In this document: piece by piece, positions 1-64,000 of the stretch
How the letters are laid out: every line of letters starts with the position of its first letter
Position numbering within the stretch: the stretch's first letter is position 1
Origin: Nitrosospira multiformis
GTDB lineage: Bacteria > Pseudomonadota > Gammaproteobacteria > Burkholderiales > Nitrosomonadaceae
Length of the DNA stretch: 64,000 bases
Assembly (NCBI GenBank): GCA_017306155.1
Contig: JAFKJB010000016.1
Location: forward strand, 17,382 to 81,381
Direction: 5' to 3'
Translations under genes and position numbers: made by a program
Notes under the pieces: generated by a model
The model's database searches: none
Seen by the model: only the letters and a program-made list of their open reading frames with translations
Told to the model about the DNA's origin: nothing

Positions 1-308
1 TCGGGTGGAAAAATCATGCCGCGTGCTGTTTCTTTGGCAAATACTCCCTGAACTGTCGTCACGGGGATGGATATCTCACGGGAGACACCGGCAAACCGCG
101 CCGAGAATTGTATCACTTCATTTCCAAGCGTGAGATGGTGCGCAGCGTCGTGGCTGATGTTGAGAATAATCTCGCCATTCTTTATATATTCGTCCGGCAC
201 GCGGGTGTTGTCGTCCACTTTGATCGAGATGTAGGGCGTATAGCCGCAGTCCGAGCACCATTCATAAATGGCGCGAATCAGATAAGGCTTGGTGGAAAGG
301 TCTCTCAT
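1..308 (-). CDS. sspB: Stringent starvation protein B (ClpXP adaptor); 3' end runs off the window
   Basis: Not in the ORF track. Manual translation gives MRDLSTKPYLIRAIYEWCSDCGYTPYISIKVDDNTRVPDEYIKNGEIILNIS...FSARFAGVSREISIP; its ATG overlaps the sspA stop (ATGA). Confidence 0.93.
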   Translation of the reverse strand, partial: MRDLSTKPYLIRAIYEWCSDCGYTPYISIKVDDNTRVPDEYIKNGEIILNISHDAAHHLTLGNEVIQFSARFAGVSREISIPVTTVQGVFAKETARGMIFPP

Positions 309-904
309 TTGCGCATGGCCTTTTCAGAGGCTGTGAGCGCATCGATGAATGCCGGTCTGCTGAACAGGCGCTCGGCAAATTTCAGCAGGGGCGCAGCTTG
401 CTTGGGTAGCTGAATGCCATAATAGTCGAGCCGCCACAGCAGCGGCGCAATGGCGACATCGAGCATGGAAAATTCGTCCCCCAGCATATGTTTCTGTTTG
501 GCAAAGACAGGAGCGATCAGCGTCAGGTTGTCGCGAATCGTTGCGCGGGCTTTTTCCGCTGCTTTCGGGTTGCCGTTCTCCACTGCTTCGAGATGACAGA
601 AAAGTTCCTGTTCGAAGCGATGCAGAAACAGGCGCGCTCGTGCCCGCATCACGGGGTCTGCGGGCATCAGTTGCGGGTGAGGGAAGCGGTCGTCAATATA
701 CTCGTTGATGATATTGGACTCGTACAGGACGAGATCGCGCTCTACCAGGACGGGTACGCGGCCATAAGGGCTCATCACTGCCAGATCTTCGGGCCTGTTG
801 TGCAGATCGACATCGATGATCTGAAAATCCATACCTTTTTCGTACAGCACGATCCGGCAACGGTGGCTGTACGGGCAGGTAGTGGCTGAGTACAAGGTCA
901 TCAT
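305..904 (-). CDS. sspA: Stringent starvation protein A (GST-like)
   Basis: CPYSHRCRIVLYEKG, PYGRVPVLVERDLVLYESNIINEYIDDRFPHP; usual position after petC. Confidence 0.95.
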   Translation of the reverse strand: MMTLYSATTCPYSHRCRIVLYEKGMDFQIIDVDLHNRPEDLAVMSPYGRVPVLVERDLVLYESNIINEYIDDRFPHPQLMPADPVMRARARLFLHRFEQELFCHLEAVENGNPKAAEKARATIRDNLTLIAPVFAKQKHMLGDEFSMLDVAIAPLLWRLDYYGIQLPKQAAPLLKFAERLFSRPAFIDALTASEKAMRK

Positions 905-959
905 GACCAGTTATTTCCCAACGACATCAAATCGACGGCTTTCCGGATAATGATCAATC

Positions 960-1697
960 TCAATGAACGTCCTTCCAGTATTCCTTCTTGAGGGCGTAAG
1001 TCAGTACCAGCATGAGGAACAGGAAGAGCATCACGATAATCCCGATCTGCACACGCTTGTTGGCCGCAGGCTCGCCCAGGTAAACCAGGAAATTCACCAG
1101 ATCGGCAACGTATGCGTCGTATTCCGTCTTGGAAAGCGATCCTGGTTTCGCGAGTGTCAATTCCTTTATTTCGTGTGTACCGCCGTGGCCGCCATCCTCT
1201 GATTTTACGTTGAGGACTTGCTCTCCCTGCAGTTCGTACAGCACATGGGGCATGGCGGCCTTGTCGAATACAAGGTTATTCCAGCCGGTTGCAGTGCTGT
1301 CATCCCGATAAAATTTTCTCAGGTAGGTATAAAGCCAGTCGGAACCACGGGAGCGGGCAATGACGGAGAGATCAGGCGGAGCTACGCCAAACCATTGCTT
1401 TGCTTCCTTCTTTGGCATCGCCACCGTCATGAGTTCACCGACTTTCTGACCTGTGAATATGAGGTTTTCACTGATCTGCGACTCGGTAAGACCGAGATCG
1501 CGCAGGCGGTTATAGCGCATGAAATCCGCACTGTGGCAGGACAGGCAGTAATTGACAAAAGTCTTTGCACCCCGCTGCAGGGACGCCATGTCCCTCGGCT
1601 TGATGGGCGCCGTATCAAGCGTTACTGCTGACTCGCTTGCAAATGCGACAAGTGGGGCCAGACAAAAAACAAATACGATGCTTTTAAGGTTTCTCAT
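960..1697 (-). CDS. petC: Cytochrome c1 of the bc1 complex
   Basis: Signal peptide, CLSCH heme motif, PPDLS, MPHVL, C-terminal TM ending KKEYWKDVH. Confidence 0.96.
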   Translation of the reverse strand: MRNLKSIVFVFCLAPLVAFASESAVTLDTAPIKPRDMASLQRGAKTFVNYCLSCHSADFMRYNRLRDLGLTESQISENLIFTGQKVGELMTVAMPKKEAKQWFGVAPPDLSVIARSRGSDWLYTYLRKFYRDDSTATGWNNLVFDKAAMPHVLYELQGEQVLNVKSEDGGHGGTHEIKELTLAKPGSLSKTEYDAYVADLVNFLVYLGEPAANKRVQIGIIVMLFLFLMLVLTYALKKEYWKDVH

Positions 1698-2941
1698 TAT
1701 CTCACCCTGGTCGGTTCAGGCTTGGTTTTATCGATCTTGCTGTACCACGGCATGAGAATGAAAAAAGCGAAATAGATTACCGTGAATATCTGCGCGAGCA
1801 ACGTGTAGAGGGGTGTGGGCGACTTCGTGCCCAGGTAGCCAAGCACAAGGACGCTGATGACAAAAAGTGTAAGGGCAAACTTGAAAATCGGCCCCTTATA
1901 CCGGATGGATTTCACCGGGCTGCGATCGAGCCACGGCAGCAGGGCAAAGATCGCGACGGAGCCGCCCATCAGTATGATGCCCCAGATCTTGGCCTCTATC
2001 CAGAGAAAGTTGACTGTAACCGCCCTCAGCATCGAATAGTACGGCGTGAAATACCATACCGGTGCGATGTGGTCGGGAGTCTGCAGCGTGTTGGCGGGAA
2101 TGAAATTATTGTACTCGAGGAAGTAACCGCCCATTTCCGGCATGAAGAATATGATGCCGGTAAACACGATCAGGAACACGACGACGCCGAAAATATCCTT
2201 TACCGAATAATAGGGATGGAAGGGAATGCCATCCACGGGGATGTGTGTCACGGGGTCCTTGTTGGCCTTGATCTCGATCCCGTCCGGATTGTTCGAACCT
2301 ACTTCATGCAGCGCCAGAATATGGGCGACCACCAGCACCACCAGCAGTCCGGGCAGGGTCACCACGTGATAGGCAAAGAAGCGGTTGAGCGCCGCATCCG
2401 AGAGCATGAAGTCGCCCAGAATCCAGTTCGACAGCGTCTGGCCGATCATGGGAATCGCACCGATCATGCTGATGATCACCTGCGCGCCCCAGTATGACAT
2501 CTGCCCCCAGGGCAGAATATAGCCGGTGAATGCCAGCATCATGAGGACGAAAAAGATGCCCATGCCGATGAGCCAGAGAAGCTCGCGCGGTTTGCGATAG
2601 GAGCCATACATCATCCCGCGGAACATGTGCAGATAGACGACCACGAAGAACATCGAAGCGCCGGTGGAATGCATATAGCGGATAATCCAGCCATAATTCA
2701 CGTCGCGCATGATATATTCCACCGAGGCGAATGCCATGCTGGCATCCGGCTTGTAGTTCATCGTGAGGAAAATACCGGTGATAAGCTGGTTCACCAGCAC
2801 GAGCATGGCAAGTGAACCGAAGTAGTACCAGAAATTGAAGTTCTTCGGCGCGTAGTACTCGCTGAGATGCGCCCTCCAGTTGGAGGTTAACGGAAATCGG
2901 GCGTCGATCCAGCTGATCATTGCCTCCAATCGCTTGCTCAT
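1697..2941 (-). CDS. petB: Cytochrome b of the bc1 complex
   Basis: RYMHSTGAS, YLHMFRG, PWGQMSYWG, PVWY (PEWY-equivalent). Confidence 0.97.
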   Translation of the reverse strand: MSKRLEAMISWIDARFPLTSNWRAHLSEYYAPKNFNFWYYFGSLAMLVLVNQLITGIFLTMNYKPDASMAFASVEYIMRDVNYGWIIRYMHSTGASMFFVVVYLHMFRGMMYGSYRKPRELLWLIGMGIFFVLMMLAFTGYILPWGQMSYWGAQVIISMIGAIPMIGQTLSNWILGDFMLSDAALNRFFAYHVVTLPGLLVVLVVAHILALHEVGSNNPDGIEIKANKDPVTHIPVDGIPFHPYYSVKDIFGVVVFLIVFTGIIFFMPEMGGYFLEYNNFIPANTLQTPDHIAPVWYFTPYYSMLRAVTVNFLWIEAKIWGIILMGGSVAIFALLPWLDRSPVKSIRYKGPIFKFALTLFVISVLVLGYLGTKSPTPLYTLLAQIFTVIYFAFFILMPWYSKIDKTKPEPTRVR

Positions 2942-2942
2942 T

Positions 2943-3545
2943 TTATGCAGACTCCTTATCAGACCCGACCAGCAGGCGCGTGTCGCTCAAATACATGTGG
3001 GGTGGGACAACCAGGTTAGTGGGTGCCGGAACTGCCTTGTACACACGTCCTGCAAGGTCGAACTTGGAGCCGTGGCAGGGGCAGAAAAAACCGCCAAGCC
3101 AGTCGGGGCCGAGATCTGCGGGCGCAATGTCCTTGCGGAATACCGGAGAGCAGCCCAGGTGGGTGCACACTCCTTCAACCACGAGAATGGCGGGCTTGAT
3201 CGAGCGGGTTTCATTCTGGGCGTACTTCGGTTGCTGATTCTTTTCAGATTTAGGGTCGGACACCTGGCCGTCGAGCTTCGGCAATGTGGCCAGCATATCC
3301 TGGGTGCGGTTCAGAACCCACACCACCTTGCCGCGCCATTCCACCAGAAGCAGCATGCCCGGCTCGACCTTGCTGATATCCACTTCGACTGGCGCCCCGG
3401 CCGCCTTGGCGCGTTCGCTGGGCATCATACTCATTACGAAGGGAGTCGCTACCGCAACAGTCGCGATCCCGCCGGCAACAGAAGTCGCGGCCAGGAGAAA
3501 ACGCCTCCTGCTGTTCATACCTTCTTTTTTTTCAATATCCGCCAT
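2943..3545 (-). CDS. petA: Rieske iron-sulfur subunit of the bc1 complex
   Basis: Tat-like SRRRFL, CTHLGC and CPCHGS motifs; start placed at ATG 3545. Confidence 0.96.
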   Translation of the reverse strand: MADIEKKEGMNSRRRFLLAATSVAGGIATVAVATPFVMSMMPSERAKAAGAPVEVDISKVEPGMLLLVEWRGKVVWVLNRTQDMLATLPKLDGQVSDPKSEKNQQPKYAQNETRSIKPAILVVEGVCTHLGCSPVFRKDIAPADLGPDWLGGFFCPCHGSKFDLAGRVYKAVPAPTNLVVPPHMYLSDTRLLVGSDKESA

Positions 3546-4015
3546 ATTTGCAGTCCCGTTTTCCGATTTGGACTTCCAGAAAAATTCATAAAAAAACTTA
3601 ACCATTTTACCATGATACGTATTGGAAAATAAATATTGATTGCAAGATGATTTGAGTGGGAAAAGCCGGGGGATTGGAAATATTACCTATTTATATCAAT
3701 TTGATAGGGCAGTCCTGTTATCGATGCACTCTACGCCGCGCTGAAATGGTTCCAGGTGAAATAGTTCCGGATTTGAAGCCTTCGAAAGGTTACACAGACG
3801 GGCAAACAGACAGGCCAAGCAAGCATTCTTGCAACCATGATGTTTTAACCATGGGAAATCTGTGACGGAAAGTGATGCTTCACCCGACCTGCGCAAGGTA
3901 TCTGCGTGAGATAATGGGTGTGAGGGGCACGATCGTTACAGGGATGGCCGTGTGGAAAAGGGGCGGCCAGCCGTAACAGAACAACTGGATATCATGGGAT
4001 GACCGCGAGGCCTGC

Positions 4016-4213
4016 ATGAAACGACCTGTTGTCAATTGTCCGCAGTGCGGCAAGAGTATTGTCTGGGACAGCAGCAATCCTTTTCGCCCGTTTTGTTCGG
4101 AACGCTGCAAGTTGATCGACCTGGGGCAGTGGGCTACGGAATCCTATCGTATTCCGGATACGGGAAAGGATCCGGAAAAACAGGAGAGCGATCCGTCGGG
4201 AAGCGAGAAATAG
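4016..4213 (+). CDS. yacG: DNA gyrase inhibitor YacG (zinc finger)
   Basis: CPQC...[17 protein letters not shown] signature. Confidence 0.93.
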
Positions 4214-4332
4214 GGCAGAGGCGACCAGGTTGCCAGGGTGTTCAGCGGTTCCCTAAAGCGGTTCCCTAAGTTGGCGGGTGGACAGTGCAAACGTTCCTGA
4301 AAAAATATCATGCCCCGGAGCCGTTCAGATTT

Positions 4333-5310
4333 TTAAGCCTTCCGCCCGATGTCGCGCGCCTGCCCAATGCGGCGCATCAGGGCGATGCCGTGAGCGCCGT
4401 GTTCCCAGGCAATAGCGAGATCTTCGCTCCCCAGTCCACCCAGCGCATATACAGGAATGGAGCTGCCGTGGATGAGTCTGGCAAACTTCCGCCAGCCCAA
4501 TGCGGGAGAATCAGGGTGGCTCGATGTCGGCAGTACGGGAGCCAGAACGGCAAAATCCATTTCCAGTTGCCCGGCCCGGAAAAGCTCCTCGGCATTATGG
4601 CAGGAGGCTCCGCACCATTCCACATCGGGTCGTTTCGAAAGATGCATCAGATCAGCCGATGTAAAATGGATTCCATCCATGCCGAATTCATGACAGAGGC
4701 TGGCGTTACCCGTACCGCTGTTCACGAGGATGCGGGCGCCATAATGATGGGCCAGTGCGGTCACTTCACGGGTAAAGGAATCCAGCGCTTTACCCTGAAT
4801 TCCTTTTTCGCGTAGCTGCAGCAGCCGCAGTCCTTTCTGGAGAGCGTGTTCGATTCGGGCTGCTGCAACCTTTGGTCCCCACTCCGTGGCATTCGTAATC
4901 CCATAAACGGGGGGTAGATGAAGTGCATGCAATACGGGTGCGTTGGCAGGAAGCAACGGCTCGACAGAGACATTGTCCGCAAGCTGCCACGACAGCTCCT
5001 GGTCTTCATACGGATGAGGCTCGCCATGCCACTCCAGCACGCGATAAAAATGAAGCCGTACAGTTGCATGAGGGTAGGTAAATGCACGGACTATCCAGGG
5101 GTAAGCATGTTTGACATGTATGCCCAATTCCTCCAGCAGCTCGCGCTTGAGTGCGTGCAGCAATGGCTCGCCCGGGTTGACCTTTCCGCCCGGAAACTCC
5201 CAGTAGCCGGCATAGGGCTTTCCTTCCGGCCGGCGGGCTAAAAGAAAGGAACCATCATTCCGGGTGATGATGGCGGCAGCAACTTCCACGACAGAGGGAA
5301 CAGGAGGCAT
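4333..5310 (-). CDS. MutT-like Nudix hydrolase fused to a thiamine-phosphate-synthase-like domain
   Basis: WEFPGGKVNPGE...RELLEELG Nudix box; C-terminal QLREK, GASCH, PVYALGG ThiE-like motifs. Confidence 0.88.
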   Translation of the reverse strand: MPPVPSVVEVAAAIITRNDGSFLLARRPEGKPYAGYWEFPGGKVNPGEPLLHALKRELLEELGIHVKHAYPWIVRAFTYPHATVRLHFYRVLEWHGEPHPYEDQELSWQLADNVSVEPLLPANAPVLHALHLPPVYGITNATEWGPKVAAARIEHALQKGLRLLQLREKGIQGKALDSFTREVTALAHHYGARILVNSGTGNASLCHEFGMDGIHFTSADLMHLSKRPDVEWCGASCHNAEELFRAGQLEMDFAVLAPVLPTSSHPDSPALGWRKFARLIHGSSIPVYALGGLGSEDLAIAWEHGAHGIALMRRIGQARDIGRKA

Positions 5311-5318
5311 GAAGAGGT

Positions 5319-6218
5319 TTACCGCTCCTGATGGAACTCTGTTTTGTCCGCGGTTTTCCGCCCGGACTTCTCTTTACCTGCCCAGTCGCGCGCGAATTGC
5401 CACGCCACCCGGCCATTGCGGGAACCTCGTCCCAAGGCCCAGCGCAGCGCCTCTTCCCGTATGCTGTCGTCCATTTTCTCTATGCTGAAGTAGGCAAGCC
5501 AGCGCGCCACAATACCCAGATACTGCTCCTGGTCGAAAGGATAAAAAGACACCCATAAACCAAAACGTTCCGATAGCGATGTCTTTTCCTCGACCGTTTC
5601 ACTCGGGTGAATCTCGCCGCCGATATGTCGCGTGTCCTGATTGTCTATCATATATTCAGGCATCAGGTGGCGCCGATTGGAAGTGGCGTAGACAAGCACA
5701 TTCTCGGACGCAGTGGCAATGGAGCCGTCGAGAACCACTTTCAGCGCCTTGTAGCCTGGCTCGCCGGATTCAAACGACAGGTCATCACAATAGAGAATGA
5801 AGCGTTCCGGACGCCGATATATCTTCTCCACGATTTCAGGCAGATCAATGAGATCGTGTTTTTCCACTTCGATGAGACGCAACCCGTCGTCTGCGTATTT
5901 ATTCAGCATTGCTTTTACCAGCGACGACTTGCCCGTGCCACGGGCTCCCGTAAGCAGCACGTTATTGGCAGGATGATGCCGCACGAATTGCCGTGTATTC
6001 TGGTCTACAAGATTTTTTTGACGCTCTATGCCCTGCAATGCCTCGAACGTGATGCGATCGGGATAGCGCACCGGTTCGATGATTCCGGTGCGTCCTGTCT
6101 TTCGCCAGCGGAAAGCCGCGGCATTCCAGTCCGGATCGGGCATGCCAGGATGCAGCAACTCCTCCAGGCGGGAGAGCAGGATTTCCGCCCGATCATATAA
6201 TTTGTCCCAATCGTTCAT
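5319..6218 (-). CDS. DUF815-type AAA+ ATPase
   Basis: Walker A GARGTGKS, FILYCDDLSFE, YATSNRRHLMPE, SLSERFGL. Confidence 0.88.
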   Translation of the reverse strand: MNDWDKLYDRAEILLSRLEELLHPGMPDPDWNAAAFRWRKTGRTGIIEPVRYPDRITFEALQGIERQKNLVDQNTRQFVRHHPANNVLLTGARGTGKSSLVKAMLNKYADDGLRLIEVEKHDLIDLPEIVEKIYRRPERFILYCDDLSFESGEPGYKALKVVLDGSIATASENVLVYATSNRRHLMPEYMIDNQDTRHIGGEIHPSETVEEKTSLSERFGLWVSFYPFDQEQYLGIVARWLAYFSIEKMDDSIREEALRWALGRGSRNGRVAWQFARDWAGKEKSGRKTADKTEFHQER

Positions 6219-6273
6219 GAACAGTCCTGAAATTGCTCGATTATACCCGTAAGAAATTCAGGGGTTCGACCAC

Positions 6274-6309
6274 GGAACTCACCATGGAACTCGCCATTGA
6301 ATTCGCTAC
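6274..6309. repeat. Three degenerate 12-bp tandem repeats
   Basis: GGAACTCACCAT / GGAACTCGCCAT / TGAATTCGCTAC in a divergent intergenic region. Confidence 0.6.
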
Positions 6310-6626
6310 GGTAGCTGGAAGGTACATCGAGAAAGACCAGGGTAAGCTTCGGGCAGTATCGGACAGTCCCTGTCACCGGTATCTGCCGCCGGAAGCCGGG
6401 ACAAGCGCATGATTTATGTGCGCTAACGAACGGAACCGCTCAGCTAAAAGCGCCATGATCTAGCGCGGTACGTCAGGCAGTTGTATAGTGCCGGATTCCT
6501 GGTTTCCGGTTCCGGTCGAACCGTAAAAACCAAGAAGATAAAAATCTTTGATGGATTTCAGCAATTGGCAAGCGTACGCTTTCCGGAAACTTCCTTTAAT
6601 TGAACAACCACTCAGGAGAATTCACT

Positions 6627-7187
6627 ATGAATAATATGCCCAGCAAAAAATCAATTATTTCCCTCGCGCTGGGGTCTGCTTTTGCTGCAACGCTTGGTAC
6701 TGCTTCCGTTGCTTCTGCAGGCGACAACCCTTTCGCTGCACAATTCCTTCAGAAAGGCTTCATGGTAGCGGACAGTCATTATGATGACAAAGGCGGATAC
6801 GGTGACGCGGGCGCCGGATATGGTGACAGGAAGGATGCCTACGGTGGCGACAAGAAGCATGGAGAAGGCCGCTGTGGAATGTCCATGGCGGACTCCGATA
6901 ATGATGGCAGGGTAAGCAGGGAAGAGCACGCCCGCCACGCTGAAATGATGTTTAACAAGGCGGATACCAACAGGGATGGGTATATCGATAAGGACGAGGC
7001 CAGCGCGATGAGGAAAAAATACCGCGGCCATGGCCATGGTTCCCGGTCCGGTGACCAATACGGTGGATCAGGTGACCAGTACCGCGGTAACCGCGATGGC
7101 GGCGTCGATGTGCATCGTTACCGCGAATATGGAGCGGGTGAGACCGTTCCACGTTATTTGCCCCACATGAGGACCATGGGCGAGTAA
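6627..7187 (+). CDS. Exported Gly-rich protein with HvfA-like leader, EGRCG motif and two EF-hands
   Basis: SD AGGAGA before ATG 6627; signal peptide then NPF...L.KGFMVA; EF loops DSDNDGRVSREE and DTNRDGYIDKDE. Confidence 0.8.
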   Translation: MNNMPSKKSIISLALGSAFAATLGTASVASAGDNPFAAQFLQKGFMVADSHYDDKGGYGDAGAGYGDRKDAYGGDKKHGEGRCGMSMADSDNDGRVSREEHARHAEMMFNKADTNRDGYIDKDEASAMRKKYRGHGHGSRSGDQYGGSGDQYRGNRDGGVDVHRYREYGAGETVPRYLPHMRTMGE

Positions 7188-7223
7188 AGCAATTCATCAG
7201 CGCTGACGCCAGTGGTGATTCCG

Positions 7224-7261
7224 CCTTGCCGACAACCGGTTTTAACCGGTTGTCGGCAAGG
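7224..7261. terminator. Perfect 18-bp inverted repeat between convergent genes (probable bidirectional terminator)
   Basis: CCTTGCCGACAACCGGTT-TT-AACCGGTTGTCGGCAAGG; no long U tract. Confidence 0.55.
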
Positions 7262-7362
7262 TTGTCCTGCTGCGGAATGATAGGGCACCGGTGTTTATAT
7301 CTTATTATCTTCCTACCCGGTTGCAGTGCTGCAGACAGCGACATACGTACTGGTTGCTGGTA

Positions 7363-8601
7363 TCAGCTCCGATACTCGGCGTTGATCTTTACATAATCGT
7401 AAGACAGATCGCAGGTCCAGACAGTGGCTGCAGCCTGTCCTCTATTCAGCGCGACACGCACGGTAATTTCCGATTGTTTCATCACCCGCTGTCCCTCCTT
7501 CTCCTCGTAAGCGAAAGCTCTCCCCCCGTTTTCCGCAACCAGTACATCGTCGAGATAAAGTTGCAGCTTGTTGATGTCAAGCGCTTCTATGCCTGCATAG
7601 CCGATGGCGGCCAGTATTCGCCCGAGATTGGGATCTGAAGCGAAGAACGCTGTTTTGATCAGGGGCGAGTGCGCAATCGCATAGGCAACCTTGCGGCATT
7701 CCGCCACGGTTCTGCCACTTTCTATCTGGATTGTGATGAATTTGGTCGCGCCTTCGCCATCGCGCACGATTGCCTGCGCAAGTTCCACTGCGACACCGGT
7801 TATCGCATCCTGCAATTGCATAAACTCGGGGCTATTCTTATTTACGATGGGTGCGTGAGCGGCGCGTCCGCTGGCCATCAGAATGAATGCGTCATTGGTG
7901 GAAGTATCGCCGTCCACCGTGATGCAGTTGAATGAATGGTCAGCGGCGTGCTGGACCATGTGTTCCAGCAATGCGTTGCTTACGGCGGCATCGGTTGCGA
8001 TAAAACCCAGCATGGTGGCCATGTTCGGACGAATCATCCCCGAACCCTTGGCAATTCCGGTAATTGTCACGGTTACACCATTGAGGGAAATTTGCCGGGA
8101 TGCCGCCTTCGGGACAATATCGGTTGTCATGATCGCTTCAGAGGCGGCAAACCAGTTATCGGCTCCAAGATCGTTTATTGCCCCCGGCAAGCCGGTAACG
8201 ATTTTCGGGAGCGGCAAGGGCTCCATGATCACGCCGGTTGAAAAAGGCAGTACCTGTTCAGTGGCGCACCCGAGCAGCCGGGCAGTCTCGGCGCAGGTCG
8301 TGCGGGCATCTTCTATGCCCCTTTCGCCGGTGCCGGCATTGGCGCATCCCGTATTGATGACAAGGGCACGAATAGAACCATTTGAATCGAGGGACGAGAG
8401 ATGTTCCCGGGCGACTATGACCGGCGCTGCGCAAAAATCATTCTGGGTAAACACTCCCGCCACTGCCGCACCGTCATCCAGAACGATGACCAGCAGGTCC
8501 TTGCGCTCCGGTTTCCTGATGTTGGCTTCCACTGTGCCCAGGGTGAGGCCTTTTATGGCCAGGAGCTGTTCGGGCAGGGCAGGTGTAAAGTTGACAGGCA
8601 T
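7363..8601 (-). CDS. argJ: Ornithine acetyltransferase / N-acetylglutamate synthase
   Basis: [51 protein letters not shown]. Confidence 0.97.
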
Positions 8602-8956
8602 GATGGATAGGCGTAGATAGGCGAGGTAATTGGCGAATGAAGCGCAATCGATGCTTGGTTAAAAGAATACAGTGGTATTATCGTCCACCTTTGTTTTTTG
8701 AATCGGAAGAGCAGATTTGAAAAAACGCAATGCTAACCCATCTTCAGGTTCTCCTCCATCTCATCTTTCAGCCCCTGATAATGCCGGATAGTCCGGCATT
8801 AACCTGACGAACAGAAATTAGAATTTTTGTAACTGATAGAAATGCTGCTATCGGCCAACGACTTTTGTTCGTCGGGTCCCCTGTTTTACCTGGTGGTACC
8901 ACTTTGAATGCGATGAAGGTGGACCGGGAGCGGGCCACGAGTAAAGGAGAATTTGC

Positions 8957-9184
8957 ATGAATTGCGATAAAGAACTGGATGTGCGCGGACTGAATTGTCC
9001 GCTGCCCATATTGCGCACTAAAAAATCGCTCGTGGACATGGTATCCGGTCAGGTATTGAAGATTATGGCCACTGATCCCGGCGCTGTAATCGATTTCCAG
9101 GTTTTTGCCGAGCAGACGGGAAATGAGCTGCTGTCGTTGTCGGAAGCGGCGGGTGAATTCACGTTTTATATGAAGAAGAGGTAG
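8957..9184 (+). CDS. tusA: TusA/SirA-family sulfurtransferase
   Basis: LDVRGLNCPLPIL (CPxP), ATDPG; SD AAGGAG. Confidence 0.88.
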   Translation: MNCDKELDVRGLNCPLPILRTKKSLVDMVSGQVLKIMATDPGAVIDFQVFAEQTGNELLSLSEAAGEFTFYMKKR

Positions 9185-9251
9185 TGAAGCAACAGCAGGA
9201 AGCAGCAAGAAGTGGCCGGAAGCAAGGAGCGATCTAAGGAAAATCTGAACT

Positions 9252-10115
9252 TCAGAATTCATGGTATGCCACTGGTCTTTCCGGGCACGCGTGCAGCCGT
9301 TGCGCTACGCGCTGGTAGGCTGCCGGTGAATCGATGGCCCGCTGAGCGGCGACGGCACCATTCATCAGATGCTGATGCAAAGGTTTCAGTATCCCCTCCA
9401 CCCAGGGCCTTGAGTCAGCCCGGGCCTGGTTTTGCGAAGCATAGTAACGCGGTTGGGAAAAGGCCGCGCGCAGCGGTTCCTCCAGCATTCTCGCGCCAAT
9501 ACGAAAATGCGACCGCCATGCTGAGACATGTTCCTGTTCATGTTCGCGCACAATATTTCTTCTGCAGCTGTCGTTGAGTTCCCTGGCAAGATATACCCGC
9601 ATTGCCGCAAACCCCAGTTTGATCGAGATATCCGGCACCATGCACGTTTGTCCGTCCGTGCTTGTCCGCCACCTTGTCCGGAATTCGTATCTGAATTCCG
9701 GTTCGGCATGCGTCAATCCGTACACGTTGTGATACGCGTCCCTGGTTTTTCCTGACACTGATTGAAGCGCCTTGGCCGTGCGCGAGCTGTCTTCGGCCGG
9801 CGTGACATCCGCATACACAACCGTCACCTTGCCGGGACCCATCAGTTTCTCGCAGCCGACTTTGAATGAGTCATTGCCGGCTAAAGCCATCCGTTCCGGT
9901 AATAGAAGCAGAAGCAGAAGCAGAAGCAGAAGCAGCAACGGCAGCCCGGTGAAAAAGCTGGCTGCGCGGTCTTCACCGTTTTGATCGTTCCCGATGAATC
10001 TCAAATAATCAACCCTGGCGGAGTAAGGCGGGAAGTCGGGGTTGCGATAAGGTTCATGCCAGGCAAGCATGGCGGGTAAGCGTAGTTTCATGCCGGATAA
10101 CAACGCGTATACCAC
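9252..10115 (-). CDS. Probable exported DUF922-like zinc-peptidase-fold protein (start uncertain)
   Basis: Leu13 hydrophobic stretch then ALA; HEQEH (HExxH); Cys residues typical of an exported protein. Confidence 0.55.
   Translation of the reverse strand: MVYALLSGMKLRLPAMLAWHEPYRNPDFPPYSARVDYLRFIGNDQNGEDRAASFFTGLPLLLLLLLLLLLLLPERMALAGNDSFKVGCEKLMGPGKVTVVYADVTPAEDSSRTAKALQSVSGKTRDAYHNVYGLTHAEPEFRYEFRTRWRTSTDGQTCMVPDISIKLGFAAMRVYLARELNDSCRRNIVREHEQEHVSAWRSHFRIGARMLEEPLRAAFSQPRYYASQNQARADSRPWVEGILKPLHQHLMNGAVAAQRAIDSPAAYQRVAQRLHACPERPVAYHEF
9904..9933. repeat. Hexanucleotide microsatellite (AGAAGC)5
   Basis: Five perfect copies; on the minus strand it lies within a (CTGCTT)5 run encoding poly-Leu. 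Confidence 0.95.
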
Positions 10116-10271
10116 TTTTGTGTTGGCTATCGCACAGAAGTCTGCTGCTCGATGGGAAATACTGATCTTTCACTTGAAGCATCCCTCTCTGGGCCCGCAG
10201 TTTTTTATGTGGACCGGCCTGTTTAGTCTGGTGAATCAATCAAAGGACCAAGCCCAAAGGAGCCTAAATCC

Positions 10272-10715
10272 TTGAATGCTTCCGCGACACAAGCAACAGA
10301 AATCTGGCCCCTGGTTGCATATTTCTTCCTCGTTGTCGCGCTGGTTGCGGGCATCATGGCGCTTTCGTACATCATTGGCGAGCGTCATGGATCGAAGGCC
10401 GCGGACGAGCCATTTGAAAGCGGTATTGTCACTGTCGGCCTTGCGCGCTTGCGCCTGTCCGCCAAATTCTATCTGATCGCCGTGTTCTTTGTGATCTTCG
10501 ATGTGGAAGCCGTATTTCTTTTTGCCTGGGCCGTTGCTTTTCGTGAATTGGGCTGGTTTGGTTATATCGAGGCGATTATCTTCATATCTGTTCTGGTAGC
10601 GGCCCTCGCGTATTTATGGCGGCTGGGTGCGCTGGATTGGGGACCGGCCAGGCATTCGGCTGGCAGGTTTGTCAAAGATTCAAGGAGTCCAAACCATGCG
10701 GTGGTCTCTAAGTAA
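10272..10715 (+). CDS. nuoA: NADH:quinone oxidoreductase subunit A
   Basis: [29 protein letters not shown]. Confidence 0.95.
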
Positions 10716-11361
10716 GCCCTCCGACAAACCATCCGGAGCGGCAACATCCGGATCTTCAATAATTCGCGATAACGGTTTTGAGGAGGACGGGCGCCGCAGC
10801 GTATTGCTGGCGCGGTTGCAGGACCTTGTCGCCTGGGGCCGCAAGAATTCGGTCTGGCCTTATAACTTTGGGCTGTCGTGCTGTTATGTGGAAATGGCGA
10901 CCAGCTTCACCAGCAAGTACGATCTTGCCCGGTTTGGTTCCGAAGTTATCCGCGCCTCCCCTCGCCAGGCCGATCTGATCGTTATTTCGGGGACGGTTTT
11001 TATCAAGATGGCGCCCGTGCTCCAGCGGCTTTACGATCAGATGCTTGAACCGCGCTGGGTTATTTCGATGGGTTCATGCGCGAATTCGGGTGGAATGTAT
11101 GATATTTACAGCGTGGTGCAGGGTGTAGACCGCTTCCTTCCCGTGGATGTTTATGTTCCTGGGTGCCCGCCTCGGCCCGATGCATTCATGCAGGGGCTGA
11201 ATCTGCTTCAGGATGCGATCGGCAAGGAAAAGCGCCCGTTGAGCTGGGTGATCGGTCCGCAGGGAATCGAGCGGCCGGCTGGGGGATCGCAGCGGGATCT
11301 CAAGCGGTCCGAGCGAATGCGCGTCACGACCCTGCGCAGTCCCGACGAGGTACAAAAGTGA
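10696..11361 (+). CDS. nuoB: NADH:quinone oxidoreductase subunit B
   Basis: [29 protein letters not shown]; start placed at ATG 10696. Confidence 0.96.
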
Positions 11362-13202
11362 GCGCAGCCTCCAGCCTTGCCCCGCCGCGGCACATGGAGG
11401 ATATGCAGGATAGGCCGCATATGCCTGATGCGCCGAACGCTTCAGAGGTACTGGAAGAACTGAAGAGCCGCTTTGGCTCTCCTGGCCCTGGCAACTCAGG
11501 CGGGTCGATGGGTTTAGTGCAGAAAACCGGCGATGACCTTCCCACGCAATGGGTTTCCAGGGACGGGGTGCATGAGATTTTGCGCTACCTGAAACTGGAA
11601 GCGGAGCGGCCTTACCGCATGCTGTACGACCTGACCGCGATTGATGAGCGTACCCGCGTGCACCGCGAAGACCAGCCGGCAAGTCAATTCACTGTCATCT
11701 ATCACCTGCTGTCGTTCGAGCGTAATGCTGACATGCGTCTCAAGGTCGCGCTCACCGATGCTGATCTTCGCATGCCCACCATTACCGATATCTGGCCTGC
11801 GGCCAACTGGTACGAGCGTGAGATATGGGACATGTTCGGGATCGTCTTCGACGGGCATCCGCACCTGCGCCGAATTTTGTTACCCCCCTGGTGGCAGGGG
11901 CACGCCCTGCGCAAGGACCATCCGGCTCGCGCGACCGAGATGGAACCGTTCCATTTGTCCGCGGAGAAGGAGGAGGCTGAGCAGGAAACGCTGCGTTTTC
12001 ATCCTGAAGAATGGGGAATGCGCCGCGCACATGACAGCACCGATTTCATGTTCCTCAACCTGGGGCCGAACCATCCAAGCGTGCATGGCGTATTTCGCAT
12101 TGTACTGCAGCTCGACGGCGAGGAAATCATCGACGCTGTGCCAGAGATCGGCTATCACCATCGCGGAGCGGAAAAGATGGGCGAGCGCCAGTCCTGGCAT
12201 ACCTACATTCCCTATACCGACCGCATCGATTACCTGGGAGGGGTCATGAACAACCTTCCCTATGTGCTGGCTGTGGAAAAGCTGGCAGGCATTGAAGTGC
12301 CTGACCGGGTAAAGGTGGTGCGCGTGATGATGGCTGAATTTTTTCGCATTGCAAGCCATCTGGTGTTCTATGGGACTTTTACCCAGGATCTGGGCGCGCT
12401 TTCCCCGGTCTTTTTCATGTTCACCGACCGCGAGCGCGTGTTCGATGTCGTCGAAGCCATCTGTGGGGGGCGAATGCACCCGAGCTGGTACCGCATCGGC
12501 GGTGTAGCCCAGGACTTGCCCAATGGATGGGATCGGGTGGTGCGGGATTTCCTGGATTATATGCCTGCAAGACTGGACGAGTACGACAAGATTGCTGTAG
12601 GCAACCGTATCCTGAAAGCCCGGACGCGCGGCGTCGGCAGTTACTCGACAGAGGAGGCGATCGAATGGGGCGTGACGGGGCCCAATCTGCGCGCCTGCGG
12701 TCTCGAATGGGACTTCCGCAAGGCACGCCCGTATTCGGGCTATGACCAGTTCGAGTTCGATGTGCCAACCGGGCAGCAGGGCGATTGCTATGATCGCTGC
12801 GTTGTCCGCGTGCAGGAAATCCGCCAGAGCCTGCGCATCATCGAGCAGTGCCTGGAGAACATGCCGGCCGGCTTGCATAAAGCGGATCATCCGCTCACCA
12901 CGCCGCCGCTCAAGAAGCATACCTTGCATGACATCGAAACGCTCATCGATCATTTCCTGGGCGTGAGCTGGGGCCCTGTCATTCCTCCGGGAGAAGCATT
13001 TGTAGGCATCGAGGCCACCAAGGGAAACAACGGCTATTACCTGGTCAGCGACGGCAATACCATGGCTTATCGGGTGCGTATCCGCACACCTTCCTTTCCG
13101 CACCTGCAAATGATTCCTTTGATCAGCCGTGGACTGATGATTTCGGACTTGATCGCCATTCTGGGCAGCATCGATTTTGTCATGGCGGACGTGGACCGCT
13201 GA
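11358..13202 (+). CDS. nuoCD: Fused NADH:quinone oxidoreductase subunit C/D
   Basis: [13 protein letters not shown] (C) in frame with [29 protein letters not shown] (D); GTG overlaps the nuoB stop, a later ATG start is possible. Confidence 0.95.
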
Positions 13203-13236
13203 TGCGGATCACTGAGGGGGATACCGAGGGGAAACA

Positions 13237-13755
13237 ATGCTGAGCGAGCAGGAGATGAGAGAAATAGAAGTGCATGCGCGGCACTACCCGAATAACCGGG
13301 CGGTGTGCATCGAGGCGCTCAAGATCGTGCAGCAGCATCGCGGCTGGGTATCGAACGAGGGGATTGCCGACGTGGCCGAGGCGCTGCAGATGAAGCCGGC
13401 GGAACTGGAGGCCGTTGCAACCTTCTACAACATGATTTTCCGCAAGCCCGTAGGCAAGCATGTCATTTTGCTATGCGACAGCGTCAGCTGCTGGATCATG
13501 GGTTATGAACGCCTGCGCGAGCACCTGGGAGACAGGCTGGGTATCAGGCCGGGCCAGACCACCGCCGACGGGCGCTTCACGCTGTTGCCGAATGTGTGCC
13601 TGGGCGCCTGTGACCATGCTCCTGTCATGATGGTGGATGATGCGCATTACCAGGACCTGGATCCCGCCAGGATCGATGAAATTCTGGCAAGTTATCAGCA
13701 GGAAGAAAAAAGGGAAGAAGAAAAACCGACCGATGGAAACACCGCTGACTCATAA
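13237..13755 (+). CDS. nuoE: NADH:quinone oxidoreductase subunit E
   Basis: CDSVSC and CLGACD 2Fe-2S motifs. Confidence 0.95.
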   Translation: MLSEQEMREIEVHARHYPNNRAVCIEALKIVQQHRGWVSNEGIADVAEALQMKPAELEAVATFYNMIFRKPVGKHVILLCDSVSCWIMGYERLREHLGDRLGIRPGQTTADGRFTLLPNVCLGACDHAPVMMVDDAHYQDLDPARIDEILASYQQEEKREEEKPTDGNTADS

Positions 13756-15007
13756 CATTTCACCGGGCGGGGAGCCGCCGGATCTTGCGCAGTACGAGAA
13801 GACCGGCGGTTATGCCGCGTTGCGCAAGGTGCTCGGCATGGCGCCGGCGGAAGTTCAGGCAGTGGTGAAGGAATCAAACCTGCGCGGGCGTGGCGGGGCG
13901 GGATTCCCAACCGCGCAGAAATGGAGTTTTGTGCCGATGGGCGATGATGCGCCGCGGCCCAAGTATCTCGTTTGCAATGCGGACGAGATGGAGCCGGGGA
14001 CATTCAAGGATCGCCTGTTGCTCGAAGGCGATCCCCATCAGTTGATCGAGGGCATTATCATCAGCGCCTATGCGATCCAGGCCGATGTGGCTTACGTATT
14101 TCTGCGCTGGGCCTACAAACTGGCGGCCCGGCGCATGGAGAAGGCAATCGCTGAAGCATATCGCCACAGCTACCTGGGTAAAAATATCCTGGGCTCGGCG
14201 TACAGCCTGGAGATGCACCTGCACGTCAGTGCCGGGCGCTACATGTGCGGGGAGGAAACTGCGCTGCTCAATGCCCTCGAAGGCAAGCGCGCCAATCCGC
14301 GCGCCAAGCCTCCCTATCCCCAGGTGAGCGGCTTGTGGGGCAAGCCCACCATTGTCAATAACGTGGAGACTCTGTGCAATATTCCGCACATCGTGAGCCA
14401 GGGCGCCGAATGGTTCAAGAGCCTGAGCCGCAGCGGCGGCGGTACCAAGCTGTACGGGATAAGCGGGAGAGTGAAGAAGCCGGGGTTATGGGAATTGCCC
14501 ATGGGCACTTCCATGCGGGAGATTCTGGAAGAGCACGCGGGCGGCATGTGTGACGGCTATCAGTTTCGCGGGTTGCTGCCGGGTGGCGCTTCCACGGATT
14601 TTGTTACGGCCGAGCACCTCGATGTGGCGATGGACTTCGATTCGATGCAAAAAGTCGGCAGCCGCCTCGGCACCGGCACCATGATTGTCCTTGATGACAA
14701 GACCTGTCCCGTCGGGATGCTCCTCAATCTGGAGCATTTTTTCGCCCAGGAGTCATGCGGCTGGTGCACTCCGTGCTGGTCGGGGCTTTCCTGGATCGAA
14801 CAGATATTGCAGGACATGGAGGAGGGGCGCGGCCGGGCTTCCGACCTTGAACTGCTGGAATCCCATACGCGCCTCCTGGGTCCCGGACATACCTTCTGCG
14901 CCCTGGCGCCGGGCGCAGCCGAGCCGCTGCAAAGCGGCCTCAAGTATTTCCGCGATGATTTCGAGCGCCATATCCATGAGAAACGCTGCCCCTGGAGCCG
15001 GACGTGA
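13733..15007 (+). CDS. nuoF: NADH:quinone oxidoreductase subunit F
   Basis: GRGGAGF, CNADEMEPGTFKDR, CGEETAL, CGWCTPC; start placed at ATG 13733. Confidence 0.96.
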   Translation: METPLTHNISPGGEPPDLAQYEKTGGYAALRKVLGMAPAEVQAVVKESNLRGRGGAGFPTAQKWSFVPMGDDAPRPKYLVCNADEMEPGTFKDRLLLEGDPHQLIEGIIISAYAIQADVAYVFLRWAYKLAARRMEKAIAEAYRHSYLGKNILGSAYSLEMHLHVSAGRYMCGEETALLNALEGKRANPRAKPPYPQVSGLWGKPTIVNNVETLCNIPHIVSQGAEWFKSLSRSGGGTKLYGISGRVKKPGLWELPMGTSMREILEEHAGGMCDGYQFRGLLPGGASTDFVTAEHLDVAMDFDSMQKVGSRLGTGTMIVLDDKTCPVGMLLNLEHFFAQESCGWCTPCWSGLSWIEQILQDMEEGRGRASDLELLESHTRLLGPGHTFCALAPGAAEPLQSGLKYFRDDFERHIHEKRCPWSRT

Positions 15008-15056
15008 GAGATGAAACGGGGAAATATAGCGAGGCGAGGCTGGCAAGGCGAATGTG

Positions 15057-17918
15057 ATGACGACTATCCATATCGACAATCGCCCCTATCCTGCCAAAGA
15101 TGGCGAGAATTTGTTGCAGGAGTGCCTTTCGCTGGGATTCAACCTGCCTTATTTCTGCTGGCATCCCGCGCTGGGCTCCGTAGGCGCGTGCCGCCAGTGC
15201 GCGATCAAGCAGTTCAGGAATGAGGAAGACAAGCGCGGCAAGATTGTCATGGCGTGCATGACTGCCGCCAAGGATGGAATCCGGATTTCCATCGACGATC
15301 CCGAAGCGCGGGAATTTCGCGCAAGTGTGGCGGAATGGCTGATGGTGAATCATCCGCACGATTGCCCGGTGTGCGACGAGGGCGGCGAATGCCATCTGCA
15401 GGATATGACGGTCATGAACGGGCATGTCTACCGCCGCTACCGTGGCCGCAAGCGCACCTTCCATAACCAGGACCTCGGCCCGCTGGTCAATCACGAGATG
15501 AACCGCTGCATTCAGTGCTATCGCTGCACGCGGTTTTATCGTGATTATGCCGGCGGCCGGGATCTGGAAGAACTGGTGCTGCGCAACCAGGTCTACTTCG
15601 GCCGCCATCAGGATGGCGTTCTCGAAAGCGAATTCAGCGGGAACCTGGTGGAGGTTTGCCCTACCGGCGTTTTTACTGATAAGACACTGAAGCGGCACTA
15701 TACGCGCAAGTGGGATTTGCAAACCGCGCCCTCGGTGTGTGTGCACTGCGGACTGGGTTGCAACACCATTCCCGGCGAGCGTTACGGCGCATTGCGGCGC
15801 ATCCGCAACCGTTTCAACGGCGCGGTCAATGGCTACTTTCTATGCGACCGCGGCCGCTATGGCTACGAGTTTGTCAATAGCGCGCGCCGGATCAGACAAC
15901 CTCTGCTGCGAAAAAACAGAACCGAACCCCTGCAGCTTGCCAGCAAACGCGATGCGCTTCAGCATCTGGGCGAAATGCTATCGAGCGGAGTTCGGGCGAT
16001 CGGGATCGGTTCTCCGCGCGCGTCACTCGAAGCCAATTTTGCGTTGCGCACCCTCGTTGGGGGCGACCGGTTTTATCTCGGCATCTCTGAAAGGGATTTC
16101 CGCCTGCTTGCTTCCATTCGGGATATTTTAAAAAAAGGTCCTGCCCGCACCCCCTCATTGCATGAAGTGGAGTTGGCGGATGCGGTGCTGGTATTGGGTG
16201 AGGATGTGACCAATACTGCGCCGCGGCTCGGGCTGGCCCTGCGGCAGTCGGTGCGCCGCCAGCCGGAAAAGAGGGCGAAAAAAATGGATATTCCGCTCTG
16301 GAATGATCATGCGGTGCGGGAGGCGATGCAGAAAGAGCATGGGCCCTTGTTTATCGCCACCGTGGCGGATACCCGAATCGATGATATCGCCACCTGCACC
16401 TTCCGCGGACCTCCCGCTGAATTAGCCCGCCTGGGGCTCGCAATAGCGCACGCGCTCGATCCGGGCGCGCCGCAGGCACCGGATTTATCCGATGCGGCAC
16501 GAGCATTGGCAGGTGCAATTGCCGAAAAGCTGAAGGCGGCAGAGCGCCCGCTGGTCATTTCCGGCATGGGTTGCGGGGATAAAGCCGTTGTTGAGGCAGC
16601 GGCCAATGTGACATGGGCGCTTTGCAACATGGGCCGCCCTGCCGAGCTTTGCTATGTAGTTCCCGAATGCAACAGTCTTGGCGCCATGCTGCTGGGCGGC
16701 GGCAGTCTCGAAACCGCGCTGGAGGCGATGGACGATACTGCTGCGGATATTCTCATCATTCTCGAAAATGACCTTTATCGGCGGGGGGATGCCGCCATGG
16801 TTGATCGGCTTCTCGCTGCCGCGCGGCACATCGTGATGATCGACCACATCGAGCATGCGACCAGCGCGAAAGCTGACGTGGTACTGCCGGCAGCGACCTT
16901 TGCCGAGGCCGATGGCACCCTTGTGAATAACGAAGGCCGGGCGCAGCGGTTCTTTCAGGTATTTGTACCCGAGGGTGAAATCGAAGGTGATAGCAGGAGC
17001 GATACTCCACGCGATATTCCCGGCGATATCCAGGAAAGCTGGCGCTGGATGCGGGACATCATGGTTGCCGGCCGCGGGGACGAAAGGCAATGGTCAAGCC
17101 TGGACGATGTCACTGCTGCTTGCGCCGCAGCGATTCCCTCTCTGGAATCCATTTTACGCGCCGCCCCCTCGGCGGCCTTCCGTATGGACGGACAGAAGAT
17201 TCCGCGCGAGCCCCATCGTTATAGCGGACGCACCGCCATGCACGCCAATATAAGCATCCATGAACCCGAACAGCCGCCTGACCCCGATACGGCCCTGGCA
17301 TTTTCGATGGAAGGCTACCCGGGTCATCCGCCGCCGTCGCTTATTCCCCGCTTCTGGGCGCCCGGCTGGAATTCAATACAGGCGCTAAACAAGTTCCAGG
17401 ATGAAGTGGGTGGTCCGCTTTCCGGGGGCGATCCAGGCGAGCGCCTGATCGAGCCAATGCCCGGAACGGGGAAAAAAGCCGCTTATTTTAAAAATATACC
17501 GGCCGGCTTCGAGCCGCGCGCAGGCGAATGGCTGCTGTTGCCGTTGCATCACATCTTTGGTTCGGAGGAGTTGAGCCTCCTCGCACCCGGTATCGCCGAG
17601 CTCAGTGTCCAGCCCTATCTCGCGCTCAATCCGGAGGATGCAAGTGATCTCGGATTGGCTGCCGGGGATGAGGTGCAGTTGCGTTTGAAGGCGCAGGGGG
17701 ATGCGCAGGTGGACGTTACCGCAGATGGCGCGGCGAACGCTGCCGCTACTACCGCTGAAAATACCGCTGAAATTTTCCGGTTGCCGTTGCGCTTCAAGCC
17801 TGAGCTGCTGCATGGTACTGCCGGACTCCCTGTCGGCCTGGCAGACATGGGTAATCTGGCGGGAATCGCTTTGCCAGCATGGGGCGAGCTAAAGAAGATG
17901 GAGAAGGGAAAGGTGTAA
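15057..17918 (+). CDS. nuoG: NADH:quinone oxidoreductase subunit G, long E. coli-type with N7 cluster motif
   Basis: CWHP..GACRQC, HDCPVCDEGGECHLQ, CIQCYRC, CVHCGLGC...CDRGR. Confidence 0.96.
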   Translation: MTTIHIDNRPYPAKDGENLLQECLSLGFNLPYFCWHPALGSVGACRQCAIKQFRNEEDKRGKIVMACMTAAKDGIRISIDDPEAREFRASVAEWLMVNHPHDCPVCDEGGECHLQDMTVMNGHVYRRYRGRKRTFHNQDLGPLVNHEMNRCIQCYRCTRFYRDYAGGRDLEELVLRNQVYFGRHQDGVLESEFSGNLVEVCPTGVFTDKTLKRHYTRKWDLQTAPSVCVHCGLGCNTIPGERYGALRRIRNRFNGAVNGYFLCDRGRYGYEFVNSARRIRQPLLRKNRTEPLQLASKRDALQHLGEMLSSGVRAIGIGSPRASLEANFALRTLVGGDRFYLGISERDFRLLASIRDILKKGPARTPSLHEVELADAVLVLGEDVTNTAPRLGLALRQSVRRQPEKRAKKMDIPLWNDHAVREAMQKEHGPLFIATVADTRIDDIATCTFRGPPAELARLGLAIAHALDPGAPQAPDLSDAARALAGAIAEKLKAAERPLVISGMGCGDKAVVEAAANVTWALCNMGRPAELCYVVPECNSLGAMLLGGGSLETALEAMDDTAADILIILENDLYRRGDAAMVDRLLAAARHIVMIDHIEHATSAKADVVLPAATFAEADGTLVNNEGRAQRFFQVFVPEGEIEGDSRSDTPRDIPGDIQESWRWMRDIMVAGRGDERQWSSLDDVTAACAAAIPSLESILRAAPSAAFRMDGQKIPREPHRYSGRTAMHANISIHEPEQPPDPDTALAFSMEGYPGHPPPSLIPRFWAPGWNSIQALNKFQDEVGGPLSGGDPGERLIEPMPGTGKKAAYFKNIPAGFEPRAGEWLLLPLHHIFGSEELSLLAPGIAELSVQPYLALNPEDASDLGLAAGDEVQLRLKAQGDAQVDVTADGAANAAATTAENTAEIFRLPLRFKPELLHGTAGLPVGLADMGNLAGIALPAWGELKKMEKGKV

Positions 17919-18003
17919 AAAGGAATAACAGGGAAAGCAAATAGAAGGATAGATAGAGGAAAGAAGCCGCGAATGGATTCAGCCATGAATAGTGGGCTCA
18001 GCC

Positions 18004-18957
18004 ATGAATGAATGGACCCCCATCTGGGCAAACCTGATTTTGATCCTGGCCGTCGTGTTTGCTTTCTCGGCGATGCTCTCCTGGATCGAGCGCCGCCTGC
18101 TCGGGCTGTGGCAGGATCGCTATGGGCCCAATCGGGTAGGACCATTCGGGGTTCTGCAAATCGTCGCCGATTCGATCAAGCTTCTTGCCAAGGAGGACTG
18201 GATACCACCCTTCGCAGACAGGGCGGTGTTCGTGCTGGCGCCGGCAATCGTTGCCGTCACCACGCTGCTTGCGTTTTCCGTCGTGCCAATCGCGCCGGGC
18301 ATCGGCGTGGTCGATCTGAACATCGGATTATTGTTTTTTCTTGCCATGTCTTCGCTGGGCGTCTATAGCATCGTGCTGGGTGGATGGGCGTCCAACAGCA
18401 AATATTCGCTACTCGGGGGCTTGCGCGCCGCGGCACAGATGTTGAGCTACGAGGTTTTCATGGGCCTGGCGCTCATGGGTGTTGTCATGCTCGCCGGTTC
18501 ATTCAACCTGCGCGATATCGTTGCCGCGCAGGAAAATCTCTGGTTCTGCGTACCGCAGATCCTGGGCCTGGCAACTTTTGCCGTGGCAGGGATTGCTGAG
18601 GCGCGCAGGCTTCCTTTCGATCTGCCCGAGTCGGAGAACGAGCTGGTCGCAGGCTTTCATACCGAATATTCCAGCATGAAGTTCGGTCTGTTTTTCATTG
18701 GCGAATACGTCGGGATCACCCTTATCTCGGCAATGATCGTCACATTATTCTTCGGCGGGTGGCTGGGCCCACTGCTGCCTCCGCTGGTCTGGTTTCTGCT
18801 CAAGACTTTTATCGTCGTCGCCTGCTTCGTCCTGCTGCGGGCGGCATTGCCACGCCCCCGTTACGATCAACTGATGGCCTACGGCTGGAAAGTCATGCTG
18901 CCAGTCACGCTTGTCAATTTACTGATCACCGGTGCAGTCGTATTGTCAATGGCATAA
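18004..18957 (+). CDS. nuoH: NADH:quinone oxidoreductase subunit H
   Basis: [33 protein letters not shown]. Confidence 0.96.
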
Positions 18958-18984
18958 CTGCTCATATAGCTTCGGGAGAAGATC

Positions 18985-19500
18985 ATGTGGAATTCTCTGA
19001 AGACAATGTGGATCGTTTTTCTGCACATGTTCCGCCGCCGGGTAACCATTCAATATCCGGACGAAATGCCCAATATCCCGCCGCGCTGGCGTGGACGCAT
19101 CATTCTGAGCCGCGACCCGGATGGGGAGGAACGCTGCGTTGCCTGCTACCTCTGCGCGGCAGCCTGCCCGCCGGATTGCATCGCGCTTCAGGCTACCGAA
19201 GATGAGCATGGGCGCCGCTACCCCGAGTTCTTCCGCATCAATTTTTCGCGCTGCATTTTTTGCGGATATTGCGAAGAGGCCTGTCCTACCGACGCGATCC
19301 AGCTTACGCCGGACTTCGAAATGGGCGAATACAACCGGAAAAACCTGGTGTATGAAAAAGAGGATCTGCTGATCGATGGCACCGGCAAATATCCCGGCTA
19401 TAACTTCTACCGGGTGGCGGGAGTCGCAATCGGAGGAAAAAACAAGGGCGAGGCCGAGAATGAAGCCCCGCCGGTAGATCCGCATTCGCTGTTGCCTTGA
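18985..19500 (+). CDS. nuoI: NADH:quinone oxidoreductase subunit I
   Basis: [12 protein letters not shown] and [12 protein letters not shown]. Confidence 0.97.
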
Positions 19501-19534
19501 TCCGTACCTTTGATTACTGATTCAGGAGGAGGTT

Positions 19535-20101
19535 ATGGAAGCAACATTCTACTTGTCCGGAGCGGTTGCCGTTGCAGCCACGCTGATGGTCGTTACGCGG
19601 GCAAGCGCCGTACATGCATTGCTCTACCTGATCGTGTCCCTGCTTGCGGTGGCGATCATCTTTTTTGTGCTGGGCGCGCCGTTTGTCGCCGCACTGGAGG
19701 TTATCATTTACGCAGGCGCTGTCATGGTGCTGTTCGTGTTCGTGATCATGATGCTCAACCTCGGTAAAGCTGCCGCGGTCAAGGAGCGGGAATGGTTGAG
19801 TCCCGGCATGTGGGTGGGACCCTCCATACTGTCGGCACTGCTCCTGGCAGAACTGATTTATATCCTTGTTCCGAATGTACAGGATGTGCAGGGCGCATAT
19901 GGGGGCGCCGCCCTCTCCGGCGGGGTGGGGGTCGATTCGAAGGAAGTCGGCATCGCGCTCTTCGGGCCCTATCTCCTCGGTGTCGAACTGGCATCGCTGC
20001 TGCTGCTGGCAGGATTGGTCGGCGCCTGTCATCTCGGCTGGCACACCGAGCTGCGTTCCGGTTCCCATCCGGCATCGCGTCCGGATGGAGTGCGGTCATG
20101 A
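19535..20101 (+). CDS. nuoJ: NADH:quinone oxidoreductase subunit J
   Basis: [33 protein letters not shown]. Confidence 0.95.
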
Positions 20102-20448
20102 CGGCGGCCGGCGCCGCCGCATCCGCTGCTGCCACAGTTGCAGCTGCTGTTCCCATGCATCATGGTCTGTTGCTCGCCGCCATTCTCTTCGCGCTGGGAA
20201 TGGCCGGCATCCTTGTGCGGCGCAACCTGATTTTTATCCTGATGTCGATCGAGATCATGCTGAATGCCGCCGGGCTTGCCTTCGTGGTGGCCGGTTCACG
20301 CTGGGCGCAGGCCGACGGGCAGGTGATGTTCATCTTTATCCTGTCAGTGGCGGCGGCCGAAGTCTCTGTCGGCCTGGCATTGCTGCTGCTGTTGCATCGC
20401 CGCTTCCAGACACTGGACGCCGATGCGGTAAGCAAGATGCGGGGATGA
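20098..20448 (+). CDS. nuoK: NADH:quinone oxidoreductase subunit K
   Basis: [27 protein letters not shown]; ATGA overlap with nuoJ; Ala-rich N-terminus. Confidence 0.95.
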
Positions 20449-20449
20449 C

Positions 20450-22423
20450 ATGCTGCCCCTGCTCTGGCTCATTCCCACGCTGCCTCTAGCCGGCTTCCTG
20501 CTGCTGGCGCTGGGTGGAAGTCATCTGGGGCATCGCAGTATTGCGGTAATCGGGGCGGGATCGGTGGCGCTCTCGGCACTCGTTGCCATCCTGATCGGGA
20601 TCGATTTCATCGCTGCGCCGCCACCGGGTTTTGTTTTCCGGCAGGAAGCATGGACCTGGATCGCCGTGGCCGGTTTCTCGCCAGGAATTGTTTTTTATCT
20701 TGACGCGTTATCACTGGTGATGGTCCTGGTCGTAACTGTCATCAGTTTCCTGATACACCTCTATTCCACAGAGTTCATGAGCCGCGATGAGGATTATGCC
20801 CGCTTTTTCGCCTATATGAATCTCTTCGTCGGCTCGATGTGTATCCTGGTTCTTGCCGACAACCTGCTGTTTCTTTACATGGGCTGGGAAGGAGTGGGAC
20901 TTTGCAGCTACCTGCTGATCGGATTCTGGTATCGCGATCCTGCCAATGGACGCGCGGCGCGCAAAGCATTTATCGTGACCCGGGTTGGCGATACTGCCAT
21001 GGCGATCGGCTTTTTTCTGCTGTTCACCCATCTGGGAACCCTTGATATTCAGCCGTTGATGCAGCGCGCGACGCAGCAGTGGCCGGAGGGGTCGGAACTC
21101 GCCGTTCTCGCTGCAGCGCTTCTGCTTGGCGGTGCGGCGGGCAAATCTGCCCAGCTCCCGCTACAGACGTGGCTGCCAGATGCAATGGCCGGCCCCACGC
21201 CGGTGAGCGCGCTGATGCATGCGGCAACCATGGTGACGGCAGGCGTATATCTGATCGCGCGCACGCACGCGCTCTTTGCGCTCGCGCCGGCAGTGCAGCT
21301 CGCGGTTGCAGTAGTCGGCGCCCTTACTCTGCTGCTGGCAGGATTCAGCGCGCTTGCGCAAAACGACATCAAGCGGGTACTGGCCTACTCGACCATCAGC
21401 CAGCTGGGTTATATGTTCCTTGCCTTGGGAGTAGGGGCCTGGTCAGCCGCCATCTTTCACCTGGTGACGCACGCTTTCTTCAAGTCTTTGCTGTTCCTGA
21501 GCGCAGGCGTGGTCATCATGAGCCTGCACGAGGAACATGATATTTTCCGGATGGGTGCATTGAGGAAAAAACTTCCCGTCACATTCTGGACTTTTCTGAT
21601 CGGCAGCGCATCGCTTGCGGCACTGCCGCTCGTTACCGCGGGCTTCTACAGCAAGGATCTGATTCTTTGGCAGGCCTGGTCGTCGACAGGAGGAAATCCA
21701 TGGTTATGGGCCGCGGGATGGGGAGGTGCGATATTGACGGGCCTCTACATCTTTCGCGTGGTGTTTCTCGTCTTTTTTGGCGAAGCGAGGACTGTGGCGC
21801 CCCCCGAAACCTGCCGGCCGGGGCTGTGCATAACACTACCGCTCATCGTTCTTGCAGCCTTCTCTGTGGTTGGCGGATGGATTGAAACCCCATCTTTTCT
21901 CGGAAATTTAACGCTGTTCTCCGATTTTATTCAGCATGCCTTGCCGCCGACTCAGGTCGTTCACAGCGGTAAAAATGACGAAATCATCCTGGAACTGCTC
22001 GCAGTTGCTGCCTCTCTTGGCAGCATTGCCTTGGCATACCTGTTGTTTTTGAGATATCCCGCCTTTCTCCATGAACTGACGCTGGTCCCGGCATTGGCAA
22101 GCCTCCGGAACTTCTGGCATTTTGGCTGGGGTTTCGACCATCTTTATGAGTTCCTGTTCGTCCGGCCCTATCTCTGGCTTGCCCACGCTGATCAGCGGGA
22201 CGTGATCGACGATATCTACCGCATGGCGTTTTCATGCACGCTCAGGTGGCTCCAGAAGATCAATCGGCACGACCTGATCGACAATATCTATAGCGGCCTG
22301 ACCGGGCTTTGTCTGTTTCTCCATCGCGCCTTGAGTGCAACGCAAAACGGACAGGTACGCCGCTACGCGGCAGCGATTGCCGCCGGTTCGATCGGCATTA
22401 TATTCATGGGAGTATTCGCATGA
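20450..22423 (+). CDS. nuoL: NADH:quinone oxidoreductase subunit L with extended C-terminal lateral helix
   Basis: WEGVG, GKSAQLPLQTWLPDAMAGPTPVSAL, HAFFK, FYSKD. Confidence 0.97.
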   Translation: MLPLLWLIPTLPLAGFLLLALGGSHLGHRSIAVIGAGSVALSALVAILIGIDFIAAPPPGFVFRQEAWTWIAVAGFSPGIVFYLDALSLVMVLVVTVISFLIHLYSTEFMSRDEDYARFFAYMNLFVGSMCILVLADNLLFLYMGWEGVGLCSYLLIGFWYRDPANGRAARKAFIVTRVGDTAMAIGFFLLFTHLGTLDIQPLMQRATQQWPEGSELAVLAAALLLGGAAGKSAQLPLQTWLPDAMAGPTPVSALMHAATMVTAGVYLIARTHALFALAPAVQLAVAVVGALTLLLAGFSALAQNDIKRVLAYSTISQLGYMFLALGVGAWSAAIFHLVTHAFFKSLLFLSAGVVIMSLHEEHDIFRMGALRKKLPVTFWTFLIGSASLAALPLVTAGFYSKDLILWQAWSSTGGNPWLWAAGWGGAILTGLYIFRVVFLVFFGEARTVAPPETCRPGLCITLPLIVLAAFSVVGGWIETPSFLGNLTLFSDFIQHALPPTQVVHSGKNDEIILELLAVAASLGSIALAYLLFLRYPAFLHELTLVPALASLRNFWHFGWGFDHLYEFLFVRPYLWLAHADQRDVIDDIYRMAFSCTLRWLQKINRHDLIDNIYSGLTGLCLFLHRALSATQNGQVRRYAAAIAAGSIGIIFMGVFA

Positions 22424-23922
22424 TCCTCGCTGCATTGATTTTCATTCCGATGGCGGGCGGTTTGCTGGCATGGATGGCGGATCGCTGGTATCCGGGCGCG
22501 GCAAAGTGGTTCGCATTGGTCACGGCGGGCATCGAGTTCGTATTGGCGATATGGCTTTGGCTGCAGTCTGCCAGCGCTATGGCTCTTCCCGCTCATGGAG
22601 GGTGGCTTGGCGAGACCAGGGCGGAATGGATTCCGCGTTTCGGAGTGAGCTTTCATCTGGCCGTGGATGGAATAAGCCTCGTCCTGGTCGTGCTGACCGC
22701 TTTTCTGGCGATAGTATCGGTGGCATGTTCCTGGACGGAAATCCAGAAGCGTGTCGGGTTCTTTTACTTCAACCTGCTATGGACTGTGGCAGGGTCGGTT
22801 GGCGTATTCCTTGCGCTGGACCTGTTTCTGTTTTTCTTCTTCTGGGAATTGATGCTGGTACCGATGTATTTCCTGATCGGAATCTGGGGCCATGAGAACC
22901 GGCAGTATGCATCGATCAAGTTCTTCATTTTCGCGCAGGGGAGCGGCATGTTCATGCTGGTGGCAATTCTTGCACTGGTATTCGTCCATTACCGCAGTAC
23001 TGGAGTCCTGACATTCGATTATTTCGATCTGTTGAATGCCACCCTGTCTCCCTCCGCCGAACTGTGGATCATGCTCGGCTTTTTCATTGCGTTCGCAGTC
23101 AAGACGCCCATCGTGCCATTTCATACCTGGCTGCCGGATGCACATACCGAAGCGCCGACAGCAGGAAGCGTGATTCTTGCAGGAGTGCTGCTGAAAACAG
23201 GAGCCTACGGACTGTTGCGCTTTATTGTTCCGCTATTTCCCGAGGCGGCGGCGCATTTTGCCCCGGTGGCAATGGTGCTGGGAGCAACCGGAATTCTCTA
23301 TGGCGCTTTCCTGGCGTTCGCCCAGACGGATTTCAAGCGTCTCGTGGCCTACACCAGCGTGAGCCACCTGGGCTTTGCGGTGGTCGGGATATTCGCCTGG
23401 AATCCCTGGTCCCTTGGGGGAGCCGTGATGCAGATGATGGCGCACGGCATCAGTACGGGAGCATTGTTTGTAGTCGCAGGCATTTTGCAGGAGCGGACGC
23501 ATACACGCGATATGCAGCGCTATGAAGGCCTGTGGAGCGTCGTGCCGCGCCTGGCGGGAATGGGATTGTTTTTTGCCATTGCCGCGCTTGGGCTGCCGGG
23601 AATGGGTAATTTCGTCGGGGAATTCCTGGTGCTGATGGGATTATCCACCAGCAGCAGCGTGCTTGCGTCCGTCGCGACCGTGGTATTTGTTGCCAGTGTC
23701 GTATATGCGCTTGCGCTGGTGCAGAAAACTTTTCATGGCGAAAATAAGCATGGCTGGCAGCTACATGATCTGTCAGGCCGTGAAATGGTAACTCTGTTTT
23801 CAATGGTAGCCATTACCCTATGGCTGGGGTTGTATCCGCAGCCGGTCCTGAATGCCGCGCCAAACACCGCAAACAGTCCGCCTGCGATTGCTGTCGCCCA
23901 CCATGAGGTCAATGTGGAATGA
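22420..23922 (+). CDS. nuoM: NADH:quinone oxidoreductase subunit M
   Basis: FFFWELML, KTPIVPFHTWLPDAH, LKTGAYG, FVGEFL; ATGA overlap with nuoL. Confidence 0.97.
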   Translation: MILAALIFIPMAGGLLAWMADRWYPGAAKWFALVTAGIEFVLAIWLWLQSASAMALPAHGGWLGETRAEWIPRFGVSFHLAVDGISLVLVVLTAFLAIVSVACSWTEIQKRVGFFYFNLLWTVAGSVGVFLALDLFLFFFFWELMLVPMYFLIGIWGHENRQYASIKFFIFAQGSGMFMLVAILALVFVHYRSTGVLTFDYFDLLNATLSPSAELWIMLGFFIAFAVKTPIVPFHTWLPDAHTEAPTAGSVILAGVLLKTGAYGLLRFIVPLFPEAAAHFAPVAMVLGATGILYGAFLAFAQTDFKRLVAYTSVSHLGFAVVGIFAWNPWSLGGAVMQMMAHGISTGALFVVAGILQERTHTRDMQRYEGLWSVVPRLAGMGLFFAIAALGLPGMGNFVGEFLVLMGLSTSSSVLASVATVVFVASVVYALALVQKTFHGENKHGWQLHDLSGREMVTLFSMVAITLWLGLYPQPVLNAAPNTANSPPAIAVAHHEVNVE

Positions 23923-25475
23923 ACCCGATATCCTCCGCGCTACCTTCCGATTCCCTGCACTTGGATCTCGTGACCTTGGATCTCGCGACCCTGTCACCGC
24001 TCATTCTCCTTGCCGCAGCTGCGGTAGTGGTGATGCTGGCTGCAGCCTTTTACCGTCATCCCCGGCCCGTCATGATATTGACACTCGCCGGACTGGTTCT
24101 GTCATTTACGGCATTGTTCCTGCCGTTCCTGCCTCAAGGCCTCGCGGGCACCCCATCTCCGCAGGTCACAGCTCTGCTGGTACTGGATCAGTATGCACTG
24201 TTTTTTACCGGACTCATCGTTGCCGCGACCTTCGTTGTCGCGATATTGTGTTACCGCTACTTCGGTGGAGGCGAAAGCCGGCATGAAGCACTTTACATCC
24301 TGTTGCTGCTGGCCGCCCTTGGCGGTGGGGTTCTCGTGGCAAGCAGCCATTTTGCTTCATTTCTCCTGGGTCTGGAACTGCTCAGCATTTCGTTGTTTGC
24401 ATTGATCGCCTATCCGCGGTTCACAGAGCATCCTCTCGAGGCAGGAATCAAGTACCTGATCCTCGCCGGGTTCTCATCCGGGTTGCTCTTGTTCGGCATG
24501 GCGCTGGTCTATGCACAGCTCGGGACGATGCAGTTTGTGAAAATCGGGACAATGCTTGCTGCGCCTGAGGAGACACTGGAACTCTATGGGTTGGCGGGGC
24601 TCGCGCTGATTGTGGCCGGTGTCGGATTCAAACTGGCGTTGGTGCCCTTCCACATGTGGACTCCGGATGTATATGAAGGTGCGCCTGCGCCGATTACCGC
24701 GTTCATCGCCACTGTTTCAAAGGGCGCCATGCTTGTCCTGCTGCTGCGCTATTTCCTCATGGCAGGCGCGCACCAGTCGCAGTCGATCACATTCGCATTG
24801 AGCCTGGTTGCCGTCGCGACGATCCTGGCTGGCAATCTGCTTGCCCTGCTACAGAATAACATCAAGCGGATTCTTGCCTATTCCTCGATTGCACAGCTTG
24901 GCTATCTGCTGGTCGGGTTCCTGGCCTTTGACCGACTGGCAATCGAGGCGGTTGCTTATTTTCTGACAGCTTATTTCGTCACCATGCTGGGCGCCTTCGG
25001 CGTGGTAACGGTATTGTCCGAGGGGTTCAATGGCGGATCCGCTGGCGAATTCCATGGGGCGGCGGAAAGGGATAGCGACAGGCTGGCGGACTATGCAGGT
25101 CTGTTCTGGCACAGACCGTGGCTGGCAGGGGTATTTACCGCCATGCTGCTGTCGCTGGCCGGAATTCCCCTGACAATGGGCTTTATCGGGAAGTTCTATA
25201 TAGTGACAGCCGGGGTGGAAGCCTCGTTATGGATGCCTGTGATTACGCTGGTTGTCGGCAGCATCATCGGGCTGTTTTATTATATGCGCATTATCGCAAT
25301 GATGTATGCGTCAGGTTCGGAGGCAGCCGGTGAAGCAATCACGCTGCGTGTCGCAGCACCCTCCTTTGCGGAAAGTGCGATGCTGGCAGCGCTGGTGTTG
25401 TTGCTTGTATGGCTGGGCATCTTTCCGGCTCAGCTTATTGATGTGCTTGGAGGAACGATGGTGAATTTGACCTGA
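23919..25475 (+). CDS. nuoN: NADH:quinone oxidoreductase subunit N
   Basis: FKLALVPFHMWTPDVYEGAP, KRILAYSSI, LSLAGIP, FIGKF. Confidence 0.97.
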   Translation: MNPISSALPSDSLHLDLVTLDLATLSPLILLAAAAVVVMLAAAFYRHPRPVMILTLAGLVLSFTALFLPFLPQGLAGTPSPQVTALLVLDQYALFFTGLIVAATFVVAILCYRYFGGGESRHEALYILLLLAALGGGVLVASSHFASFLLGLELLSISLFALIAYPRFTEHPLEAGIKYLILAGFSSGLLLFGMALVYAQLGTMQFVKIGTMLAAPEETLELYGLAGLALIVAGVGFKLALVPFHMWTPDVYEGAPAPITAFIATVSKGAMLVLLLRYFLMAGAHQSQSITFALSLVAVATILAGNLLALLQNNIKRILAYSSIAQLGYLLVGFLAFDRLAIEAVAYFLTAYFVTMLGAFGVVTVLSEGFNGGSAGEFHGAAERDSDRLADYAGLFWHRPWLAGVFTAMLLSLAGIPLTMGFIGKFYIVTAGVEASLWMPVITLVVGSIIGLFYYMRIIAMMYASGSEAAGEAITLRVAAPSFAESAMLAALVLLLVWLGIFPAQLIDVLGGTMVNLT

Positions 25476-25574
25476 TTGCCGGTGCCTCGTCTATTTGTCA
25501 CAATGAATGCAAAAGGTGGGCAGGACAAAAGATGGGTAGAATTGAGGCAAGCTGGGAAAAAGAGAATTTCAAAA

Positions 25575-25778
25575 ATGCGTGAGTCGGAAATACCCTCTGA
25601 GCCGGATAGAGTGGCATGCAAGGTCTGCTTCAAGGAAATCCCTTTATCTGAAGCAGTGAATGAGGAAGCGACCGATTACATCCTGCATTTTTGCGGGCTG
25701 GACTGTTATGCCAAATGGAAAATTCGGGAAAAGGGCTATGGTTCAGGCAATTCCCCGGAAAGAAAATTATCGTCCTGA
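25575..25778 (+). CDS. DUF3330-like small Cys4 metal-binding protein
   Basis: CKVCFKEIP...DYILHFCGLDCY; start placed at ATG 25575. Confidence 0.72.
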   Translation: MRESEIPSEPDRVACKVCFKEIPLSEAVNEEATDYILHFCGLDCYAKWKIREKGYGSGNSPERKLSS

Positions 25779-26113
25779 AAGGCAGAAAAGGATTTTCTGT
25801 TCCGGAATTGATGCGCTGCGGAACTGTGGACTGCCTCTGTAACTGTTTATGCGGGCGCGTTTCATTGTGGACTGAACTGCCAGATGGCGTCTTAGGCCCG
25901 AACGTAAGGCACGCTGAGAGCAATGAATGCCGCAAGAAGGGATTACGGGAATCTTATGGGCAGCCGCCTGAGGAAAGCGCACAATTCCTTTGCCAGTGCA
26001 AGGCTGCGGTAACTCCGGAGTGTTTCGGGAGTCGTAAGACTCTGAACGTGCGTCCGTTGCTGTGCCATTGTCTGCCTCATCATCCGCTTCGTTGCTCGCC
26101 TTGGCGTTCTTTA

Positions 26114-27079
26114 TCATTGAATGGCGGCGCAGGCGTCCGCAGCCTCCACGAACTTCCGGTATCGTGCCAGCCACTGAAATGGAACAGGAAATTCGGAGAT
26201 ATTCTGTCTTGCCGCACATGCTGCCACGAGGGCGCCCAGCATGATCGACCGGCCGCAGCTGTCTCCCCCCGCGCGTATGTTGGCTTCGACCGCGCTCCGG
26301 TAATCGCTCGCAGTTTGCGCAATGTGGAAGACGACAGGCAGACCTTCCGTGACATGACAGGCAGGACCGAAGCGTTGAGTTGCACCGACACCATCCGCTC
26401 GGGGCATTGAAAGTGCCTCTTCAAGCAGCGGCCGGAGCACGCTGCCCGCAAACGGCAAAGCATCTGCCAGGGCTTGTGGTACGGGCATGCCCTGCAAAAG
26501 GTTGAATAACGCTGCGGCAGAACATTGCGCGGCGGTGACAGCCGTTTCGTTATTGTTCGTTATGCGCACCACTTCATCGACCCGCCGCATGAGCTCATCC
26601 AGTGTTCCTGTATGTGCGACCACCAGCGGCGGGATCGCTGCCAGGGATGGATGCTGGTCGTCATCCGCGCCCGAGGTTGCCGGAAATTCCGCCGGTTCCA
26701 GGGGTAACAATGTACTCAGCGTGAAGCGCATAGGGGAATCAATATACCCCACGTATTTCCCGCCCGGCCCGAAGCAGGCGCGATATTCGCTCTGATACTC
26801 GACCCGGTTGAATCGCCCGTGCTTTGCCAGATGCTTCAGCATCAGCAGGCAAATCTCTCCATAGGAGCTTGACTCGCCGGAGGTCTTTCCGCTGTGCGCG
26901 AAGTATCCCTTTGCCCCGGCATAATTTGCCGCTTCCGGTTGCAGAAATACAAGGCCCCCCGGGCCCCGGGCTGCTTCAATTTCTGCGATGCGGACAGAGT
27001 CATAAATCCAGTGCAGCCCCAGGGCGGCGCTGTCCGCTACCAGAGCGCCAAGAACCACTTCACTATTCAGGCTCTTCAT
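26114..27079 (-). CDS. ADP-ribosylglycohydrolase (DraG/ARH) family protein
   Basis: GALVADSAALGLHWIYD, GADDDQ, ANIRAGGDSCGR. Confidence 0.8.
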   Translation of the reverse strand: MKSLNSEVVLGALVADSAALGLHWIYDSVRIAEIEAARGPGGLVFLQPEAANYAGAKGYFAHSGKTSGESSSYGEICLLMLKHLAKHGRFNRVEYQSEYRACFGPGGKYVGYIDSPMRFTLSTLLPLEPAEFPATSGADDDQHPSLAAIPPLVVAHTGTLDELMRRVDEVVRITNNNETAVTAAQCSAAALFNLLQGMPVPQALADALPFAGSVLRPLLEEALSMPRADGVGATQRFGPACHVTEGLPVVFHIAQTASDYRSAVEANIRAGGDSCGRSIMLGALVAACAARQNISEFPVPFQWLARYRKFVEAADACAAIQ

Positions 27080-27136
27080 TCTTCACATCCTTTCAGGCTG
27101 CCTGGGACCAGAAATCGAATACGGCTGGACATTCTA

Positions 27137-27319
27137 TCAGCTGATCTCTTCCTCCACCGGCAGCCTTCGGGCTTCATCTTCCAGCATGATGGGAATTCCA
27201 TCCCTGATGGGGAATGCCAGCCTGTCGGCCTTACAGATGAGTTCGTTTTCAGATTTCCGGTACAGCAGCGGTGATTTGCATAGCGGGCATACCAGAATGT
27301 CGAGCAATTTAGGATCCAT
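27137..27319 (-). CDS. ycaR: Trm112-family protein YcaR
   Basis: [11 protein letters not shown]...[18 protein letters not shown]. Confidence 0.92.
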
Positions 27320-27520
27320 AATTCAGCCTCAATTTCAAGATTTCACTTCGATCAGTTGCTTCCAATCAGCCGAGCGTTCCATTTTCCAGGCACTCTGCTT
27401 TAACAGCTGTTTTCCAGGGACGTTCGATGAGTCAGATCTTTCGGCTACGCCCCTTGTTTCGTCTCTTCGTTTTCTCAATCTTTTCTTAACCTATTAATTC
27501 GGCGAGCAAGCAGTATGAGC

Positions 27521-27595
27521 GTCATGCCAGCGGAAGCCGCGTTCAAAGCACACCATTGCTGGCTTGGCTGAATTCCGCATCAAGCCCGGAATGAC
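27521..27595. repeat. Degenerate REP/RPE-like palindromic element (GTCAT...ATGAC ends)
   Basis: GTCATGCCAGCGGAAGCCGCGTTCA ... CTGAATTCCGCATCAAGCCCGGAATGAC; recognised by resemblance only. Confidence 0.45.
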
Positions 27596-27662
27596 GGCAT
27601 AATGTTTTTCTGGCCGGATAAGGCGAGGCCCGATTTTTCGCCGGCCTTCGGCCTCCCCGGCG

Positions 27663-28079
27663 CTATTCCGGATTCCGAGTGGTGAAAGTGATGCGATTGT
27701 ATCCCGCTATTCGCGCTGCCTCCATCACGGTGATAACCGACTGGTGTGTCGCCCTGGCATCCGCGTTGATGACTATCACCGGGTCCACACGGTTCCCTGC
27801 CGCAGTTCGCAATTCGTCCTGAAACTGGGCGACATTTCGAAACTGGACAGGCGTCCGATTGATCATGTAGCTCCCGGTCGCGCTGACCGAGATATCGATG
27901 ACATTCGACCGCTCGCCGGATTTTTCGGAGGAGGCTTGCGGCAAAGTGATTTCCAGTTCCGAAAACCGGGAGTAGGTGGTGGTTATCATCAGAAAAATCA
28001 GGATGACAAGCAGCACATCGATCATCGGGACCAGATTGATTTCAGGGTCTTCTTTGTGTCTGCCGCGCTGAAAATTCAT
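27663..28079 (-). CDS. exbD: ExbD/TolR-family protein
   Basis: EINLVPMIDVLLVILIFLM, INADARATHQSV; start at ATG 28079. Confidence 0.92.
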   Translation of the reverse strand: MNFQRGRHKEDPEINLVPMIDVLLVILIFLMITTTYSRFSELEITLPQASSEKSGERSNVIDISVSATGSYMINRTPVQFRNVAQFQDELRTAAGNRVDPVIVINADARATHQSVITVMEAARIAGYNRITFTTRNPE

Positions 28080-28169
28080 GATCAGGATTCGATGGAATAG
28101 GGGAGCAATGGATAAGAGCAATTTCAGGTGCACGGGTTATGAAGGATCAGGCATAGCCGTTCCCAGTAA

Positions 28170-28781
28170 TCAGCCCTTTCTTTCGCCATGGATGATTTCC
28201 ACCAGTTTCAATGCCTGCAATTCCATCTCTATTACCAGTTCATCCACTTTCCCCCGGAAATACCGGTAAAACATGATACTGGGAATAGCGACAAGGATGC
28301 CAAAAGCAGCATTATAAAGCGCTACGGAGATGCCGTGCGCCAGTTGCGCCGGGTTGTTGCCGCTGACAGGAGTGCTTGCGCCGAATATTTCGATCATGCC
28401 CACCAGTGTCCCGAACAGGCCCATCAACGGACTTACGGAGCCGATCGTCCCCAGGGTGGTGAGATAGCGTTCCAACTGATGGGCAACGGCACGACCGGCT
28501 TCTTCTATGGATTCTTTCATAACCTCCCGCGTACTGGTGTCATTTTTCAGCCCGGCAGAAAAAATCTGACCGAGGGGAGAATGCTTCTGGAGACGGCCGA
28601 GCATTTCGGAAGACACGCCCGCTTCACGGTATTCACGCACTACCAGAGGCAAGAGATTCCGCGGCGCTACCACGCTGAGGCGCAGCGCCCAGATGCGCTC
28701 GCCGATGATGGCTGCCGCGACGATGGATGCCAGAATGATCGGCCAGATCGGCCAGCCGGCGGCTTGAATCAACGCGAACAC
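28170..28781 (-). CDS. exbB: MotA/TolQ/ExbB-family proton channel
   Basis: LGTIGSVSPLMGLFGTLVGMI, GISVALYNAAFG; SD AGGAGA before GTG 28781. Confidence 0.92.
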   Translation of the reverse strand: MFALIQAAGWPIWPIILASIVAAAIIGERIWALRLSVVAPRNLLPLVVREYREAGVSSEMLGRLQKHSPLGQIFSAGLKNDTSTREVMKESIEEAGRAVAHQLERYLTTLGTIGSVSPLMGLFGTLVGMIEIFGASTPVSGNNPAQLAHGISVALYNAAFGILVAIPSIMFYRYFRGKVDELVIEMELQALKLVEIIHGERKG

Positions 28782-28898
28782 GCGGGAATCTCCTCGGTAA
28801 AAATACAAAAATCGAGTCCGGACCAGAGCGAATCAGGGCTTCAGAACCATCTTAATGTAGCTTGCTGCTGTGATTTCAGCAAGGTTGAAAGATTTTTA

Positions 28899-29111
28899 TT
28901 GTCCACAATTGCTGTGGATAAGTTTGTGGGTAATAGGCAGATAGAGCTTTTAAGTCGCCCTTCCATAACAACTTTTTTTGATTAGACTAATTTTTGAACT
29001 TATTACAAATTCATTTTAAAACATAGGGTTATGTTGTACCCGGGTTATGTTGTACCCGGATTTCATGTCGGTTGGGCCGTAATATGCTATTTTCGTGACA
29101 AGTGTGGATTA
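28899..29111. promoter_or_regulatory. DnaA-box cluster with AT-rich tract
   Basis: TTGTCCACA 28899, perfect TGTGGATAA 28913, TGTGGGTAA 28925, TGTGGATTA 29103; only 9 G+C in 55 nt at 28971-29025. Confidence 0.65.
29026..29057. repeat. Perfect 16-bp tandem duplication
   Basis: GGGTTATGTTGTACCC x2. Confidence 0.95.
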
Positions 29112-29126
29112 TTGTAAAATGTCAAG

Positions 29127-30470
29127 ATGAATCACGTTCTGGAAATGGGTTTCGAGCGGGCGGTCATGAGCGTGAGCGAATTGAACCGCAACGCCAGGGA
29201 GTTGCTGGAGCAGGCTTTTCCATTGTCCTGGGTGGCTGGCGAGATCTCCAATATCAAGCGTTATGGCTCCGGCCACTGGTATTTTTCCCTGAAGGATGAG
29301 ATTGCCCAGGTGCGCTGTGTCATGTTCCGGGAAAAAAACCAGTACCTTGATTGGCAGCCCCGGGATGGCATGCGGGTGGAGGTGCGTGCGCTGGTAACGC
29401 TCTATCATGCACGCGGCGATTTTCAACTGAACATCGAGGCTATCCGTCACGCCGGGCTCGGTTCGCTGTTTGAAGCTTTCGAGCAGCTCAAGGCGAGGCT
29501 TGGAAAAGAGGGATTGTTCGATTCCGAGCGCAAGAAACCCTTGCCCGGGTTTCCAAAGCAGATCGGGATCATCACTTCTCCTGCTGCCGCCGCGCTGCAT
29601 GATGTGCTGTCCACCTTGCAGCGGCGCATGTCTTCCGTGCCCGTAATCGTTTATCCAACGCCTGTTCAGGGCGCCGGCGCTTCAATCAAGATCGCGGGCG
29701 CCATTCAAACCGCTGCAAGCCGGGCTGAGTGCGATGTACTGATACTGTGCCGGGGCGGTGGCTCTCTGGAAGACCTGTGGGCTTTCAACGAGGAGGTGGT
29801 GGCGCGCGCAATGGCGGCGTGTTTCATTCCCATTGTAAGCGGAGTAGGTCACGAAACCGATTTTACCATTGCGGATTTTGTCGCCGATGTCCGGGCCCCC
29901 ACGCCGACCGGCGCATCCCAGTTCGTGTGTCCGGATCGCACAGAACTGGCAGGACGTGGAGAAATTCTTTGTGGACGCATGCATCGCGCAATGCAGCGGC
30001 GCATCGAAAGCAGGATGCAGCATCTCGATATGCTGGGATGCCGTCTGGTACATCCGGGAAAGCGCATCGAAGCGCAACTGGCACAGCTTGCGCGTTTGCG
30101 CGAACGCCTGGAAAGTGCATGGCAGCGTCATGAGAAGGAGCGTTATTGGCGTTTGCGTGAGTTCCAGCAGCGCATGAAGATTGTCCGACCCGATATTCCA
30201 CGGCTGGAAGAACGCCAGCAGGAACTCCGTCTACGCCTTCAGCGGGTGATCGCATCCCGGATTGAAACTCTCGGCATGCATTTGCAGCGCCAGGAAGCAA
30301 ATCTTTCTCATCTGAATCCGGATTCCGTTCTGGCGCGAGGCTACAGTATTGCTTATGCCCCCGATGGCACGGTATTGAGAAGCAATGACCAGGTTGACGT
30401 TGGGGATGCCATCCGTGTGAAGTTCGCGAAAGGATGGAGCAAGGCCTCCGTGATGGAGAAGGGCGAATAG
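29127..30470 (+). CDS. xseA: Exodeoxyribonuclease VII large subunit
   Basis: SVSELN, GEISN, GHWYFSLKD, RGGGSLEDLWAFN, GVGHETD, LARGYSI. Confidence 0.97.
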   Translation: MNHVLEMGFERAVMSVSELNRNARELLEQAFPLSWVAGEISNIKRYGSGHWYFSLKDEIAQVRCVMFREKNQYLDWQPRDGMRVEVRALVTLYHARGDFQLNIEAIRHAGLGSLFEAFEQLKARLGKEGLFDSERKKPLPGFPKQIGIITSPAAAALHDVLSTLQRRMSSVPVIVYPTPVQGAGASIKIAGAIQTAASRAECDVLILCRGGGSLEDLWAFNEEVVARAMAACFIPIVSGVGHETDFTIADFVADVRAPTPTGASQFVCPDRTELAGRGEILCGRMHRAMQRRIESRMQHLDMLGCRLVHPGKRIEAQLAQLARLRERLESAWQRHEKERYWRLREFQQRMKIVRPDIPRLEERQQELRLRLQRVIASRIETLGMHLQRQEANLSHLNPDSVLARGYSIAYAPDGTVLRSNDQVDVGDAIRVKFAKGWSKASVMEKGE

Positions 30471-30726
30471 CAGGAATGTGAATTCAGGACTGCATTCCTC
30501 AACTTTCTGTCGAGTCTGGACATTCAGCCAAGGGTGGTGCAGACTTTGATCGTTGGTGGAATTGTGCCGGATCCGCATCGAACTCCCGTTCCTCCATAGG
30601 GAAGAGGTGATTTTTTCCCGAATAAGAAGCCGTCATGAAGATCGCTGCCATTCAATTCCGCTTATATGTTTTTGCCACTGGTCACTGATCTCTGCTATTG
30701 AACCTATCAGCTCTTTCCACGAAAAT

Positions 30727-31104
30727 ATGTCTCCAAAAATCTTTCTCACGCTGGGCGCAGTCAATGCATTTCTCTGTGTCGCTTTGGGTGCGTTCGGTGC
30801 GCATGGCCTGAAGCAGACCCTCTCCGCCGATATGCTGGCCGTATACCAGACCGGTGTGCAGTATCACTTTTATCATGCGCTCGGCCTGATCGCCGTGGGT
30901 CTCGTGCTGTTTCAGTTTCCCGCCTCCAGGTGGGTGGTGTTATCCGGATGGCTGATGCTTGCGGGAATCGTTCTGTTTTCTGCCAGTCTTTATGCGCTGA
31001 GCCTCACCGGTATGCGCGGACTTGGCGTCATCACTCCATTTGGCGGTGTGTCGTTCCTCACAGCATGGGCCCTGCTTGCCTACGGCGCGTGGGCAGCAAA
31101 ATAA
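30727..31104 (+). CDS. DUF423-family membrane protein
   Basis: VALGAFGAHGLK, TGVQYHFYHALGL, ITPFGGV; start at ATG 30727. Confidence 0.9.
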   Translation: MSPKIFLTLGAVNAFLCVALGAFGAHGLKQTLSADMLAVYQTGVQYHFYHALGLIAVGLVLFQFPASRWVVLSGWLMLAGIVLFSASLYALSLTGMRGLGVITPFGGVSFLTAWALLAYGAWAAK

Positions 31105-31171
31105 AACCATTTCTGCGAGTATCCGGAAGCCAGGACTCTTCTGATATCCTGAATCACCTGCACTGCATCCT

Positions 31172-32371
31172 GTGACGCTTTATCATTTTTTCGCTCCTTG
31201 TCCCCGTGGGGTGGAATTCGCGCTCGTCGCCGAGCTGGAACGCCTCGGTGCCTCTGCCATAAATCGTCAGGACGGGGGTGTGGAATTTCAGGGGGACTGG
31301 GATACCTGTTATCGAACCAACCTGGAAAGCCGTATTGCCAGCCGTGTTCTCTGGCGCGTGGCCAGCGAACCTTACGCTACCGAAATGGATGTATATAAGG
31401 TTGCGCGCCAGTTGCCCTGGCACGATTGGTTCGCTTCGGCGCTGACAATCAAGGTCAATGTGGCTGCTATCAAGTGTCCGTTGCAGAGCCTGGATTTCGT
31501 TACGCTCAAGATCAAGGATGGCGTCTGCGACAGATTCCGCGAAGGTGTCGGCAACCGGCCAAGTGTCGATACCGCGCAACCGGACATCCGGATTCACGGT
31601 TTTCTCGATGCTCGCAGGATTTCCCTGTATCTGGATACCTCGGGTGACGCGTTATTCAAGCGCAGCCTCCGAAAGAGTACCGGGGAGGCTCCGCTACGGG
31701 AAAATCTTGCCGCAGGAATTTTATCGCTGGCAGACTGGCGTCCAGGGATTCCGCTGCTTGATCCCATGTGCGGGAGCGGAACCTTTCTGCTCGAAGCAGC
31801 CCAGATTGCACTGAATATACCCCCCGGGCTGGGACGGGGTTTTGCTTTCGAAAGGCTCAGGATATTTGATAAAAAACGATGGGAACGGATCAGAAAGGCG
31901 GCAACTGCAAGGCAAAAGACGAAATTGCAGCAACCGATATTCGGCAGCGACCTGTATGGCAGTGCGATTGCTGTTGCCCAAGCCAATCTGGCGGCTGCCG
32001 GACTGTCCGAAGCAGTTACTCTCAAGCAGGCAAACGTGCTGGAACTGTCGGCGCCGGCGTCCTCCGGCTTTCTTGTCACCAACCCGCCCTATGGGGTGAG
32101 GCTGGGGGAGCAGAAACAGCTCATGGAGTTTTACCCGAAACTCGGAGACGTGCTCAAGAAGAAATTCAGCGGATGGAACGCCTACATACTGACGGCTGAT
32201 CCGCAGCTTCCCAGGCTCATACGTTTGACAGCCTCGCGCCGTATTCCGCTCTTCAACGGTGCGCTGGAGTGCCGCTTGCTGGAATATAAAATGGTATCGG
32301 GCGGGATGCGCAAAACGAAGAAAACAGCCATCGGCGAGCCAGGTCGGACAACAGGGGCCGGACATGAGTAA
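31172..32371 (+). CDS. rlmL: THUMP-domain rRNA methyltransferase (RlmL-like)
   Basis: LYLDTSGDALFKR, APLRENLAAG, DPMCGSGT, NPPYG. Confidence 0.85.
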   Translation: MTLYHFFAPCPRGVEFALVAELERLGASAINRQDGGVEFQGDWDTCYRTNLESRIASRVLWRVASEPYATEMDVYKVARQLPWHDWFASALTIKVNVAAIKCPLQSLDFVTLKIKDGVCDRFREGVGNRPSVDTAQPDIRIHGFLDARRISLYLDTSGDALFKRSLRKSTGEAPLRENLAAGILSLADWRPGIPLLDPMCGSGTFLLEAAQIALNIPPGLGRGFAFERLRIFDKKRWERIRKAATARQKTKLQQPIFGSDLYGSAIAVAQANLAAAGLSEAVTLKQANVLELSAPASSGFLVTNPPYGVRLGEQKQLMEFYPKLGDVLKKKFSGWNAYILTADPQLPRLIRLTASRRIPLFNGALECRLLEYKMVSGGMRKTKKTAIGEPGRTTGAGHE

Positions 32372-32867
32372 TCCCATGGTGCCGGTACGGAGCATATGGC
32401 TGGCGATATTCCTGTGTTGCTCGGCCCTGATCAGCTACGCGCTTTATCTGCAACTCGCGGGAAATCTTTTGCCGTGCCCGCTTTGTGTCGTGCAGCGCGT
32501 TGCTTACTGGTTGACAGGCTTGACCGCGCTGGCCGGTTTTTTTCATATTCCGGGAACAACAGGTCGCCGTATCTATGCCGGCCTGATGACAGTCTTTGCG
32601 TTTGCCGGCGGTTTGGTGGCCTTGCGACAGGCCTGGCTCGTCCGCTACCCGGAGGCATTCGAATGCGGTATCAGTCCTGAAGAAGAGTTTCTGAACGCGC
32701 TGCCGCTGGCACGATGGTGGCCTGACATGTTCGCAGCAAATGGCGATTGCGCCGATGTCACATGGAAATTTGCTTCGCTTACTCTCCCGGATTGGTCGGC
32801 AATTTTTTTCATGATCCTTGCCGCTCTCTCGATTTATGTCCTGCTCATCCGCGAGAATCGGCGCTAG
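32364..32867 (+). CDS. dsbB: Disulfide bond formation protein B
   Basis: PCPLCVVQR, second Cys pair (ECG...GDC), four TM segments; start at ATG 32364. Confidence 0.9.
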   Translation: MSNPMVPVRSIWLAIFLCCSALISYALYLQLAGNLLPCPLCVVQRVAYWLTGLTALAGFFHIPGTTGRRIYAGLMTVFAFAGGLVALRQAWLVRYPEAFECGISPEEEFLNALPLARWWPDMFAANGDCADVTWKFASLTLPDWSAIFFMILAALSIYVLLIRENRR

Positions 32868-32903
32868 TGATACACTGACAGCCGCTCTGAACCCCTTCGC
32901 CCA

Positions 32904-32962
32904 CCGTTCGCCCTGAACCTGTCCTGAGCTTCTTTGACCGGTGCAGGACAGGCTCGTTGAAG
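32904..32962. repeat. Degenerate REP-like element with 9-bp hairpin
   Basis: CCGTTCGCCCTGAACCTGTCCTG...CAGGACAGGCTCGTTGAAG; arms 32918-32926 and 32944-32952 are exact reverse complements. Confidence 0.45.
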
Positions 32963-33022
32963 AGGAGGTTGACGGGCAGGGCAGGAATATAGTGAGGAGC
33001 ACGGTTCTGGCTACAGTGCCTC

Positions 33023-33051
33023 CTTGAAAAATTGAACTCCCATCCCTATAT
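33023..33051 (+). promoter_or_regulatory. Sigma-32 (RpoH) promoter of htpX
   Basis: CTTGAAA-N14-CCCTATAT versus consensus CTTGAAA-N13/14-CCCCATNT, upstream of a heat-shock gene. Confidence 0.75.
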
Positions 33052-33087
33052 ATGATCCATCTTTGACATAAGGAAACGGAACTGCTC

Positions 33088-33969
33088 ATGAAGCGAATTT
33101 TTCTATTTGTCGTTACCAACCTGGCCATTTTGCTGGTACTGAGCATCACGCTACGCTTGCTAGGCGTTGATCGCATGCTTGATGAGCAGGGTGTGGGCAT
33201 CAATTACAATTCCCTGCTGGTCATGGCGGCAGTGATCGGTTTTGGCGGTTCGCTGATTTCGCTTGCCATGTCCAAGTGGACTGCGAAACGCATGACAGGT
33301 GCAGTCGTGATCGAACAGCCTTCCGATCCGACCGAGCGCTGGCTGGTGGAAACTGTCCGGCGCCAGGCCGAGCGTGTCGGCATCGGCATGCCGGAAGTGG
33401 CGATCTACGATGCGCCAGACATGAATGCCTTTGCTACCGGCATGAACCGCAACGAGGCATTGGTGGCGGTAAGTACCGGCTTGCTTCAGGCCATGACGAA
33501 AGATGAAATCGAGGGGGTACTGGCGCATGAAATAAGTCATGTCGCCAACGGCGATATGGTGACGCTTGCGCTGATTCAGGGCGTCGTCAATACCTTCGTG
33601 ATTTTTTTATCAAGAATCATCGGACATTTTGTGGATAGGGTAATATTCAAAACCGAGCGAGAGCATGGGCCCGCCTTCATGGTTACCACGCTGATCGCTC
33701 AAATGGTACTTGGGATATTGGCAAGCATCATCGTGATGTGGTTCAGCCGGCAGCGTGAATTTCGCGCGGACGCGGGTGGAGCGGAGTTGGCCGGACGCAA
33801 TAAAATGATCGCGGCGCTTGAACGCCTGCAACGCCGGCACGAACCCTCCCAGTTGCCGGAGCGGTTGGAAGCATTTGGTATTTCTGGAGGCGAAGGGGGT
33901 CTCAGAACCCTCTTCATGTCTCATCCGCCACTTGAAGTGCGTATTGCAACGCTTCGTGCGATGGCCTGA
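33088..33969 (+). CDS. htpX: Membrane zinc protease HtpX
   Basis: [36 protein letters not shown]. Confidence 0.97.
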
Positions 33970-33982
33970 TCAGCCATGAAAC

Positions 33983-34024
33983 AAAAAAGGCGGGAGCATG
34001 CTCATGCTCCCGCCTTTTTGTTTC
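33983..34024. terminator. Bidirectional rho-independent terminator
   Basis: AAAAAGGCGGGAGCATG-CT-CATGCTCCCGCCTTTTT between convergent htpX and mlaA. Confidence 0.9.
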
Positions 34025-34094
34025 CCGTCAGAATTGACGCATCAGATTCGACAGGCTTTACTTTCTTGTTCCTTGCCCTTATTCCCTGGGTAGT

Positions 34095-34967
34095 TCAAAT
34101 CTCTTCTTCATCCTCCGTATCCTTCGGGGGATTCCCGTCATGCACCAGACTCCGCCGTCTCTGGAGGTAGGCATCACGGATAAACTCGTACTTGTCGAGC
34201 GAAGCTTCTTCCAGAGTCTTCTCGGATTTGAGGAATTCGGCGCGAGTATCTGTAACCCTGGTGGAACCCACTATCGGGCCTATAAAGGGTGCCACGAAAA
34301 AGCTGCCTACAAAAACAGGGTCGGTCACGGTGTCGATGACGCGCCCGCCTGCATCCCGCGCTGAACTGGGTCCGAGGAAGGGCAATACGACATAAGGCCC
34401 GCTTGCGACTCCATAATAGCCCAGGGTTTGCCCAAAATCTTCATTGTGCTTTTCAAACCCGATGCCGCTCGCCAGATCCACGATCCCGGCCAGGCCTAAA
34501 GTGCTGTTCACTACGAACCGGGTGCTGCTGGTGAGTGCATTATTGAATTTAAGCTGCAGAAGGTTGTTCAGCGTGATCGGTATGTCACCGAGGTTCGAGA
34601 ACACGTTTCCCACCGCTGTTTCGAGGGGGTCGGGCATTATCCATCTATAACCCTTTGCGATCGGCCTCATTACATAGTCATCAACCGATTCATTGAATGA
34701 AAATATCTTGCGGTTGACGGGTTCCCACGGATCTTTTTTACTGTAGGGCGGATAACTGGCAGGCGGGGCTGCGTTTTTGAATACGGGTCCCTCGATTGCT
34801 TCTGTTTGCCTGTTGTCATCAACAGAAGCGGTTTTGGCGGTCGAGGCATTCTTCTCTGCGGAGATGCTTCCCTCAGCTGCAGTGTCATTGGCCATGGCTA
34901 CACCGTTAAGGAGATATCCAAGAAGTAACGGCAATAATAGAGGAGAAGGTTTGACGAAGCGTGCCAT
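34095..34967 (-). CDS. mlaA: MlaA/VacJ-family protein lacking a lipobox
   Basis: DPWEPVNR..F.FN, RFVVNSTLGLAG, EDFGQTLG, GPYVVLPFLGPSSARD, DKYEFIRDAYLQRR. Confidence 0.92.
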   Translation of the reverse strand: MARFVKPSPLLLPLLLGYLLNGVAMANDTAAEGSISAEKNASTAKTASVDDNRQTEAIEGPVFKNAAPPASYPPYSKKDPWEPVNRKIFSFNESVDDYVMRPIAKGYRWIMPDPLETAVGNVFSNLGDIPITLNNLLQLKFNNALTSSTRFVVNSTLGLAGIVDLASGIGFEKHNEDFGQTLGYYGVASGPYVVLPFLGPSSARDAGGRVIDTVTDPVFVGSFFVAPFIGPIVGSTRVTDTRAEFLKSEKTLEEASLDKYEFIRDAYLQRRRSLVHDGNPPKDTEDEEEI

Positions 34968-35253
34968 AGTCAAGGTGAATCCTGAGATTAACAGGGAATA
35001 CTTTTCGCCATTATATATGATATAAGGTCAATTTCAAGCAAGAAAACACTTTTTTCTCGCCCCAATCGAGCGGCTTTTTCTGGTATGTTTATTTTTGCTT
35101 CTCCGCTTTACGACGCAGTTTTCGCGATCTTAAGGCTATCTTCTCCACTCTTTTTCCGGCTTGGCGGAAGAGCAACCAAGCCAAAGTTCAGGTAAATGCA
35201 TCCGCGGCATTTGGGGCAGGCCGAAAAGCGCTCGTGTATTCGACCACAATATT

Positions 35254-35925
35254 ATGCGTATCCTGATTATCGAAGATGAGGACAAGACCGTTTCTTTTCT
35301 CAAAAAGGGATTAACCGAATCGGGTTATATCGTCGATGCCTCGATGAATGGCGATGAGGGACTGCTTCTGGCTCTCGACATCGATTATGATTTGATCATT
35401 CTGGACGTAATGCTGCCCGGTCGCGATGGCTGGTCCATTCTCTCGACGCTGCGCCAGATGGGAAAAGAGATGCCGGTGCTTTTCCTCACCGCCAGGGACA
35501 TGGTGCAAGACCGGGTCAAGGGGCTGGAGCTCGGGGCAGATGACTATCTGATCAAGCCTTTTGCATTTTCAGAATTGCTGGCCAGAGTTCGCCTGCTGTT
35601 GCGGCGTACCCCCCAGAGACATCATGACACCTTGCAAATTGCTGATCTGGAGATTGAATTCGCGCGCCAGAAGGCAGTTCGCGGCGGCAATCGCCTCGAT
35701 CTGACGTCCAAGGAATTCGCGCTTCTGTCGCTGCTCATGCGGCGTTCTGGAGAGGTTTTATCCCGGACCTTGATCGCGGAGCAAATCTGGGATATCAATT
35801 TCGACAGTGATACCAATGTCATCGATGTGGCGATACGCCGACTACGCGGCAAGATAGACGATCCATTCGAAAAGAAACTGATCCATACGGTGCGTGGCGT
35901 AGGGTACGTGTTTGAAGATCGATAG
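35254..35925 (+). CDS. Heavy-metal response regulator (CusR/CzcR/CopR-like, OmpR family)
   Basis: LDVMLP receiver, [39 protein letters not shown]; start at ATG 35254. Confidence 0.9.
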
Positions 35926-37330
35926 CCCGCGGAGGGTCGCATCCACATCCAGTCATTCGCACTGGTCGATCACCAGGCAATTGACCTGGCTTTATGCGTT
36001 ATCGGCCTCCGTCATGCTCATCTTCGCTTCAGGATTCCTTTATTGGATTCTCATCACGACACTGGAAAAAGAAGATGAGCAGTTTTTCGACAGACGGATC
36101 AAGTTTCTCGGGCGCCTCTTGCGGGCAGACGATCGGGAAGCCCTGGAACGTGAAATTTCCCAGGAAAATGTCGGATTTACCAACTCCCAGTATCGTACCT
36201 ACAGCCGTATTCTTGATGAATCCGGGATCACTCTTCATGAGACTCCGGGAATGGATCTGGAGACTCCCTCCGCTGTATTTCCCGACTCGCGCGAGTCGAA
36301 AGGCAAGATAAAGAAATGGTATTCTGCTGACGATAAAACCTATTTGCTGGTTGCCAACCGGATAGGAGGCGATGGTTTCGGCTGGCAGATCCAGATGGCA
36401 CTGGATGAGACAGACGAAGAGGTGCTGATCACCCGGTACGAGCACTATTTGGCCGGTGTGCTGTTAACCGGCATTCTGGTATCTGCAGCCATTGGAGCCA
36501 TCATCGCGCGGCGCGGCATGAAGCCCCTGGTAGATATTACCGGAGTTGCTGAACGCATCACGGCCAGCCAGTTACATGAGCGCATCGATGTCGTGCCGTG
36601 GCCTCAGGAACTGGTGTCGCTGGCACGCGCATTCGATGCGATGCTCGATCGGCTGGAAGATTCGTTTGATCGCCTTTTCCAGTTTTCGGCTGATCTGGCG
36701 CATGAGTTGCGCACTCCGATCAATAACCTGCGGGGAGAAGCCGAAGTGGCCCTTTCCAGGCCCCGGGAGGCTCATGAATACCGCGAGATACTTGCATCGA
36801 GTCTCGAGGAGTACGATCGCCTGTCGCGCATGATGGACAGCCTGCTATTCCTGGCCAGGGCCGATAATGCGCAGGCCATGGTTACCCGCAGCCGGATCGA
36901 TGCACGCACGGAAATCACGAAAGTCATCAATTTTTACGAAGCACTGGCTGCGAAACAGAAGGTTCAAGTAACATGCATGGGAGATGGGATGATGGATGCT
37001 GATCCGATTCTTTTTCGAAGAATCATCAGTAACCTGCTTTCAAATGCCCTGCATTACACTCCAGGGGGAGGTGAAATTGCTTTCTCCATCCAATATGTCG
37101 ACGGCGGGCTCGAGGTTGTCTGTCGCGACAGTGGAGAAGGAATCGCGCAGGAACATCTATCGAAAATATTTGATCGCTTTTATCGGGTCAATCCTTCCCG
37201 TAATACGAAAGAAGGCGCGGGACTCGGATTGGCTATCGTAAAATCCATCATCAGTCTTCACAGTGGCAGGATCGGTGTACAAAGCACTATTGGCCAAGGC
37301 ACGTCCATACGGCTTTTCTTTCCGACATAA
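35912..37330 (+). CDS. Heavy-metal sensor histidine kinase (CusS/CzcS-like)
   Basis: Two TMs, [38 protein letters not shown]. Confidence 0.9.
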
Positions 37331-37432
37331 CATCCGTCATAGCCTTCGGTAGTTCTGCTGTAATCAGCTTGTCAACAGGGGATTTTGCATCACTCAATCC
37401 CTGTCGGCTTCAACCCTCAACCGCTTCCTGAA

Positions 37433-37488
37433 CATTACAGATTTGTAATGCCGCCGACATCATTCTGTCAGGATTCCCTTTTTATAAT
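37433..37488 (+). promoter_or_regulatory. Cus/Czc/Cop-type box plus -10 element (promoter copy 1)
   Basis: Palindrome CATTACA-GATT-TGTAATG (ATTAC-N6-GTAAT); TATAAT at 37483-37488. Confidence 0.75.
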
Positions 37489-37539
37489 CTCCGCCTATAA
37501 CCATTAGAATATTGTGGGAATCCAGCGGAGGAAGTCGAG

Positions 37540-37734
37540 GTGACGTTGTTGTCCATCAAGGCACTGCTAGGTGCTGCTGTGATAATCATCAGCTTAGCAA
37601 CTGATTTATTCCACCATTCGTCCGCATTATCAATCGCTCCATCAACCTCATCTTCGTCCATGGCTCAGGAATGTAAACCTCACGTTTCATTTTATTTTGT
37701 TATAAGCAATCTGCATGATCCTCATGCCTACTAA
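37540..37734 (+). CDS. Putative 64-aa small protein (signal-peptide-like N-terminus) or remnant
   Basis: GTG with GGAGG 9 nt upstream, directly after promoter copy 1; no recognised family. Confidence 0.35.
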   Translation: MTLLSIKALLGAAVIIISLATDLFHHSSALSIAPSTSSSSMAQECKPHVSFYFVISNLHDPHAY

Positions 37735-37902
37735 CCGGAGCCTCGAAGCCTATGGCATCAGCAAGATCCCTCTCTATTTTTTCTCCCGCAACGAAGCAGC
37801 AAAGACGGGAAAATTTTGATAATTATTGGGAATTTACCCAGCAACATGGGGGGCAGGCCGCCGATTATTGCAATGCATTACGGAGGGCGGTGAAAATCGC
37901 CA

Positions 37903-39270
37903 GTGACCTTGATTATTGACAGAATAACCCGGGATTTGAGCGGTGCGGCGTGGATCTTCACCCGGTTGCCGAACGACGGTTCGGCGGCAATGTACATCCA
38001 CCGCTGCATTCAGCGCGAGGTCTGGAGCAAGGAAATACTCGGCGATCGGATCATCATGCGCGCGGCGTTGCCGTTCGTGCCGTTCATGCTTGCTGTGCTG
38101 GTAGCGGCTTTCACAGCGATCAATGGTCCCGCTATCAAGAAGCGGACGGGGAAAGGACTGATCCGGCAGATCCGGGAGCAGATCGGGCTTGCGATACGCT
38201 TTGCGATTCCATCTCCGTGGTATTACATTTTCGAACTGCATGACGATGACAAGAGACTGCGCGCAGGGGAGTATCTGAACCGGTTAGAGACGAAAGGGGG
38301 GCTCTATCGCTTCCTGCGCGATAACAATGGTGGCCTCCCTGTTCCTGCGGAACGCAGTACCGGCTCCATAAAGGATAAGATGCGCTTCAGGGTCCGCTGT
38401 CGCGAGCACAGGATCGCGACTGCTCCCGTTTTTTTTTATATCGCCCAGGAAAAGGTTACGGCGGTAGATTGGAGTTCGTCGGAGCCATCGGCACTGCCCG
38501 AATTACCCGAGTGCGATCTTTTCATAAAACCGGTGCACGGTCAGGGCGGGAAAAAGGCCACCCGGTGGGAATATATCGGTTCCGGGCACTTTCGTGGCAA
38601 CGACGGCGGGGTTGCTACCGGAAGTCAAGTGCTGGAGCGGCTGCGGCATGCCTCGCGACACGGGGCTTTCCTCGTGCAGCCGCGGCTTGTGAGTCATCAT
38701 GAGATTGCCGATCTGGCCAGCGGGATACTTTCCACCGTTCGCGTGATGACATGCCGTAACGAAAAGGGGGGGGTCGAAGTGACCAATGCGGCTTTTCGCA
38801 TGGCGCGAAACAAGCGGGTCGTCGTCGATAACTTTCACGCCGGGGGTATTGCCGCCAATGTCGACATTTCCACCGGTACGCTGGGAAGGGGCACGCGCGG
38901 GGCCTGGGGAGCCACAGCTGACGGATGGTATGAGCAACATCCAGAAACCGGGATTCAGATCCAGAATCGCAAGCTGCCGTACTGGGTTGAGTTGATCGAT
39001 CTGGTGCAATATGCGCATGGCGTCGCCTTTTCCGACCAGGTTGTCATCGGATGGGATGTTGCACTGCTCGACAGTGGTCCGTGCATCATGGAAGCCAACA
39101 AGGCGCCCGATCTGGACATTATCCAGCGGGTGGAAGGCATGCCCCTGGGCAATCAGCGACTGGGAAGACTTCTGGCATTCAATCTGATGCGTACCGTCGA
39201 GGCGCAGCAAGCCCTTGCAGTCGGCGCTCGAAAGAGTACCGATCAGCCTTCTGGCATTACAGATTTGTAA
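37903..39270 (+). CDS. Sugar-transfer-associated ATP-grasp protein (start uncertain)
   Basis: IKDK, FIKPVHGQGG, FLVQPRL, STVRVMT, DNFHAGGI, HPETG, GWDVALLDSGPCIMEAN. Confidence 0.8.
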   Translation: MTLIIDRITRDLSGAAWIFTRLPNDGSAAMYIHRCIQREVWSKEILGDRIIMRAALPFVPFMLAVLVAAFTAINGPAIKKRTGKGLIRQIREQIGLAIRFAIPSPWYYIFELHDDDKRLRAGEYLNRLETKGGLYRFLRDNNGGLPVPAERSTGSIKDKMRFRVRCREHRIATAPVFFYIAQEKVTAVDWSSSEPSALPELPECDLFIKPVHGQGGKKATRWEYIGSGHFRGNDGGVATGSQVLERLRHASRHGAFLVQPRLVSHHEIADLASGILSTVRVMTCRNEKGGVEVTNAAFRMARNKRVVVDNFHAGGIAANVDISTGTLGRGTRGAWGATADGWYEQHPETGIQIQNRKLPYWVELIDLVQYAHGVAFSDQVVIGWDVALLDSGPCIMEANKAPDLDIIQRVEGMPLGNQRLGRLLAFNLMRTVEAQQALAVGARKSTDQPSGITDL

Positions 39271-39310
39271 TCCTTGCGACATCATTATGTCAGAATCGCC
39301 TTCTTATACT
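39255..39310 (+). promoter_or_regulatory. Cus/Czc/Cop-type box plus -10 element (promoter copy 2)
   Basis: Same 17-mer CATTACAGATTTGTAAT; TATACT at the same offset; 46/56 ungapped identity to copy 1. Confidence 0.72.
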
Positions 39311-39588
39311 TTTGATGGCTATTAAAAACACGATAACCGATATCGGATATATGCTCCTGGAATTTGAATTGCAATGGAAGGAGTTGGTGTAACGGTATCT
39401 CCGAGCCTCGAAGCAGTTCGCCTTAATGCACTGATCGCTATCGCCTGCGATTAGATTTTTCTGCTTGAGAAGATCGACTATGTCTGCTTGAAGATAACTT
39501 GACAGAAACCTGATTCCTGGCTTGATTCACAGAGAAATTGTGTCGATCAATCGCACCATTCCCGTCACACGAGTAAACAAAATATAAA

Positions 39589-40497
39589 ATGGCCATAGCT
39601 TCTTTCGCCAACCAAGCCAATGTTCCCGATATTGTTCCATCACCGTCGTTTCAGATTGTTGAAGATTCATTAAAAAGATTTTCACTGCCATGTTTTCACG
39701 ATCCCGAACGAGTCGAGGAATATGTTGATTTATTTTCTCTGCGAACGTTGTGTAAAGCATTGGAAGCAGATCGAGCAGAGAGTAAAAACTCTGCGCTCGA
39801 AAAATCTGTCTCTCCGTTTGAGGAAGCGCCCTTTGAACCGAAGTATGATGATTTGTGCCGCCTTCACTGGATCGCGTTAAATCGTAAAGTCATCAACATT
39901 CTCGAGCTTGGCAGCGGTTATAGTACAGTGGTCCTTGCTGATGCGATGCGCATACTTAAAAAACACTTCGGTAACTGGGCCAGGAAATCCATACGTAGCG
40001 ACAATCCCTTTCATGTGTATGCCGTGGAAGAAGAGCAGCGTTTCCTGGAAATCACCAAATTAAGGCTCGGGTCAAAACTTAAAACGCTTGCCACTGTTTC
40101 GCGCAGCTCTGTCGATGTTCTGATTCACGACAATAGGATCGCAAGCGCATATTCAAAACTGCCCAACATATCCCCCGATTTTGTTTATCTCGATGGCCCT
40201 TCCCAGTTCGCTACTACGCAGGAAATAAACGGGTTCTCGTTTAATAGCAAAGCAAGAATGCCAATGTCCGCAGATATTCTGCGAATTGAGTTTTTTTTAG
40301 AACCGGGCACGCTTATTCTGATGGACGGCAGAACTGCTAACGCTCGTTTCTTGAAATCTTATCTACGTCGAAACTGGGCCTACCTGCATGACCCGATCGG
40401 AGATATTCATTGCTTTGAACTGCAGGAAGAACCGCTTGGACCTTTTAATAGGCTGAAGCTTGAATTCTGCCTAAATGGAAACTGGCTTATCAGCTAA
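39589..40497 (+). CDS. Class I SAM-methyltransferase-like protein
   Basis: ILELGSGYST, DFVYLDGP, PGTLILMDGR; AT-richer than flanks. Confidence 0.6.
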   Translation: MAIASFANQANVPDIVPSPSFQIVEDSLKRFSLPCFHDPERVEEYVDLFSLRTLCKALEADRAESKNSALEKSVSPFEEAPFEPKYDDLCRLHWIALNRKVINILELGSGYSTVVLADAMRILKKHFGNWARKSIRSDNPFHVYAVEEEQRFLEITKLRLGSKLKTLATVSRSSVDVLIHDNRIASAYSKLPNISPDFVYLDGPSQFATTQEINGFSFNSKARMPMSADILRIEFFLEPGTLILMDGRTANARFLKSYLRRNWAYLHDPIGDIHCFELQEEPLGPFNRLKLEFCLNGNWLIS

Positions 40498-40507
40498 ATC
40501 ATCCACT

Positions 40508-41908
40508 ATGAGAAATTCCGCTTCAACCCTCATTATCCCTGTCGAAAATCAGGTGCGCGAGCTGGACGGAAAGCTTCTGCTGTCCTGTGTAGCTGCAGAG
40601 CGCGGCTTTCCGGTGATTATTGGTTCACGTGCGTTCATTCATTTCGAGGCGGCGTCATTTCCACGGGGTGTGTACTTGGCGAAGAGCATGCGCAGTCTGA
40701 GCAATTCGATGTTCAGGATTCTGCGCATGCTGGGGCATGAGATTGTGGCATGGGAAGAAGAGGCGTTGGTTCATCCCCCGGCCGAAACCTATTTCAACCT
40801 GCGGCTGTCACCGACGACGATCAGTAATGTGTCCCACATATTCGCCTGGGGTTATGAGAACTTCGATTTGCTCCAGCAATATCCGCAACTGCCCAAAAAA
40901 CTATCTATTCACATTACTGGAAATCCACGCGGAGATATATTGCGGCCAGAAATGCGACCCTACTTCGACGCGGAGGTAGAAAAACTCCATAAACTTTATG
41001 GGGATTTCATTCTTGTTAATACCAATTTCACCGAGGTAAATCCCTTTATTCCCAGTATTGGCTTATTCGTTCCAACAAAAGACGGGCATAAGACGTCCCG
41101 ACGTGGTCAAGCCGGAATTGGAGTGAGCCGTGAATTTGCCGAAGGACTCTGGAATCATAAACAAGCAATACTGGAAGATTTCAAGCAGCTCATTCCGGCC
41201 CTCGAGCAGGCTTTCCCCCATCTGATGATCGTAGTCCGGCCGCATCCAAGTGAAAATTTCAAGGTGTACAACGATATTGCCGCAAGATGCAAGCGGGTCA
41301 AAGTCATTAATGAAGGCAACGTTATTCCCTGGCTTCTGGCTTCGAAGACAATGATACATAACGGGTGTACAACGGGCTTGGAGGCGTATGCGCTTGGGGT
41401 ACCGGCCATATCATATCTTTCCACATTCAATGAATTCTATGATTATGACTTCCAGGGCCTTCCCACCAAGCTAAGTTATCAGTCTTTCAATTTTGAAGAA
41501 TTACAGAACACTTTGACTGGAATTCTTGAGGGTAAGCTCGGTCCCCCCGGAGGTGAGGAACGCAAGACGCTCATCGATTACTATCTGGCGGCCCGGAATG
41601 AGCGTCTGGCTTGCGAGCGTATTGTCGATATCCTCGAGGATAGCGGCTATGCTGAAAACCAGCCACCCGCCACATCCGTGGGAACATATGCCCAAGGATG
41701 GGCGTTCGCGAAGTTAAAGGCTTCTATCACGAAACTGAACATGCGGCGTCCCGGCCCGAACAGGCTTTCATATCACGATCATCGTTTTCCCCAGCTCTCT
41801 GCCACGGAGATTGAGAAGAAAATTGCACAGTTTGGTCGCCTATTGAATCGTTTCGGCAATATTCGCGTTGAACAATACTCAAAACATCTATTCAGAATCC
41901 ATGGTTAG
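40508..41908 (+). CDS. Surface carbohydrate biosynthesis protein (GT-B-like)
   Basis: PVENQVRELDGKLLL, ITGNPRGDILR, VVRPHPSE, IHNGCTTGLEA; start at ATG 40508. Confidence 0.7.
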   Translation: MRNSASTLIIPVENQVRELDGKLLLSCVAAERGFPVIIGSRAFIHFEAASFPRGVYLAKSMRSLSNSMFRILRMLGHEIVAWEEEALVHPPAETYFNLRLSPTTISNVSHIFAWGYENFDLLQQYPQLPKKLSIHITGNPRGDILRPEMRPYFDAEVEKLHKLYGDFILVNTNFTEVNPFIPSIGLFVPTKDGHKTSRRGQAGIGVSREFAEGLWNHKQAILEDFKQLIPALEQAFPHLMIVVRPHPSENFKVYNDIAARCKRVKVINEGNVIPWLLASKTMIHNGCTTGLEAYALGVPAISYLSTFNEFYDYDFQGLPTKLSYQSFNFEELQNTLTGILEGKLGPPGGEERKTLIDYYLAARNERLACERIVDILEDSGYAENQPPATSVGTYAQGWAFAKLKASITKLNMRRPGPNRLSYHDHRFPQLSATEIEKKIAQFGRLLNRFGNIRVEQYSKHLFRIHG

Positions 41909-42050
41909 CGGCTCTCTAAAGCGTGCCCTTGGCATTCTTTTCAAAAAATTTTTCTAATCTCCATGAGGGTAGGAGCCCCAGCCAATGAGTGCGTGAACTT
42001 GATATTTATCGAGTTGAGCCAGGGATAAAATTATGTAGAATCCCATCCAT

Positions 42051-42106
42051 GGCAGTCGCTTCGATCTGACATCCAAAGAATTCAATTTCTATCGCTGTTC
42101 ATGCGG
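42051..42106 (+). pseudogene. 56-bp relic of the heavy-metal response regulator gene
   Basis: Manual alignment to 35686-35742: 47/57 identical with one gap. Confidence 0.75.
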
Positions 42107-42190
42107 GTGCACGGAACCCTGCTGAATTGAATTTATCCACGGATCAAAGAACGGGACTTCCGGATGAAGTCTGAGAGACTGCTGTTTTTC

Positions 42191-43726
42191 CTATGCAGCG
42201 CGCCGGGAGAAATCCTTGAGGCGAAAACCGAGCAGCCATAAGGTGACAAAGTAGCTTGCCGCACCGATTGTCACGACTCCTGCCAGGCGTATCCCTCGCA
42301 CTGCCGCCGTATCCGTCAGCCACGAAACATCAGTGCCCGAAGCAAACCATAATATAGTCCCCATCATCGCCAGGGCCACCGATATCTTGGTCATAAAAAT
42401 GCCCCATCCCGGTTGAGGCCGGTAAATCTGGTGGCGCCGTAATTTGTAATAGAGCATGCCCGCATTGATACAGGCGCCCAGTCCAATGGCAAGCGCCAAC
42501 CCGGCGTGTTGCAGCGGTATGATAAAGGCGAGGTTCATCAACTGGGTTGCGATAAGTGTGATAAGGGCTATTTTTACCGGTGTCTTGATGTTTTGCCTTG
42601 CGTAGAAACCAGGTGCCAGCACTTTCACCAGAATCAGCCCCAGCAGGCCCACGCTGTATGCCATGAGGGCATTGCGTGTCATCCAGACATCGTTGGCCGA
42701 GAATTCGCCGTGATGAAACAGTGTCGTGATAAGCGGTGTGGCAAGCAGCGCCAGCGCCAGCGCTGCGGGCAGTGTCAGCAGCATGGTCAGGCGCAGACCC
42801 CAGTCAAGCAGTCGGGAATATTCATCCGTGCTGTTGTCGGCATAGTGTCGCGACAAGGACGGCAGCAGGACCGTCCCGAGTGCCACACCCAGCAGGCCGG
42901 CGGGAAACTCCATTAACCGATCCGCATAATAGAGCCAGGAAACGCTGCCTGTGACAAGAAAGGAAGCAAATATCGTATTGATCAACAGGCTGATCTGCCC
43001 GATGGACATGCCGAAAACTGCTGGTACCATTTGCTTGAGAACGCGCGACGCGCCATTGTCGGGGGATTTCAGGCGTGGGCGCGGCATCAATTTGAGGCGC
43101 ATGAGGAACGGTATCTGGAAGGCAAGCTGGAGTACGCCGCCGATGAATACCGCCCACGCCAGCGCCAGTACTGGGGGGTCCATGAGTGGCGCCAGCCATA
43201 GCGAACAGCCGATAAACGACAGGTTGAGCAGGGCCGGGGTCAGCGCAGGTACCGAAAATCTGCTCCAGGTGTTGAGTATGCCGCCAGCCAGCGACACGAG
43301 CGAGATGAACAGGATATAGGGAAACGTGATCCGCAGCAGTTCCACCGTAAGCTCGAATTTCTCGGGACTTGCCGTGAATCCTGGTGCACTTACATAGATG
43401 ACCAGCGGCGCCGCAATAACGCCTGCCAGCGTGACCCCGAATAGCGCAATGAACAGCAGTGTTGCGACGTGACTTATCAGTTCGCGCGTATCTTCGGCGG
43501 CGCGGCGATTCTTGTATTCGGCAAGTATGGGTACGAAGGCTTGCGAAAACGCTCCCTCGGCGAACAGACGGCGCAACAGGTTGGGGATGCGGAATGCCAC
43601 AAAAAAAGCGTCGGTTTCGACGCCCGCGCCAAAAATACGGGCAATGATGGCATCCCGCACAAATCCCAGAATGCGGGATATGAACGTCATCCCGCTGACG
43701 GTGACAAGGGCTTTGAGCAGATTCAT
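42191..43726 (-). CDS. murJ: Lipid II flippase MurJ
   Basis: SRILGFVRD, FRIPNLLRRLFAEGAFSQAFVP, YYADRLMEFP; start at ATG 43726. Confidence 0.97.
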   Translation of the reverse strand: MNLLKALVTVSGMTFISRILGFVRDAIIARIFGAGVETDAFFVAFRIPNLLRRLFAEGAFSQAFVPILAEYKNRRAAEDTRELISHVATLLFIALFGVTLAGVIAAPLVIYVSAPGFTASPEKFELTVELLRITFPYILFISLVSLAGGILNTWSRFSVPALTPALLNLSFIGCSLWLAPLMDPPVLALAWAVFIGGVLQLAFQIPFLMRLKLMPRPRLKSPDNGASRVLKQMVPAVFGMSIGQISLLINTIFASFLVTGSVSWLYYADRLMEFPAGLLGVALGTVLLPSLSRHYADNSTDEYSRLLDWGLRLTMLLTLPAALALALLATPLITTLFHHGEFSANDVWMTRNALMAYSVGLLGLILVKVLAPGFYARQNIKTPVKIALITLIATQLMNLAFIIPLQHAGLALAIGLGACINAGMLYYKLRRHQIYRPQPGWGIFMTKISVALAMMGTILWFASGTDVSWLTDTAAVRGIRLAGVVTIGAASYFVTLWLLGFRLKDFSRRAA

Positions 43727-43912
43727 GGATGCGTATGTTAACTGAATATTTGAGGTTTGGGGTTGCTCCACCATTATTGACCCGGCCAGAGAATATTATC
43801 AATTCCGTCATTCGGGGACTGATCCGGAATCCAGAAAATCGGCTTGCTGAAGGAATCAAATCGGTACAAGCGCCGCGATGGTTGGCAACAACAGATAGAA
43901 TTGTCAGTTTTC

Positions 43913-43941
43913 TTGCAATCGGGCGCAAACACCCGTATCAT
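43913..43941 (+). promoter_or_regulatory. Sigma-70 promoter of rpsT
   Basis: TTGCAA-N17-TATCAT. Confidence 0.5.
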
Positions 43942-43979
43942 TCGAAAATTTTCCGTAAAGGGTAATCCGAGGAATTTTC

Positions 43980-44243
43980 ATGGCCAACAGCGCACAAGCA
44001 AGAAAACGTGCTAGACAGAATATCAGTCATCGTAACCGCAACATGAGTCTGCGCTCGGAGTTGCGCACAGCGATCAAGCATGTGAGAAAGGCGATCGGAT
44101 CGGCCGACAAAAATACTGCCCAGGCTGCCTATCAGGCGTCTGTCGGTACCATAGATTCGATTGCGGACAAGGGAATCATTCACAAGAACAAGGCATCCCG
44201 TCATAAAAGCCGTCTCTCGGCAGCCATCAAGGCAATGGCCTGA
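43980..44243 (+). CDS. rpsT: 30S ribosomal protein S20
   Basis: [13 protein letters not shown]...[16 protein letters not shown]. Confidence 0.98.
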
Positions 44244-44255
44244 TCGCTCAAGCCT

Positions 44256-44294
44256 CAGCAAAAAAGCCCGGGAAGCACCCGGGCTTTTTTGCTG
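44256..44294. terminator. Bidirectional rho-independent terminator
   Basis: CAGCAAAAAAGCCCGGG-AAGCA-CCCGGGCTTTTTTGCTG. Confidence 0.92.
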
Positions 44295-44423
44295 GCGCTC
44301 CTTTTGTCAATGGTTTGGCACAAACCATGATCCATGACACGGGTACGCAAAAGTCTCCGGCTTGAGCAGGAAAGGTTCGGTTTCAGCCGGGGGAGTCCGC
44401 ATCGGCGTAGGTATTAGCGGCGC

Positions 44424-45248
44424 TTACGCAGACTCAGCGGAATCATGCATCAGGGCATCTTCTGGTCCTTCTGTATCAGAAGCTTTTGCCTTCCGGTTCC
44501 CGGTCGCCTCTGCCAGCGTCGATACCAGGTCCATCGGCACTGGAAAAATAACGGTATTGGATTTATCGCCCGCAATTGTCGTAAGAGTCTGGAGATAGCG
44601 CAATTGCATGGCGCCGGCCTGTCGCGAAAGCGTTTTTGCCGCCTGCATCAGTTGCTCGGATGCCTGCAGTTCGCCCTCTGCGTGAATCACCTTGGCACGG
44701 CGCTCGCGTTCCGCCTCCGCCTGCCGGGCAATGGCCCGTATCATGGATTCATCGATGTCCACATGCTTGATCTCGACATTCGAGACCTTGATGCCCCAGG
44801 CGTCGGTTTGAATGTCCAGCACCTTCTGGATATCCATGTTGAGTTTCTCGCGTTCAGCCAGCATCTCATCGAGTTCGTGCTTGCCCAATACCGATCGCAA
44901 CGTGGTTTGCGCGAACTGGCCGGTGGCGGCAAGAAAGTTCTCCACCTGGATGATGGATTTTTGCGGATCCACTACCCGAAAATACACCACCGCACTGACT
45001 TTCACCGAAACGTTGTCGCGTGAAATGACATCCTGGCTCGGTACGTCCATCACTATGGTACGCAGGTCAACTTTGACCATTTTCTGGATACCGGGAATGA
45101 TGATGATCAGGCCCGGGCCTTTTACCTTGTAGAAGCGCCCGAGCAGGAACACGACACCGCGTTCATATTCTCGCAAAATCCGGAATATCGAGAATAGCGC
45201 GAGGATAAGAATGAGGGCGAATGTACCGAATACCGAATTGGCGAGCAT
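44424..45248 (-). CDS. SPFH/stomatin (slipin) family protein
   Basis: [48 protein letters not shown]. Confidence 0.93.
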
Positions 45249-45261
45249 GAGTGTCTCCTGG

Positions 45262-46632
45262 TTATTTTTCTGCTGCGATTACGTGCAGGACGAGGCCGTC
45301 GATTCCTGTCACGCGCACCTTCTGGCCCCGAACCAGCGGTTGGGCGGAATGCACGGTCCACAACTCGCCGTGAATACGCGCCATGCCCTCGCGGGAACTG
45401 TCTTCCAGCATTTCTCCCACTGCGCCGACCATATGCTCCTGACCAATCACCGGCGGTTTCTGGCGGGACTTGAGTGCCATGCCGATTACGGAAACCAGGA
45501 AGAGGGCGCTGGCCAAGGCTACTCCTCCGACCAGGGGCCAGGGGATACCGAAACTGGGTGCATCGCTGTCAATCAGCATCAGCGAGCCCACGACGAAAGC
45601 GATAATCCCGCCGATACCGAGAGCGCCGAAGCTGGGCAGGAACATTTCGGCCACCATGAATCCAATACCGAGCAGGATCAAGGCAAGTCCGGCATAACTC
45701 ACCGGCAGTAACTGAAAGGCATACATGGCGATAAGCAGACAGATGGCGCCTGCTACACCGGGCAGCACAAAACCAGGGTTGGCAAACTCGAAGAACAGTC
45801 CGTAGATGCCGATAAGCATCAGGACATAGGCGATGCTTGGATTGGTAATGATAGCGAGCAACTGCGCGCGCCAGTCGGGTTCCACGATTTCCACGGTGGT
45901 GCCGCTGGTATCGAGCGTACGGTCCTGGCCGAGTACGTTCACTTGCCTGCCATCGAGCTGCTTCAACAGATCCACGGTGTCGGCAGCGACATAATCGATG
46001 ACTTTGAGGTTCAGCGCCTCGGAGGCGGACAGGCTGACTGCTTCGCGGACGGCTCTTTCCGCCCATTCCACATTACGCCCGCGCATCTGCGCGAGGCCGC
46101 GTATGTATGCCGCAGCGTCATGAACCATTTTGCGGGACATTTCATCCTTTATGGGAAGCTTGTCCTCTTTCTCCGGATTTCGTTCGCGGTTCCCGCCTGC
46201 TTTCGGTCTGGCCCTGGGTTCAGGCTCTGATCCTGGCAAGCCGCCCATTTGTATGGGCGTTGCGGCACCCAGATTGGTGCCCGGTGCCATCGCGGCGATA
46301 TGGCTTGCATAAAGGATATAGGTGCCGGCACTGGCTGCCCGAGCCCCACCCGGTGCCACAAAGGTTGCCACGGGCACGGGTGAAGCCAGGATGCCGCGTA
46401 TGATCTGGCGCATGGAAGTGTCGAGCCCTCCCGGCGTGTCCAGTTGCAACACCACAAGCAGCGCGTTCTCGTTCGCTGCATGTTCCAGCCCTCGCTGGAT
46501 GAAATCGGCGCTGACCGGAGCAATGGGGCCATCGGCTTTCAACACCACGACAGAGGAGGCTCGAACAATTGACGGCAGCAGAAGCGACATCGCCAGGATA
46601 CCGGCAGAAAAAGTTCGAATGAGCAGTTTCAT
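45262..46632 (-). CDS. nfeD: Long-form NfeD (ClpP-class serine protease + TM + OB domain)
   Basis: [34 protein letters not shown]. Confidence 0.92.
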
Positions 46633-46692
46633 TTTTATTCAACCTGGAAACCGTAGCTGGACGAGATGGAGCGTGCGATGATCCAGGGGCGA

Positions 46693-46744
46693 GGCAAGGC
46701 GCGATAAGGCCGCAGGGGCTGCTCCCTGCAACGAAGAGCAACGC
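46693..46744. repeat. Possible REP-like element with central hairpin
   Basis: GGCAAGGCGCGA...GCAGGG-GCTGCT-CCCTGC...GAGCAACGC; recognised by resemblance only. Confidence 0.3.
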
Positions 46745-46997
46745 CACCCCGCACCTGGAGCGACATACGATATACCTTGTGGCGGCCTTACCATTCCGGT
46801 GGATGAAAAAATTCTGAAAATGCCTCCATATGCCATGCTTAGCTCTCTAATTAAGCGGGTCAACTGCGGTTTCCGGGTTCAATATAGACCGTTTCATCCG
46901 TTACAAATTCGCCAAAAAACTTGACAGGCGCTTGCAATGCCCTTTGTTTTGGCGCATAAAGCGACTTCCATATTAAAAGCATTTATTTCATTATTTC

Positions 46998-48977
46998 ATG
47001 AAGAGACCGGTAAGCAGAATTCTCGTTATCAATGATGAAAAACTGATACTCAGGGAACTGATAAAAGGGTTGAACGCCGCGGCCAGGTCCCTTGAAAACC
47101 CTCTGGGCATTACGTTTTCAGGCGTCACTACTGCACGCGAGGCGCTTCAGGCCATCCAGGACGATGGCGACATTCAGTCCGTGCTGGTGGACGATACACT
47201 CTATACGCTGAAAAATGGCGAGAAGGGTTCCCGCATCCTGCAGATGACCGCGCTGAAACTGGTACAGGAAATAACCCGCTTCCGTCCTGAACTGGATATC
47301 TACATCCTGATCGCCCAGGAAAAAGAGGATGAGGTGGTGGATGCGCTGTTTTCTGAAACCGTGGATGGTTATTTCTATCGTGAAGAGCGCGATTACCGGG
47401 GCATGTACCGGATTTTGAACGCGCAACTTCAGGAAAAAGCGCACACGCCTTTTTACGATCAGCTCAAAAATTATGTATTGATGGCAAAGGATGCCTGGCA
47501 CACGCCGGGACATTCTTCAGGGGATTCGTTGCGGGACAGCCCCTGGGCCAGCGATTTCTATCAGTTTATCGGTGAGCATATTTTTCGGGCAGATCTGTCG
47601 GTGTCGGTGCCTATGCTCGATTCGCTCATGGAGCCTTCCGGCGTCATTGCCGAAGCGCAGAAGATTGCGGCAAAGGCGTTTGGCGCACGTCGTACTTTTT
47701 TTGCTACAAACGGCACCTCCACCGCCAACAAGGTGATATTCCAGACGCTGCTCGCCCCCGGCGAAAAGCTGCTTCTGGATCGGAACTGTCATAAATCGGT
47801 TCATCACGGGGTCGTCTTATCCGGCGCCCATCCAATCTATCTTGACTCCTCGGTAAACAAGAAGTTCGGTGTTTATGGACCTGTGCCCAAGCAGACGCTG
47901 TTTCGGGCAATCGAAGAACATCCCGATGCTCAGGCACTCATACTCACGAGTTGCACCTACGATGGATTCCGCTATGACCTGCCTCCGATCATCGAGGCTG
48001 CGCATGCCAAAGGCATCAAAGTGATCATCGATGAAGCCTGGTACGGCTTCGCCCGCTTTCATCCGGCTTTCCGCCCCACTGCCCTGGAGGCAGGCGCTGA
48101 TTATGCTACTCAAAGTACACACAAGGTGCTGTCGGCTTTTTCCCAGTCCAGCATGATTCATATCAATGATCCCGAATTCAACGAGCATCTGTTTCGGGAA
48201 AATTTCAACATGCATACCTCCACCAGCCCGCAGTACAGCATGATTGCCAGCCTCGACGTGGCGCGCAAACAGGTGGTGATGGAGGGATACAAGCTGCTGT
48301 CGCGCACGCTGGAACTGGCGAAGGAAGTGCGCGAGCAAATCAATTCAACCGGCGTGTTTCGCGTACTGGAACTGGCGGATCTGCTGCCTGACGAGGTGAA
48401 GAACGACAATATCCAGCTCGATTCGACCAAGGTGACGGTTGATATCTCCCGCTGCGGTTTTACCGTGGAAGATCTGATCCGGGAACTGTTCGAGCGGTAT
48501 AACATTCAGGTGGAAAAATCCACTTTCAATACGCTCACTCTGCTGCTGACCATTGGTACCACGCGCAGCAAGGTGTCGCGCCTTTACGATGCTCTCATGC
48601 GCATTGCACGCGAAGGCAGAGCCCCGCGGAGACTCTACCAGATTCCGGAGCTTCCGGGGTTTACCGAATTGAAGTATCTGCCGCGGGATGCCTTTTACTG
48701 CGGTGGCGAGATCGTCCCGTTGCTCGATGAGCAGGAACGGGTAAACGATAGCCTGAAGGGGAAGGTCTGTGCGGACCAGATCACGCCTTACCCGCCGGGT
48801 ATTCCCGTGCTGGTGCCAGGCCAGACCATCACGCCCGAGGTGGTGCAATATCTGATCGGCATGCTCCGGTCGCAGAAACGGGTGGAAGTGCACGGGATCG
48901 TTTATGACGGCTATCTGCCGTGTTTGAGATTGCTGAACGATATCGAGGAAAAGAGCTTGAAAAAGCTTGCGAAATAG
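46998..48977 (+). CDS. Orn/Lys/Arg decarboxylase (fold-type I PLP, receiver-like wing)
   Basis: WHTPGH, FATNGTSTANK, DRNCHKS, DEAWY, STHK, STSPQY, TPYPPGIP. Confidence 0.92.
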   Translation: MKRPVSRILVINDEKLILRELIKGLNAAARSLENPLGITFSGVTTAREALQAIQDDGDIQSVLVDDTLYTLKNGEKGSRILQMTALKLVQEITRFRPELDIYILIAQEKEDEVVDALFSETVDGYFYREERDYRGMYRILNAQLQEKAHTPFYDQLKNYVLMAKDAWHTPGHSSGDSLRDSPWASDFYQFIGEHIFRADLSVSVPMLDSLMEPSGVIAEAQKIAAKAFGARRTFFATNGTSTANKVIFQTLLAPGEKLLLDRNCHKSVHHGVVLSGAHPIYLDSSVNKKFGVYGPVPKQTLFRAIEEHPDAQALILTSCTYDGFRYDLPPIIEAAHAKGIKVIIDEAWYGFARFHPAFRPTALEAGADYATQSTHKVLSAFSQSSMIHINDPEFNEHLFRENFNMHTSTSPQYSMIASLDVARKQVVMEGYKLLSRTLELAKEVREQINSTGVFRVLELADLLPDEVKNDNIQLDSTKVTVDISRCGFTVEDLIRELFERYNIQVEKSTFNTLTLLLTIGTTRSKVSRLYDALMRIAREGRAPRRLYQIPELPGFTELKYLPRDAFYCGGEIVPLLDEQERVNDSLKGKVCADQITPYPPGIPVLVPGQTITPEVVQYLIGMLRSQKRVEVHGIVYDGYLPCLRLLNDIEEKSLKKLAK

Positions 48978-49028
48978 GTAAAACTAAAGAATTCCACAGA
49001 ATAAACCACAATAAATTCCACCACGTCG

Positions 49029-49050
49029 CACGGCGGCTCATGCCGCCGTG
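49029..49050. terminator. GC hairpin between decarboxylase and argD
   Basis: CACGGCGGC-TCAT-GCCGCCGTG; weak U tract. Confidence 0.35.
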
Positions 49051-49077
49051 TTGCATTCTGATCTGGCAAATTTACCT

Positions 49078-50250
49078 ATGTCGAATTTGATGAATACCTA
49101 CCTGCGTCTGCCCGTTACATTTGCGAGGGGGAAAGGGGTGTGGTTATGGGACGAGGAGGGCAAGCGCTATCTCGATGCGCTTGCAGGAGTAGCGGTATGC
49201 GGGCTGGGGCATTGCCATCCCGTGCTGGCAAAGGCGCTGTGCGAACAGGCAAATACCCTTATTCATACTTCCAATCTTTACCACATCAGGAAGCAGGAAC
49301 AACTGGCAACGAGATTGACTGCCCTCTCGGGCATGGAGAATGCATTTTTCTGCAATTCAGGGGCTGAGGCCAATGAGGCAGCGATCAAGCTCGCAAGGTT
49401 ATATGGACATGGGAAGAATATCGATTTGCCGACTATTATCGTCATGGAAAAATCCTTCCATGGACGTACCATGGCGACCCTGACTGCAAGTGGCAACCGC
49501 AAGGTGCAGGCTGGCTTCGAGCCGCTCCTCACCGGTTTTGCACGGGTTCCCTATAATGATCTCGAGGCAGTGGCGCAGGTTGCGGAACACAACAAGAACG
49601 TCGTCGCCATCCTGGTTGAACCTTACCAGGGGGAGGGGGGGGTCAACGTGCCGCAGGCAAGTTACCTGCAAGGTCTTCGCCACCTCTGTGACCAGAACGG
49701 CTGGCTGCTGATGCTGGATGAAGTGCAATGTGGAATTGGCCGAACAGGCAACTGGTTCGCTTTTCAATACAGCGGCATTACACCGGATGTCATCACGCTC
49801 GCCAAGGGTCTGGGATCGGGCATGCCCATTGGTGCCTGTCTGGCGAAAGGTATTGCGGCAAATGTCTTCAAGCCAGGCAATCATGCCTCCACTTTCGGTG
49901 GAAACCCGCTCGCCTGCAGTGCTGCGCTCGCCACGCTCGAAGTAATCGAGGAAGAAGACCTGCTGCGCAATGCAATGGAAGTGGGCGATTTCATGCGCAG
50001 CCTCTTCAAGGCGCAGTTGGGGGATTTGCCGGATGTAACTGAAATTCGCGGCCAGGGCCTCATGATAGGCATTGAGCTTTCGAAGCCGTGCGGTGAACTG
50101 GTAAAGGAAGCTTTGAAAAAAGGCCTTCTCATCAACGTAACCTCCGACAAGGTAGTGCGTCTGCTACCGCCGCTCGTGATTCAACGAAGCGAGGCTGAAC
50201 AGGTAGTCGACACTTTATCTCCCATTGTGAAGGAATTTCTGGCAGCCTGA
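49078..50250 (+). CDS. argD: Acetylornithine aminotransferase
   Basis: NSGAEANEAAIK, SFHGRT, DEVQCGIGRTG, LAKGLG, STFGGNPLA. Confidence 0.95.
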   Translation: MSNLMNTYLRLPVTFARGKGVWLWDEEGKRYLDALAGVAVCGLGHCHPVLAKALCEQANTLIHTSNLYHIRKQEQLATRLTALSGMENAFFCNSGAEANEAAIKLARLYGHGKNIDLPTIIVMEKSFHGRTMATLTASGNRKVQAGFEPLLTGFARVPYNDLEAVAQVAEHNKNVVAILVEPYQGEGGVNVPQASYLQGLRHLCDQNGWLLMLDEVQCGIGRTGNWFAFQYSGITPDVITLAKGLGSGMPIGACLAKGIAANVFKPGNHASTFGGNPLACSAALATLEVIEEEDLLRNAMEVGDFMRSLFKAQLGDLPDVTEIRGQGLMIGIELSKPCGELVKEALKKGLLINVTSDKVVRLLPPLVIQRSEAEQVVDTLSPIVKEFLAA

Positions 50251-50345
50251 GTTTTTTGCGATCGTAAAAAATGGACAGTTGAAGTCATCCGGGCCTGAGT
50301 TTTCGCAATGGTCTTTGCAATAGACCTGCCCCTGACACCAAAAAT

Positions 50346-51269
50346 ATGCAGATCAAGCATTTCTTACAGTTCAACGATTTTTCCCGGGAGGAATTCGAGT
50401 ATCTGTTCGAGCGCACGCGCTGGATCAAGCAGGAGTTCAAGCAATACCGGCGCTACTGGCCGCTGGAAGACCGTACACTGGCTATGATCTTCGACAAGCA
50501 TTCCACCCGCACCCGGCTTTCGTTTGAAGCTGGCATGCACCAACTGGGGGGGGCGGCAATCTATCTTTCCACTCGTGATACTCAGTTGGGGCGTGGCGAG
50601 CCGGTTGAAGATGCGGCGCGGGTGATCTCGCGGATGGTGGATATCGTCATGATCCGCACTCATGAGCATGATATCGTCAGGCGGTTTGCAGCGCATTCAC
50701 GTGTCCCGGTCATTAACGGACTGACCGATGAATATCACCCCTGCCAGATCATTGGGGATATTTTTACGTTCATCGAACATCATGGCAGCATTGCCGGCAA
50801 GACAGTGGCGTGGATAGGGGACTCCAACAACGTTTGCAATACGTGGCTTCAGGCAGCGGAAGTTTTCGATTTCAACGTGCATGTCTCCACGCCGCGGGGC
50901 TACGAAGTGGAGCCGGAACGGGCCGGTCTTTACGGGACAAGCCACTATGAGGAATTCATCGATCCACATGAGGCAGTAAAAGGCGCAGATCTCGTCACCA
51001 CGGATGTCTGGACCAGTATGGGATTCGAGGCCGAAACCGAGGAGCGGAAAAGGGACTTTGCGGACTTTCGGGTGGACGAGGAAATGATGTCGCATACCCG
51101 CAAGGATGCGTTGTTCATGCATTGCCTGCCTGCTCATCGCGGCGAGGAGGTGGCGGCGGAAGTGATAGACGGACCGCAATCGGTAGTATGGGACGAAGCG
51201 GAGAATCGGTTGCATACGCAAAAGGCGCTGATTGAATACCTGTTGCTGGGAAGGCTGGATAACGCCTGA
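50346..51269 (+). CDS. argF: Ornithine carbamoyltransferase
   Basis: STRTRLSFE, HPCQ, DVWTSMG, HCLP, ENRLH. Confidence 0.97.
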   Translation: MQIKHFLQFNDFSREEFEYLFERTRWIKQEFKQYRRYWPLEDRTLAMIFDKHSTRTRLSFEAGMHQLGGAAIYLSTRDTQLGRGEPVEDAARVISRMVDIVMIRTHEHDIVRRFAAHSRVPVINGLTDEYHPCQIIGDIFTFIEHHGSIAGKTVAWIGDSNNVCNTWLQAAEVFDFNVHVSTPRGYEVEPERAGLYGTSHYEEFIDPHEAVKGADLVTTDVWTSMGFEAETEERKRDFADFRVDEEMMSHTRKDALFMHCLPAHRGEEVAAEVIDGPQSVVWDEAENRLHTQKALIEYLLLGRLDNA

Positions 51270-51338
51270 TAGAGCAGGATTTTCAATATGAATTATCCGG
51301 CGAAGTCCAGCCGGCATTTTTTTATCAATGAGACAAGC

Positions 51339-52580
51339 ATGGGAAAAGAAAACAAGGCGAATGCCGCCGAGACCAAAAAAGTAGTCCTGGCATTTTCCGG
51401 GGGTCTGGATACATCGGTAATCCTGAAGTGGCTGCAGGATACTTATCGGTGCGAAGTTGTCACCTTCACCGCTGATATTGGCCAGGGGGAGGAGGTGGAA
51501 CCTGCCCGCGCAAAGGCGAAGCAACTTGGCGTGAGGGAAATTTTTATCGATGACTTGCGCGAAGAATTCGCGCGCGATTTCGTCTTTCCCATGTTTCGCG
51601 CCAATACCATTTATGAAGGAGAGTATCTGCTCGGCACCAGCATCGCCCGCCCGCTGATTGCCAAGCGCCAGATCGAAATCGCCCGGGAAACCGGAGCGGA
51701 CGCCGTGTCACACGGCGCGACCGGGAAAGGCAATGACCAGGTGCGTTTTGAACTCGGTTACTATGCGCTTCAACCGGATATCCGGGTGATTGCGCCCTGG
51801 CGCGAGTGGGATCTTACGTCCCGGGAAAAGCTTTTGAAATATGCGGAGCAGCATGGAATCCCGGTGGAAATGAAGAAAAAGGAAGGCTCTCCTTACAGCA
51901 TGGATGCCAACCTTCTGCATATTTCCTATGAGGGACGTATTCTCGAAGACCCCGCGCAGGAGCCGGAAGAGTCGATGTGGCGCTGGAGTGTTTCGCCAGA
52001 AAAAGCACCGGACAGTCCGGAATATATCGACCTCGAATTCAGGCAGGGCGATATCATTGCATTGAATGGGGAAGAGCTTTCGCCAGCGCGCCTGCTCGCC
52101 AGGCTCAATGAACTGGGAGGCAAGCACGGGATAGGGCGCCTGGACCTGGTCGAAAACCGCTATGTCGGGATGAAATCCCGCGGGTGTTACGAGACCCCGG
52201 GCGGCACGATCATGCTGCGTGCCCATCGAGCCATGGAATCCATTACACTGGACCGTGAAGTTGCACATTTGAAAGACGAGCTTATGCCACGCTATGCCGA
52301 ACTGATTTACAACGGTTATTGGTGGAGCCCCGAACGCAGAATGATGCAGACTATGATCGATGCGTCGCAGGCGCATGTGAACGGCTGGGTGCGGGTAAAG
52401 CTCTACAAGGGTAATGTGATTGTCGTGGGGAGAGACTCGAAAACGGATTCGCTGTTTGACCCCCACATCGCCACCTTCGAGGATGACCAGGGTGCGTACA
52501 ATCAGATGGATGCTGCCGGCTTCATCAGGTTGAACGCGCTCAGGATGCGGATTGCCGCCAATTTGAGAAGTCGCAGATAA
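51339..52580 (+). CDS. argG: Argininosuccinate synthase
   Basis: [35 protein letters not shown]; start at ATG 51339. Confidence 0.97.
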
Positions 52581-52758
52581 TCGCGCTGGAAATGACCGGC
52601 AGCAATGGAACAAGCAAAGTTGTTGAAAGTTGCCAGGCATTCCGGGGAATCGGGAGGCGAAGCCTGCACATCCTGAATGATGCATGAATAGAGCAGCGCC
52701 AGCGTGGAGGAAGGCCTGATTTATGAAAACTTCATGAAATTACTTTGAGAAGATTGAT

Positions 52759-53244
52759 ATGCCATCATTCGATATCGTTTCCGAAGTCGACAAACAGGAA
52801 GTTAGAAACGCAGTTGACCAAGTGAATAAGGAAGTGGGCACGCGCTTCGACTTCAAGGGCTCTGATGCCCGCGTGGAGCAGGCGGATTATACGCTTACTG
52901 TTTTTGCCGACGATGAATTCAAGCTGGACCAGGTGTTCGACATCCTGACCACCAGACTGGCCAAGCGGAATGTCGACGTGCGCTCCCTGGACAAGAGCCA
53001 GGTGGAAAAAATCAGCGGCAACAAGGTAAAGCAGATCGTCACCGTAAAAACCGGCGTGGAAAGCGAACTGGCTAAAAAAATTATCAGGCTCATCAAGGAC
53101 AGCAAACTCAAGGTGCAAGGCAGCATTCAGGGGGATACCGTGCGTGTTTCAGGCGCAAAGCGGGATACCTTGCAAGAGGCCATCCAACTGGTCAAGAAAT
53201 CGGTCACGGATTTTCCCCTGCAATTTCAGAATTTCCGCGATTGA
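52759..53244 (+). CDS. yajQ: YajQ-family nucleotide/c-di-GMP-binding protein
   Basis: [34 protein letters not shown]. Confidence 0.96.
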
Positions 53245-53252
53245 TCGATTGA

Positions 53253-53957
53253 TCAATGAGCGATCCCGTTGATCCATTTTGCATACAAGCGATCGGCCAC
53301 CTGGTTTAACGTCCCTATCCGGCTGGACAGATCCGCTTGCATTGCCTCTGCAGGCTGCACCGCGGGGCCTGGGCTTGAAGCAATTTCCTCCATACCGTGA
53401 CTGCACCAGGCTTTCACCATTTCTTCGGTCATTTCCACATGACACTGCAATCCCAAGTGTTTGTCCAGTGCGAATGCCTGATTTTTACACCAGGGGCTGG
53501 AAAGCAACAGTGTGGCGTTATGCGGGAGAGTAAAACTCTCGCCATGCCAGTGGAACACTTCGCACTTTGACAGATTCCCGAACCACTCCCGGGTTGGCTG
53601 ATTATCGGCAGTGCTTGCCTCACCCCAGCCGATTTCCTTGACCGGGCTTTTGGAAACCACTCCTCCCAGTGCCTTCGCCATTAATTGACCACCAAGGCAG
53701 TGCCCCAATACAGGAGTATTGTTTGCTACTGCCTGGCGAATCAACAAGAGTTCATTTCTGATCCAGGGCAAATCATCATTTACGCTCATCGGGCCACCCA
53801 TGAATACCAGGCCGCCGAATTGACCCGCGTCGGCAGGTACACTTTCATCAGCATCGATTTTTATGAGTTGCCAGGGGATGGCATGACGATCGAGAAACGT
53901 GGTGAAATAGCCCGGCCCTTCGATTGGAAAATGCCTGAAGATTGCGACCGGCTTCAT
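53253..53957 (-). CDS. Type 1 glutamine amidotransferase
   Basis: MGGPMSVND, GHCLGGQL, WHGE, QCHVE. Confidence 0.88.
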   Translation of the reverse strand: MKPVAIFRHFPIEGPGYFTTFLDRHAIPWQLIKIDADESVPADAGQFGGLVFMGGPMSVNDDLPWIRNELLLIRQAVANNTPVLGHCLGGQLMAKALGGVVSKSPVKEIGWGEASTADNQPTREWFGNLSKCEVFHWHGESFTLPHNATLLLSSPWCKNQAFALDKHLGLQCHVEMTEEMVKAWCSHGMEEIASSPGPAVQPAEAMQADLSSRIGTLNQVADRLYAKWINGIAH

Positions 53958-54017
53958 GGATGTGTTTGTACTCCGCTCGCTGGCCAGCAGGAATGGGAGA
54001 AAAGGAAATCCAGATAT

Positions 54018-54545
54018 TTAGTACTGGTCGGCGGGGAGCCAGGAGGCTATCTCCGCGTCCGCAATCACCCTCTGGCCGGTAACCTGGATGCCATCAAAAT
54101 CTGCGCGCTCGTGTGCGCCCACGAGATAAGTTCCAGCCTTAACCACGATTTCAACCTGTCCATTCGCCACGGCGACGCTACCGCCGCCGGTGCGCTTGCT
54201 GACACTGAAACGGGTGCCGTTGTCCCTGATGTAGGTGGTACCCACCTTTAGATTCAGTTTTCCGGGCTGGTTGCCCCTGACATCAAAAAAGGCATTGCCT
54301 CGCAACAGTTCAATCCCGCTGGGTTCGGTATTGGTGACAGCAACACTGCTGTTGGCATCGAGGCTGATCGCGATATCGGGCGTTGCAAGAACAGTGAGCC
54401 GCTGGCCGGGAATGGTTTCATGGAGACGTGTCTTTATCGGCGCGGCAATGAACCAGGATAACAGGCCGAGCCCTACGGCGGTGGCTACGATGGAGCCATG
54501 CACCACGAACGGTACCCACCGCCGGTCGCGGATTATGTCAGGCAT
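54018..54545 (-). CDS. Short FecR-domain protein (one TM + FecR domain)
   Basis: LDANSSV, LLRGNAFFDV, GTRFSV, VAVANGQV, ASW. Confidence 0.78.
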   Translation of the reverse strand: MPDIIRDRRWVPFVVHGSIVATAVGLGLLSWFIAAPIKTRLHETIPGQRLTVLATPDIAISLDANSSVAVTNTEPSGIELLRGNAFFDVRGNQPGKLNLKVGTTYIRDNGTRFSVSKRTGGGSVAVANGQVEIVVKAGTYLVGAHERADFDGIQVTGQRVIADAEIASWLPADQY

Positions 54546-54646
54546 GCAACTATACCCTCGCAATGACGAAGCGTTTGCCGGTGTGTCTGTCAGGGCTTGA
54601 ATTGACCGTGATCGATATTCCTTCTGCAGTCGTGCTTCGGCAACTG

Positions 54647-55066
54647 TTATTTTTTTGAAGGGTCGGTAACGAAACCTATTCGCACCAGTCCCGCCTTTGC
54701 TGCAATGGACATTACCTGCGCTACATGCTCATAGTGGACATGTTTGTCGGCGCGGATATGAAGCTCGATATTTGGATTTTGCCCTACCGCCTCAGTGAAC
54801 CGCGGCGCCAGTTGTTCCATTGTAACCGATTCACCGTTCCAGTAAAGACTGGAGTCATCACGCAGTGCGAATTCCACGTGCTCCGGTTGAGTGATGTTTG
54901 GGCTGCTCGATGCTTTCGGCAGGTCGATTTTAACAGAATGTGTAAGCAGCGGCGCCGTAATGATAAAAATCACCAGCAGTACCAGCATCACGTCCACCAG
55001 TGGTACGACGTTGATTTCAGCCATTGGTAGCTGCCGGTTACTGCTGTTCATGCTGCCGAACGCCAT
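54647..55066 (-). CDS. exbD: ExbD
   Basis: EINVVPLVDVMLVLL, IRADK. Confidence 0.93.
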   Translation of the reverse strand: MAFGSMNSSNRQLPMAEINVVPLVDVMLVLLVIFIITAPLLTHSVKIDLPKASSSPNITQPEHVEFALRDDSSLYWNGESVTMEQLAPRFTEAVGQNPNIELHIRADKHVHYEHVAQVMSIAAKAGLVRIGFVTDPSKK

Positions 55067-55830
55067 TACAGTCTCCTCTCACCGGGTGCCGCTGCGGGGG
55101 AAACCAACGGAGTAACCACCCGCAAGGAACGCTCATCGCCGGGAGCTCCGCCTATTTTCGTTCCAACCGTAATGAGGACAAAAAGATCATGGGCAAAGGC
55201 ATCGAGCCGCGCCAGCCAGATGCGGTTGCGCCGTACAAATGTGTTATAGGCCAAAACCGCGGGAATTGCCACCGCCAGCCCAAGCGCTGTCATGATCAAC
55301 GCTTCTCCCACGGGGCCTGCTACCTTGTCCAGCGTACCTTGCCCGGATAATCCGATTTGGATCAAGGCGTGATAGATGCCCCATACCGTCCCAAACAAGC
55401 CGATATAGGGGGCAGCCGAACCTGCGGATGCGATCACGGTAAGACCATTTTCCACCTGCGCCGCTTCCTGGTCGAGGCCATTGCGCAGTATGCGGGTGAT
55501 GAATTCGCTCGCGCCGCCCGCTGCCGCAAGATTCTGCAATCCATGTTTTTCCGAATCGGCGGCTGCGTTCATTGCCAGCCGGGCAAGCTGCGCAAAGGCG
55601 TTGTCATCCGAATCCTCTTTCAGCGTCGAATTGACTTCCTGCAACGAACCCGCGCTCCAGAAACGCTTGAGAAAGGTGTCAGCCCGCTTTCCCACCATGA
55701 TATTGGAGATACCCTTGGTCAGTATGAGATACCAGCTTGCTACAGAGAGCGCAAGCAGCAGTATGAGCACCGTCATACCGACGCCGTCGAGCTGCGCCAG
55801 AAAATTTGAAAATCCGAGACCTGTTTGCAT
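55066..55830 (-). CDS. exbB: ExbB
   Basis: APYIGLFGTVWGIY, GEALIMTALGLAVAIPA. Confidence 0.93.
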   Translation of the reverse strand: MQTGLGFSNFLAQLDGVGMTVLILLLALSVASWYLILTKGISNIMVGKRADTFLKRFWSAGSLQEVNSTLKEDSDDNAFAQLARLAMNAAADSEKHGLQNLAAAGGASEFITRILRNGLDQEAAQVENGLTVIASAGSAAPYIGLFGTVWGIYHALIQIGLSGQGTLDKVAGPVGEALIMTALGLAVAIPAVLAYNTFVRRNRIWLARLDAFAHDLFVLITVGTKIGGAPGDERSLRVVTPLVSPAAAPGERRL

Positions 55831-55835
55831 TTAGG

Positions 55836-56516
55836 TTAATCTCCTTGGAGTACAAAGTTGAAGGGTTGCAGGGCAACAGCCCGCACCGGCTGACCATTGC
55901 GTACGGTGGGTGTGCAGCGCCAGGTTTTGACAGCGGTCATGGCAGCTTCGTCCAGCCGTTTAAAACCACTGCTGTTCACTATGTGTGCCACATTGACGAA
56001 TCCTTTTTCATCCAGTTCCACTCTTAATACGAGCTTTCCTTCCTCGCCGAGCCGTTTCGAAAGCGCCGGATAAGTCGGCGCATTCAAGTGAGGACACGCA
56101 ACCGATAATTCCGAGGAAAGCGAAACCGGGCCAGCCGGCATTTGCGGCGCAGGCGCTGCTTCCACTACCGGTTCGGGTTCGGCTTCAGGCTCGGCTTCGA
56201 GTTCCGGCTCCGGTGGAGGCGCGACCGGTTCGCTTTCGGTCAGTGGCGGCGCCTTTGCAACGAGTTGCTGAGGTTGCGGTTTCTTTACAGGTTTAGGTTT
56301 GGGCTTCGGCGGAGGAGGTGGCGTTTCAGGCTTGGCCTCCTCTTTCGGTTGGGGCGCAGGAATGAAATTTACTATCAGTGTCGCTAATTGTTCCGGTGGG
56401 GGAATCAACTGTTGTTTGAACAGGAAATAAAGCAATCCGGCGTGGATCACGACGACGAACATCAAACCCGACAAGGATATGCTGTTGTGCTTCAAGGTCA
56501 TTGCCTGCCCAGTCAT
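55836..56516 (-). CDS. tonB: TonB energy transducer
   Basis: N-terminal TM with IHAG, Pro/Glu-rich linker, YP.LSKRLGEEG, SSGFKRLDEAA. Confidence 0.92.
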   Translation of the reverse strand: MTGQAMTLKHNSISLSGLMFVVVIHAGLLYFLFKQQLIPPPEQLATLIVNFIPAPQPKEEAKPETPPPPPKPKPKPVKKPQPQQLVAKAPPLTESEPVAPPPEPELEAEPEAEPEPVVEAAPAPQMPAGPVSLSSELSVACPHLNAPTYPALSKRLGEEGKLVLRVELDEKGFVNVAHIVNSSGFKRLDEAAMTAVKTWRCTPTVRNGQPVRAVALQPFNFVLQGD

Positions 56517-56517
56517 C

Positions 56518-57087
56518 TCAGTGCTTTCCATTGGCGGTATCGACAGCATTTCGCGCCAGCCATTCCTCGACGAGCGACTTGTTGATCAGGCCCATCCTGA
56601 CCATGCGCTGGTGTTTCTGATCATAGAAATAAGTCCGCGGTACTTCGCCGTACCAGCGGCCGTCGATTTCCTGGCGCAGACGTTCCGGCATATCCTCTGC
56701 GAAAACCCATTGTTCGAACTTGGCAGTTCCATAGTTTGCCGCCCGGTCAGCGAGTTGAGACATGTCATCGATCGTATCGGTCGCAATCAGTACCACATCC
56801 AGCCCGGGGTGACTCTTTTCAAGCTCGCTCAGCATTTTGAGTTCAGTGGGGCAATACTGGCAATCGAGGGACCAGAGGACGAGAATGAAAGGTTTGTCCG
56901 GCCGGGATGCAAGCACTTGCTCGAGGCTTCCCGATGTAAAAGGGCGAATACTTTCCGCCGCGGCGGCGATGCCGGCAGCACCAAGGAAGAACATCAGTAC
57001 GAGCGCCATCCGAAGCACACGCCTGCCAGGATTGCTGGCCAGATCGCGGAGCGCCGGGGCAGATTGAAGTTTTAGAGTACCGGGCAT
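56518..57087 (-). CDS. Exported TlpA/thioredoxin-like protein
   Basis: Signal peptide, WSLDCQYC, GEVPRTYF. Confidence 0.8.
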   Translation of the reverse strand: MPGTLKLQSAPALRDLASNPGRRVLRMALVLMFFLGAAGIAAAAESIRPFTSGSLEQVLASRPDKPFILVLWSLDCQYCPTELKMLSELEKSHPGLDVVLIATDTIDDMSQLADRAANYGTAKFEQWVFAEDMPERLRQEIDGRWYGEVPRTYFYDQKHQRMVRMGLINKSLVEEWLARNAVDTANGKH

Positions 57088-57103
57088 TGGTAATGTAAAT
57101 CTA

Positions 57104-57120
57104 ATTAAGAATCACTTGCA
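57104..57120. promoter_or_regulatory. Possible Fur-like operator
   Basis: ATTAAGAATCACTTGCA just upstream of tlpA-tonB; only about 10/19 to the classical box. Confidence 0.3.
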
Positions 57121-57567
57121 ATTCAAGGCGGAATTGTACCACTAACAGACGCCTGCACAAATATTCGAATGCAGTTTCAGAACTTTTGGTCAACTTTTCT
57201 CAACTTTGGGAAGGAATTTTCGATATCTCTGATGATTCCGTCGCCATGATAAGCAGGAAAAAGCATTATCGCAATGTGACAAATTGTCGCAGGAGCAAAA
57301 GATAGTCTCTCCGAAAACGTCCTTTCAATTTCCTTTCTTCAGAACTCAAATGCGGCGTCTGGTTCCCCGCCATATGGAGCATGGGATCATGAAGACCGTA
57401 TTTCTTCATACCTTGCTCAAGCCTGTCCCGGGGAACATACGAATAAACTTCATTTGCCATTATCTGCTTTGTTAAAACAGCTACAGTAATCCGCCAAAAG
57501 TTTGCTAACATTGCCGCCGGTGGGGGAGTTTGCTCCTGTTCTTTCATCTTCCGAGAGGCGAATCGTC

Positions 57568-58143
57568 CTGGCTACAAAACAGGAATTTTCGAATTTTCTG
57601 GCTGAAATCGAACGGCGCGCCTATAAGCAAGCTTTGTTTGCCATACGCGATGAACATCTTGCCCTGGATATTGTTCAGGATTCGATGATGAAGCTTGTCG
57701 AGAAATATTCGGCCAAGCCCCTGGAAGAATTACCTCTCCTGTTTCAACGCATCCTGCAAAATACTATCCGGGATTTTTATCGTCGACAGAAAACGCGCTC
57801 ACTGTGGACCACGCTGTTTTCAGCATTCATTCCTTCCGATCATGAAAAGGAAAGCGACGATTTCGATCTGCTGGAAACTTTGCAATCCGATGCGTCATCA
57901 TCTAAGGTTAATGATCCCCACCGGCAACTCGAGCAGTCGCAACTTATCCATCTGCTCGAGAGGGCTATTGAAACCCTGCCGGCACGTCAACGCGAGGCTT
58001 TTCTACTGCGTTACTGGGAGGAAATGAATGTTATGGAAACTGCGAAAATCATGGGGTGTTCTGAAGGGAGCGTGAAAACGCACTGTTCCCGTGCAGTTCA
58101 CGCACTTGCCGCAATGTTGAAAAAACATGGAATCGGGCTATGA
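57568..58143 (+). CDS. ECF RNA polymerase sigma factor (probable CTG start)
   Basis: ALDIVQDSMMKL, LPARQREAFLLRYWE, SEGSVKTHCSRA; SD-like GAGAGG before CTG 57568. Confidence 0.88.
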   Translation: MATKQEFSNFLAEIERRAYKQALFAIRDEHLALDIVQDSMMKLVEKYSAKPLEELPLLFQRILQNTIRDFYRRQKTRSLWTTLFSAFIPSDHEKESDDFDLLETLQSDASSSKVNDPHRQLEQSQLIHLLERAIETLPARQREAFLLRYWEEMNVMETAKIMGCSEGSVKTHCSRAVHALAAMLKKHGIGL

Positions 58144-58517
58144 GTGAAACTGATGTAGGGAGGGAAGTGTCGCGGTTGCTGGATCGGGGACTTGATGACA
58201 TCAAGCAGGGTACGTTAAACCGTCTCCAATCTGCGCGTCGGGCTTCTCTGGAAAATTACCATATGGCGGAAACAGTCGTCCATCTTGGCCAGAGCGGCCA
58301 GGTCGCTTCATCGCGAGGAGGGCATCACGGTCATTCGCGGGCTGGCAAGTTGTTATCGGTGATAACATTGTTGCTGGCTTTGGCGGGGGCCATTTATTGG
58401 CAGAACTTGCAGCAGAGCGATGAGAATGAAGAAATCGAGATAATGCTGCTCGTGGATGATCTGCCGATAGATGCCTATCTGGACGATGAGTTCGGTGAAT
58501 GGTTAAATCAGTCGTAG
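58140..58517 (+). CDS. DUF3619-like putative anti-sigma membrane protein
   Basis: RLQSARRASL, one TM, LLVDDLPIDAYLDDEFGEWL; ATGA overlap with sigma gene. Confidence 0.8.
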   Translation: MSETDVGREVSRLLDRGLDDIKQGTLNRLQSARRASLENYHMAETVVHLGQSGQVASSRGGHHGHSRAGKLLSVITLLLALAGAIYWQNLQQSDENEEIEIMLLVDDLPIDAYLDDEFGEWLNQS

Positions 58518-58864
58518 CCATTATATCGGCGCTGTGCCTGTTAATTTCGATCCCGGTTGAAGCAGGGCAACCTGCCTGGGAAGAATTGAAGCCTCAGCAA
58601 AAGGAGGCGTTGGCCCCGCTTGCGCAGGAGTGGAACGGAATGGATCCTGCAAAGAAGAAAAAATGGCTGGGCATTGCCCAACGCTATCCACATATGACAT
58701 CCGAAGAGCAGCACCGGACCCAGTTGCAGATGCGGGATTGGTATTCTCTGACCCCTGAACAGCGGGAACTGGTACGTGAGAAGTATAAAACCATCAAGAA
58801 ATTACCGCCGGAAAAGCGCCAGGAAATAAAGCGCAAGTGGCGTGAGCATGAGCACCAGCAATGA
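58499..58864 (+). CDS. DUF3106-like exported helical protein
   Basis: W.EL.PQQK..LAPL...W, W..LTPEQR repeats. Confidence 0.8.
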   Translation: MVKSVVAIISALCLLISIPVEAGQPAWEELKPQQKEALAPLAQEWNGMDPAKKKKWLGIAQRYPHMTSEEQHRTQLQMRDWYSLTPEQRELVREKYKTIKKLPPEKRQEIKRKWREHEHQQ

Positions 58865-58994
58865 AGCGTTCCACTGGAGCAGGCGGCTTGACAGGCAGGC
58901 GTCTCTGGCTTCCTGAGTTGTTTCCTGTTTTTTCTCGATACTGCGCTGCAATAAGACCAATACGAAAGCCTTTCTGAATGAATTTTCCGATATC

Positions 58995-59411
58995 ATGAAA
59001 ATTTCCGCACCGGGACTGGGGCGGAGACTGCTGGGTATGCTGTACGAATCACTGATTCTGGTTGCGATTCTGTTTATCGCCAGCTTCGTTTTTCATCTTG
59101 CCTTCCGGGATACCAGTTCCGTTTTTTTTCGACCCGCATTCCAGCTTTACCTGCTCGTGGTTGCAGGCATTTATTTCACCTGGTTCTGGACCCACGGTGG
59201 GCAGACATTGCCCATGCAAACCTGGAAGCTGCGTGTAATCCGTGCCGACGGAGGTCACCTTAATCTGAAGCAGGCGCTCGCGCGCTATCTCTTTGCCGTC
59301 CTCGGCATCTTTTTGCTCGGCTGCGGGATATTGTGGGCGTTATTCGACCGGGATGGATTGTTCCTGCATGATCGGCTTGCGGGTACCCGGATCGTGAAGA
59401 TCGAGCAGTAG
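58995..59411 (+). CDS. RDD-family membrane protein
   Basis: RRLLGMLYE, GQTLPMQTWKLRV, LHDRLAGTRIV. Confidence 0.9.
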   Translation: MKISAPGLGRRLLGMLYESLILVAILFIASFVFHLAFRDTSSVFFRPAFQLYLLVVAGIYFTWFWTHGGQTLPMQTWKLRVIRADGGHLNLKQALARYLFAVLGIFLLGCGILWALFDRDGLFLHDRLAGTRIVKIEQ

Positions 59412-59529
59412 AATATCCCATCTGGCAGATCGAACGTATTATGGATCGAAAGCTGCAACCGAACCCGCAGCTCCAAGGTCATCTCCGATCAGATCTGGAA
59501 CCGCGGCGTATCTGTATCCGGCATTGAGG

Positions 59530-60990
59530 CTACGCTGTTCCTCCCACTGTCAGCCCATCTATGCGAAGAGTTGGCTGGCCCACGCCTACCGGCACGCTCT
59601 GGCCTTCCTTGCCACAGGTGCCCACGCCGGGATCAAGCGACAGATCGTTACCGATCATCGAAACGCGGGTGAGTATATCGGGACCGTTGCCGATCAGGGT
59701 GGCGCCTTTCACCGGATACGAAATTTTTCCATTTTCGATCATATAAGCTTCCGCAGCCGAAAATACGAATTTCCCGCTGGTGATGTCCACTTGTCCTCCG
59801 CCGAAATTGACCGCATATAACCCGTGCTTCACGGAAGCGATGATTTCTTCCGGGGTCTTGTCTCCATTCAGCATATACGTATTTGTCATGCGCGGCATGG
59901 GAATGTGCGCAAATGATTCGCGTCTCGCATTTCCAGTGACGGGAACGTTCATCAGCCTTGCATTCAGGCTGTCCTGTAAATAACCCTTGAGTATTCCGTT
60001 TTCAATCAGCACTGTGCACTGCGTGGGATTCCCTTCGTCATCGACATTGAGCGAACCCCGCCGACGTGCAATAGTGCCGTCATCCACCACCGTCACTCCC
60101 GGTGCAGCCACGCGTTCGCCGATTCGACCCGCAAATGCGGAACTTCCCTTGCGGTTGAAGTCTCCTTCCAACCCGTGGCCGATGGCCTCATGCAACAGTA
60201 TTCCCGGCCAGCCCGCACCGAGCACCACGGTCATGGTTCCGGCAGGCGCCGGTTTTGCATGCAGGTTAACGACCGCCTGGTGTACCGCTTTTGCAGCATA
60301 GTCGCGCAGTACTTCATCCGTGAAGTATGCATAATCGAAGCGTCCTCCTCCTCCTGCAACGCCTTGCTCACGGTTGCCGTTTTCCTCGGCGATAACCTGC
60401 AGTGAGAGCCGTACAAGCGGACGCACATCGGCTGCCAGAAGACCATCACTGCGGGCAACGAGAACCACTTCGTATTCCCCTGAGAGGGAAGCCATGACCT
60501 GGATAACACGTTTGTCCAGCGCCCGCGCATAACCCTCGAGCTTTTCGAGCAAAGCCACCTTGTCCGTATCCTTGAGGCTGGCAATCGGGTCCTCCGGCAG
60601 ATAAAGTTCGCGCCCCTTGCTGCGTTTGACGGCCTGTACCGATTGCGTGACGCCATGCCGCGCAATCGCTCGCGTGGCTTGTGCGGCGGACACCAGCGCA
60701 GGCATGCTGATGTCGTCCGAATACGCAAAAGCGGTCTTGTCTCCGCTGACTGCGCGTACACCCACGCCCTGATCGATATTAAAGCTGCCGGATTTGACTA
60801 TGCCTTCTTCCAGGGCCCAGCCCTCGGCCCGGCTATACTGAAAATACAGGTCGGCATAATCGATGCGGTGCGCAAGCATCTGGCCGAACACGTTCTGCAA
60901 CCCGGTTGCATCCAGTTCATGAGGCGCAAGCAGACAGTTGCTGGCGGTCGCGAAAAGATCGTTAACCTGGATAGTCTGTTCTGTAATCAT
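59530..60990 (-). CDS. tldD: Metalloprotease TldD
   Basis: [41 protein letters not shown]. Confidence 0.97.
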
Positions 60991-61031
60991 GGTAGTTAGT
61001 GGTGAAGAAGGAGAACAAGGTTCAATGGAAT

Positions 61032-61892
61032 TCAGCAGTGACGCAGCGTGCGGTGATTCAAGGCGGGCAGGCTGCTGCGCAAGCTCGCCTGGTATTCCGG
61101 ATCGATATCCGCGATGACGACTCCTGGCCCGCGCGGGAGGCGGTCCAGCACCACGCCCCAGGGATCGACTATCATGCTGTCCCCATGGGTTTCCCGCCCA
61201 TTGATATGATATCCCCCCTGAGCAGGGGCAACGACGTATGCCAGATTTTCGATGGCGCGGGCGCGAATCAAGGTTTCCCAGTGCGCCTTGCCCGTGGTGG
61301 CGGTAAAAGCCGCCGGGGCGAAGATAATGTCTACCTGTCCCATGGAGCGGTAGAGCTCGGGAAAGCGGATATCGTAGCAGATGGAAAGGCCGATGCGGCC
61401 AAAGGGGGATTCCAGGGCAACGACACCCTGGCCTGCCTCAATGGTTTCTTCTTCGGCATAGCGTTCAGCCCCCAGCTCCAGACCGAACAAGTGTATTTTG
61501 TCGTACCGCGCGACCTGCTCACCGTTGTCATTGTATACCAGGCAACTGTTTCGCACTTTGTCAGGACGGGAAGAAACCAGGGGCACCGAGCCGCCTACGA
61601 GCCACAGGCCGAGACGCCTGGCAGTATTGCCCAGAAATTCCTGTATCGGCCCCTGATTATCCTGCTCACGTGCCGCTACTCTATCAGCATCCTCCATTCC
61701 CATCAGGCAGAAATACTCGGGGAGCGCCGCCAGCTTCGCGCCGCGTGACGCGGCAATATCCAGAAGCCGTCCGGCTTCTTCCAGATTGGCGTAGATATTT
61801 GGACCTGCCGCCATTTGGATGGCGGCAACACGAATCGGCCCCCTGGGGGCTGTTTCAGGAGAAAGCGAGTTGCAGGCTACAGAGTCTTGCAT
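61032..61892 (-). CDS. Carbon-nitrogen hydrolase (Nit1/deaminated-glutathione amidase-like)
   Basis: [28 protein letters not shown]. Confidence 0.92.
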
Positions 61893-62087
61893 ATTGAAGG
61901 GTATTTTTTTGGACAGCGGGAATACAGAGTAACTTAAAAGATTGTCTTTATAAAGTATTGGGACTGATTACCGCTTCCGATGTTGTCCACAGATCACCCA
62001 TGGGCTGCCGCGTACTGAATTACTGGATTTAATGACGGAGTGGTTTGGCGGGTGTCGTACGACCTCGCGTGAAGAGGCTCTTCATGG

Positions 62088-64000
62088 CTAAGGTTCTGCC
62101 AGTTCCGGGGCGGGTTGCCCTGTCCGGGTTACGACAGGATCTGCCCAGGTGCCGCTAATGTTGTAGTCTCTCGATGGAGCGGGGGTTTGTTTCATGGCTG
62201 TGCTTGCAATTACCGATGCCATCCCGACTACGGGAGACGCAATTCCATAGGAAGGAGTAACCTTGATGTGAAGTTTTTGTGTTTCCGCTTCAAGATTCAT
62301 TTGTCCATTCATGGTAATCCTTGCAGCCGGCCCGTTGATTTTCAACTCATCCGTCAGTGCAATACCACTCGCGATATATAGGGTGCCGGAGATGTCGTCA
62401 AATCCGAAACCTTCACTGAACACATCACGAAAGTCCAGGGTGATTCGCCGCGGCAGCGAACGGAGATTGAAAATGCCAAAGAGTCTGCCAATTCCTGGCT
62501 CAAACCCGGGAAACTGTCCACGCGTTGCGCCAAGCTTAAACTTGCCATACAAGGTGGAGTAATCTACCGACAGGGGATCCCCCTGCCAGGACAGGATGCC
62601 CTCAAGCGTGCCGCTTCCACTGGTTACACGATCAGGAAGGCCGAGCCGCTCCAGGAATTTCCCAATGTCATCTGCTTTCAGCAGAACCGTGGCCTGTGTC
62701 TGCGGAGCCGCAGTCCGGTTTTTCCATAAACCTCGCATGGTTATCGAGCTGTCCGGATTGACAATGTGCAGCTTATCGATATACCAGTTCCATTCTTCCT
62801 GATTTGCAACCAGTTCCAGCTTGCCCAGTTGTTTCTCGCCAAAAACAAAGTCGTCCGCGATTACATCGAGCGCCGGCAGATTCTTTTCCTGCTGATCTCT
62901 CCTGGAGATGGTACCCGGCCCGGAAGGAGGGGTTGCAGGAATGATCAGCCTGTTCAGTCGCGCCACTATCTTGCCGGTACCGGATGGATTCCAGGTGATG
63001 CCTCCATTGACCTCCTCGCTTGCAATCCTGCAATACCACAGATCGCCTTTTCTGTTAGCATCCAGCCTGACATCATCGAACTGCCTGCCCAGAAAGCCAA
63101 GCGATCCTACATACAGGTTTAAGCTGCTCAAACGGGAAGGGGGAGCAGATTGAATTTCGAGCTGCTTGAGCAAGAGGCGCCAGTGGTCGAGATTCAATAC
63201 AGGCAATGCACCCTTTATCACGATGCCGGGCTCTTCAGAAAGAAAAACGGTTGAGGGGCCGAAAACGACGGAACCGCGCTCCATGTAAAAATGACCGGCA
63301 TCATCCCGGCCGCGACTGATTTTTGCCTTGATGCGCTCGCCATAGCTCAGATGCAGTTCCTCGCTCTGCGTACCTGCTGCCTTTCTTTCGAATCTCACGG
63401 GTATTGCATCCTGCGCGGCCTTCGACAACGGCTCGGGCAGATCCGATGAAATTCCCTTCAGGGAGGATTCAACGATCACATTTGTGGACCGGTTGTGTAC
63501 GAGCACCGCTGCTTGCCAATCGCTGCTGCCTTGCAGGTGCCGGGTCCAGAAAGGGGCGCTGCGTGACGCGCTTGCTCGCGAGGCTTCATTCAGGTTGTCG
63601 AAGTTGACCTTGCCGATAGCGGAAAAACGTACCCCGCCGCCCGGCATCTCAGAGGAAGTGATCAGCACGGGACCGCCGAGAAGACGGGCACTCAGGTTTT
63701 CCGTTCTTATTCCAGAACCGGTAAAGTTCAGGGCGCCATTCAATTGCTCCAGCTCGGGAATATGAAGACCCGGATCAATCCGGTTGTTCATGAACCGGTA
63801 GTTGCCCCACAGTTTGATTTCCCCTGAACCGCGCAAAGGGGTATCAAGTTTGAGTAGCAGCCTCCCATCGCCGGAAATAAAGGTATTGTTCACCAGCCAG
63901 TCATCGTAGGCGTCCGGGGTTTTTGCGGCAGCGAATGCCAGAAACTGATGAGTGGGACCGGTCGCTTCCAGTTCAGTTTTGAGTCTCGCCTCGGCGGCCG
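62088..64000 (-). CDS. yhdP: YhdP/AsmA-like phospholipid transporter; 5' part outside the window
   Basis: Frame stays open from 63893 to the window edge; LRSLPRRITLDFRDVFSEGFGFD, ISGTWADP; usual yhdP-nit-tldD order. Confidence 0.9.
   Translation of the reverse strand, partial: AAEARLKTELEATGPTHQFLAFAAAKTPDAYDDWLVNNTFISGDGRLLLKLDTPLRGSGEIKLWGNYRFMNNRIDPGLHIPELEQLNGALNFTGSGIRTENLSARLLGGPVLITSSEMPGGGVRFSAIGKVNFDNLNEASRASASRSAPFWTRHLQGSSDWQAAVLVHNRSTNVIVESSLKGISSDLPEPLSKAAQDAIPVRFERKAAGTQSEELHLSYGERIKAKISRGRDDAGHFYMERGSVVFGPSTVFLSEEPGIVIKGALPVLNLDHWRLLLKQLEIQSAPPSRLSSLNLYVGSLGFLGRQFDDVRLDANRKGDLWYCRIASEEVNGGITWNPSGTGKIVARLNRLIIPATPPSGPGTISRRDQQEKNLPALDVIADDFVFGEKQLGKLELVANQEEWNWYIDKLHIVNPDSSITMRGLWKNRTAAPQTQATVLLKADDIGKFLERLGLPDRVTSGSGTLEGILSWQGDPLSVDYSTLYGKFKLGATRGQFPGFEPGIGRLFGIFNLRSLPRRITLDFRDVFSEGFGFDDISGTLYIASGIALTDELKINGPAARITMNGQMNLEAETQKLHIKVTPSYGIASPVVGMASVIASTAMKQTPAPSRDYNISGTWADPVVTRTGQPAPELAEP

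Follow-up and report, generated by a model that had tools for sequence, protein, structure and literature searches.

A 64,000-nucleotide stretch of Nitrosospira multiformis DNA (the window) carries a stand-alone gene in which the leader and core of an HvfA-type RiPP precursor, with one EGRCG motif, are joined to a pair of EF-hands. Judging from sequence comparison, this gene (ORF P0001, 6627..7187, + strand, 186 aa plus stop) is a stand-alone copy of the precursor belonging to an hvf operon on another contig of the same genome, C10, and its product is very probably homologous to the HvfA-type class. We think that the most likely mechanism for this protein, which we hold with slightly more belief than doubt, is modification in trans by the HvfB/HvfC pair that the operon encodes.

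Architecture of the Protein

The N-terminus is a Sec-type signal peptide (residues 1–31, 6627..6719, + strand), which was called by inspection and with a hydropathy window; it has a KK n-region, an Ala/Ser/Leu h-region and a VASA|GD cleavage motif, and residues 9–32 are the sole hydrophobic stretch of the protein according to the hydropathy window. The leader region, SLALGSAFAATL..ASAGDNPFAAQFLQKGFMVA, extends over residues 12–48 and includes the leader motif GDNPFAAQFLQKGFMVA (residues 32–48, 6720..6770, + strand), which is of the NPF..L..GFMVA type and is presumed to be the recognition sequence for HvfC/HvfB. In an alignment of 96 sequences, P35, F36 and G44 of this motif are invariant, and Q39, L41, K43, M46 and A48 are at least 90% conserved. 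A variable spacer rich in Gly, Tyr and Asp (residues 49–76, 6771..6854, + strand), whose length differs among orthologs through YGD(R/K)KD-type units, separates the leader from the core KHGEGRCGMSMA (residues 77–88, 6855..6890, + strand). The core holds the only cysteine of the protein, Cys83 (codon 6873–6875), within EGRCG (residues 80–84, 6864–6878), and this residue is the presumed site of 5-thiooxazole formation. K77, E80, G81, C83 and G84 are invariant in the 96-sequence alignment, EGRCG occurs in 115 of the modules found, and the cysteine is kept in every full-length homolog.

The core is followed by EF-hand loop 1, DSDNDGRVSREE (residues 89–100, 6891–6926, + strand), with the canonical D-x-D-x-D-G...E ligand positions, by the inter-loop helix HARHAEMMFNKA (6927..6962, + strand), in which His104 is invariant and His101 and Met108 are at least 90% conserved, and by EF-hand loop 2, DTNRDGYIDKDE (residues 113–124, 6963–6998, + strand), with D113, D117, D121 and E124 invariant. 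About 30% of the orthologs have a second cysteine directly after His104 (position 105; ARHC[DEQ]). Pfam recognizes two EF-hands: EF-hand_1 (E 2.7e-10, 39.5 bits against a cut-off of 25.4), EF-hand_5 (E 1.2e-8), EF-hand_6 and EF-hand_7 all match the pair, in two stretches, and the PDB sequence matches of the protein are generic EF-hand proteins. Lanmodulin (LanM) has four EF-hands, with Pro at loop position 2. Weak partial LanM matches (NF053806, 25.1 bits against 135; PDB 6mi5, E 2e-5) would speak for a lanmodulin-like lanthanide binder; they are confined to the generic EF-hand pair, and we rejected this reading as highly improbable given two loops instead of four, no Pro at loop position 2 (DSDNDG, DTNRDG) and a score far below the cut-off.

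A variable tail rich in His, Gly, Tyr and Arg (7032..7157, + strand) holds the repeats GDQYGGS/GDQYRGN at 7050–7091. The number of GDQY copies varies among orthologs; Tandem Repeats Finder reported no DNA-level repeat within the ORF (6627–7187), because the two copies are too short. The protein ends in the motif PHMRTMGE (7161..7184, + strand; family consensus LPHMKPMGE), of which H180, M181, M184 and G185 are at least 90% conserved, and a related PHGxMKK forms the C-terminal end of the operon-encoded paralogs. The leader, the single Cys in EGRCG, the EF loops and the GDQYGGS/GDQYRGN tail had all been listed in the initial annotation, and they are indeed present at these places.

Conservation was expressed as the mean frequency of the commonest residue per segment over 90 orphan-type sequences. 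The core, with the consensus KxGEGRCGMSMA, is the most conserved segment (0.93), followed by EF loop 2 (0.91), EF loop 1 (0.88), the leader motif (0.78), the His/Gly tail (0.41) and the spacer, which is the least conserved (0.36). Since the core is conserved to this degree across 90 orthologs, the features of the architecture are not due to chance. In some family members, the whole module of EGRCG and two EF-hands is duplicated. An AlphaFold2 model built from the 96-sequence alignment has a mean pLDDT of 52, with only the EF-hand pair (about residues 90–130) reaching 67–80; it contains helices at 98–112 and 122–133, while the tail and the remainder of the protein are predicted to be disordered, a result matched by the N-terminal domains of EF-hand chimaeras described as disordered in the literature (PMC12452194). 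With such a mean pLDDT, the model supports neither a fold search nor a judgement on how close the cysteine lies to His or Met residues.

Relationship to HvfA-Type Precursors

The two HvfA models of NCBIfam do not recognize the protein directly. An NCBIfam hmmscan of the protein, with E values of up to 10 admitted, gave no HvfA-model match, nor did NF050137 (KCGExKCG_twice) or NF050188 match anything when searched against the whole genome; these models are not reached because the protein has a single motif. Canonical precursors were taken from the regions upstream of hvfB. A homolog search seeded with an MNIO-less Nitrosomonas protein returned further EF-hand chimaeras only and no canonical HvfA. 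In a Nitrosomonas-like sister genus, the ORFs that immediately precede hvfB encode EGKCG-repeat precursors of the canonical kind, which pass NF050137 with 37–66 bits (cut-off 19.5) and carry the leader NPFAMNELSGGYMQLA; a motif NPFxxxxLxxGYMxxA is common to them and to the orphan family. When 96 orphan-family sequences were aligned by hhalign with five hvfB-adjacent Nitrosomonas precursors, the probability was 97.6% with E 3.2e-12, and the match covered residues 5–85, that is, the signal peptide, the NPF leader and EGxCG. Within it, the signal peptide of the orphan aligns with those of the canonical precursors and its EGRCG with their EGKCG motif. The similarity of the leader to that of HvfA, proposed in the initial annotation, is therefore found at the profile level and not at the level of the two NCBIfam models.

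Intermediate forms link both types of protein. EF-hand proteins with three EGxCG units adjoin hvfB in other Nitrosomonadaceae, and one of them passes NF050137; among relatives with more motifs, L015 passes with 20.8 bits and L034 with 20.7 bits, against 19.5. The protein of the window has a Sec signal peptide, a homologous leader, an EGKCG-type core with a small residue after the Cys, an MNIO and its partner in the genome, and two EF-hands C-terminal to a short, non-repetitive EGKCG domain. It has neither repeated KCGExKCG units nor a score over the cut-offs of NF050137 and NF050188, and its gene adjoins a DUF815 ATPase gene and argJ instead of being positioned directly upstream of hvfB/hvfC. 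With Arg as its third and Gly as its fifth residue, EGRCG is compatible with what is tolerated by FonBC (PMC13097082).

Maturation Enzymes and the Operon Precursor

The whole 3.02-Mb genome (98% complete) encodes one MNIO (PF05114), on contig C10, in agreement with the earlier remark that no DUF692 gene is adjacent to the orphan. The search for DUF692 and DUF2063 genes elsewhere in the genome, which had been recommended, led to both maturation genes: the MNIO scores as HvfB (NF003818, 428.5 bits against a cut-off of 360), and HvfC is encoded directly after it (NF050145, 261 bits against 142). A class-I SAM methyltransferase gene follows, overlapping hvfC by 17 nt, so that the order in the operon is precursor-hvfB-hvfC-methyltransferase. 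The precursor, directly upstream of hvfB, is a 138-aa protein (C10:101528-101902) and the genome's sole paralog of the window protein (37% identity, E 3e-25), aligned from the signal peptide through NPF..L..Y.VA and EGNCG to both EF-hands. It is on account of this position and this identity that we consider the window gene to be a stand-alone copy of the operon precursor. Both proteins have, in the same order, a signal peptide, an NPF leader, EGxCG, two EF-hands and a terminal His/Met motif. The paralog differs in having EGNCG, a short YADRVDPNKYG spacer, no His/Gly tail and a location directly upstream of the maturase genes; the spacer between leader and core is longer and more variable in the orphan than in the operon copy. 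The paralog and the hhalign result together bear out the main proposal of the initial annotation, namely that an HvfA/EGKCG-type leader and core are fused to an EF-hand pair away from an MNIO gene.

The residues that select the motif in MNIOs of the 'Lys-Cys' type, as given in PMC13097082, can be compared with those of this HvfB, which has Arg15-Arg16 and Asp251-Phe252 in agreement with them. In the MNIO of FonBC, which forms 5-thiooxazole, Arg15/Arg16 keep the first motif residue, Glu, in place, catalysis uses Asp249 as the base, and Phe250 is in contact with the motif residues Lys3 and Gly5; the enzyme tolerates a change of Lys3 to Arg, and motif position 5 must be a small residue (PMC13097082). 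Taking the HvfB residues together with the E-G-R-C-G core, the core gives no argument against processing. A caution comes from the same work, in which a one-repeat peptide was left unmodified by FonBC in vitro (PMC13097082); the operon-encoded precursor on C10 is likewise a single-motif protein.

Distribution and Relatives in Genomes without an MNIO

The homolog search returned 118 proteins; those with a named source all belong to Nitrosospira or Nitrosovibrio, and their annotation goes no further than EF-hand or hypothetical protein. Among 121 sampled genomes of the family, all 43 of the genus encode at least two EF-hand/EGxCG paralogs together with HvfB, and HvfC accompanies HvfB in 43/43 as well. 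The stand-alone type forms its own clade (109 rows, SH-like support 96). Co-occurrence with hvfB throughout the genus leaves dependence and shared ancestry indistinguishable. Of the genomes of the family that have an EF-hand match, 15 encode no MNIO. Eight of these belong to a small-genome sister genus and encode an operon-type homolog (YAD...YG spacer, HGEMKK end) in which Tyr takes the place of the Cys in 8/8 cases (EDKYG, GGGEYG, GGGGYG and similar), with a decayed NPF leader in 7/8. This is the pattern expected if the maturase alone maintains the cysteine and the leader, and we regard it as suggestive; the changes from Cys to Tyr may all trace to a single ancestral event. In another of these genomes, G084 (Nitrosomonas mobilis-like, 99% complete), an EF-hand protein with an intact leader and EGKCG is encoded without any MNIO. 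Its gene adjoins one for a Cys-rich four-helix protein. Other MNIO-less Nitrosomonas genomes encode His-rich EF-hand proteins of the HQCEH type, which have a Cys at the matching position and show no relation to the presence of an MNIO. From G084 and the HQCEH proteins it follows that an unmodified Cys can be retained, and the correlation between Cys and MNIO across the family is suggestive, not decisive.

These relatives bear on a reading that we regard as possible and distinctly less probable than trans-modification: the protein would be a modification-independent, EfhP-like periplasmic protein for binding or buffering Ca2+, descended from an MNIO precursor, in which Cys83 serves as a metal-ligating thiol, together with nearby His/Met, or in a disulfide. 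The disulfide, a variant that shares this tentative standing, would form between subunits or with the second Cys of those orthologs that have one at position 105, a potential partner. Both EF-hands are canonical and strongly conserved, and the persistence of Tyr-for-Cys relatives in MNIO-less genomes indicates that the scaffold has a role independent of the cysteine; the EGKCG retained in G084 and the Cys of the HQCEH-type proteins, the need of FonBC for two repeats in vitro (PMC13097082) and the Ca2+ dependence of the EfhP phenotypes (PMC4053335) go in the same direction. However, the leader motif and the exact E-G-R-C-G context were rated as tighter than the EF loops (by the segment means given above, this applies to the core), and a plain thiol ligand would not need them. 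Moreover, the leader decays where the MNIO is absent, and every genome that carries the orphan also has HvfBC. Trans-modification is, on balance, the reading that we prefer.

Gene and Locus

The start at ATG 6627 is backed by the Shine-Dalgarno sequence AGGAGA (6614–6619, + strand), read from the sequence, with GGAGAA invariant at this spacing in six orthologous loci, and by the N-terminus MNNMPSKK in the orthologs. The gene is monocistronic, with the DUF815 ATPase gene upstream and divergent and argJ downstream and convergent, and it was flanked by both in 6/6 loci inspected (the window and five other genomes). A box, TTATGTGCGCTAACGAACGGAAC (6414..6436, + strand), lies 213 nt before the ATG and recurs in conserved form in six Nitrosospira orphan loci; we treat it as a candidate regulatory site. 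Copies with at most four mismatches are found upstream of three other genes of the same genome, against a chance expectation of about 0.07 by our calculation, and one of the genes that share the box with the orphan encodes a secreted beta/gamma-crystallin, a Ca2+-binding fold. The hvf operon does not have the box, so that the orphan and operon loci are not obviously co-regulated. Consensus scans for promoters and terminators gave nothing better than shuffled sequence.

Between the convergent orphan gene and argJ there is a perfect 18-bp hairpin (7223..7262, assigned to neither strand) with a fold energy of -48.5 kcal/mol (z -7.0) and no T-run, which would be either a REP-like element or a factor-dependent/bidirectional terminator. 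Copies resembling its arms are present elsewhere in the genome. An Rfam scan of 6150–7450 found no match above the gathering score, with a weak match to psRNA14 under that score at the hairpin.

The location of the gene away from the operon and its long low-complexity segments, predicted to be disordered, could be taken to indicate that it is a copy of the operon precursor which is decaying or silent and lacks a separate function. We give this hardly any credence: the reading frame is intact, the Shine-Dalgarno sequence and the upstream box are conserved, the synteny is fixed in the six loci inspected, and the gene is present in all 43 genus genomes with invariant residues in the core, the leader and the EF-hands.

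Proposed Mechanism and Its Significance

The reading that we prefer, trans-modification, can be formulated as follows. The protein would be exported to the periplasm and would consist of two modules, the first being the HvfA/'captophorin'-type RiPP leader with its single EGRCG core and the second a Ca2+-binding EF-hand pair, followed by the disordered His/Gly/Tyr tail and the conserved His/Met C-terminus. Before Sec export, the complex of HvfB (the MNIO) and HvfC (its RRE partner) would bind the shared leader, NPF..L..GYMxA, and act in trans, oxidising Cys83 to 5-thiooxazole. Cleavage of the signal peptide would then leave a mature protein with a single heterocycle that binds Cu, five residues ahead of EF loop 1, in which the copper site might be completed by His101, His104 and Met108 and by the C-terminal His/Met residues. 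Such a protein would bind both Cu and Ca2+ in the periplasm, and the two sites might be coupled.

The key enzyme of ammonia oxidisers needs copper. The link between the orphan and ammonia oxidation is circumstantial, and a more elaborate version of the mechanism strikes us as improbable: it would be a Nitrosospira-specific two-metal periplasmic protein, separately regulated through the TTATGTGCGCTAACGAACGGAAC box, in which Ca2+ at the EF-hands gates the affinity or release of the Cu site at the Cys83-thiooxazole, and which would serve the copper-dependent ammonia-oxidation machinery as a copper buffer or chaperone that responds to calcium.

To our knowledge, the EF-hand-fused EGKCG class was catalogued in 2025, and we know of no experimental demonstration of Cys modification in it or of a role for a single thiooxazole beside an EF-hand. 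In our opinion, the locus offers a clean natural test of trans-modification, since one maturase pair is combined with two paralogous single-Cys substrates, one adjacent and one stand-alone, and the MNIO-less relatives provide natural Cys-to-Tyr variants as controls. Should the stand-alone copy be modified, one HvfBC complex would serve several unlinked substrates, mining based on gene clusters would undercount this RiPP class, and a periplasmic connection between the handling of copper and that of calcium in ammonia oxidisers would be indicated.

Comparison with Known Systems

The architecture itself is not new, being already in print for the chimaeras of PMC12452194 and for EfhP. In the first of these reports, EF-hand chimaeras are treated as MNIO substrates, and it is considered that stand-alone precursor genes may be modified from another locus; for Buf_EGKCG, up to four genes per genome and 67/2583 genomes without an MNIO are given (PMC12452194). 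Like the window protein, these chimaeras begin with a signal peptide or a TM segment, continue with a short EGKCG-type domain that is unstructured and free of the 17-residue repeats, and carry two EF-hand_5 domains on the C-terminal side, and their family is genetically tied to MNIO and DUF2063 (PME-type 1) genes (PMC12452194). In contrast, the window gene lies outside a gene cluster, is monocistronic and belongs to a syntenic paralog clade found only in Nitrosospira/Nitrosovibrio, and its product adds the Gly/Tyr/Asp spacer, the His/Gly/Tyr tail and the LPHMKPMGE end. PMC12452194 and its accessible supplements mention no Nitrosospira member, and a literature search for Nitrosospira with EF-hand or Nitrosomonas with DUF692 returned nothing relevant.

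EfhP of Pseudomonas aeruginosa (PA4107) is of the same chimaera class, exported or membrane-anchored and with two EF-hands (PMC4053335; PMC9132961), and some of its Pseudomonas homologs are likewise not adjoining DUF692/DUF2063 genes (PMC4053335). It differs in that efhP is in an operon with PA4106 (DUF692) and PA4105 (DUF2063). The phenotypes studied for EfhP concern Ca2+ and virulence, and no Cys modification is reported there (PMC4053335; PMC9132961).

HvfA/oxazolin of nontypeable Haemophilus influenzae and the 'captophorins' share with the window protein the Sec signal peptide, a leader followed by an EGKCG-type core, and HvfB/HvfC in the genome (PMC11252979; PMC13097082; bioRxiv 10.64898/2026.06.05.730506). 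The modification of the EGKCG cysteines in HvfA-type proteins has been reassigned from oxazolone/thioamide to 5-thiooxazole, and the conversion of the Cys to a Cu-binding 5-thiooxazole is predicted for the window protein as well. HvfA differs in having three AEGKCGEGKCG repeats with six modified Cys, no EF-hands, and hvfBC and DoxX in adjacent positions, whereas the window protein has a single motif with Arg for Lys and fails both NF050137 and NF050188.

Beside these systems, what we consider to be new is modest: a genus-wide, syntenic, stand-alone clade that has a spacer, a tail and an LPHMKPMGE end of its own, is always accompanied by the hvfABC-methyltransferase operon and has relatives with Tyr for Cys where the maturase is missing.

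Sequence elements flanking the orphan gene

The gene for the stand-alone EGRCG and EF-hand protein is preceded by a 23-nt box (TTATGTGCGCTAACGAACGGAAC, window 6414–6436), which lies 213 nt 5' of it and is kept in six Nitrosospira species. Near-copies of this box with 3–4 mismatches were found in the same genome at C14:154249(+), C20:64564(-) and C16:146107(+), against a chance expectation of about 0.07. Each of the three stands 5' of a different gene or gene pair: the gene for a secreted beta/gamma-crystallin (Crystall_3, E 4.9e-25), an uncharacterised 123-aa ORF that is followed by a putative PLD-like ORF, and nlpD-rpoS. The box was also looked for at the hvf operon, where it is absent.

On the other side, the gap that separates the orphan gene from argJ holds a perfect 18-bp hairpin (window 7223–7262), which has no T-run and a fold energy of -48.5 kcal/mol (z -7). 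Its match to the Rfam family psRNA14 is weak and below threshold. Arm-like copies of it are found elsewhere in the genome, and therefore the hairpin may be a REP-like element.

Variation within the family and in relatives without MNIO

In some orphan-type proteins (P0025, P0029, P0030, P0039) the entire module of EGRCG and two EF-hands is duplicated. About 30% of the family members carry a second Cys directly after the invariant His104 (ARHC[DEQ]MMF), a position occupied by Ala in the window protein.

Eight relatives with small genomes and no MNIO (G004, G012, G032, G036, G040, G044, G051, G054; loci L016–L020 and L022–L024) retain an operon-type EF-hand protein in which Tyr replaces the Cys and, in seven of the eight, the NPF leader has decayed; these proteins are natural unmodifiable variants. 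The Nitrosomonas mobilis-like genome G084 has no MNIO either, yet its protein with leader, EGKCG and EF-hands is intact (L015 1492..1848 (-)). Directly 3' of this gene lies another for a Cys-rich protein (1012..1326 (-)) with a likeness to four-helix-bundle copper storage proteins; TIGR04401 matches it no more than weakly (E 0.2).

Nitrosomonas-like genomes (L021, L025–L027, L028–L031) also contain HQCEH-type His-rich EF-hand proteins with Cys at the equivalent position. Both these and LTXXQ/Spy-like periplasmic proteins are similar in signal peptide and N-terminal region, yet are found without MNIO.

Extensions of the hvf operon

The Nitrosospira hvfA-hvfB-hvfC operon runs on into a gene for a class-I SAM methyltransferase (contig C10, L004 5167..5913 (-); also L010, L041–L043). 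In the genome studied here, 17 nt of this gene overlap hvfC, and four other species also keep it after hvfC. At the Nitrosomonas-like loci inspected, it was not found in the approximately 2 kb 3' of hvfC. The enzyme could introduce a further modification of the precursor, such as S-methylation.

Many Nitrosomonadaceae hvf operons include a second, tandem EF-hand precursor (L010 4752..5135 (-); L042 1150..1530 (+); L043 1185..1637 (+); L034, L035), which has been lost from the N. multiformis genome studied here. In these tandem precursors, three EGxCG units precede the EF-hands and a KCG stands at the C-terminus; they form a bridge from the single-Cys chimaeras to the canonical EGKCG-repeat peptides.

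Follow-up and report, generated by a model that had tools for sequence, protein, structure and literature searches.

A 24-residue tandem duplication lengthens the NuoL lateral helix in a Nitrosospira complex I operon with a single nuoM gene

Introduction

In MBH, MBS/Mrp and complex I, that is, in all solved relatives, the length of the lateral helix HL matches the number of pump subunits (PMC7684303), and extra helix length is therefore read as the signature of a fourth pump. The locus described here raises the question of what a longer helix means when a single nuoM gene accompanies it. It lies in a stretch of 64,000 nucleotides of Nitrosospira multiformis (assembly GCA_017306155.1, contig JAFKJB010000016.1, positions 17,382–81,381), hereafter the window, which contains a complex I operon whose NuoL carries 24 additional residues in this helix.

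Results

Organization of the nuo operon

The whole nuo operon extended from position 10272 to position 25475 and comprised 13 genes of an E. coli-type (clade E) complex I (Table 1). The NCBIfam models called L, M and N once each, in agreement with the first-pass annotation which had counted one nuoM in this operon, and also called A, B, CD, E, F and H–K. The NuoCD equivalog match (1074 bits) indicated a fused nuoCD, and the NuoG ORF encoded 954 aa. The nuoM start and the nuoL stop overlapped in an ATGA. The second complex I of the same genome, a clade B operon, was located on a separate contig; N. multiformis is described as having a clade B canonical enzyme and a horizontally acquired clade E one (Spero et al. 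2015, PMC4453560).

The window NuoL was 84–94% identical to N. multiformis and N. briensis proteins and 45% identical to E. coli NuoL, with which it aligned over E. coli residues 4–569 (phmmer). When the NuoL model was compared to the E. coli chain, Foldseek gave TM-scores of 0.80 (normalised to the model) and 0.88 (normalised to the E. coli chain); the rmsd of 13 Å was due to the unreliable tail of the model, and the comparison confirms the NuoL fold only. The E. coli alignment, the AlphaFold helices and the terminal hydrophobic helix all indicated a C-terminal extension made of TM15, the lateral helix and TM16.

Table 1. Position of the genes and of the nuoL features in the window.
Feature	Position	Strand	Evidence or remark
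nuoA, B, CD (fused), E, F, G, H, I, J, K	10272–20448	+	NCBIfam matches per subunit
nuoL, 657 aa	20450–22423	+	NF005141 NuoL equivalog, 689 bits (cut-off 556); TIGR01974, 685 bits
Lateral helix HL region, residues ~545–634, TM15–TM16 interval	22082–22351	+	Alignment to E. coli NuoL 541–569; AlphaFold helices
Repeat copy 1, WLAHADQRDVIDDIYRMAFSCTLR, residues 576–599	22175–22246	+	V585/I586/D587 align with E. coli P564/L565/N566
Best-kept DNA core, copy 1	22191–22218	+	Partner 22263–22290; 28 nt, 82% identity, 72-nt spacing (repeat search)
Repeat copy 2, WLQKINRHDLIDNIYSGLTGLCLF, residues 600–623	22247–22318	+	Similar to the unduplicated sequence in non-insert relatives (RVDQHDVIDSIYTG...)
TM16 anchor helix of NuoL, residues 635–656	22352–22417	+	AlphaFold helix; mean hydrophobicity 0.43; pLDDT <50, placement unreliable
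nuoM, 500 aa, sole nuoM in the operon	22420–23922	+	NF004498 NuoM, 632 bits
nuoN, 518 aa, final operon gene	23919–25475	+	TIGR01770 NuoN, 371 bits

A small ORF immediately following nuoN (25476–25778, forward strand) encoded a Cys-rich domain of the DUF3330 family (Pfam, 50 bits). This ORF was absent downstream of nuoN at the N. multiformis Nl7 locus, and likewise at the other loci encoding a long HL, and is therefore probably unrelated to the operon. Compared to a sister and to other lineages, the window NuoN possessed a 14-residue N-terminal extension and loop insertions of 6 residues (PFLPQG) and 11–13 residues (GFNGGSAGEFHG). These small NuoN insertions of the Nitrosospira lineage were not common to the other long-HL lineages.

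A 72-nt tandem duplication inside nuoL

The nuoL gene contained an in-frame tandem duplication of 72 nt. The two 15-residue strings by which the first-pass annotation had recognised it, WLAHADQRDVIDDIY starting at position 22175 and WLQKINRHDLIDNIY starting at position 22247 and ending at 22291, had start positions that differ by exactly 72 nt, in both cases in the frame of nuoL. Over the full units 34 of the 72 nt and 8 of the 24 aa were identical, and this protein identity was not above chance, 8 matches out of 15 being often reached somewhere in shuffled NuoL sequences. As the self-identity of the protein alone lies within chance, the proof of the duplication comes from the comparison with sister genes. 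When 117 homologous proteins were aligned, each Nitrosospira-type protein of 656 to 662 aa possessed exactly 24 extra residues, and the nearest non-insert relatives (about 73% identity, 630–646 aa) showed a clean gap at this site. At the DNA level, four non-insert genes showed a clean gap of 72 nt, and two of these genes came from MAGs assigned to the same GTDB genus. The duplication was present in 20 separate genomes and is thus not an assembly artefact. The FD...NG span reached 73 aa in the window NuoL (residues 562–634) versus 49 aa in non-insert relatives, in line with the first-pass annotation, which had given 73 aa here and about 49 aa for E. coli NuoL; the positions of D542 and Y590 in E. 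coli NuoL (PMC3274701) agree with a span of 49 aa.

In another Nitrosospira genome (G010:C1), the repeat cores were identical at about 29 of 30 nt, by a hand count from the alignment, compared to a lower 23 of 28 nt in the window. The closer copies hint at gene conversion, or at a strong codon-level constraint on the D-R-H-D-V-I-D-x-I-Y motif.

Position of the insert and predicted structure

The phmmer alignment to E. coli NuoL was ungapped across the repeat stretch and placed V585, I586 and D587 on P564, L565 and N566. In E. coli, P564 corresponds to the kink of the amphipathic helix at the contact with NuoM, and L565 and N566 are the residues closest to NuoM (Belevich et al. 2011, PMC3274701). 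By this correspondence, the duplicated unit is composed of the kink, the NuoM-contact motif and the next helix. A flexible insertion of 6 aa after P564 in the E. coli protein left 78–88% of activity and pumping (PMC3274701).

AlphaFold2, supplied with a 92-sequence alignment, predicted HL helices at residues 562–583, 585–604 and 609–629, followed by TM16 at 635–656, with the helix breaks at the homologous spot in each repeat copy. The pLDDT was 83 overall, 50–66 in HL and below 50 in TM16; single-sequence prediction was useless (pLDDT of 44). The new helix 585–604 was strongly amphipathic, with a muH of 0.53 matched by 40 of 2000 shuffles. The insert thus lies inside HL, as the first-pass annotation had proposed, and is predicted, at low confidence, to form an amphipathic helix-kink-helix rather than a disordered loop. 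A search for a solved structure with a doubled HL module found none and, with the modest AlphaFold confidence in HL, the predicted geometry of the helix is tentative; a looped-out helix, another option of the first-pass annotation, may apply.

Length of the lateral helix in homologues

The length of HL was expressed as the span from W556 to G634. This span was 79 residues in the window and 55 residues in all 85 of the non-insert close homologues. A diverse set of 80 clade E loci, drawn from many phyla, gave a span of 55 in 75 loci and of 54 in two; one locus was truncated, and the only other value was 79 (+24). The same +24 was seen in the clade of P0069/P0081 type (659 aa, called insB), in an Anaerolineales MAG and in P0121. 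The repeat register in these three was shifted by approximately 13 residues, the duplicated unit being WLYDxLxVRPYxWLAxxNxxDxxD. In 127 more distant representatives the distribution of the span was bimodal, with values of 55–62 or 79–87 residues. A native periodicity of 24 residues in HL was considered and discarded: in non-insert sequences the autocorrelation peak at offset 24 was no higher than at offsets 4, 16 and 20.

The AU test rejected one origin for all insert-bearing sequences (p = 5e-5), which implies at least two independent origins of the +24 length. What the test rejected was solely that the Nitrosospira clade groups with the other lineages; these others (B, C and D) could share one origin, and free trees needed 3 to 5 changes.

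The quantised length could be explained without a new subunit if the longer helix were a straight strap in a three-pump enzyme, with TM16 docking one groove further, beside NuoK/J/A instead of NuoN, and clamping the fourth (E-channel) proton path. The three HL segments are all predicted as helical by AlphaFold, and the NuoK/J/A bundle is about as wide as one antiporter subunit. Such a docking has no precedent in any solved structure and might clash with the peripheral-arm interface; moreover NuoN showed no correlated changes and the lengths of NuoJ and NuoK were unremarkable. We consider this arrangement rather improbable.

Origin, distribution and constraint in Nitrosospira

With the HL columns left out of the alignment, the NuoL tree recovered the insert-bearing Nitrosospira clade as monophyletic (SH-aLRT of 99%). 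Its sister was a non-insert protein from a "Nitrosospira sp." MAG, and the further outgroups were also non-insert and single-M. Being nested among such relatives, the insert represents a derived gain and not a relic. It had been suggested in the first-pass annotation that the long helix could be left over from an ancestral 2M complex (a complex I with two nuoM genes) after loss of the second nuoM. All that speaks for this suggestion is how large the insert is and which helix hosts it, and the phylogeny contradicts it: the closest relatives, including MAGs of the same genus, are non-insert and single-M, the insert can be recognised as a recent copy of the local sequence, and 2M clusters were not found among the clade E relatives. 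A relic is therefore very hard to sustain.

Within the clade E complex I, the insert was fixed in a single clade of Nitrosospira. The clade E operon was present in about half of the Nitrosospira genomes searched; those from which it was missing include 12 that are at least 90% complete, and the clade B operon was present in all the Nitrosospira genomes of at least 90% completeness; the clade E enzyme is thus accessory. Given this patchy presence, the proposal that the insert matters for reverse electron transport in a nitrifying bacterium is not supported. In other genera of the family, a distant version (46–53% identical) was observed in some genomes of one genus only. Cultured N. multiformis strains carry the insert, and one genus contains nearly identical operons of both kinds, insert-bearing and non-insert. 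The Nitrosospira duplication is young.

The pooled pairwise dN/dS calculated from 20 genes was 0.13 in the TM core, 0.26–0.33 in the flanking HL and TM16, and approximately 0.72 in each repeat copy. No indel was observed inside the insert across the 20 genome-derived genes and 26 aligned protein clusters. Despite this constant length, the insert is only weakly constrained in sequence, and its dN/dS fits partly redundant modules.

Antiporter genes and subunit content of the long-HL lineages

The window genome possessed nine PF00361 genes, corresponding to two L/M/N sets, MrpA and MrpD in an Mrp operon, and DabB beside DabA. All nine were located within their own complexes, and no orphan antiporter-like gene was found in this genome. 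Insert-bearing Nitrosospira genomes had 8–12 PF00361 genes each. The recruitment of an antiporter subunit encoded elsewhere, another proposal of the initial annotation, thus finds no candidate gene here, and insert-bearing genomes manage with as few as eight such genes.

The DabA (937 aa, PF10070) and DabB (630 aa, PF00361) genes of the window genome form a pair (G000:C22:55902–60604), a candidate system for the energy-coupled uptake of inorganic carbon by an ammonia oxidiser.

A BLAST search with the window L, M and N showed that six of six long-HL lineages examined have L-M-N only. Three of them are clade E: the window lineage (insA), insB (L010) and P0121 (L128). In P0132 (L130) nuoE/F/G were present, NuoG being only 761 aa, and the upstream end was cut. 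The last two, P0222 (L131) and P0158 (L132, L133), lack the NADH module. This tally leaves out P0155 and P0178, whose contigs end just past nuoL. No genome close to the 659-aa insB clade was found in the scan of genome contigs. Neither a co-varying NuoM or NuoN change common to the long-HL lineages nor a conserved extra gene across their loci was found.

The metagenome contigs with the long-HL nuoL of P0155 and P0178 (L127 and L129) end at most about 450 nt after this gene. These ends may be due to chance, or to assembly breaks at repeated nuoM paralogues, in which case 2M clusters might escape notice on short contigs.

On contig L131 (JGI 3300020129 contig, positions 3670–20157), two complex I operons were observed back to back: first a nuoABCDHIJKLMN cluster that lacks the NADH module and encodes a long-HL NuoL, then a gap of about 650 nt, then a second nuo cluster including nuoE/F/G. 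The gap contained one small ORF on the opposite strand.

As a positive control, true L-M-M-N clusters were recovered in two Nitrospira genomes (G121:C36 and G122:C35). The insert in this 2M NuoL was 26 residues long (GASGSTWVEKYIVYAGLNVIGYGNHL), was located about 20 residues nearer to TM16 and was not a copy of the IDG/DxIY module. The first-pass annotation was right that the window insert is of 2M-like size (24 aa compared to 26 aa in genuine 2M NuoL, PMC9040806), and its use of the longer helix as a pointer to an extra pump is weak: close single-M orthologues of the clade have the same length and, given the L-M-N content of all six lineages, a longer helix alone is not the sign of a fourth pump.

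It is nevertheless conceivable that four pumps are assembled without a fourth gene, the lengthened helix acting as a ruler which admits an extra antiporter-like subunit, either a second copy of the same NuoM or one borrowed from the clade B operon or from Mrp. L, M and N are homologous and packed head to tail, so that an M–M interface may be imagined. The 24 additional residues (about 36 Å) are of the size of one subunit, quantised and independently recurrent, the duplicated unit is exactly the NuoM-contact module, and the real 2M NuoL has its 26-aa insert in the same helix; helix length also tracks pump number in all solved relatives (PMC7684303). Against these points, a second nuoM and an orphan antiporter gene are both absent, each of the six single-M lineages would need the same unusual stoichiometry, dN/dS is relaxed in the insert, the 2M insert has another position and does not copy the window module, and no NuoM change is common to the long-HL lineages. 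On balance we regard a fourth pump as unlikely. If it did exist, a higher proton-to-electron ratio would result and could help reverse electron flow. The specific version in which HL is a molecular ruler and the enzyme assembles L-M-M-N by using its one nuoM gene twice seems to us quite unlikely. Were it true, one duplication of 72 nt would have turned a three-pump complex I into a four-pump one without any new gene, an early step toward the 2M complexes with two diverged nuoM genes.

Discussion

We propose that one in-frame tandem duplication of 72 nt copied one amphipathic module of HL, made of the kink, the NuoM-contact motif (D-x-I-D-x-I-Y) and the following helix. The event would date from the ancestor of a single Nitrosospira lineage within the clade E complex I, an enzyme acquired horizontally, with the exact length being kept afterwards. 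In this model, the extra 24 residues (about 36 Å if helical) would lie on the cytoplasmic membrane surface and add a surplus helix-kink-helix where NuoL touches NuoM. The result would be a modified strap or a stabiliser, with the proton stoichiometry unchanged. We infer the bulged geometry and the unchanged number of pumps. The account that we tentatively prefer, with a probability that we would place a little short of even, is a three-pump enzyme (L-M-N) whose strap has one module in excess where it meets NuoM.

Several observations favour the three-pump reading. The gain is a clean one of 72 nt, nested in non-insert single-M relatives. It maps to the site where the E. coli enzyme tolerates a loop of 6 aa (PMC3274701). 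The predicted helix breaks fall at homologous spots and the new helix is amphipathic. The dN/dS is raised in both copies. Finally, the antiporter genes are all accounted for, the six long-HL lineages are L-M-N and their NuoM and NuoN do not co-vary with the helix. Other observations argue against a surplus module. The near-fixed length of HL, with exactly +24 as the only recurrent alternative, is not expected of a free bulge, which should tolerate many lengths. The +24 length arose at least twice with different repeat registers, the 2M clusters associate a 26-aa HL insert with a real second NuoM, and the insert is devoid of indels in the genes and protein clusters compared.

The mismatch of a long HL without a fourth-pump gene exists in several unrelated bacteria. 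The window locus and five other single-nuoM lineages make the fourth-pump signature unreliable at the gene level. If these enzymes have three pumps, metabolic reconstructions should not infer a higher proton stoichiometry from the length of NuoL. What makes the Nitrosospira case useful is its youth and recurrence, together with its presence in cultured N. multiformis strains.

Comparison with known systems

No mention of an insert in the NuoL of Nitrosospira or of clade E was found in the literature. The E. coli NuoL (3RKO, 7Z7S) is the same subunit from the same clade, and its P564 kink and NuoM contact correspond to the site of the window insert; its FD...NG span has the standard 49 aa, compared to 73 in the window. 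In the 2M complex I, described by Chadwick et al. (2018, ISME J) according to citing papers, the same helix is lengthened, by 26 aa compared to 24 aa in the window (PMC9040806), and two nuoM genes are present where the window has one nuoM and one nuoN. The Nitrospira 2M insert and the window insert thus share the helix and a similar size, and differ in position and origin.

The NADH-module-less clusters (nuoABCDHIJKLMN), such as those of P0158 and P0222, have an HL longer by 24–25 aa and L-M-N only. The homologous module FDxxVVDGxVNG, which corresponds to DVIDDIY in the window, is tandem-doubled in their NuoL. This doubling looks older, the motif being kept in both copies, and the NuoL proteins are about 40% identical to that of the window. 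The cluster type is without nuoEFG, whereas the window operon, with its 13 genes, belongs to clade E and encodes an NADH-oxidising enzyme.

Complex_I_1 and Complex_I_2 of Ca. Manganitrophaceae also have NuoL HL inserts in canonical clusters with one nuoM (Yu et al. 2022, mBio, PMC9040806), and these authors left undecided whether the clusters already take extra pumps or represent an evolutionary transition. The likeness to the window is an insertion of about one module in the C-terminal amphipathic helix of NuoL, in a canonical set of genes with a single nuoM. The Manganitrophaceae inserts are of approximately 26 aa and belong to Nitrospirota, whereas that of the window has 24 aa and belongs to a betaproteobacterial clade E operon, where it is a young duplication with non-insert sisters still extant in the same genus. 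The window insert joins this already-known pattern of a long HL with one nuoM.

Follow-up and report, generated by a model that had tools for sequence, protein, structure and literature searches.

The ammonia-oxidizing bacterium Nitrosospira multiformis carries a 7.05-kb accessory block in which a two-component system (TCS) of the CusR/HprR family is followed by two box promoters and by genes with similarity to surface-glycan enzymes. Judging from sequence and gene context, the block probably belongs to a real accessory regulon for envelope and glycan remodeling, the CusR/HprR-type regulator of which would have been rewired from metal efflux. We found no publication on this regulator/box/glycan system in the literature. 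The features at the locus, within the window (the whole stretch of 64,000 nt that was analyzed), are as follows:

35134 to 42190, no strand assigned: accessory block, 7.05 kb, inserted between mlaA and murJ (homology breakpoints and neighbor synteny)
35254 to 35925, plus strand: response regulator, CusR/HprR family, OmpR-type winged helix (TIGR01387, 344 bits; cutoff, 279.2)
35912 to 37330, plus strand: sensor histidine kinase (TIGR01386, 408 bits; cutoff, 292.55; HAMP, HisKA, and HATPase_c domains)
37433 to 37489, plus strand: box promoter 1, consisting of CATTACAGATTTGTAATG, then CGACAT and TGTCAG hexamers, then TATAAT (weight matrix, 83 bits)
37540 to 37734, plus strand: "small ORF" of 64 codons, a relic and not a gene (tblastn and DNA comparison with genomes G010, G015, and G045 and with C17:19089-18854 of the same genome)
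37684 to 37857, plus strand: truncated P297 relic, with near-identical leader and first 35 codons of a 297-aa gene (parent at C17:18068-18958)
37903 to 39270, plus strand: ATP-grasp ligase, PF14397 "sugar-transfer associated" (121 bits), the putatively regulated paralogue
39255 to 39311, plus strand: box promoter 2, overlapping the ATP-grasp stop codon (weight matrix, 82 bits)
39589 to 40497, plus strand: SAM-methyltransferase-fold protein, single copy in the genome (weak PF13578 match; AlphaFold pLDDT, 80)
40508 to 41908, plus strand: TIGR04396 "surface carbohydrate biosynthesis protein" (428 bits), GT-B fold, single copy
42051 to 42106, plus strand: response-regulator gene remnant at the right block edge (33 nt 88% identical to 35686-35718 in the same orientation; repeat D2)
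42191 to 43774, minus strand: murJ

A CusRS-family pair in an inserted block

Homology with the three closest Nitrosospira genomes lacking the TCS ends at 35133 to 35141 and restarts at 42191, and htpX, mlaA, and murJ are contiguous in 28/28 other Nitrosospira genomes. The first-pass annotation had remarked on the proximity of murJ, which is indeed the next gene; however, the association is not conserved and was set by the insertion point, so that the murJ neighborhood is incidental. As a whole, the block is best explained, and probably so, as an accessory Nitrosospira module acquired horizontally or intragenomically.

Both regulator and kinase score above the cutoffs of the heavy-metal (CusRS/CopRS/CzcRS) subfamily, each being the only such protein in the genome, which thus has a single CusR/CusS-family pair. 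The response regulator shares 60% of its residues with E. coli CusR and 57% with HprR, and its recognition helix (17 residues) is near-identical to the helices of both. It scores 298 bits with the HprR and CusR models alike, reaching neither equivalog cutoff (353 bits for HprR, NF008567). The kinase has two transmembrane segments, a periplasmic domain at about residues 55 to 185, and HAMP, HisKA, and HATPase domains. Profile searches of the block revealed no RND pump, P-type ATPase, or multicopper oxidase, in agreement with the initial view of a CusRS/CzcRS-family pair uncoupled from metal efflux.

Box promoters and their putative targets

The predicted sites resemble operators of the CusR/HprR/CopR type: each lies ahead of a predicted target promoter and has inverted ATTACA/TGTAAT-like half-sites. 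CATTACAGATTTGTAATG is identical at 16/18 positions, the differences being two spacer bases, to CATTACAAAATTGTAATG, the E. coli HprR/CusR box that has been used experimentally (PMC9302797). The core ATTACAGATTTGTAAT gave 4 matches (both strands counted) versus 0.26 expected, a number of at least 4 being reached in 0/100 shuffles, and it is present at four promoters of the genome. With a 57-nt weight matrix trained on 14 promoters, the genome's own four among them, exactly four promoters of this genome scored above 74 bits, and the next best all scored 15 bits or less. The same scan placed no box near the genome's cusCBA-like (C8), copA-like (C5), and multicopper-oxidase-like genes. The two block promoters form a 54-nt direct repeat (37433-37486 and 39255-39308, 83% identical), and conservation over 57 nt reaches far past the palindrome, which may be due to a promoter cassette having been copied recently and not to site-by-site selection.

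All four promoters head surface-glycan or envelope genes, as had been anticipated for the predicted boxes of the block. Outside the block, one precedes an MlaA paralogue and a 295-aa protein (unk295), and the other precedes a FemAB-like transferase and an EamA-like small membrane protein, with ArnF and ArnE as best matches (55 bits, below the cutoff of 99). Inside the block, the second box heads the proposed pair of a methyltransferase-like and a surface-carbohydrate gene. Foldseek searches with the AlphaFold model of the former returned cation-dependent O-methyltransferases as best matches (E of ∼1e-6), and its EFGSGFST motif is invariant. The TIGR04396 gene lies in a 477-codon ORF that opens at 40475, with a likely start at M12 (40508; homologues have 466 aa); its model (pLDDT, 87) matched UDP-sugar 2-epimerases, TagF, and a capsule polymerase (E of 1e-9 to 1e-7). 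These fold predictions support the assignment of a methyltransferase and a GT-B enzyme. The ATP-grasp ligase behind the first box is 86% identical to its orthologue in N. multiformis Nl12 and has a paralogue (62% identical) at C16:49726-51030, in a KdoO/O-antigen-ligase cluster.

Gene context relates the three enzymes to ulosonic or nonulosonic acids. In Nitrosomonas, an operon has the order ATP-grasp-(KdoO)-PLD-TIGR04396-NeuB-CMP-synthetase/HAD-Wzy_C, and its ATP-grasp and TIGR04396 proteins are 61 to 62% and 71 to 73% identical, respectively, to those of the block. A methyltransferase-like homologue (62%) is found within a NeuB/NeuC/CMP-synthetase (nonulosonic-acid) cluster of Alteromonas, and clustering of the three families with NeuB and CMP-synthetase genes also recurs in G010 and G052. 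In contrast to these clusters, the genes of the block are split from the pathway genes and sit behind predicted TCS-dependent promoters at an unrelated insertion site, while the rest of the pathway (NeuB, CMP-synthetase/HAD phosphatase, KdoO, PLD-like, and O-antigen-ligase-like genes) is kept at C16:40-52 kb without box regulation.

We then looked into the distribution of the system in 43 Nitrosospira genomes. The kinase is patchy across the genus (9/43 genomes, i.e., about 1 in 5 species), and both genes of the pair are intact in this genome and in six or more other species (amino acid identities of 87 to 89% for the regulator and 71 to 77% for the kinase). The box was found in 7/9 genomes with the kinase versus 3/34 without it and, among genomes at least 90% complete, in 7/7 versus 1/21 (Fisher P = 7e-6, in a test that ignores phylogeny); this co-occurrence is partly trivial, since one box always adjoins the kinase gene. 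Every genome with the unlinked FemAB-like target also has the TCS or the box. Regulator, kinase, and box are followed by methyltransferase-like-(GT)-TIGR04396 genes in G009, G041, G010, and G052 and by FemAB/EamA genes in G017, whereas boxes in G009, G041, and G045 head MlaA2-unk295, FemAB-EamA, P297, or GlpM-ATP-grasp genes, the last arrangement being that of G045. Since the gene combination recurs in other genomes, it is not unique to this strain, and the recurrence proposed as a check in the first-pass annotation is borne out across the genus.

Sensor domain and candidate signals

E. coli CusRS and HprRS (YedVW/HypVW) share with the block pair an HMM subfamily, a recognition helix, and, to within two spacer bases, an operator. 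The block pair differs from them by missing both equivalog cutoffs and by lacking the Cu(I) ligands of CusS/CopS and the sensing methionines of HprS, and its putative targets are glycan and outer-membrane genes rather than cusCFBA, pco, or hiuH-msrPQ. It also differs in being accessory.

A metal cation is a plausible signal, if somewhat short of an even chance, the remainder falling to oxidant or other envelope stress. The fuller proposal, that Cu, Zn, Cd, or Ag is the signal for the kinase and that the metal is then chelated or kept out by the induced glycan decoration, in a PmrAB/ColRS-like metal-to-LPS circuit derived from a Cus/Czc-type regulator, is tentative. Ammonia oxidizers depend on copper, the pair falls in the heavy-metal subfamily by HMM, and its nearest homologues outside the genus adjoin RND pumps or a multicopper oxidase: G019 has the order RR-HK-MFP-RND-MFP-RND, with a periplasmic domain that aligns with that of the block kinase, and in G022 the pair adjoins cytochrome c and multicopper oxidase genes. 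The sensor domain is conserved across the Nitrosospira orthologues and abounds in acidic motifs (e.g., LEKEDEQ and ALDETxEE). However, the Cu(I)/Ag(I) interface site of the family consists of two invariant His and a Phe (CusS H42/F43/H176 and CopS H41/F42/H140; PMC7763554), and these ligands are missing from the periplasmic domain of the kinase in our alignment (A1), where the HF following TM1 in CusS is deleted or replaced (TLEKEDEQ). The Met/His loop of CusS is likewise missing from the aligned sensor domain, and the kinase orthologues have no conserved His or Cys in the periplasmic domain and no conserved His before TM2. Against the proposal also count that efflux and detoxification genes (RND, P1B-ATPase, and multicopper oxidase) neither adjoin the pair nor carry a box in this genome, that nothing points to metal binding by the product, and that HprS, a member of the same family, senses HOCl rather than metal.

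That the same regulon answers to an oxidant or to general envelope stress, as HprRS does in E. coli, appears unlikely. Ammonia oxidizers generate reactive nitrogen and oxygen species, the box is essentially an HprR/CusR box, the regulator fits the HprR and CusR models equally, the sensor is without His ligands, as is HprS, and the targets all have envelope functions. Yet the HprS sensing methionines Met72/Met73 and Met153 are not conserved (the kinase has ILD instead of MMD at the aligned position), the regulator falls short of the HprR equivalog cutoff, and tblastn found no msrPQ or hiuH homologue in the genome that could be a target.

PmrAB (BasRS), ColRS, and related metal-responsive systems, in which a periplasm-sensing TCS controls LPS-decorating enzymes, resemble the proposed circuit, down to an ArnE/F-like small membrane protein among the targets. 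PmrAB belongs to a different TCS subfamily (the regulator scores 198 bits with the PmrA model, below the cutoff of 330, and the kinase scores 117 bits with the PmrB model, below 314), and the regulon has neither arnBCADT nor eptA, with enzymes of putative function (PF14397 ATP-grasp, TIGR04396 GT-B, and FemAB-like) in their place and the below-cutoff ArnF/ArnE-like protein as the sole counterpart. The resemblance to a PmrAB-type LPS-modification regulon is a functional analogy only.

Recombination scars and a proposed mechanism

The block bears several traces of recombination. The first ∼20 codons of the small ORF come from the 5'-terminal part of a GlpM-family gene, intact in G010 (116 aa; PF06942, 134 bits), and the 3' part comes from a P297-family leader. 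The first box does head an ATP-grasp gene, as first described, whereas the accompanying small ORF is chimeric and made up of remnants of genes. The P297 relic appears as a 55-codon ORF (37752-37919), residues 36 to 55 of which match native DNA upstream of the ATP-grasp gene in Nl12 (L002 442-501), which places a recombination junction near 37857. Behind box 2, the leader (39309-39588) retains, ahead of GTG-TAA, the ribosome-binding site of GlpM, showing that a GlpM gene was deleted there. The final ∼8 codons and the stop of the ATP-grasp gene come from box-2 DNA, and a junk leader of ∼400 nt separates this gene from box 1, so that its regulation may be inefficient. Four kinds of relic (GlpM, P297, NeuB, and response-regulator fragments) adjoin boxes; the units are therefore recombination products.

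One could go further and see a decaying or selfish mosaic, in which a promoter cassette spreads by recombination, glycan genes lie behind it by accident and without a coherent program, and the TCS is being lost in the lineage. The relics beside the boxes would fit, as would the bracketing of the ATP-grasp gene by directly repeated box promoters, the degradation of every GlpM copy in the genome, and the patchy TCS, which is disrupted in G015, a genome among the four nearest to this one by MlaA identity. We nevertheless regard this as improbable: regulator and kinase are intact in several species, no target ORF is disrupted, a small set of target families recurs behind boxes in different species and loci, and the FemAB-like target is strictly coinherited with the system. 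The alternative raised at first, capture of promoters in a decaying metal-resistance locus, thus holds for the splicing of the ATP-grasp gene behind a box promoter but fails on decay, because the conserved regulator is intact. We consider it effectively refuted that the small ORF and the ATP-grasp gene form a graspetide-like (RiPP-type) or metallophore peptide system, since the 64-codon ORF, for all its good Shine-Dalgarno sequence, its His and Cys residues, and its position between box and ATP-grasp gene, is a relic chimera that has an in-frame stop in the homologous G015 DNA and is missing upstream of ATP-grasp orthologues at 40+ loci, no conserved precursor lies beside these orthologues, and the ligase is of the PF14397 type located in LPS/ulosonic-acid operons of Nitrosomonas.

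We thus favor a rewired regulon and propose that a periplasmic signal would lead the kinase to phosphorylate the regulator, which would bind the 16-bp palindrome ATTACA-N4-TGTAAT, which lies ∼53 bp ahead of the inferred start of transcription in promoters without a −35 element, and thereby activate, rather than repress, four transcription units. Unit 1 would comprise the ATP-grasp ligase and unit 2 the SAM-methyltransferase-fold protein and the GT-B transferase (TIGR04396); by context, both may act on LPS or a surface glycan containing ulosonic or nonulosonic acid, for which the unregulated genes at C16:40-52 kb would provide the CMP-sugar pathway. Units 3 (MlaA paralogue and 295-aa protein) and 4 (FemAB/GNAT-like aminoacyl or acyl transferase and ArnE/F-like small membrane protein) may change how outer-membrane lipids are handled and attach an amino-acyl-type substituent. 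HprRS, which in E. coli switches on periplasmic repair genes through the HprR/CusR box, provides a precedent in this family for the control of an envelope-protection operon instead of metal efflux.

A two-component system and four box promoters

ORF listing and HMM scans gave the following genes for the inserted block and its neighbors.

34095-34973: mlaA, upstream of the block (htpX is also upstream)
35254-35925, + strand: response regulator (RR), TIGR01387 "heavy metal response regulator," 344 bits versus a cut-off of 279
35912-37330, + strand: sensor histidine kinase (HK), TIGR01386, 408 bits versus a cut-off of 293, with HAMP, HisKA, and HATPase_c domains
37903-39270, + strand: ATP-grasp protein, PF14397 "sugar-transfer associated"
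39589-40497, + strand: methyltransferase-like (MT-like) protein, 302 aa, weak Methyltransf_24 match
40475/40508-41908, + strand: TIGR04396 "surface carbohydrate biosynthesis protein," 428 bits
42191-43774: murJ, convergent with the block genes

The kinase and the regulator are the sole members of the TIGR01386/TIGR01387 subfamily above cut-off in this 3.0-Mb genome. The regulator is 60% identical to E. coli CusR and 57% identical to HprR, and its recognition helix is nearly identical to those of both proteins. No Rfam family was found in 34900-42300. The G+C content is 0.445 to 0.48 over the MT-like and TIGR04396 genes (39000-42000) versus 0.53 to 0.58 in the flanks, which is consistent with a foreign or glycan-island origin.

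We then looked into the promoters. A 54-nt element is present as two direct copies, which are 83% identical (37433-37486 and 39255-39308). It contains ATTACAGATTTGTAAT, for which we counted 4 matches on both strands versus 0.26 expected, a number reached in 0 of 100 shuffles. The first copy reads CATTACAGATTTGTAATG with its flanking bases, and the E. coli "CusR and HprR box" of the hiuH-hprR intergenic region is CATTACAAAATTGTAATG (PMC9302797), so that the two agree in both half-sites and in the 4-bp spacing. Alignment of 14 box promoters from six genomes yielded the consensus cATTACAgATTTGTAATgnctncGaCAtCnTtgcGTCAGaATccCcTnnnTATAnT, in which the hexamers ATTACA, TGTAAT, cGACAt, and cGTCAG are phased by 10 to 11 bp. 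In this alignment, a -10 element is conserved and a -35 element is not recognizable, as would be expected of an activator-dependent promoter, and we infer that the palindrome is centered near -53. Autoregulation was looked for, and the region preceding this genome's RR gene holds no box. In genome G009, the RR gene is preceded by a different palindrome, CTGACACGCATTACAATTAATGTGTCAG (extracted locus L058, about 4570-4600), which may be an autoregulatory site; the RR gene of the window has no such palindrome in front of it. A scan for terminator and promoter consensus sequences did no better than shuffles. The 280-nt leader between the second box and the MT-like start contains a terminator-like hairpin followed by a T-run (39431-39464), which could be an attenuator or a chance match, the whole scan not being above shuffles.

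A weight-matrix scan of the genome found exactly four full promoter elements, at 74 to 84 bits, and nothing else that reached 15 bits; since the 14 aligned promoters behind the matrix include the genome's own four, their high scores are partly built in, and the informative result is the gap between them and all else. The two boxes outside the window are both on contig C16. One heads an MlaA paralog and a 295-aa protein. The other precedes genes for a FemAB/GNAT-like protein (PF13480/PF04339) and for an EamA-type protein of 138 aa; in NCBIfam, the latter scored best, though below cut-off, with ArnF and ArnE, the subunits of the undecaprenyl-phosphate-aminoarabinose flippase. A fifth, weaker box (C11:21288) is intragenic, lacks the -10 element, and probably reflects chance. 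The 3-Mb genome has four MlaA paralogs (C23, window 34095-34973; C10:108614-109393; C22:13975-14787; C16:111639-112697), and only the C16 copy is box headed. Its metal homeostasis genes comprise a cusCBA/cusF-like operon (C8:24-29 kb, CusA 52% identical) and, on C5, a CopA-type ATPase gene and a multicopper-oxidase-like gene; the scan placed no box at any of these. The first-pass annotation had described a Cus/Czc-type pair with boxes heading glycan and envelope genes rather than metal genes, a description that is correct and holds genome-wide.

Insertion and recombination scars

In each of the 28 other good Nitrosospira genomes, htpX, mlaA, and murJ adjoin one another, also where the two-component system is located elsewhere. 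Homology to the closest relatives (MurJ 96 to 97% identical) ends at 35133-35141 and restarts at 42191, which makes the block 35134-42190 an insertion of 7.05 kb in place of about 310 nt of spacer. As mlaA-murJ is an empty site in 28/28 genomes, murJ was ruled out as a functional partner of the block: murJ and mlaA are a neighborhood without functional meaning, into which the block was inserted.

The insertion and its C16 counterparts carry several scars. A regulator gene fragment is found at 42051-42106. The 5' part of the 64-codon "small ORF" (37540-37734) comes from a GlpM-family gene, of which the ribosome-binding site and ∼20 initial codons are present; the intact counterpart of this gene has 116 aa in genome G010 (PF06942, 134 bits). 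Further on, the ORF is nearly identical to, and a copy of, the leader that precedes a 297-aa gene of the genome under study (C17:18068-18958). The first 35 codons of this 297-aa gene are found at 37752-37857, joined to DNA that, in N. multiformis Nl12, natively lies upstream of the ATP-grasp gene. In the block, box-2 DNA supplies the stop codon of the ATP-grasp gene and the ∼8 codons before it, and the box-2 leader contains the GlpM ribosome-binding site followed by GTG-TAA. On C16, a remnant of the first ∼100 codons of a NeuB-family gene (C16:111375-111666; L001 8376-8667) separates the mlaA paralog from the box promoter at C16:110996, the intact NeuB gene being located at C16:41599-42477, and the box-linked GlpM gene at C16:115885-116061 retains 58 codons. 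Evidently, the ancestral cassette comprised, in this order, a box, a leader, a glpM-like gene, and cargo. In this genome, recombination has shuffled cargo genes behind such cassettes, the promoter copies forming direct repeats around the ATP-grasp gene.

All box-linked GlpM genes are degraded here (a 20-codon stub at 37540-37600, a start-then-stop at 39380-39392, and the 58-codon truncation); in G010, G041, and G045, the first gene of the same operons is an intact copy of 113 to 116 aa. A RiPP reading of the small ORF was ruled out, as the ORF is a relic.

It had also been proposed that glycan genes captured the promoters of a decaying metal resistance locus. The recombination scars support the capture, but not the decay, since the regulator, the kinase, and all cargo ORFs are intact, and the regulator and kinase are conserved in other species.

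Recurrence in Nitrosospira

Kinase orthologs (65 to 77% identity) were found in 9 of 43 Nitrosospira genomes, one being broken and one split across contigs; the extended box was found in 10 of the 43 and both together in 7. The regulator is 87 to 89% and the kinase 71 to 77% identical to orthologs in other species. With the comparison limited to the 28 genomes of 90% or higher completeness, the box was present in 7/7 kinase-bearing genomes versus 1/21 others (Fisher P = 7e-6, phylogeny ignored), with the caveat that one box always physically adjoins the kinase gene; the hit in the single kinase-less genome is weak and mismatched. The FemAB-like target occurs in 5/43 genomes, all with the two-component system or boxes, and in 0/31 genomes with neither; in G000 and G009, it lies on a contig other than that of the two-component system.

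Gene orders at the two-component system and at boxes in compared genomes (GT, glycosyltransferase-type protein; MlaA2, unk295, and P297, box-associated families).
G009, G041: RR-HK-box-MT-like-(472-aa BFO_1060-like GT)-TIGR04396
G010, G052: RR-HK-box-GlpM-MT-like-CMP-transferase-GFO oxidoreductase-SDR, with TIGR04396-NeuB-CMP-synthetase/HAD divergent from RR
G017: RR-HK-box-SRPBCC protein-FemAB-EamA
G009, G041, G045: boxes heading MlaA2-unk295, FemAB-EamA, DUF1232-P297, and GlpM-ATP-grasp

The box of another genome, G033, leads to small ORFs, none of which has a Pfam match, and thus offers no hint of the signal. The same few gene families are found behind the same promoter across species and loci, a regulon signature. 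Recurrence in other genomes was one of the checks that the first-pass annotation had put forward, and the gene combinations are not unique to this strain.

In G015, a contig of 2,184 bases (C71, L055) carries a kinase split by a TGA stop or a frameshift and a disrupted GlpM leader gene. MlaA identity places this genome among the four nearest, and the other three have no trace of the system; the broken copy on so small a contig suggests ongoing loss in the clade. A family of 297- to 305-aa proteins without Pfam or NCBIfam matches (C17:18068-18958, L071 12713-13630, L072 8400-9293) is box associated in G009 and G041; the copy of the genome under study is box-less, downstream of a folE-like gene.

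Cargo enzymes, signal, and meaning

The MT-like and TIGR04396 genes are single copy and found only on the island, and relatives of the ATP-grasp gene are found in N. multiformis, other Nitrosospira, Nitrosovibrio, and Nitrosomonas. In Nitrosomonas, one operon holds ATP-grasp and TIGR04396 genes with those for a Kdo hydroxylase, a PLD-like protein, a short NeuB-family synthase, a CMP-synthetase/HAD-phosphatase fusion, and an O-antigen-ligase-like protein; the same pathway genes and a second ATP-grasp paralog (62%) are located at C16:40.4-52.4 kb of our genome. An Alteromonas homolog of the MT-like protein (62%) sits inside a NeuB/NeuC/CMP-synthetase nonulosonic acid cluster. A PDB sequence search gave no usable match for the ATP-grasp, MT-like, or TIGR04396 protein. 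The AlphaFold model of the MT-like protein (pLDDT 80) matched cation-dependent class I O-methyltransferases in Foldseek (E about 1e-6, modest TM scores of 0.39/0.51); its conserved methyltransferase-fold family has about 940 members, and its EFGSGFST motif is invariant. The TIGR04396 model (pLDDT 87) is a GT-B fold with two Rossmann domains and resembles UDP-sugar 2-epimerases, TagF, and capsule polymerase (E 1e-9 to 1e-7). Our literature search returned nothing specific on TIGR04396 or on nonulosonic acids in Nitrosomonas. PF14397 ATP-grasp paralogs, at 2 to 3 copies per genome and at times in tandem, occur in Nitrosospira and Nitrosovibrio (L006, L007, L011, L013, L015-L023) and also in MAGs labeled Nitrospira/Nitrospirales and Acidoferrum, so that the family seems enriched in nitrifiers.

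Based on context and fold, we propose that the two-component system would conditionally supply transfer and tailoring steps for a lipopolysaccharide (LPS) or surface glycan containing ulosonic/nonulosonic acid, namely, GT-B transfer, O-methylation, and ATP-dependent amide ligation, the putative chemistry of these families. In parallel, it would induce an extra MlaA and a decoration of the amino-acyl type, the latter with a flippase component resembling ArnE/F.

As for the signal, a metal cation is a serious candidate at somewhat under even chances. Of the nearest out-of-genus homologs, that of G019 has a canonical context (RR-HK-MFP-RND-MFP-RND), as does that of G022, in which RR-HK adjoins cytochrome c and multicopper oxidase genes, and the periplasmic domain of the kinase is conserved and strongly acidic; contexts and domain would both count for a metal signal. 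CusS and CopS share two invariant interface histidines and a phenylalanine (PMC7763554). Our sensor domain alignment showed that the window kinase lacks this His pair and Phe and that the CusS Met/His loop is deleted; the G019 sensor domain, which aligns with that of the window kinase, also lacks the His/Phe pair. Moreover, the periplasmic domain has no conserved His or Cys among the kinase orthologs and no match detected by sequence in the PDB, among whose entries is 5KU5, the structure of the CusS sensor to which PMC7763554 refers. Together, these features speak against canonical Cu(I)/Ag(I) sensing. A literature search gave nothing specific on copper-related two-component systems in Nitrosospira. 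An oxidant is rather improbable, and signals of other kinds take up the remaining probability. Met72/73 and Met153 of HprS are not conserved in the window kinase, which argues against an HprS-like methionine switch.

The system is real, recurrent, and compact, and its output goes through uncharacterized enzymes. It shares with CusR/HprR systems the family HMMs, the operator, and the recognition helix but differs from them in ligands, targets, and equivalog assignment. HprRS offers a precedent in which the same family and the same box control envelope protection genes, not efflux. Our broadest reading, which we hold only tentatively and consider rather doubtful, is that a Cus/Czc-type metal sensor of ammonia oxidizers was re-plugged from efflux pumps to surface chemistry, copper or another cation triggering remodeling of the outer surface instead of efflux. 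The surface program would then combine ulosonic acid glycan transfer, methylation, amidation, aminoacyl decoration, and MlaA-type lipid handling. The logic resembles the control of LPS decoration by PmrAB and ColRS, to which the window system is unrelated; if the re-plugging is true, it would be an independently evolved PmrAB analog using uncharacterized enzymes (PF14397, TIGR04396). The significance would rise if copper or another metal were the signal.

A "heavy metal" family is rewired here to envelope and glycan genes, and an annotation as "heavy metal sensor kinase" does not imply metal resistance. The compact four-promoter regulon, with its large score gap, makes a CusR/HprR-family regulator outside enterics directly testable, and widespread uncharacterized families (PF14397 ATP-grasp, TIGR04396 GT-B, and the methyltransferase fold) gain a defined, inducible context for product identification. 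Nitrosospira, which are key nitrifiers in soil, require copper and are sensitive to both metals and oxidants. A surface switch that is conditional and confined to some species could account for differences between strains in stress tolerance, aggregation, or phage susceptibility.

Follow-up and report, generated by a model that had tools for sequence, protein, structure and literature searches.

A conserved promoter module beside a heavy-metal-type two-component system, predicted to control cell-envelope genes in Nitrosospira multiformis

PmrAB/BasRS is a two-component system akin to metal sensors and controls, via one shared box, a small outer-membrane and surface-modification regulon. At PhoB-activated promoters, which depend on an activator of the OmpR/PhoB family, the 11-bp-phased hexamers of the pho box take the place of the -35 and stop about 10 bp short of the -10. 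Closer to the locus described here are the operators of heavy-metal regulators: the palindrome ATTACATnnATGTAAT is bound by CusR, CopR and CzcR, as shown by EMSA, DAP-seq and mutation (PMC11195947), the site in the pcoA2-cusR intergenic region of Pseudomonas paraeruginosa IHMA87 being printed as ATTCATnnATGTAAT and its mutant as ATTACATnnATAGCCT (PMC11195947), while the E. coli CusR box is given as AAAATGACAAnnTTGTCATTTT (as cited in PMC11195947). A literature search on copper two-component regulation in Nitrosospira returned nothing relevant.

Here, we analyzed two 56-bp segments of the window, i.e. the whole 64,000-nucleotide stretch of Nitrosospira multiformis DNA under study, which an earlier note had described as twin promoters bracketing an ATP-grasp gene. 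The core of that reading, namely that both segments are promoters carrying a CopR/CzcR-type operator and kept by selection, is backed by the comparative sequence evidence reported below. The pairing itself did not hold, the copies being two of the four promoters of a predicted regulon and falling into different orthologous classes. The switch is of an ordinary kind and is unusual in that genes of the cell envelope and of surface sugars lie behind it, and not genes of metal resistance.

Two members of a conserved module family

Module a (37433..37488, + strand) and module b (39255..39310, + strand) are identical at 46 of 56 positions in an ungapped comparison, exactly as first noticed, and a repeat search matched 37433-37486 with 39255-39308 at 83% over 54 nt; about 5e-9 chance pairs at 46/56 are expected in 64 kb. 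The box ATTACAGATTTGTAAT proposed as common to both is indeed present at 37434 and 39256, with exactly two occurrences in the window (0.26 matches expected at ≤3 mismatches), and the TATAAT or TATACT hexamer begins 50 nt past its first base in each copy. In module a, the palindrome (37434-37449) is followed by CGACATC-N4-TGTCAG (37455-37471) and TATAAT (37483-37488), with a predicted start at ~37495; the corresponding parts of module b are the palindrome at 39256-39271, CGACATC-N4-TGTCAG at 39277-39293 and TATACT at 39305-39310, with a predicted start at ~39317.

A genome scan with a 56-bp profile, suggested in the earlier note, was performed with a matrix built from 20 modules, this genome's own four among them. 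It found exactly four modules at 78-88 bits, including a (86.6 bits) and b (85.8 bits), everything else remaining at ≤12 bits and the reversed-sequence control giving 0 matches. Two further box copies were judged to be chance: one at C11:21288 (GTTTCAGATTTGTAAT), within a 577-aa lipoxygenase-like ORF, and a weak one at C19:176163. Modules occur in 11 of the 43 genomes of the genus, with 21 copies in those 11 genomes, and share the organization cATTACAnATTTGTAAT-N5-CGnCATC-N4-CGTCAGnAT-N2-CCT-N3-TATAnT with fixed spacing and unrelated flanks. The TATAnT is conserved at positions 51-56, and positions 28-33 are poorly conserved, leaving no recognisable -35 hexamer; a consensus sigma-70 scan called neither window module, because the modules lack a -35. 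Wherever the downstream DNA was examined, a co-oriented ORF follows the module, and in most cases it is an identified gene.

The 46/56 identity between a and b is a typical value for any two modules. The nearest relative of module a is the module following the kinase gene in genome G015 (51/56), and that of module b is the module before the methyltransferase-like gene of G009 (49/56); judged from these sequences, the window pair is not a local duplication. It is thus very improbable that the copies are recent local duplicates, or scars left by recombination when an ATP-grasp cassette was inserted, and that they serve no function today. Such an origin could draw on the patchwork between the copies (a glpM remnant, a 97.6% identical fragment from contig C17 and an ATP-grasp gene with a paralog elsewhere) and on the ATP-grasp reading frame entering copy 2, but each copy is nearer to another species' module than to its twin, and the flanks share no similarity. 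Moreover, the ten a/b mismatches avoid conserved columns, as had been claimed at the outset: they sit in weakly conserved ones, with a mean information of 0.56 vs 1.27 bits (permutation p=3e-5, column information being taken only from modules of other genomes).

Several copies per genome, a patchy distribution in the genus and surrounding rearrangements could also be expected of a small, MITE-like mobile repeat or an integrase attachment site. We give this explanation hardly any credence, as the modules lack terminal inverted repeats and target-site duplications, no integrase or recombinase is found among the neighboring ORFs, conservation is confined to 56 bp with peaks at the half-sites and the -10, and the orientation towards the next gene is fixed.

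The adjacent two-component system and a predicted activator-dependent promoter

The response regulator encoded at 35254..35925 (+ strand) belongs to the heavy-metal (CopR/CusR/CzcR) subfamily (TIGR01387, 343.7 bits for a cut-off of 279.2) and matches the PcoR DNA-binding domain 2jzy (E=1e-34). It is the sole member of its subfamily in the genome, the next best regulators being ≤38% identical. Together with the heavy-metal-type sensor histidine kinase encoded at 35912..37330 (+ strand; TIGR01386, 408.2 bits for a cut-off of 292.55), it forms the only heavy-metal-type two-component system of the genome. Module a begins 103 nt past the kinase stop codon. Kinase orthologs (65-90% identity) were found in six other genomes of the genus, each with a module just downstream, the kinase-to-module distance being 100-170 nt in G009, G010, G015, G017, G020, G021 and this window. 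All seven genomes of the genus with a kinase ortholog hence carry the module (Fisher test on [[7,3],[0,27]], p=1.2e-5). Among the three genomes with modules in which no kinase was detected, two are incomplete (65% and 83%) and the third has only a kinase-like fragment, located at the edge of a contig. The matrix scan detected no module ahead of the regulator gene itself, and no box is visible in 34974-35253.

The association extends beyond the genus. A MAG of another family encodes a closely related system (regulator 84%, kinase 55-78% identical) with the same module ~75 nt past the kinase gene, and a CusA/CzcA-type efflux operon begins ~35 nt past the -10 of that module. A related layout, combining the palindrome with GTCA-type repeats, was detected in 17 other genomes of the order (reversed-pattern control, 0), where it precedes genes for a copper multicopper oxidase (TIGR01480, 703 bits) and CopI, as well as efflux outer-membrane subunits and heavy-metal regulator genes.

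The early assignment of the palindrome to CzcR/CopR-type operators proved sound, this being the site defined by experiment for CusR/CopR/CzcR in Pseudomonas. Because of this identity and of the related layout at metal genes elsewhere, we read both copies as predicted regulator-activated sigma-70 promoters without a -35. Each copy is probably a self-contained, activator-dependent promoter, the putative activator being the phosphorylated form of the adjacent response regulator. From the observed architecture and conservation, we infer that a regulator dimer would bind the palindrome ATTACA-N4-TGTAAT, centered ~53 nt before the predicted start; the CGnCAT-N5-CGTCAG element, 11 bp from TGTAAT and 11 bp internally, would occupy the place of the -35, and the conserved TATAnT would serve as the -10. 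The opposite polarity, with the regulator acting as a repressor or roadblock that shuts off otherwise constitutive promoters, appears quite unlikely. The -10 is close to consensus, the conserved element covers the -35 place, where a bound protein could exclude RNA polymerase, and Pseudomonas CopR represses one promoter via the same palindrome (PMC11195947), but the absence of a recognisable -35 is typical of activator-dependent promoters and the palindrome is placed ahead of the predicted core promoter.

The second element deserves separate consideration. The GACA-N6-TGTC inverted motif initially described is present in both window copies; the feature conserved across the 21 modules, however, is CGnCATC-N4-CGTCAG, and no inverted repeat is conserved at the second motif. 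With CGnCAT at positions 23-28, CGTCAG at 34-39 and the -10 at 51-56, this element consists of two direct repeats 11 bp apart and is no less conserved than the palindrome; conservation shows just a weak 11-bp periodicity (autocorrelation ~0.18-0.19 at lags 10-11). GTCAT-type variants of the element accompany the palindrome before cop and czc genes in other genera, and together with the geometry they suggest that the same regulator most likely uses the element as two weaker half-sites. A module with two inputs, in which the adjacent regulator would contact only the palindrome and another protein, e.g. an OmpR/PhoB-family regulator, would take CGnCAT-N5-CGTCAG, is a less plausible arrangement to which we assign a low probability. 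It would agree with the pho-box geometry of the element, whose two hexamers are spaced at 11 bp and stop 11 bp short of the -10, with a conservation equal to that of the palindrome and with the several other OmpR-family regulators of the genome. Against it, a matrix of the element finds only the four modules, the next best hit being at background level, so that a second regulator would have no other targets, and the GTCAT-type variants tie the element to the palindrome elsewhere. A PhoB pho box in particular was rejected, as the DNA ahead of the pstS-like gene differs and the genome scan gave no support.

Genes and remnants behind the modules

P_a, the promoter predicted in module a, would transcribe a leader of gene remnants followed by the ATP-grasp gene. 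The DNA from copy 1 to that gene is made of gene remnants. At 37540..37600 (+ strand) lies the 5' remnant (~20 codons) of a GlpM-family (PF06942) membrane-protein gene; its sequence, MTLLSIKALLGAAVIIISLA, matches the beginning of the glpM-like genes that follow the module intact in G010 and G015, and then diverges. The segment 37424-37598 aligns at 72% with C16:116207-116038, where a module and the 5' end of a glpM-like gene lie. A 64-aa ORF at 37540-37734, considered as a "metal-binding peptide", was therefore rejected as a gene. It is followed at 37686..37855 (+ strand) by an imported fragment, 97.6% identical to C17:19024-18855, comprising the 5' UTR and initial 35 codons of a 297-aa gene, of which the intact form lies at C17:18958-18065 (minus strand) and homologs occupy the same position in G033 and G009; a 55-aa ORF at 37752-37919 is a remnant of this gene and was likewise discarded. 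The 12-mer GAGCCTCGAAGC that the earlier note had singled out at 37738 and 39403 is real but is treated as chance (~0.75 such pairs expected per 5 kb) and was rejected as a meaningful shared element: its first copy lies inside this 170-bp fragment, and the C17 version is GAGCCCCGAAGC. An Rfam scan of 34000-43000 at E≤1 gave no matches. The kinase-P_a spacer (z=-0.03) and the P_b leader (z=-0.96) fold no better than shuffled RNA and thus provide no evidence for a terminator or riboswitch there; a terminator-like hairpin at 39431-39454 is within chance expectation.

The ATP-grasp ligase (37903..39270, + strand; PF14397 at 6.8e-35) is of the sugar-transfer-associated type. Its last ~17 codons form a non-conserved extension running into module b, the homologs in G033 and the C16 paralog ending 7 residues past the conserved TVE(A/T). 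The overlap pointed out earlier is correct, the TAA of the ORF lying inside the TGTAAT of copy 2, and arose as a side effect of rearrangement. Genome G033 has the arrangement module, glpM, ATP-grasp.

The promoter predicted in module b, P_b, would transcribe methyltransferase-like and surface-carbohydrate genes. The first encodes a 302-aa, weakly methyltransferase-like protein (39589..40497, + strand; PF13578 at 1e-3, below cut-off), found in 7 of 43 genomes of the genus, with orthologs behind the module in G009, G010, G021 and G033. The second (40475..41908, + strand) encodes a surface carbohydrate biosynthesis protein (TIGR04396, 427.9 bits for a cut-off of 125). A regulator-gene relic is located at 42051-42106. 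The two remaining modules are on contig C16, one before an operon with an MlaA paralog and the other before a short glpM-like ORF, a FemAB/GNAT-like gene and two EamA genes, and they would drive these two operons. Leaders between module and gene are long: ~410 nt (ATP-grasp), 279 nt (methyltransferase-like) and ~590 nt (MlaA paralog).

The four predicted promoters would constitute an accessory envelope regulon, present in about a quarter of Nitrosospira species. None of the four modules stands before a metal-homeostasis gene, so the inducing signal may not be a metal; metal efflux and detoxification targets, absent behind this genome's modules, are present in relatives outside the genus. A tentative evolutionary reading, which we consider possible and less than probable, is that a Cus/Czc-type system was acquired horizontally by a subset of Nitrosospira species and lost its metal-efflux target, while the 56-bp cassette, itself a recombination substrate, spread by recombination and captured an accessory envelope-remodelling regulon (outer-membrane lipid handling, surface-carbohydrate synthesis and the ATP-grasp ligase). 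The transplantation of P_b with its leader before the MlaA paralog on C16, the remnants behind P_a and the regulator-gene relic are observations that fit a cassette of this kind. If this reading is true, an ammonia oxidizer would answer a metal signal, plausibly copper, by remodelling its surface instead of pumping the metal out. The analysis provides a precise cis-element and a defined four-promoter regulon, at the level of prediction, for the genome's only heavy-metal-type sensor system. It also suggests that cell-envelope genes can come under a regulator family usually taken to indicate metal resistance, and this matters for annotation because a "CopRS/CzcRS" label here should not be taken to imply copper or zinc efflux. 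The result likewise bears on surface responses in ammonia oxidizers, whose key enzyme needs copper.

Comparison with known systems

The PhoB pho box shares with the module the 11-bp phasing of hexamers in the -35 place and a predicted activator of the OmpR/PhoB family. However, the module element matches CTGTCAT at only 4-6 of 7 positions, and it is found only together with the palindrome and is absent at Pho genes. PmrAB/BasRS likewise offers a small envelope regulon under one shared box, but with another regulator subfamily, another box and other targets, namely arn/ept, where the Nitrosospira modules front an MlaA paralog, GlpM, GNAT/FemAB-like proteins, an EamA pair, ATP-grasp and TIGR04396 members.

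The E. coli CusR box has inverted TGTCAT/TGTAAT-type half-sites, is served by a heavy-metal regulator of the OmpR family, as is predicted here, and adjoins the two-component operon, as here; it differs in its half-sites (GTCAT vs GTAAT) and in having essentially one chromosomal target, the efflux operon cusCFBA. Many Cus/Cop systems are autoregulated, a common though not universal feature, whereas no box precedes the regulator gene in the window. The Pseudomonas site has the same ATTACA-N4-TGTAAT half-sites upstream of the core promoter, which in the modules is a predicted one, a regulator of the same subfamily (TIGR01387) and a single site type serving several promoters. Unlike that site, the Nitrosospira palindrome is fixed at set spacing to a conserved 17-bp element and a -10, and the module occurs four times, before envelope genes rather than pco/cus and never before the regulator gene.

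Two modules downstream of a heavy-metal two-component pair

The response regulator gene (35254-35925) and the histidine kinase gene (35912-37330) both belong to the heavy-metal subfamily, scoring 343.7 bits against TIGR01387 (NCBIfam cut-off 279.2) and 408.2 bits against TIGR01386 (NCBIfam cut-off 292.55), respectively. A tblastn search of the whole assembly identified this as the sole heavy-metal regulator/kinase pair, the next-closest regulators showing at most 38% identity. Two 56-bp predicted promoter modules follow: P_a (37433-37488), 103 nt behind the kinase gene and upstream of an ATP-grasp gene of sugar-transfer type (37903-39270; PF14397), and P_b (39255-39310), upstream of genes for a 302-aa, weakly methyltransferase-like protein and a surface-carbohydrate biosynthesis protein (TIGR04396). 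Neither module nor box precedes the regulator gene, as judged from a matrix scan and inspection of its upstream region.

The ungapped match of 46 out of 56 positions described in the earlier note is borne out by alignment, with about 5e-9 such pairs expected by chance in 64 kb. Both copies share the reported box start, the 16-mer CATTACAGATTTGTAAT, which occurs exactly twice in the window (0.26 matches expected at up to 3 mismatches), and a -10-like hexamer, TATAAT or TATACT, at the fixed positions 51-56. In an ungapped comparison, the similarity ends at the 56-bp edges, the 40 nt upstream being unrelated.

In the 3.0-Mb assembly, where the window is part of contig C23, two more whole copies are located on contig C16. 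One points at an MlaA-paralog gene, behind which comes a weakly arginase-like gene; the other points at a short glpM-like ORF, then a GNAT/FemAB-like gene and a pair of small EamA-family genes. The genome scan with a 56-bp profile proposed in the earlier note was run with a position matrix built from 20 modules, including the four of this genome; it returned exactly four sites (78-88 bits) and no other above 12 bits, and the reversed-sequence control was empty. The supposed twin copies are both real, not as a pair but as two of four family members.

At the genus level, a pattern scan found the module in 11 of 43 species genomes, and the reversed pattern in none. Of the 37 genomes examined for kinase as well as module, 7 have a kinase ortholog, and all seven carry the module (Fisher test on [[7,3],[0,27]], p=1.2e-5). 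It lies 100-170 nt downstream of the kinase gene in the six mapped relatives (G009, G010, G015, G017, G020 and G021). Three genomes have a module and no detected kinase; two are only 65% and 83% complete, and in the third a kinase-like fragment was seen at the edge of a contig. In the close relative G015, the kinase ortholog (G015:C71:878-1919) is interrupted by an in-frame TGA, which could reflect either a pseudogene or a sequencing error; the module and the glpM gene behind it are intact.

A recent duplication as the origin of the window copies was rejected, since their nearest counterparts are in other species: the module after the kinase gene of G015 for P_a (51/56) and that before the methyltransferase-like gene of G009 for P_b (49/56). 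Any two modules typically agree at 44-48 of 56 positions, so the value for P_a and P_b is ordinary. Their ten mismatches fall in columns with a mean information of 0.56 versus 1.27 bits, calculated from the modules of other genomes (permutation p=3e-5). The likeness therefore reflects constraint and not recency, in line with the earlier proposal that mismatches lie mostly outside the motifs owing to selection on both copies.

Module anatomy

The consensus of 21 copies from 11 genomes is cATTACAnATTTGTAAT-N5-CGnCATC-N4-CGTCAGnAT-N2-CCT-N3-TATAnT, with invariant spacing. Conservation peaks at the two palindrome half-sites (ATTACA-N4-TGTAAT), at CGnCAT (23-28), at CGTCAG (34-39) and at the A and T residues of the -10. 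The spacers vary, as do positions 28-33, the place of a -35 hexamer. Steps of 11 bp separate the starts of TGTAAT (position 12), CGnCAT (23) and CGTCAG (34); this periodicity of conservation is only weakly visible by statistics. The second motif noted earlier, GACA-N6-TGTC, is particular to this genome and does not generalize to an inverted repeat, the other copies having mostly CGTCAG and several CGCCATC.

The second element, CGnCATC-N4-CGTCAG, could in principle serve a separate global regulator such as PhoB. A genome scan found no occurrence outside the four modules, which argues against this, and the upstream region of the pstS-like gene looks different; a PhoB-type regulator is hence disfavoured. 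That region itself contains, about 70 nt before the frame that opens at 135388 of C16, the sequence ATGTCACAAAAACGTAAT, which could be a pho box phased at 11 bp and is similar to the GTAAT half-site in its second half.

Remnants between and beyond the copies

The stretch from P_a to the ATP-grasp gene reads as wreckage. The segment 37424-37598 is 72% identical to the C16 module and the 5' end of its glpM-like ORF, and over 37686-37855 the sequence agrees at 97.6% with the 5' UTR plus the first 35 codons of a 297-aa gene, present in intact form at C17:18958-18065. Two candidate peptides were accordingly rejected. The 64-aa ORF at 37540-37734 shares its first 20 residues with the intact GlpM-family genes (PF06942) standing behind the module in G010 and G015 before diverging, and is a 5' remnant of such a gene; the 55-aa ORF at 37752-37919 is a 5' remnant of the C17 gene. 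In a further relative, G033, a module is followed by the same glpM remnant and then by a homolog of the C17 gene. The 12-mer reported at 37738 and 39403 is present, its first copy within the piece imported from the C17 gene, whose version differs by one base; with about 0.75 exact 12-mer pairs expected arithmetically in 5 kb, the sharing is attributable to chance.

P_b does overlap the end of the ATP-grasp ORF, the TAA stop lying within its TGTAAT. Homologs in G033 and on C16 end 7 residues past the conserved TVE(A/T), and the window protein has about 17 additional, non-conserved residues that extend into the module, so the overlap is a junction artefact and not a designed coupling.

The C16 module before the MlaA-paralog gene (C16:110996-111296; 6997-7297 of locus L007) matches P_b and 20 nt of its downstream flank over 76 nt; next to this match comes the 119-nt end of the TIGR04396 gene region. 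It is a P_b operon copy with an internal deletion, now placed before the MlaA-paralog gene, which in G009 and G033 has a module of a different class. Together with the regulator-gene relic described below, it points to recombination among the loci of this regulon.

Other traces were observed nearby and on C16. A near-perfect palindrome, ATAACCGATATCGGATAT (39333-39350), lies about 16-33 nt downstream of the predicted P_b start, but conservation does not extend to the leader copy on C16. An old rearrangement at the island's right edge is marked by a 57-nt relic (42051-42106; 82% identity to 35686-35742, same strand) that derives from the C-terminal part of the regulator gene and sits between the TIGR04396 gene and murJ. 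C16 also has a paralog of the ATP-grasp gene at 49718-50996 (68.7% nucleotide identity), which lacks a module, and at 42590-42670 the tail of the TIGR04396 gene for a second time; these suggest a second surface-carbohydrate cluster.

Predicted regulon and relation to known metal regulons

None of the four modules has a metal gene behind it. The targets are envelope-related: the MlaA paralog (PF04333), the GNAT/FemAB-like protein, the pair of EamA-family proteins, the ATP-grasp ligase, the methyltransferase-like protein and the TIGR04396 protein. GlpM-family ORFs also belong here, in remnant and truncated form; relatives have an intact gene at this place behind the module, and their targets further include a secreted SRPBCC lipid-binding protein and a DUF1232 protein. 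The targets are themselves accessory genes that mostly travel with the module: among 43 genomes, the FemAB-like gene occurs in 5 and the methyltransferase-like one in 7.

The core interpretation of the earlier note stands, the finding being real, and regulator-activated promoter modules are probably the right explanation. Architecture, conservation and linkage are directly seen in the sequences; binding, activation, starts and signal are what we infer. Upon a signal, the kinase would phosphorylate the regulator, a dimer of which would occupy the palindrome, centered about 53.5 nt upstream of a start set 7 nt past the -10. The two weaker hexamers at the -35 position would take further regulator molecules and RNA polymerase would be recruited to the conserved -10. 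The four promoters of the genome would fire together. P_a would yield the ATP-grasp transcript. No convincing terminator was found in the spacer that separates the kinase gene from P_a, nor downstream of the ATP-grasp gene, making read-through possible, in which case P_b would act as an internal booster of the two surface-carbohydrate genes.

In Pseudomonas paraeruginosa, a single palindrome, printed as ATTCATnnATGTAAT (mutant ATTACATnnATAGCCT), is bound by CusR, CopR and CzcR, as established by EMSA, DAP-seq and promoter mutation, and GTAAT ends the CopR and CzcR consensus sites (PMC11195947). The Nitrosospira box has the same half-sites at the same spacing, confirming the proposed match to CzcR/CopR-type operators. 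In a betaproteobacterial genome of another family (locus L045; MAG JANYAU010000022.1, 3343-9433), a closely related regulator (84% identical) and kinase (55-78%) are followed, about 75 nt after the kinase gene, by the same module and, about 35 nt past its -10, by an operon of an outer-membrane factor, an adaptor and a CusA/CzcA-type efflux pump. The difference in family suggests that the system and its promoter were transferred horizontally as a unit. Across 401 genomes of the order, a pattern scan revealed a related layout, the palindrome with GTCAT/GTCAG-type repeats, in 17 other genomes spread over 13 genera, and the reversed pattern had no match. Among the genes behind it are those for a copper-resistance multicopper oxidase (TIGR01480, 703.7 bits), CopI, efflux outer-membrane subunits and heavy-metal regulators. 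The L045 operon and this order-wide layout link the module to true metal regulons. In the 17 genomes, the second element has GTCAT-like letters similar to the E. coli CusR half-site, which favours the same regulator for both parts of the module. The type of switch is well known, and the content of its regulon mildly surprising.
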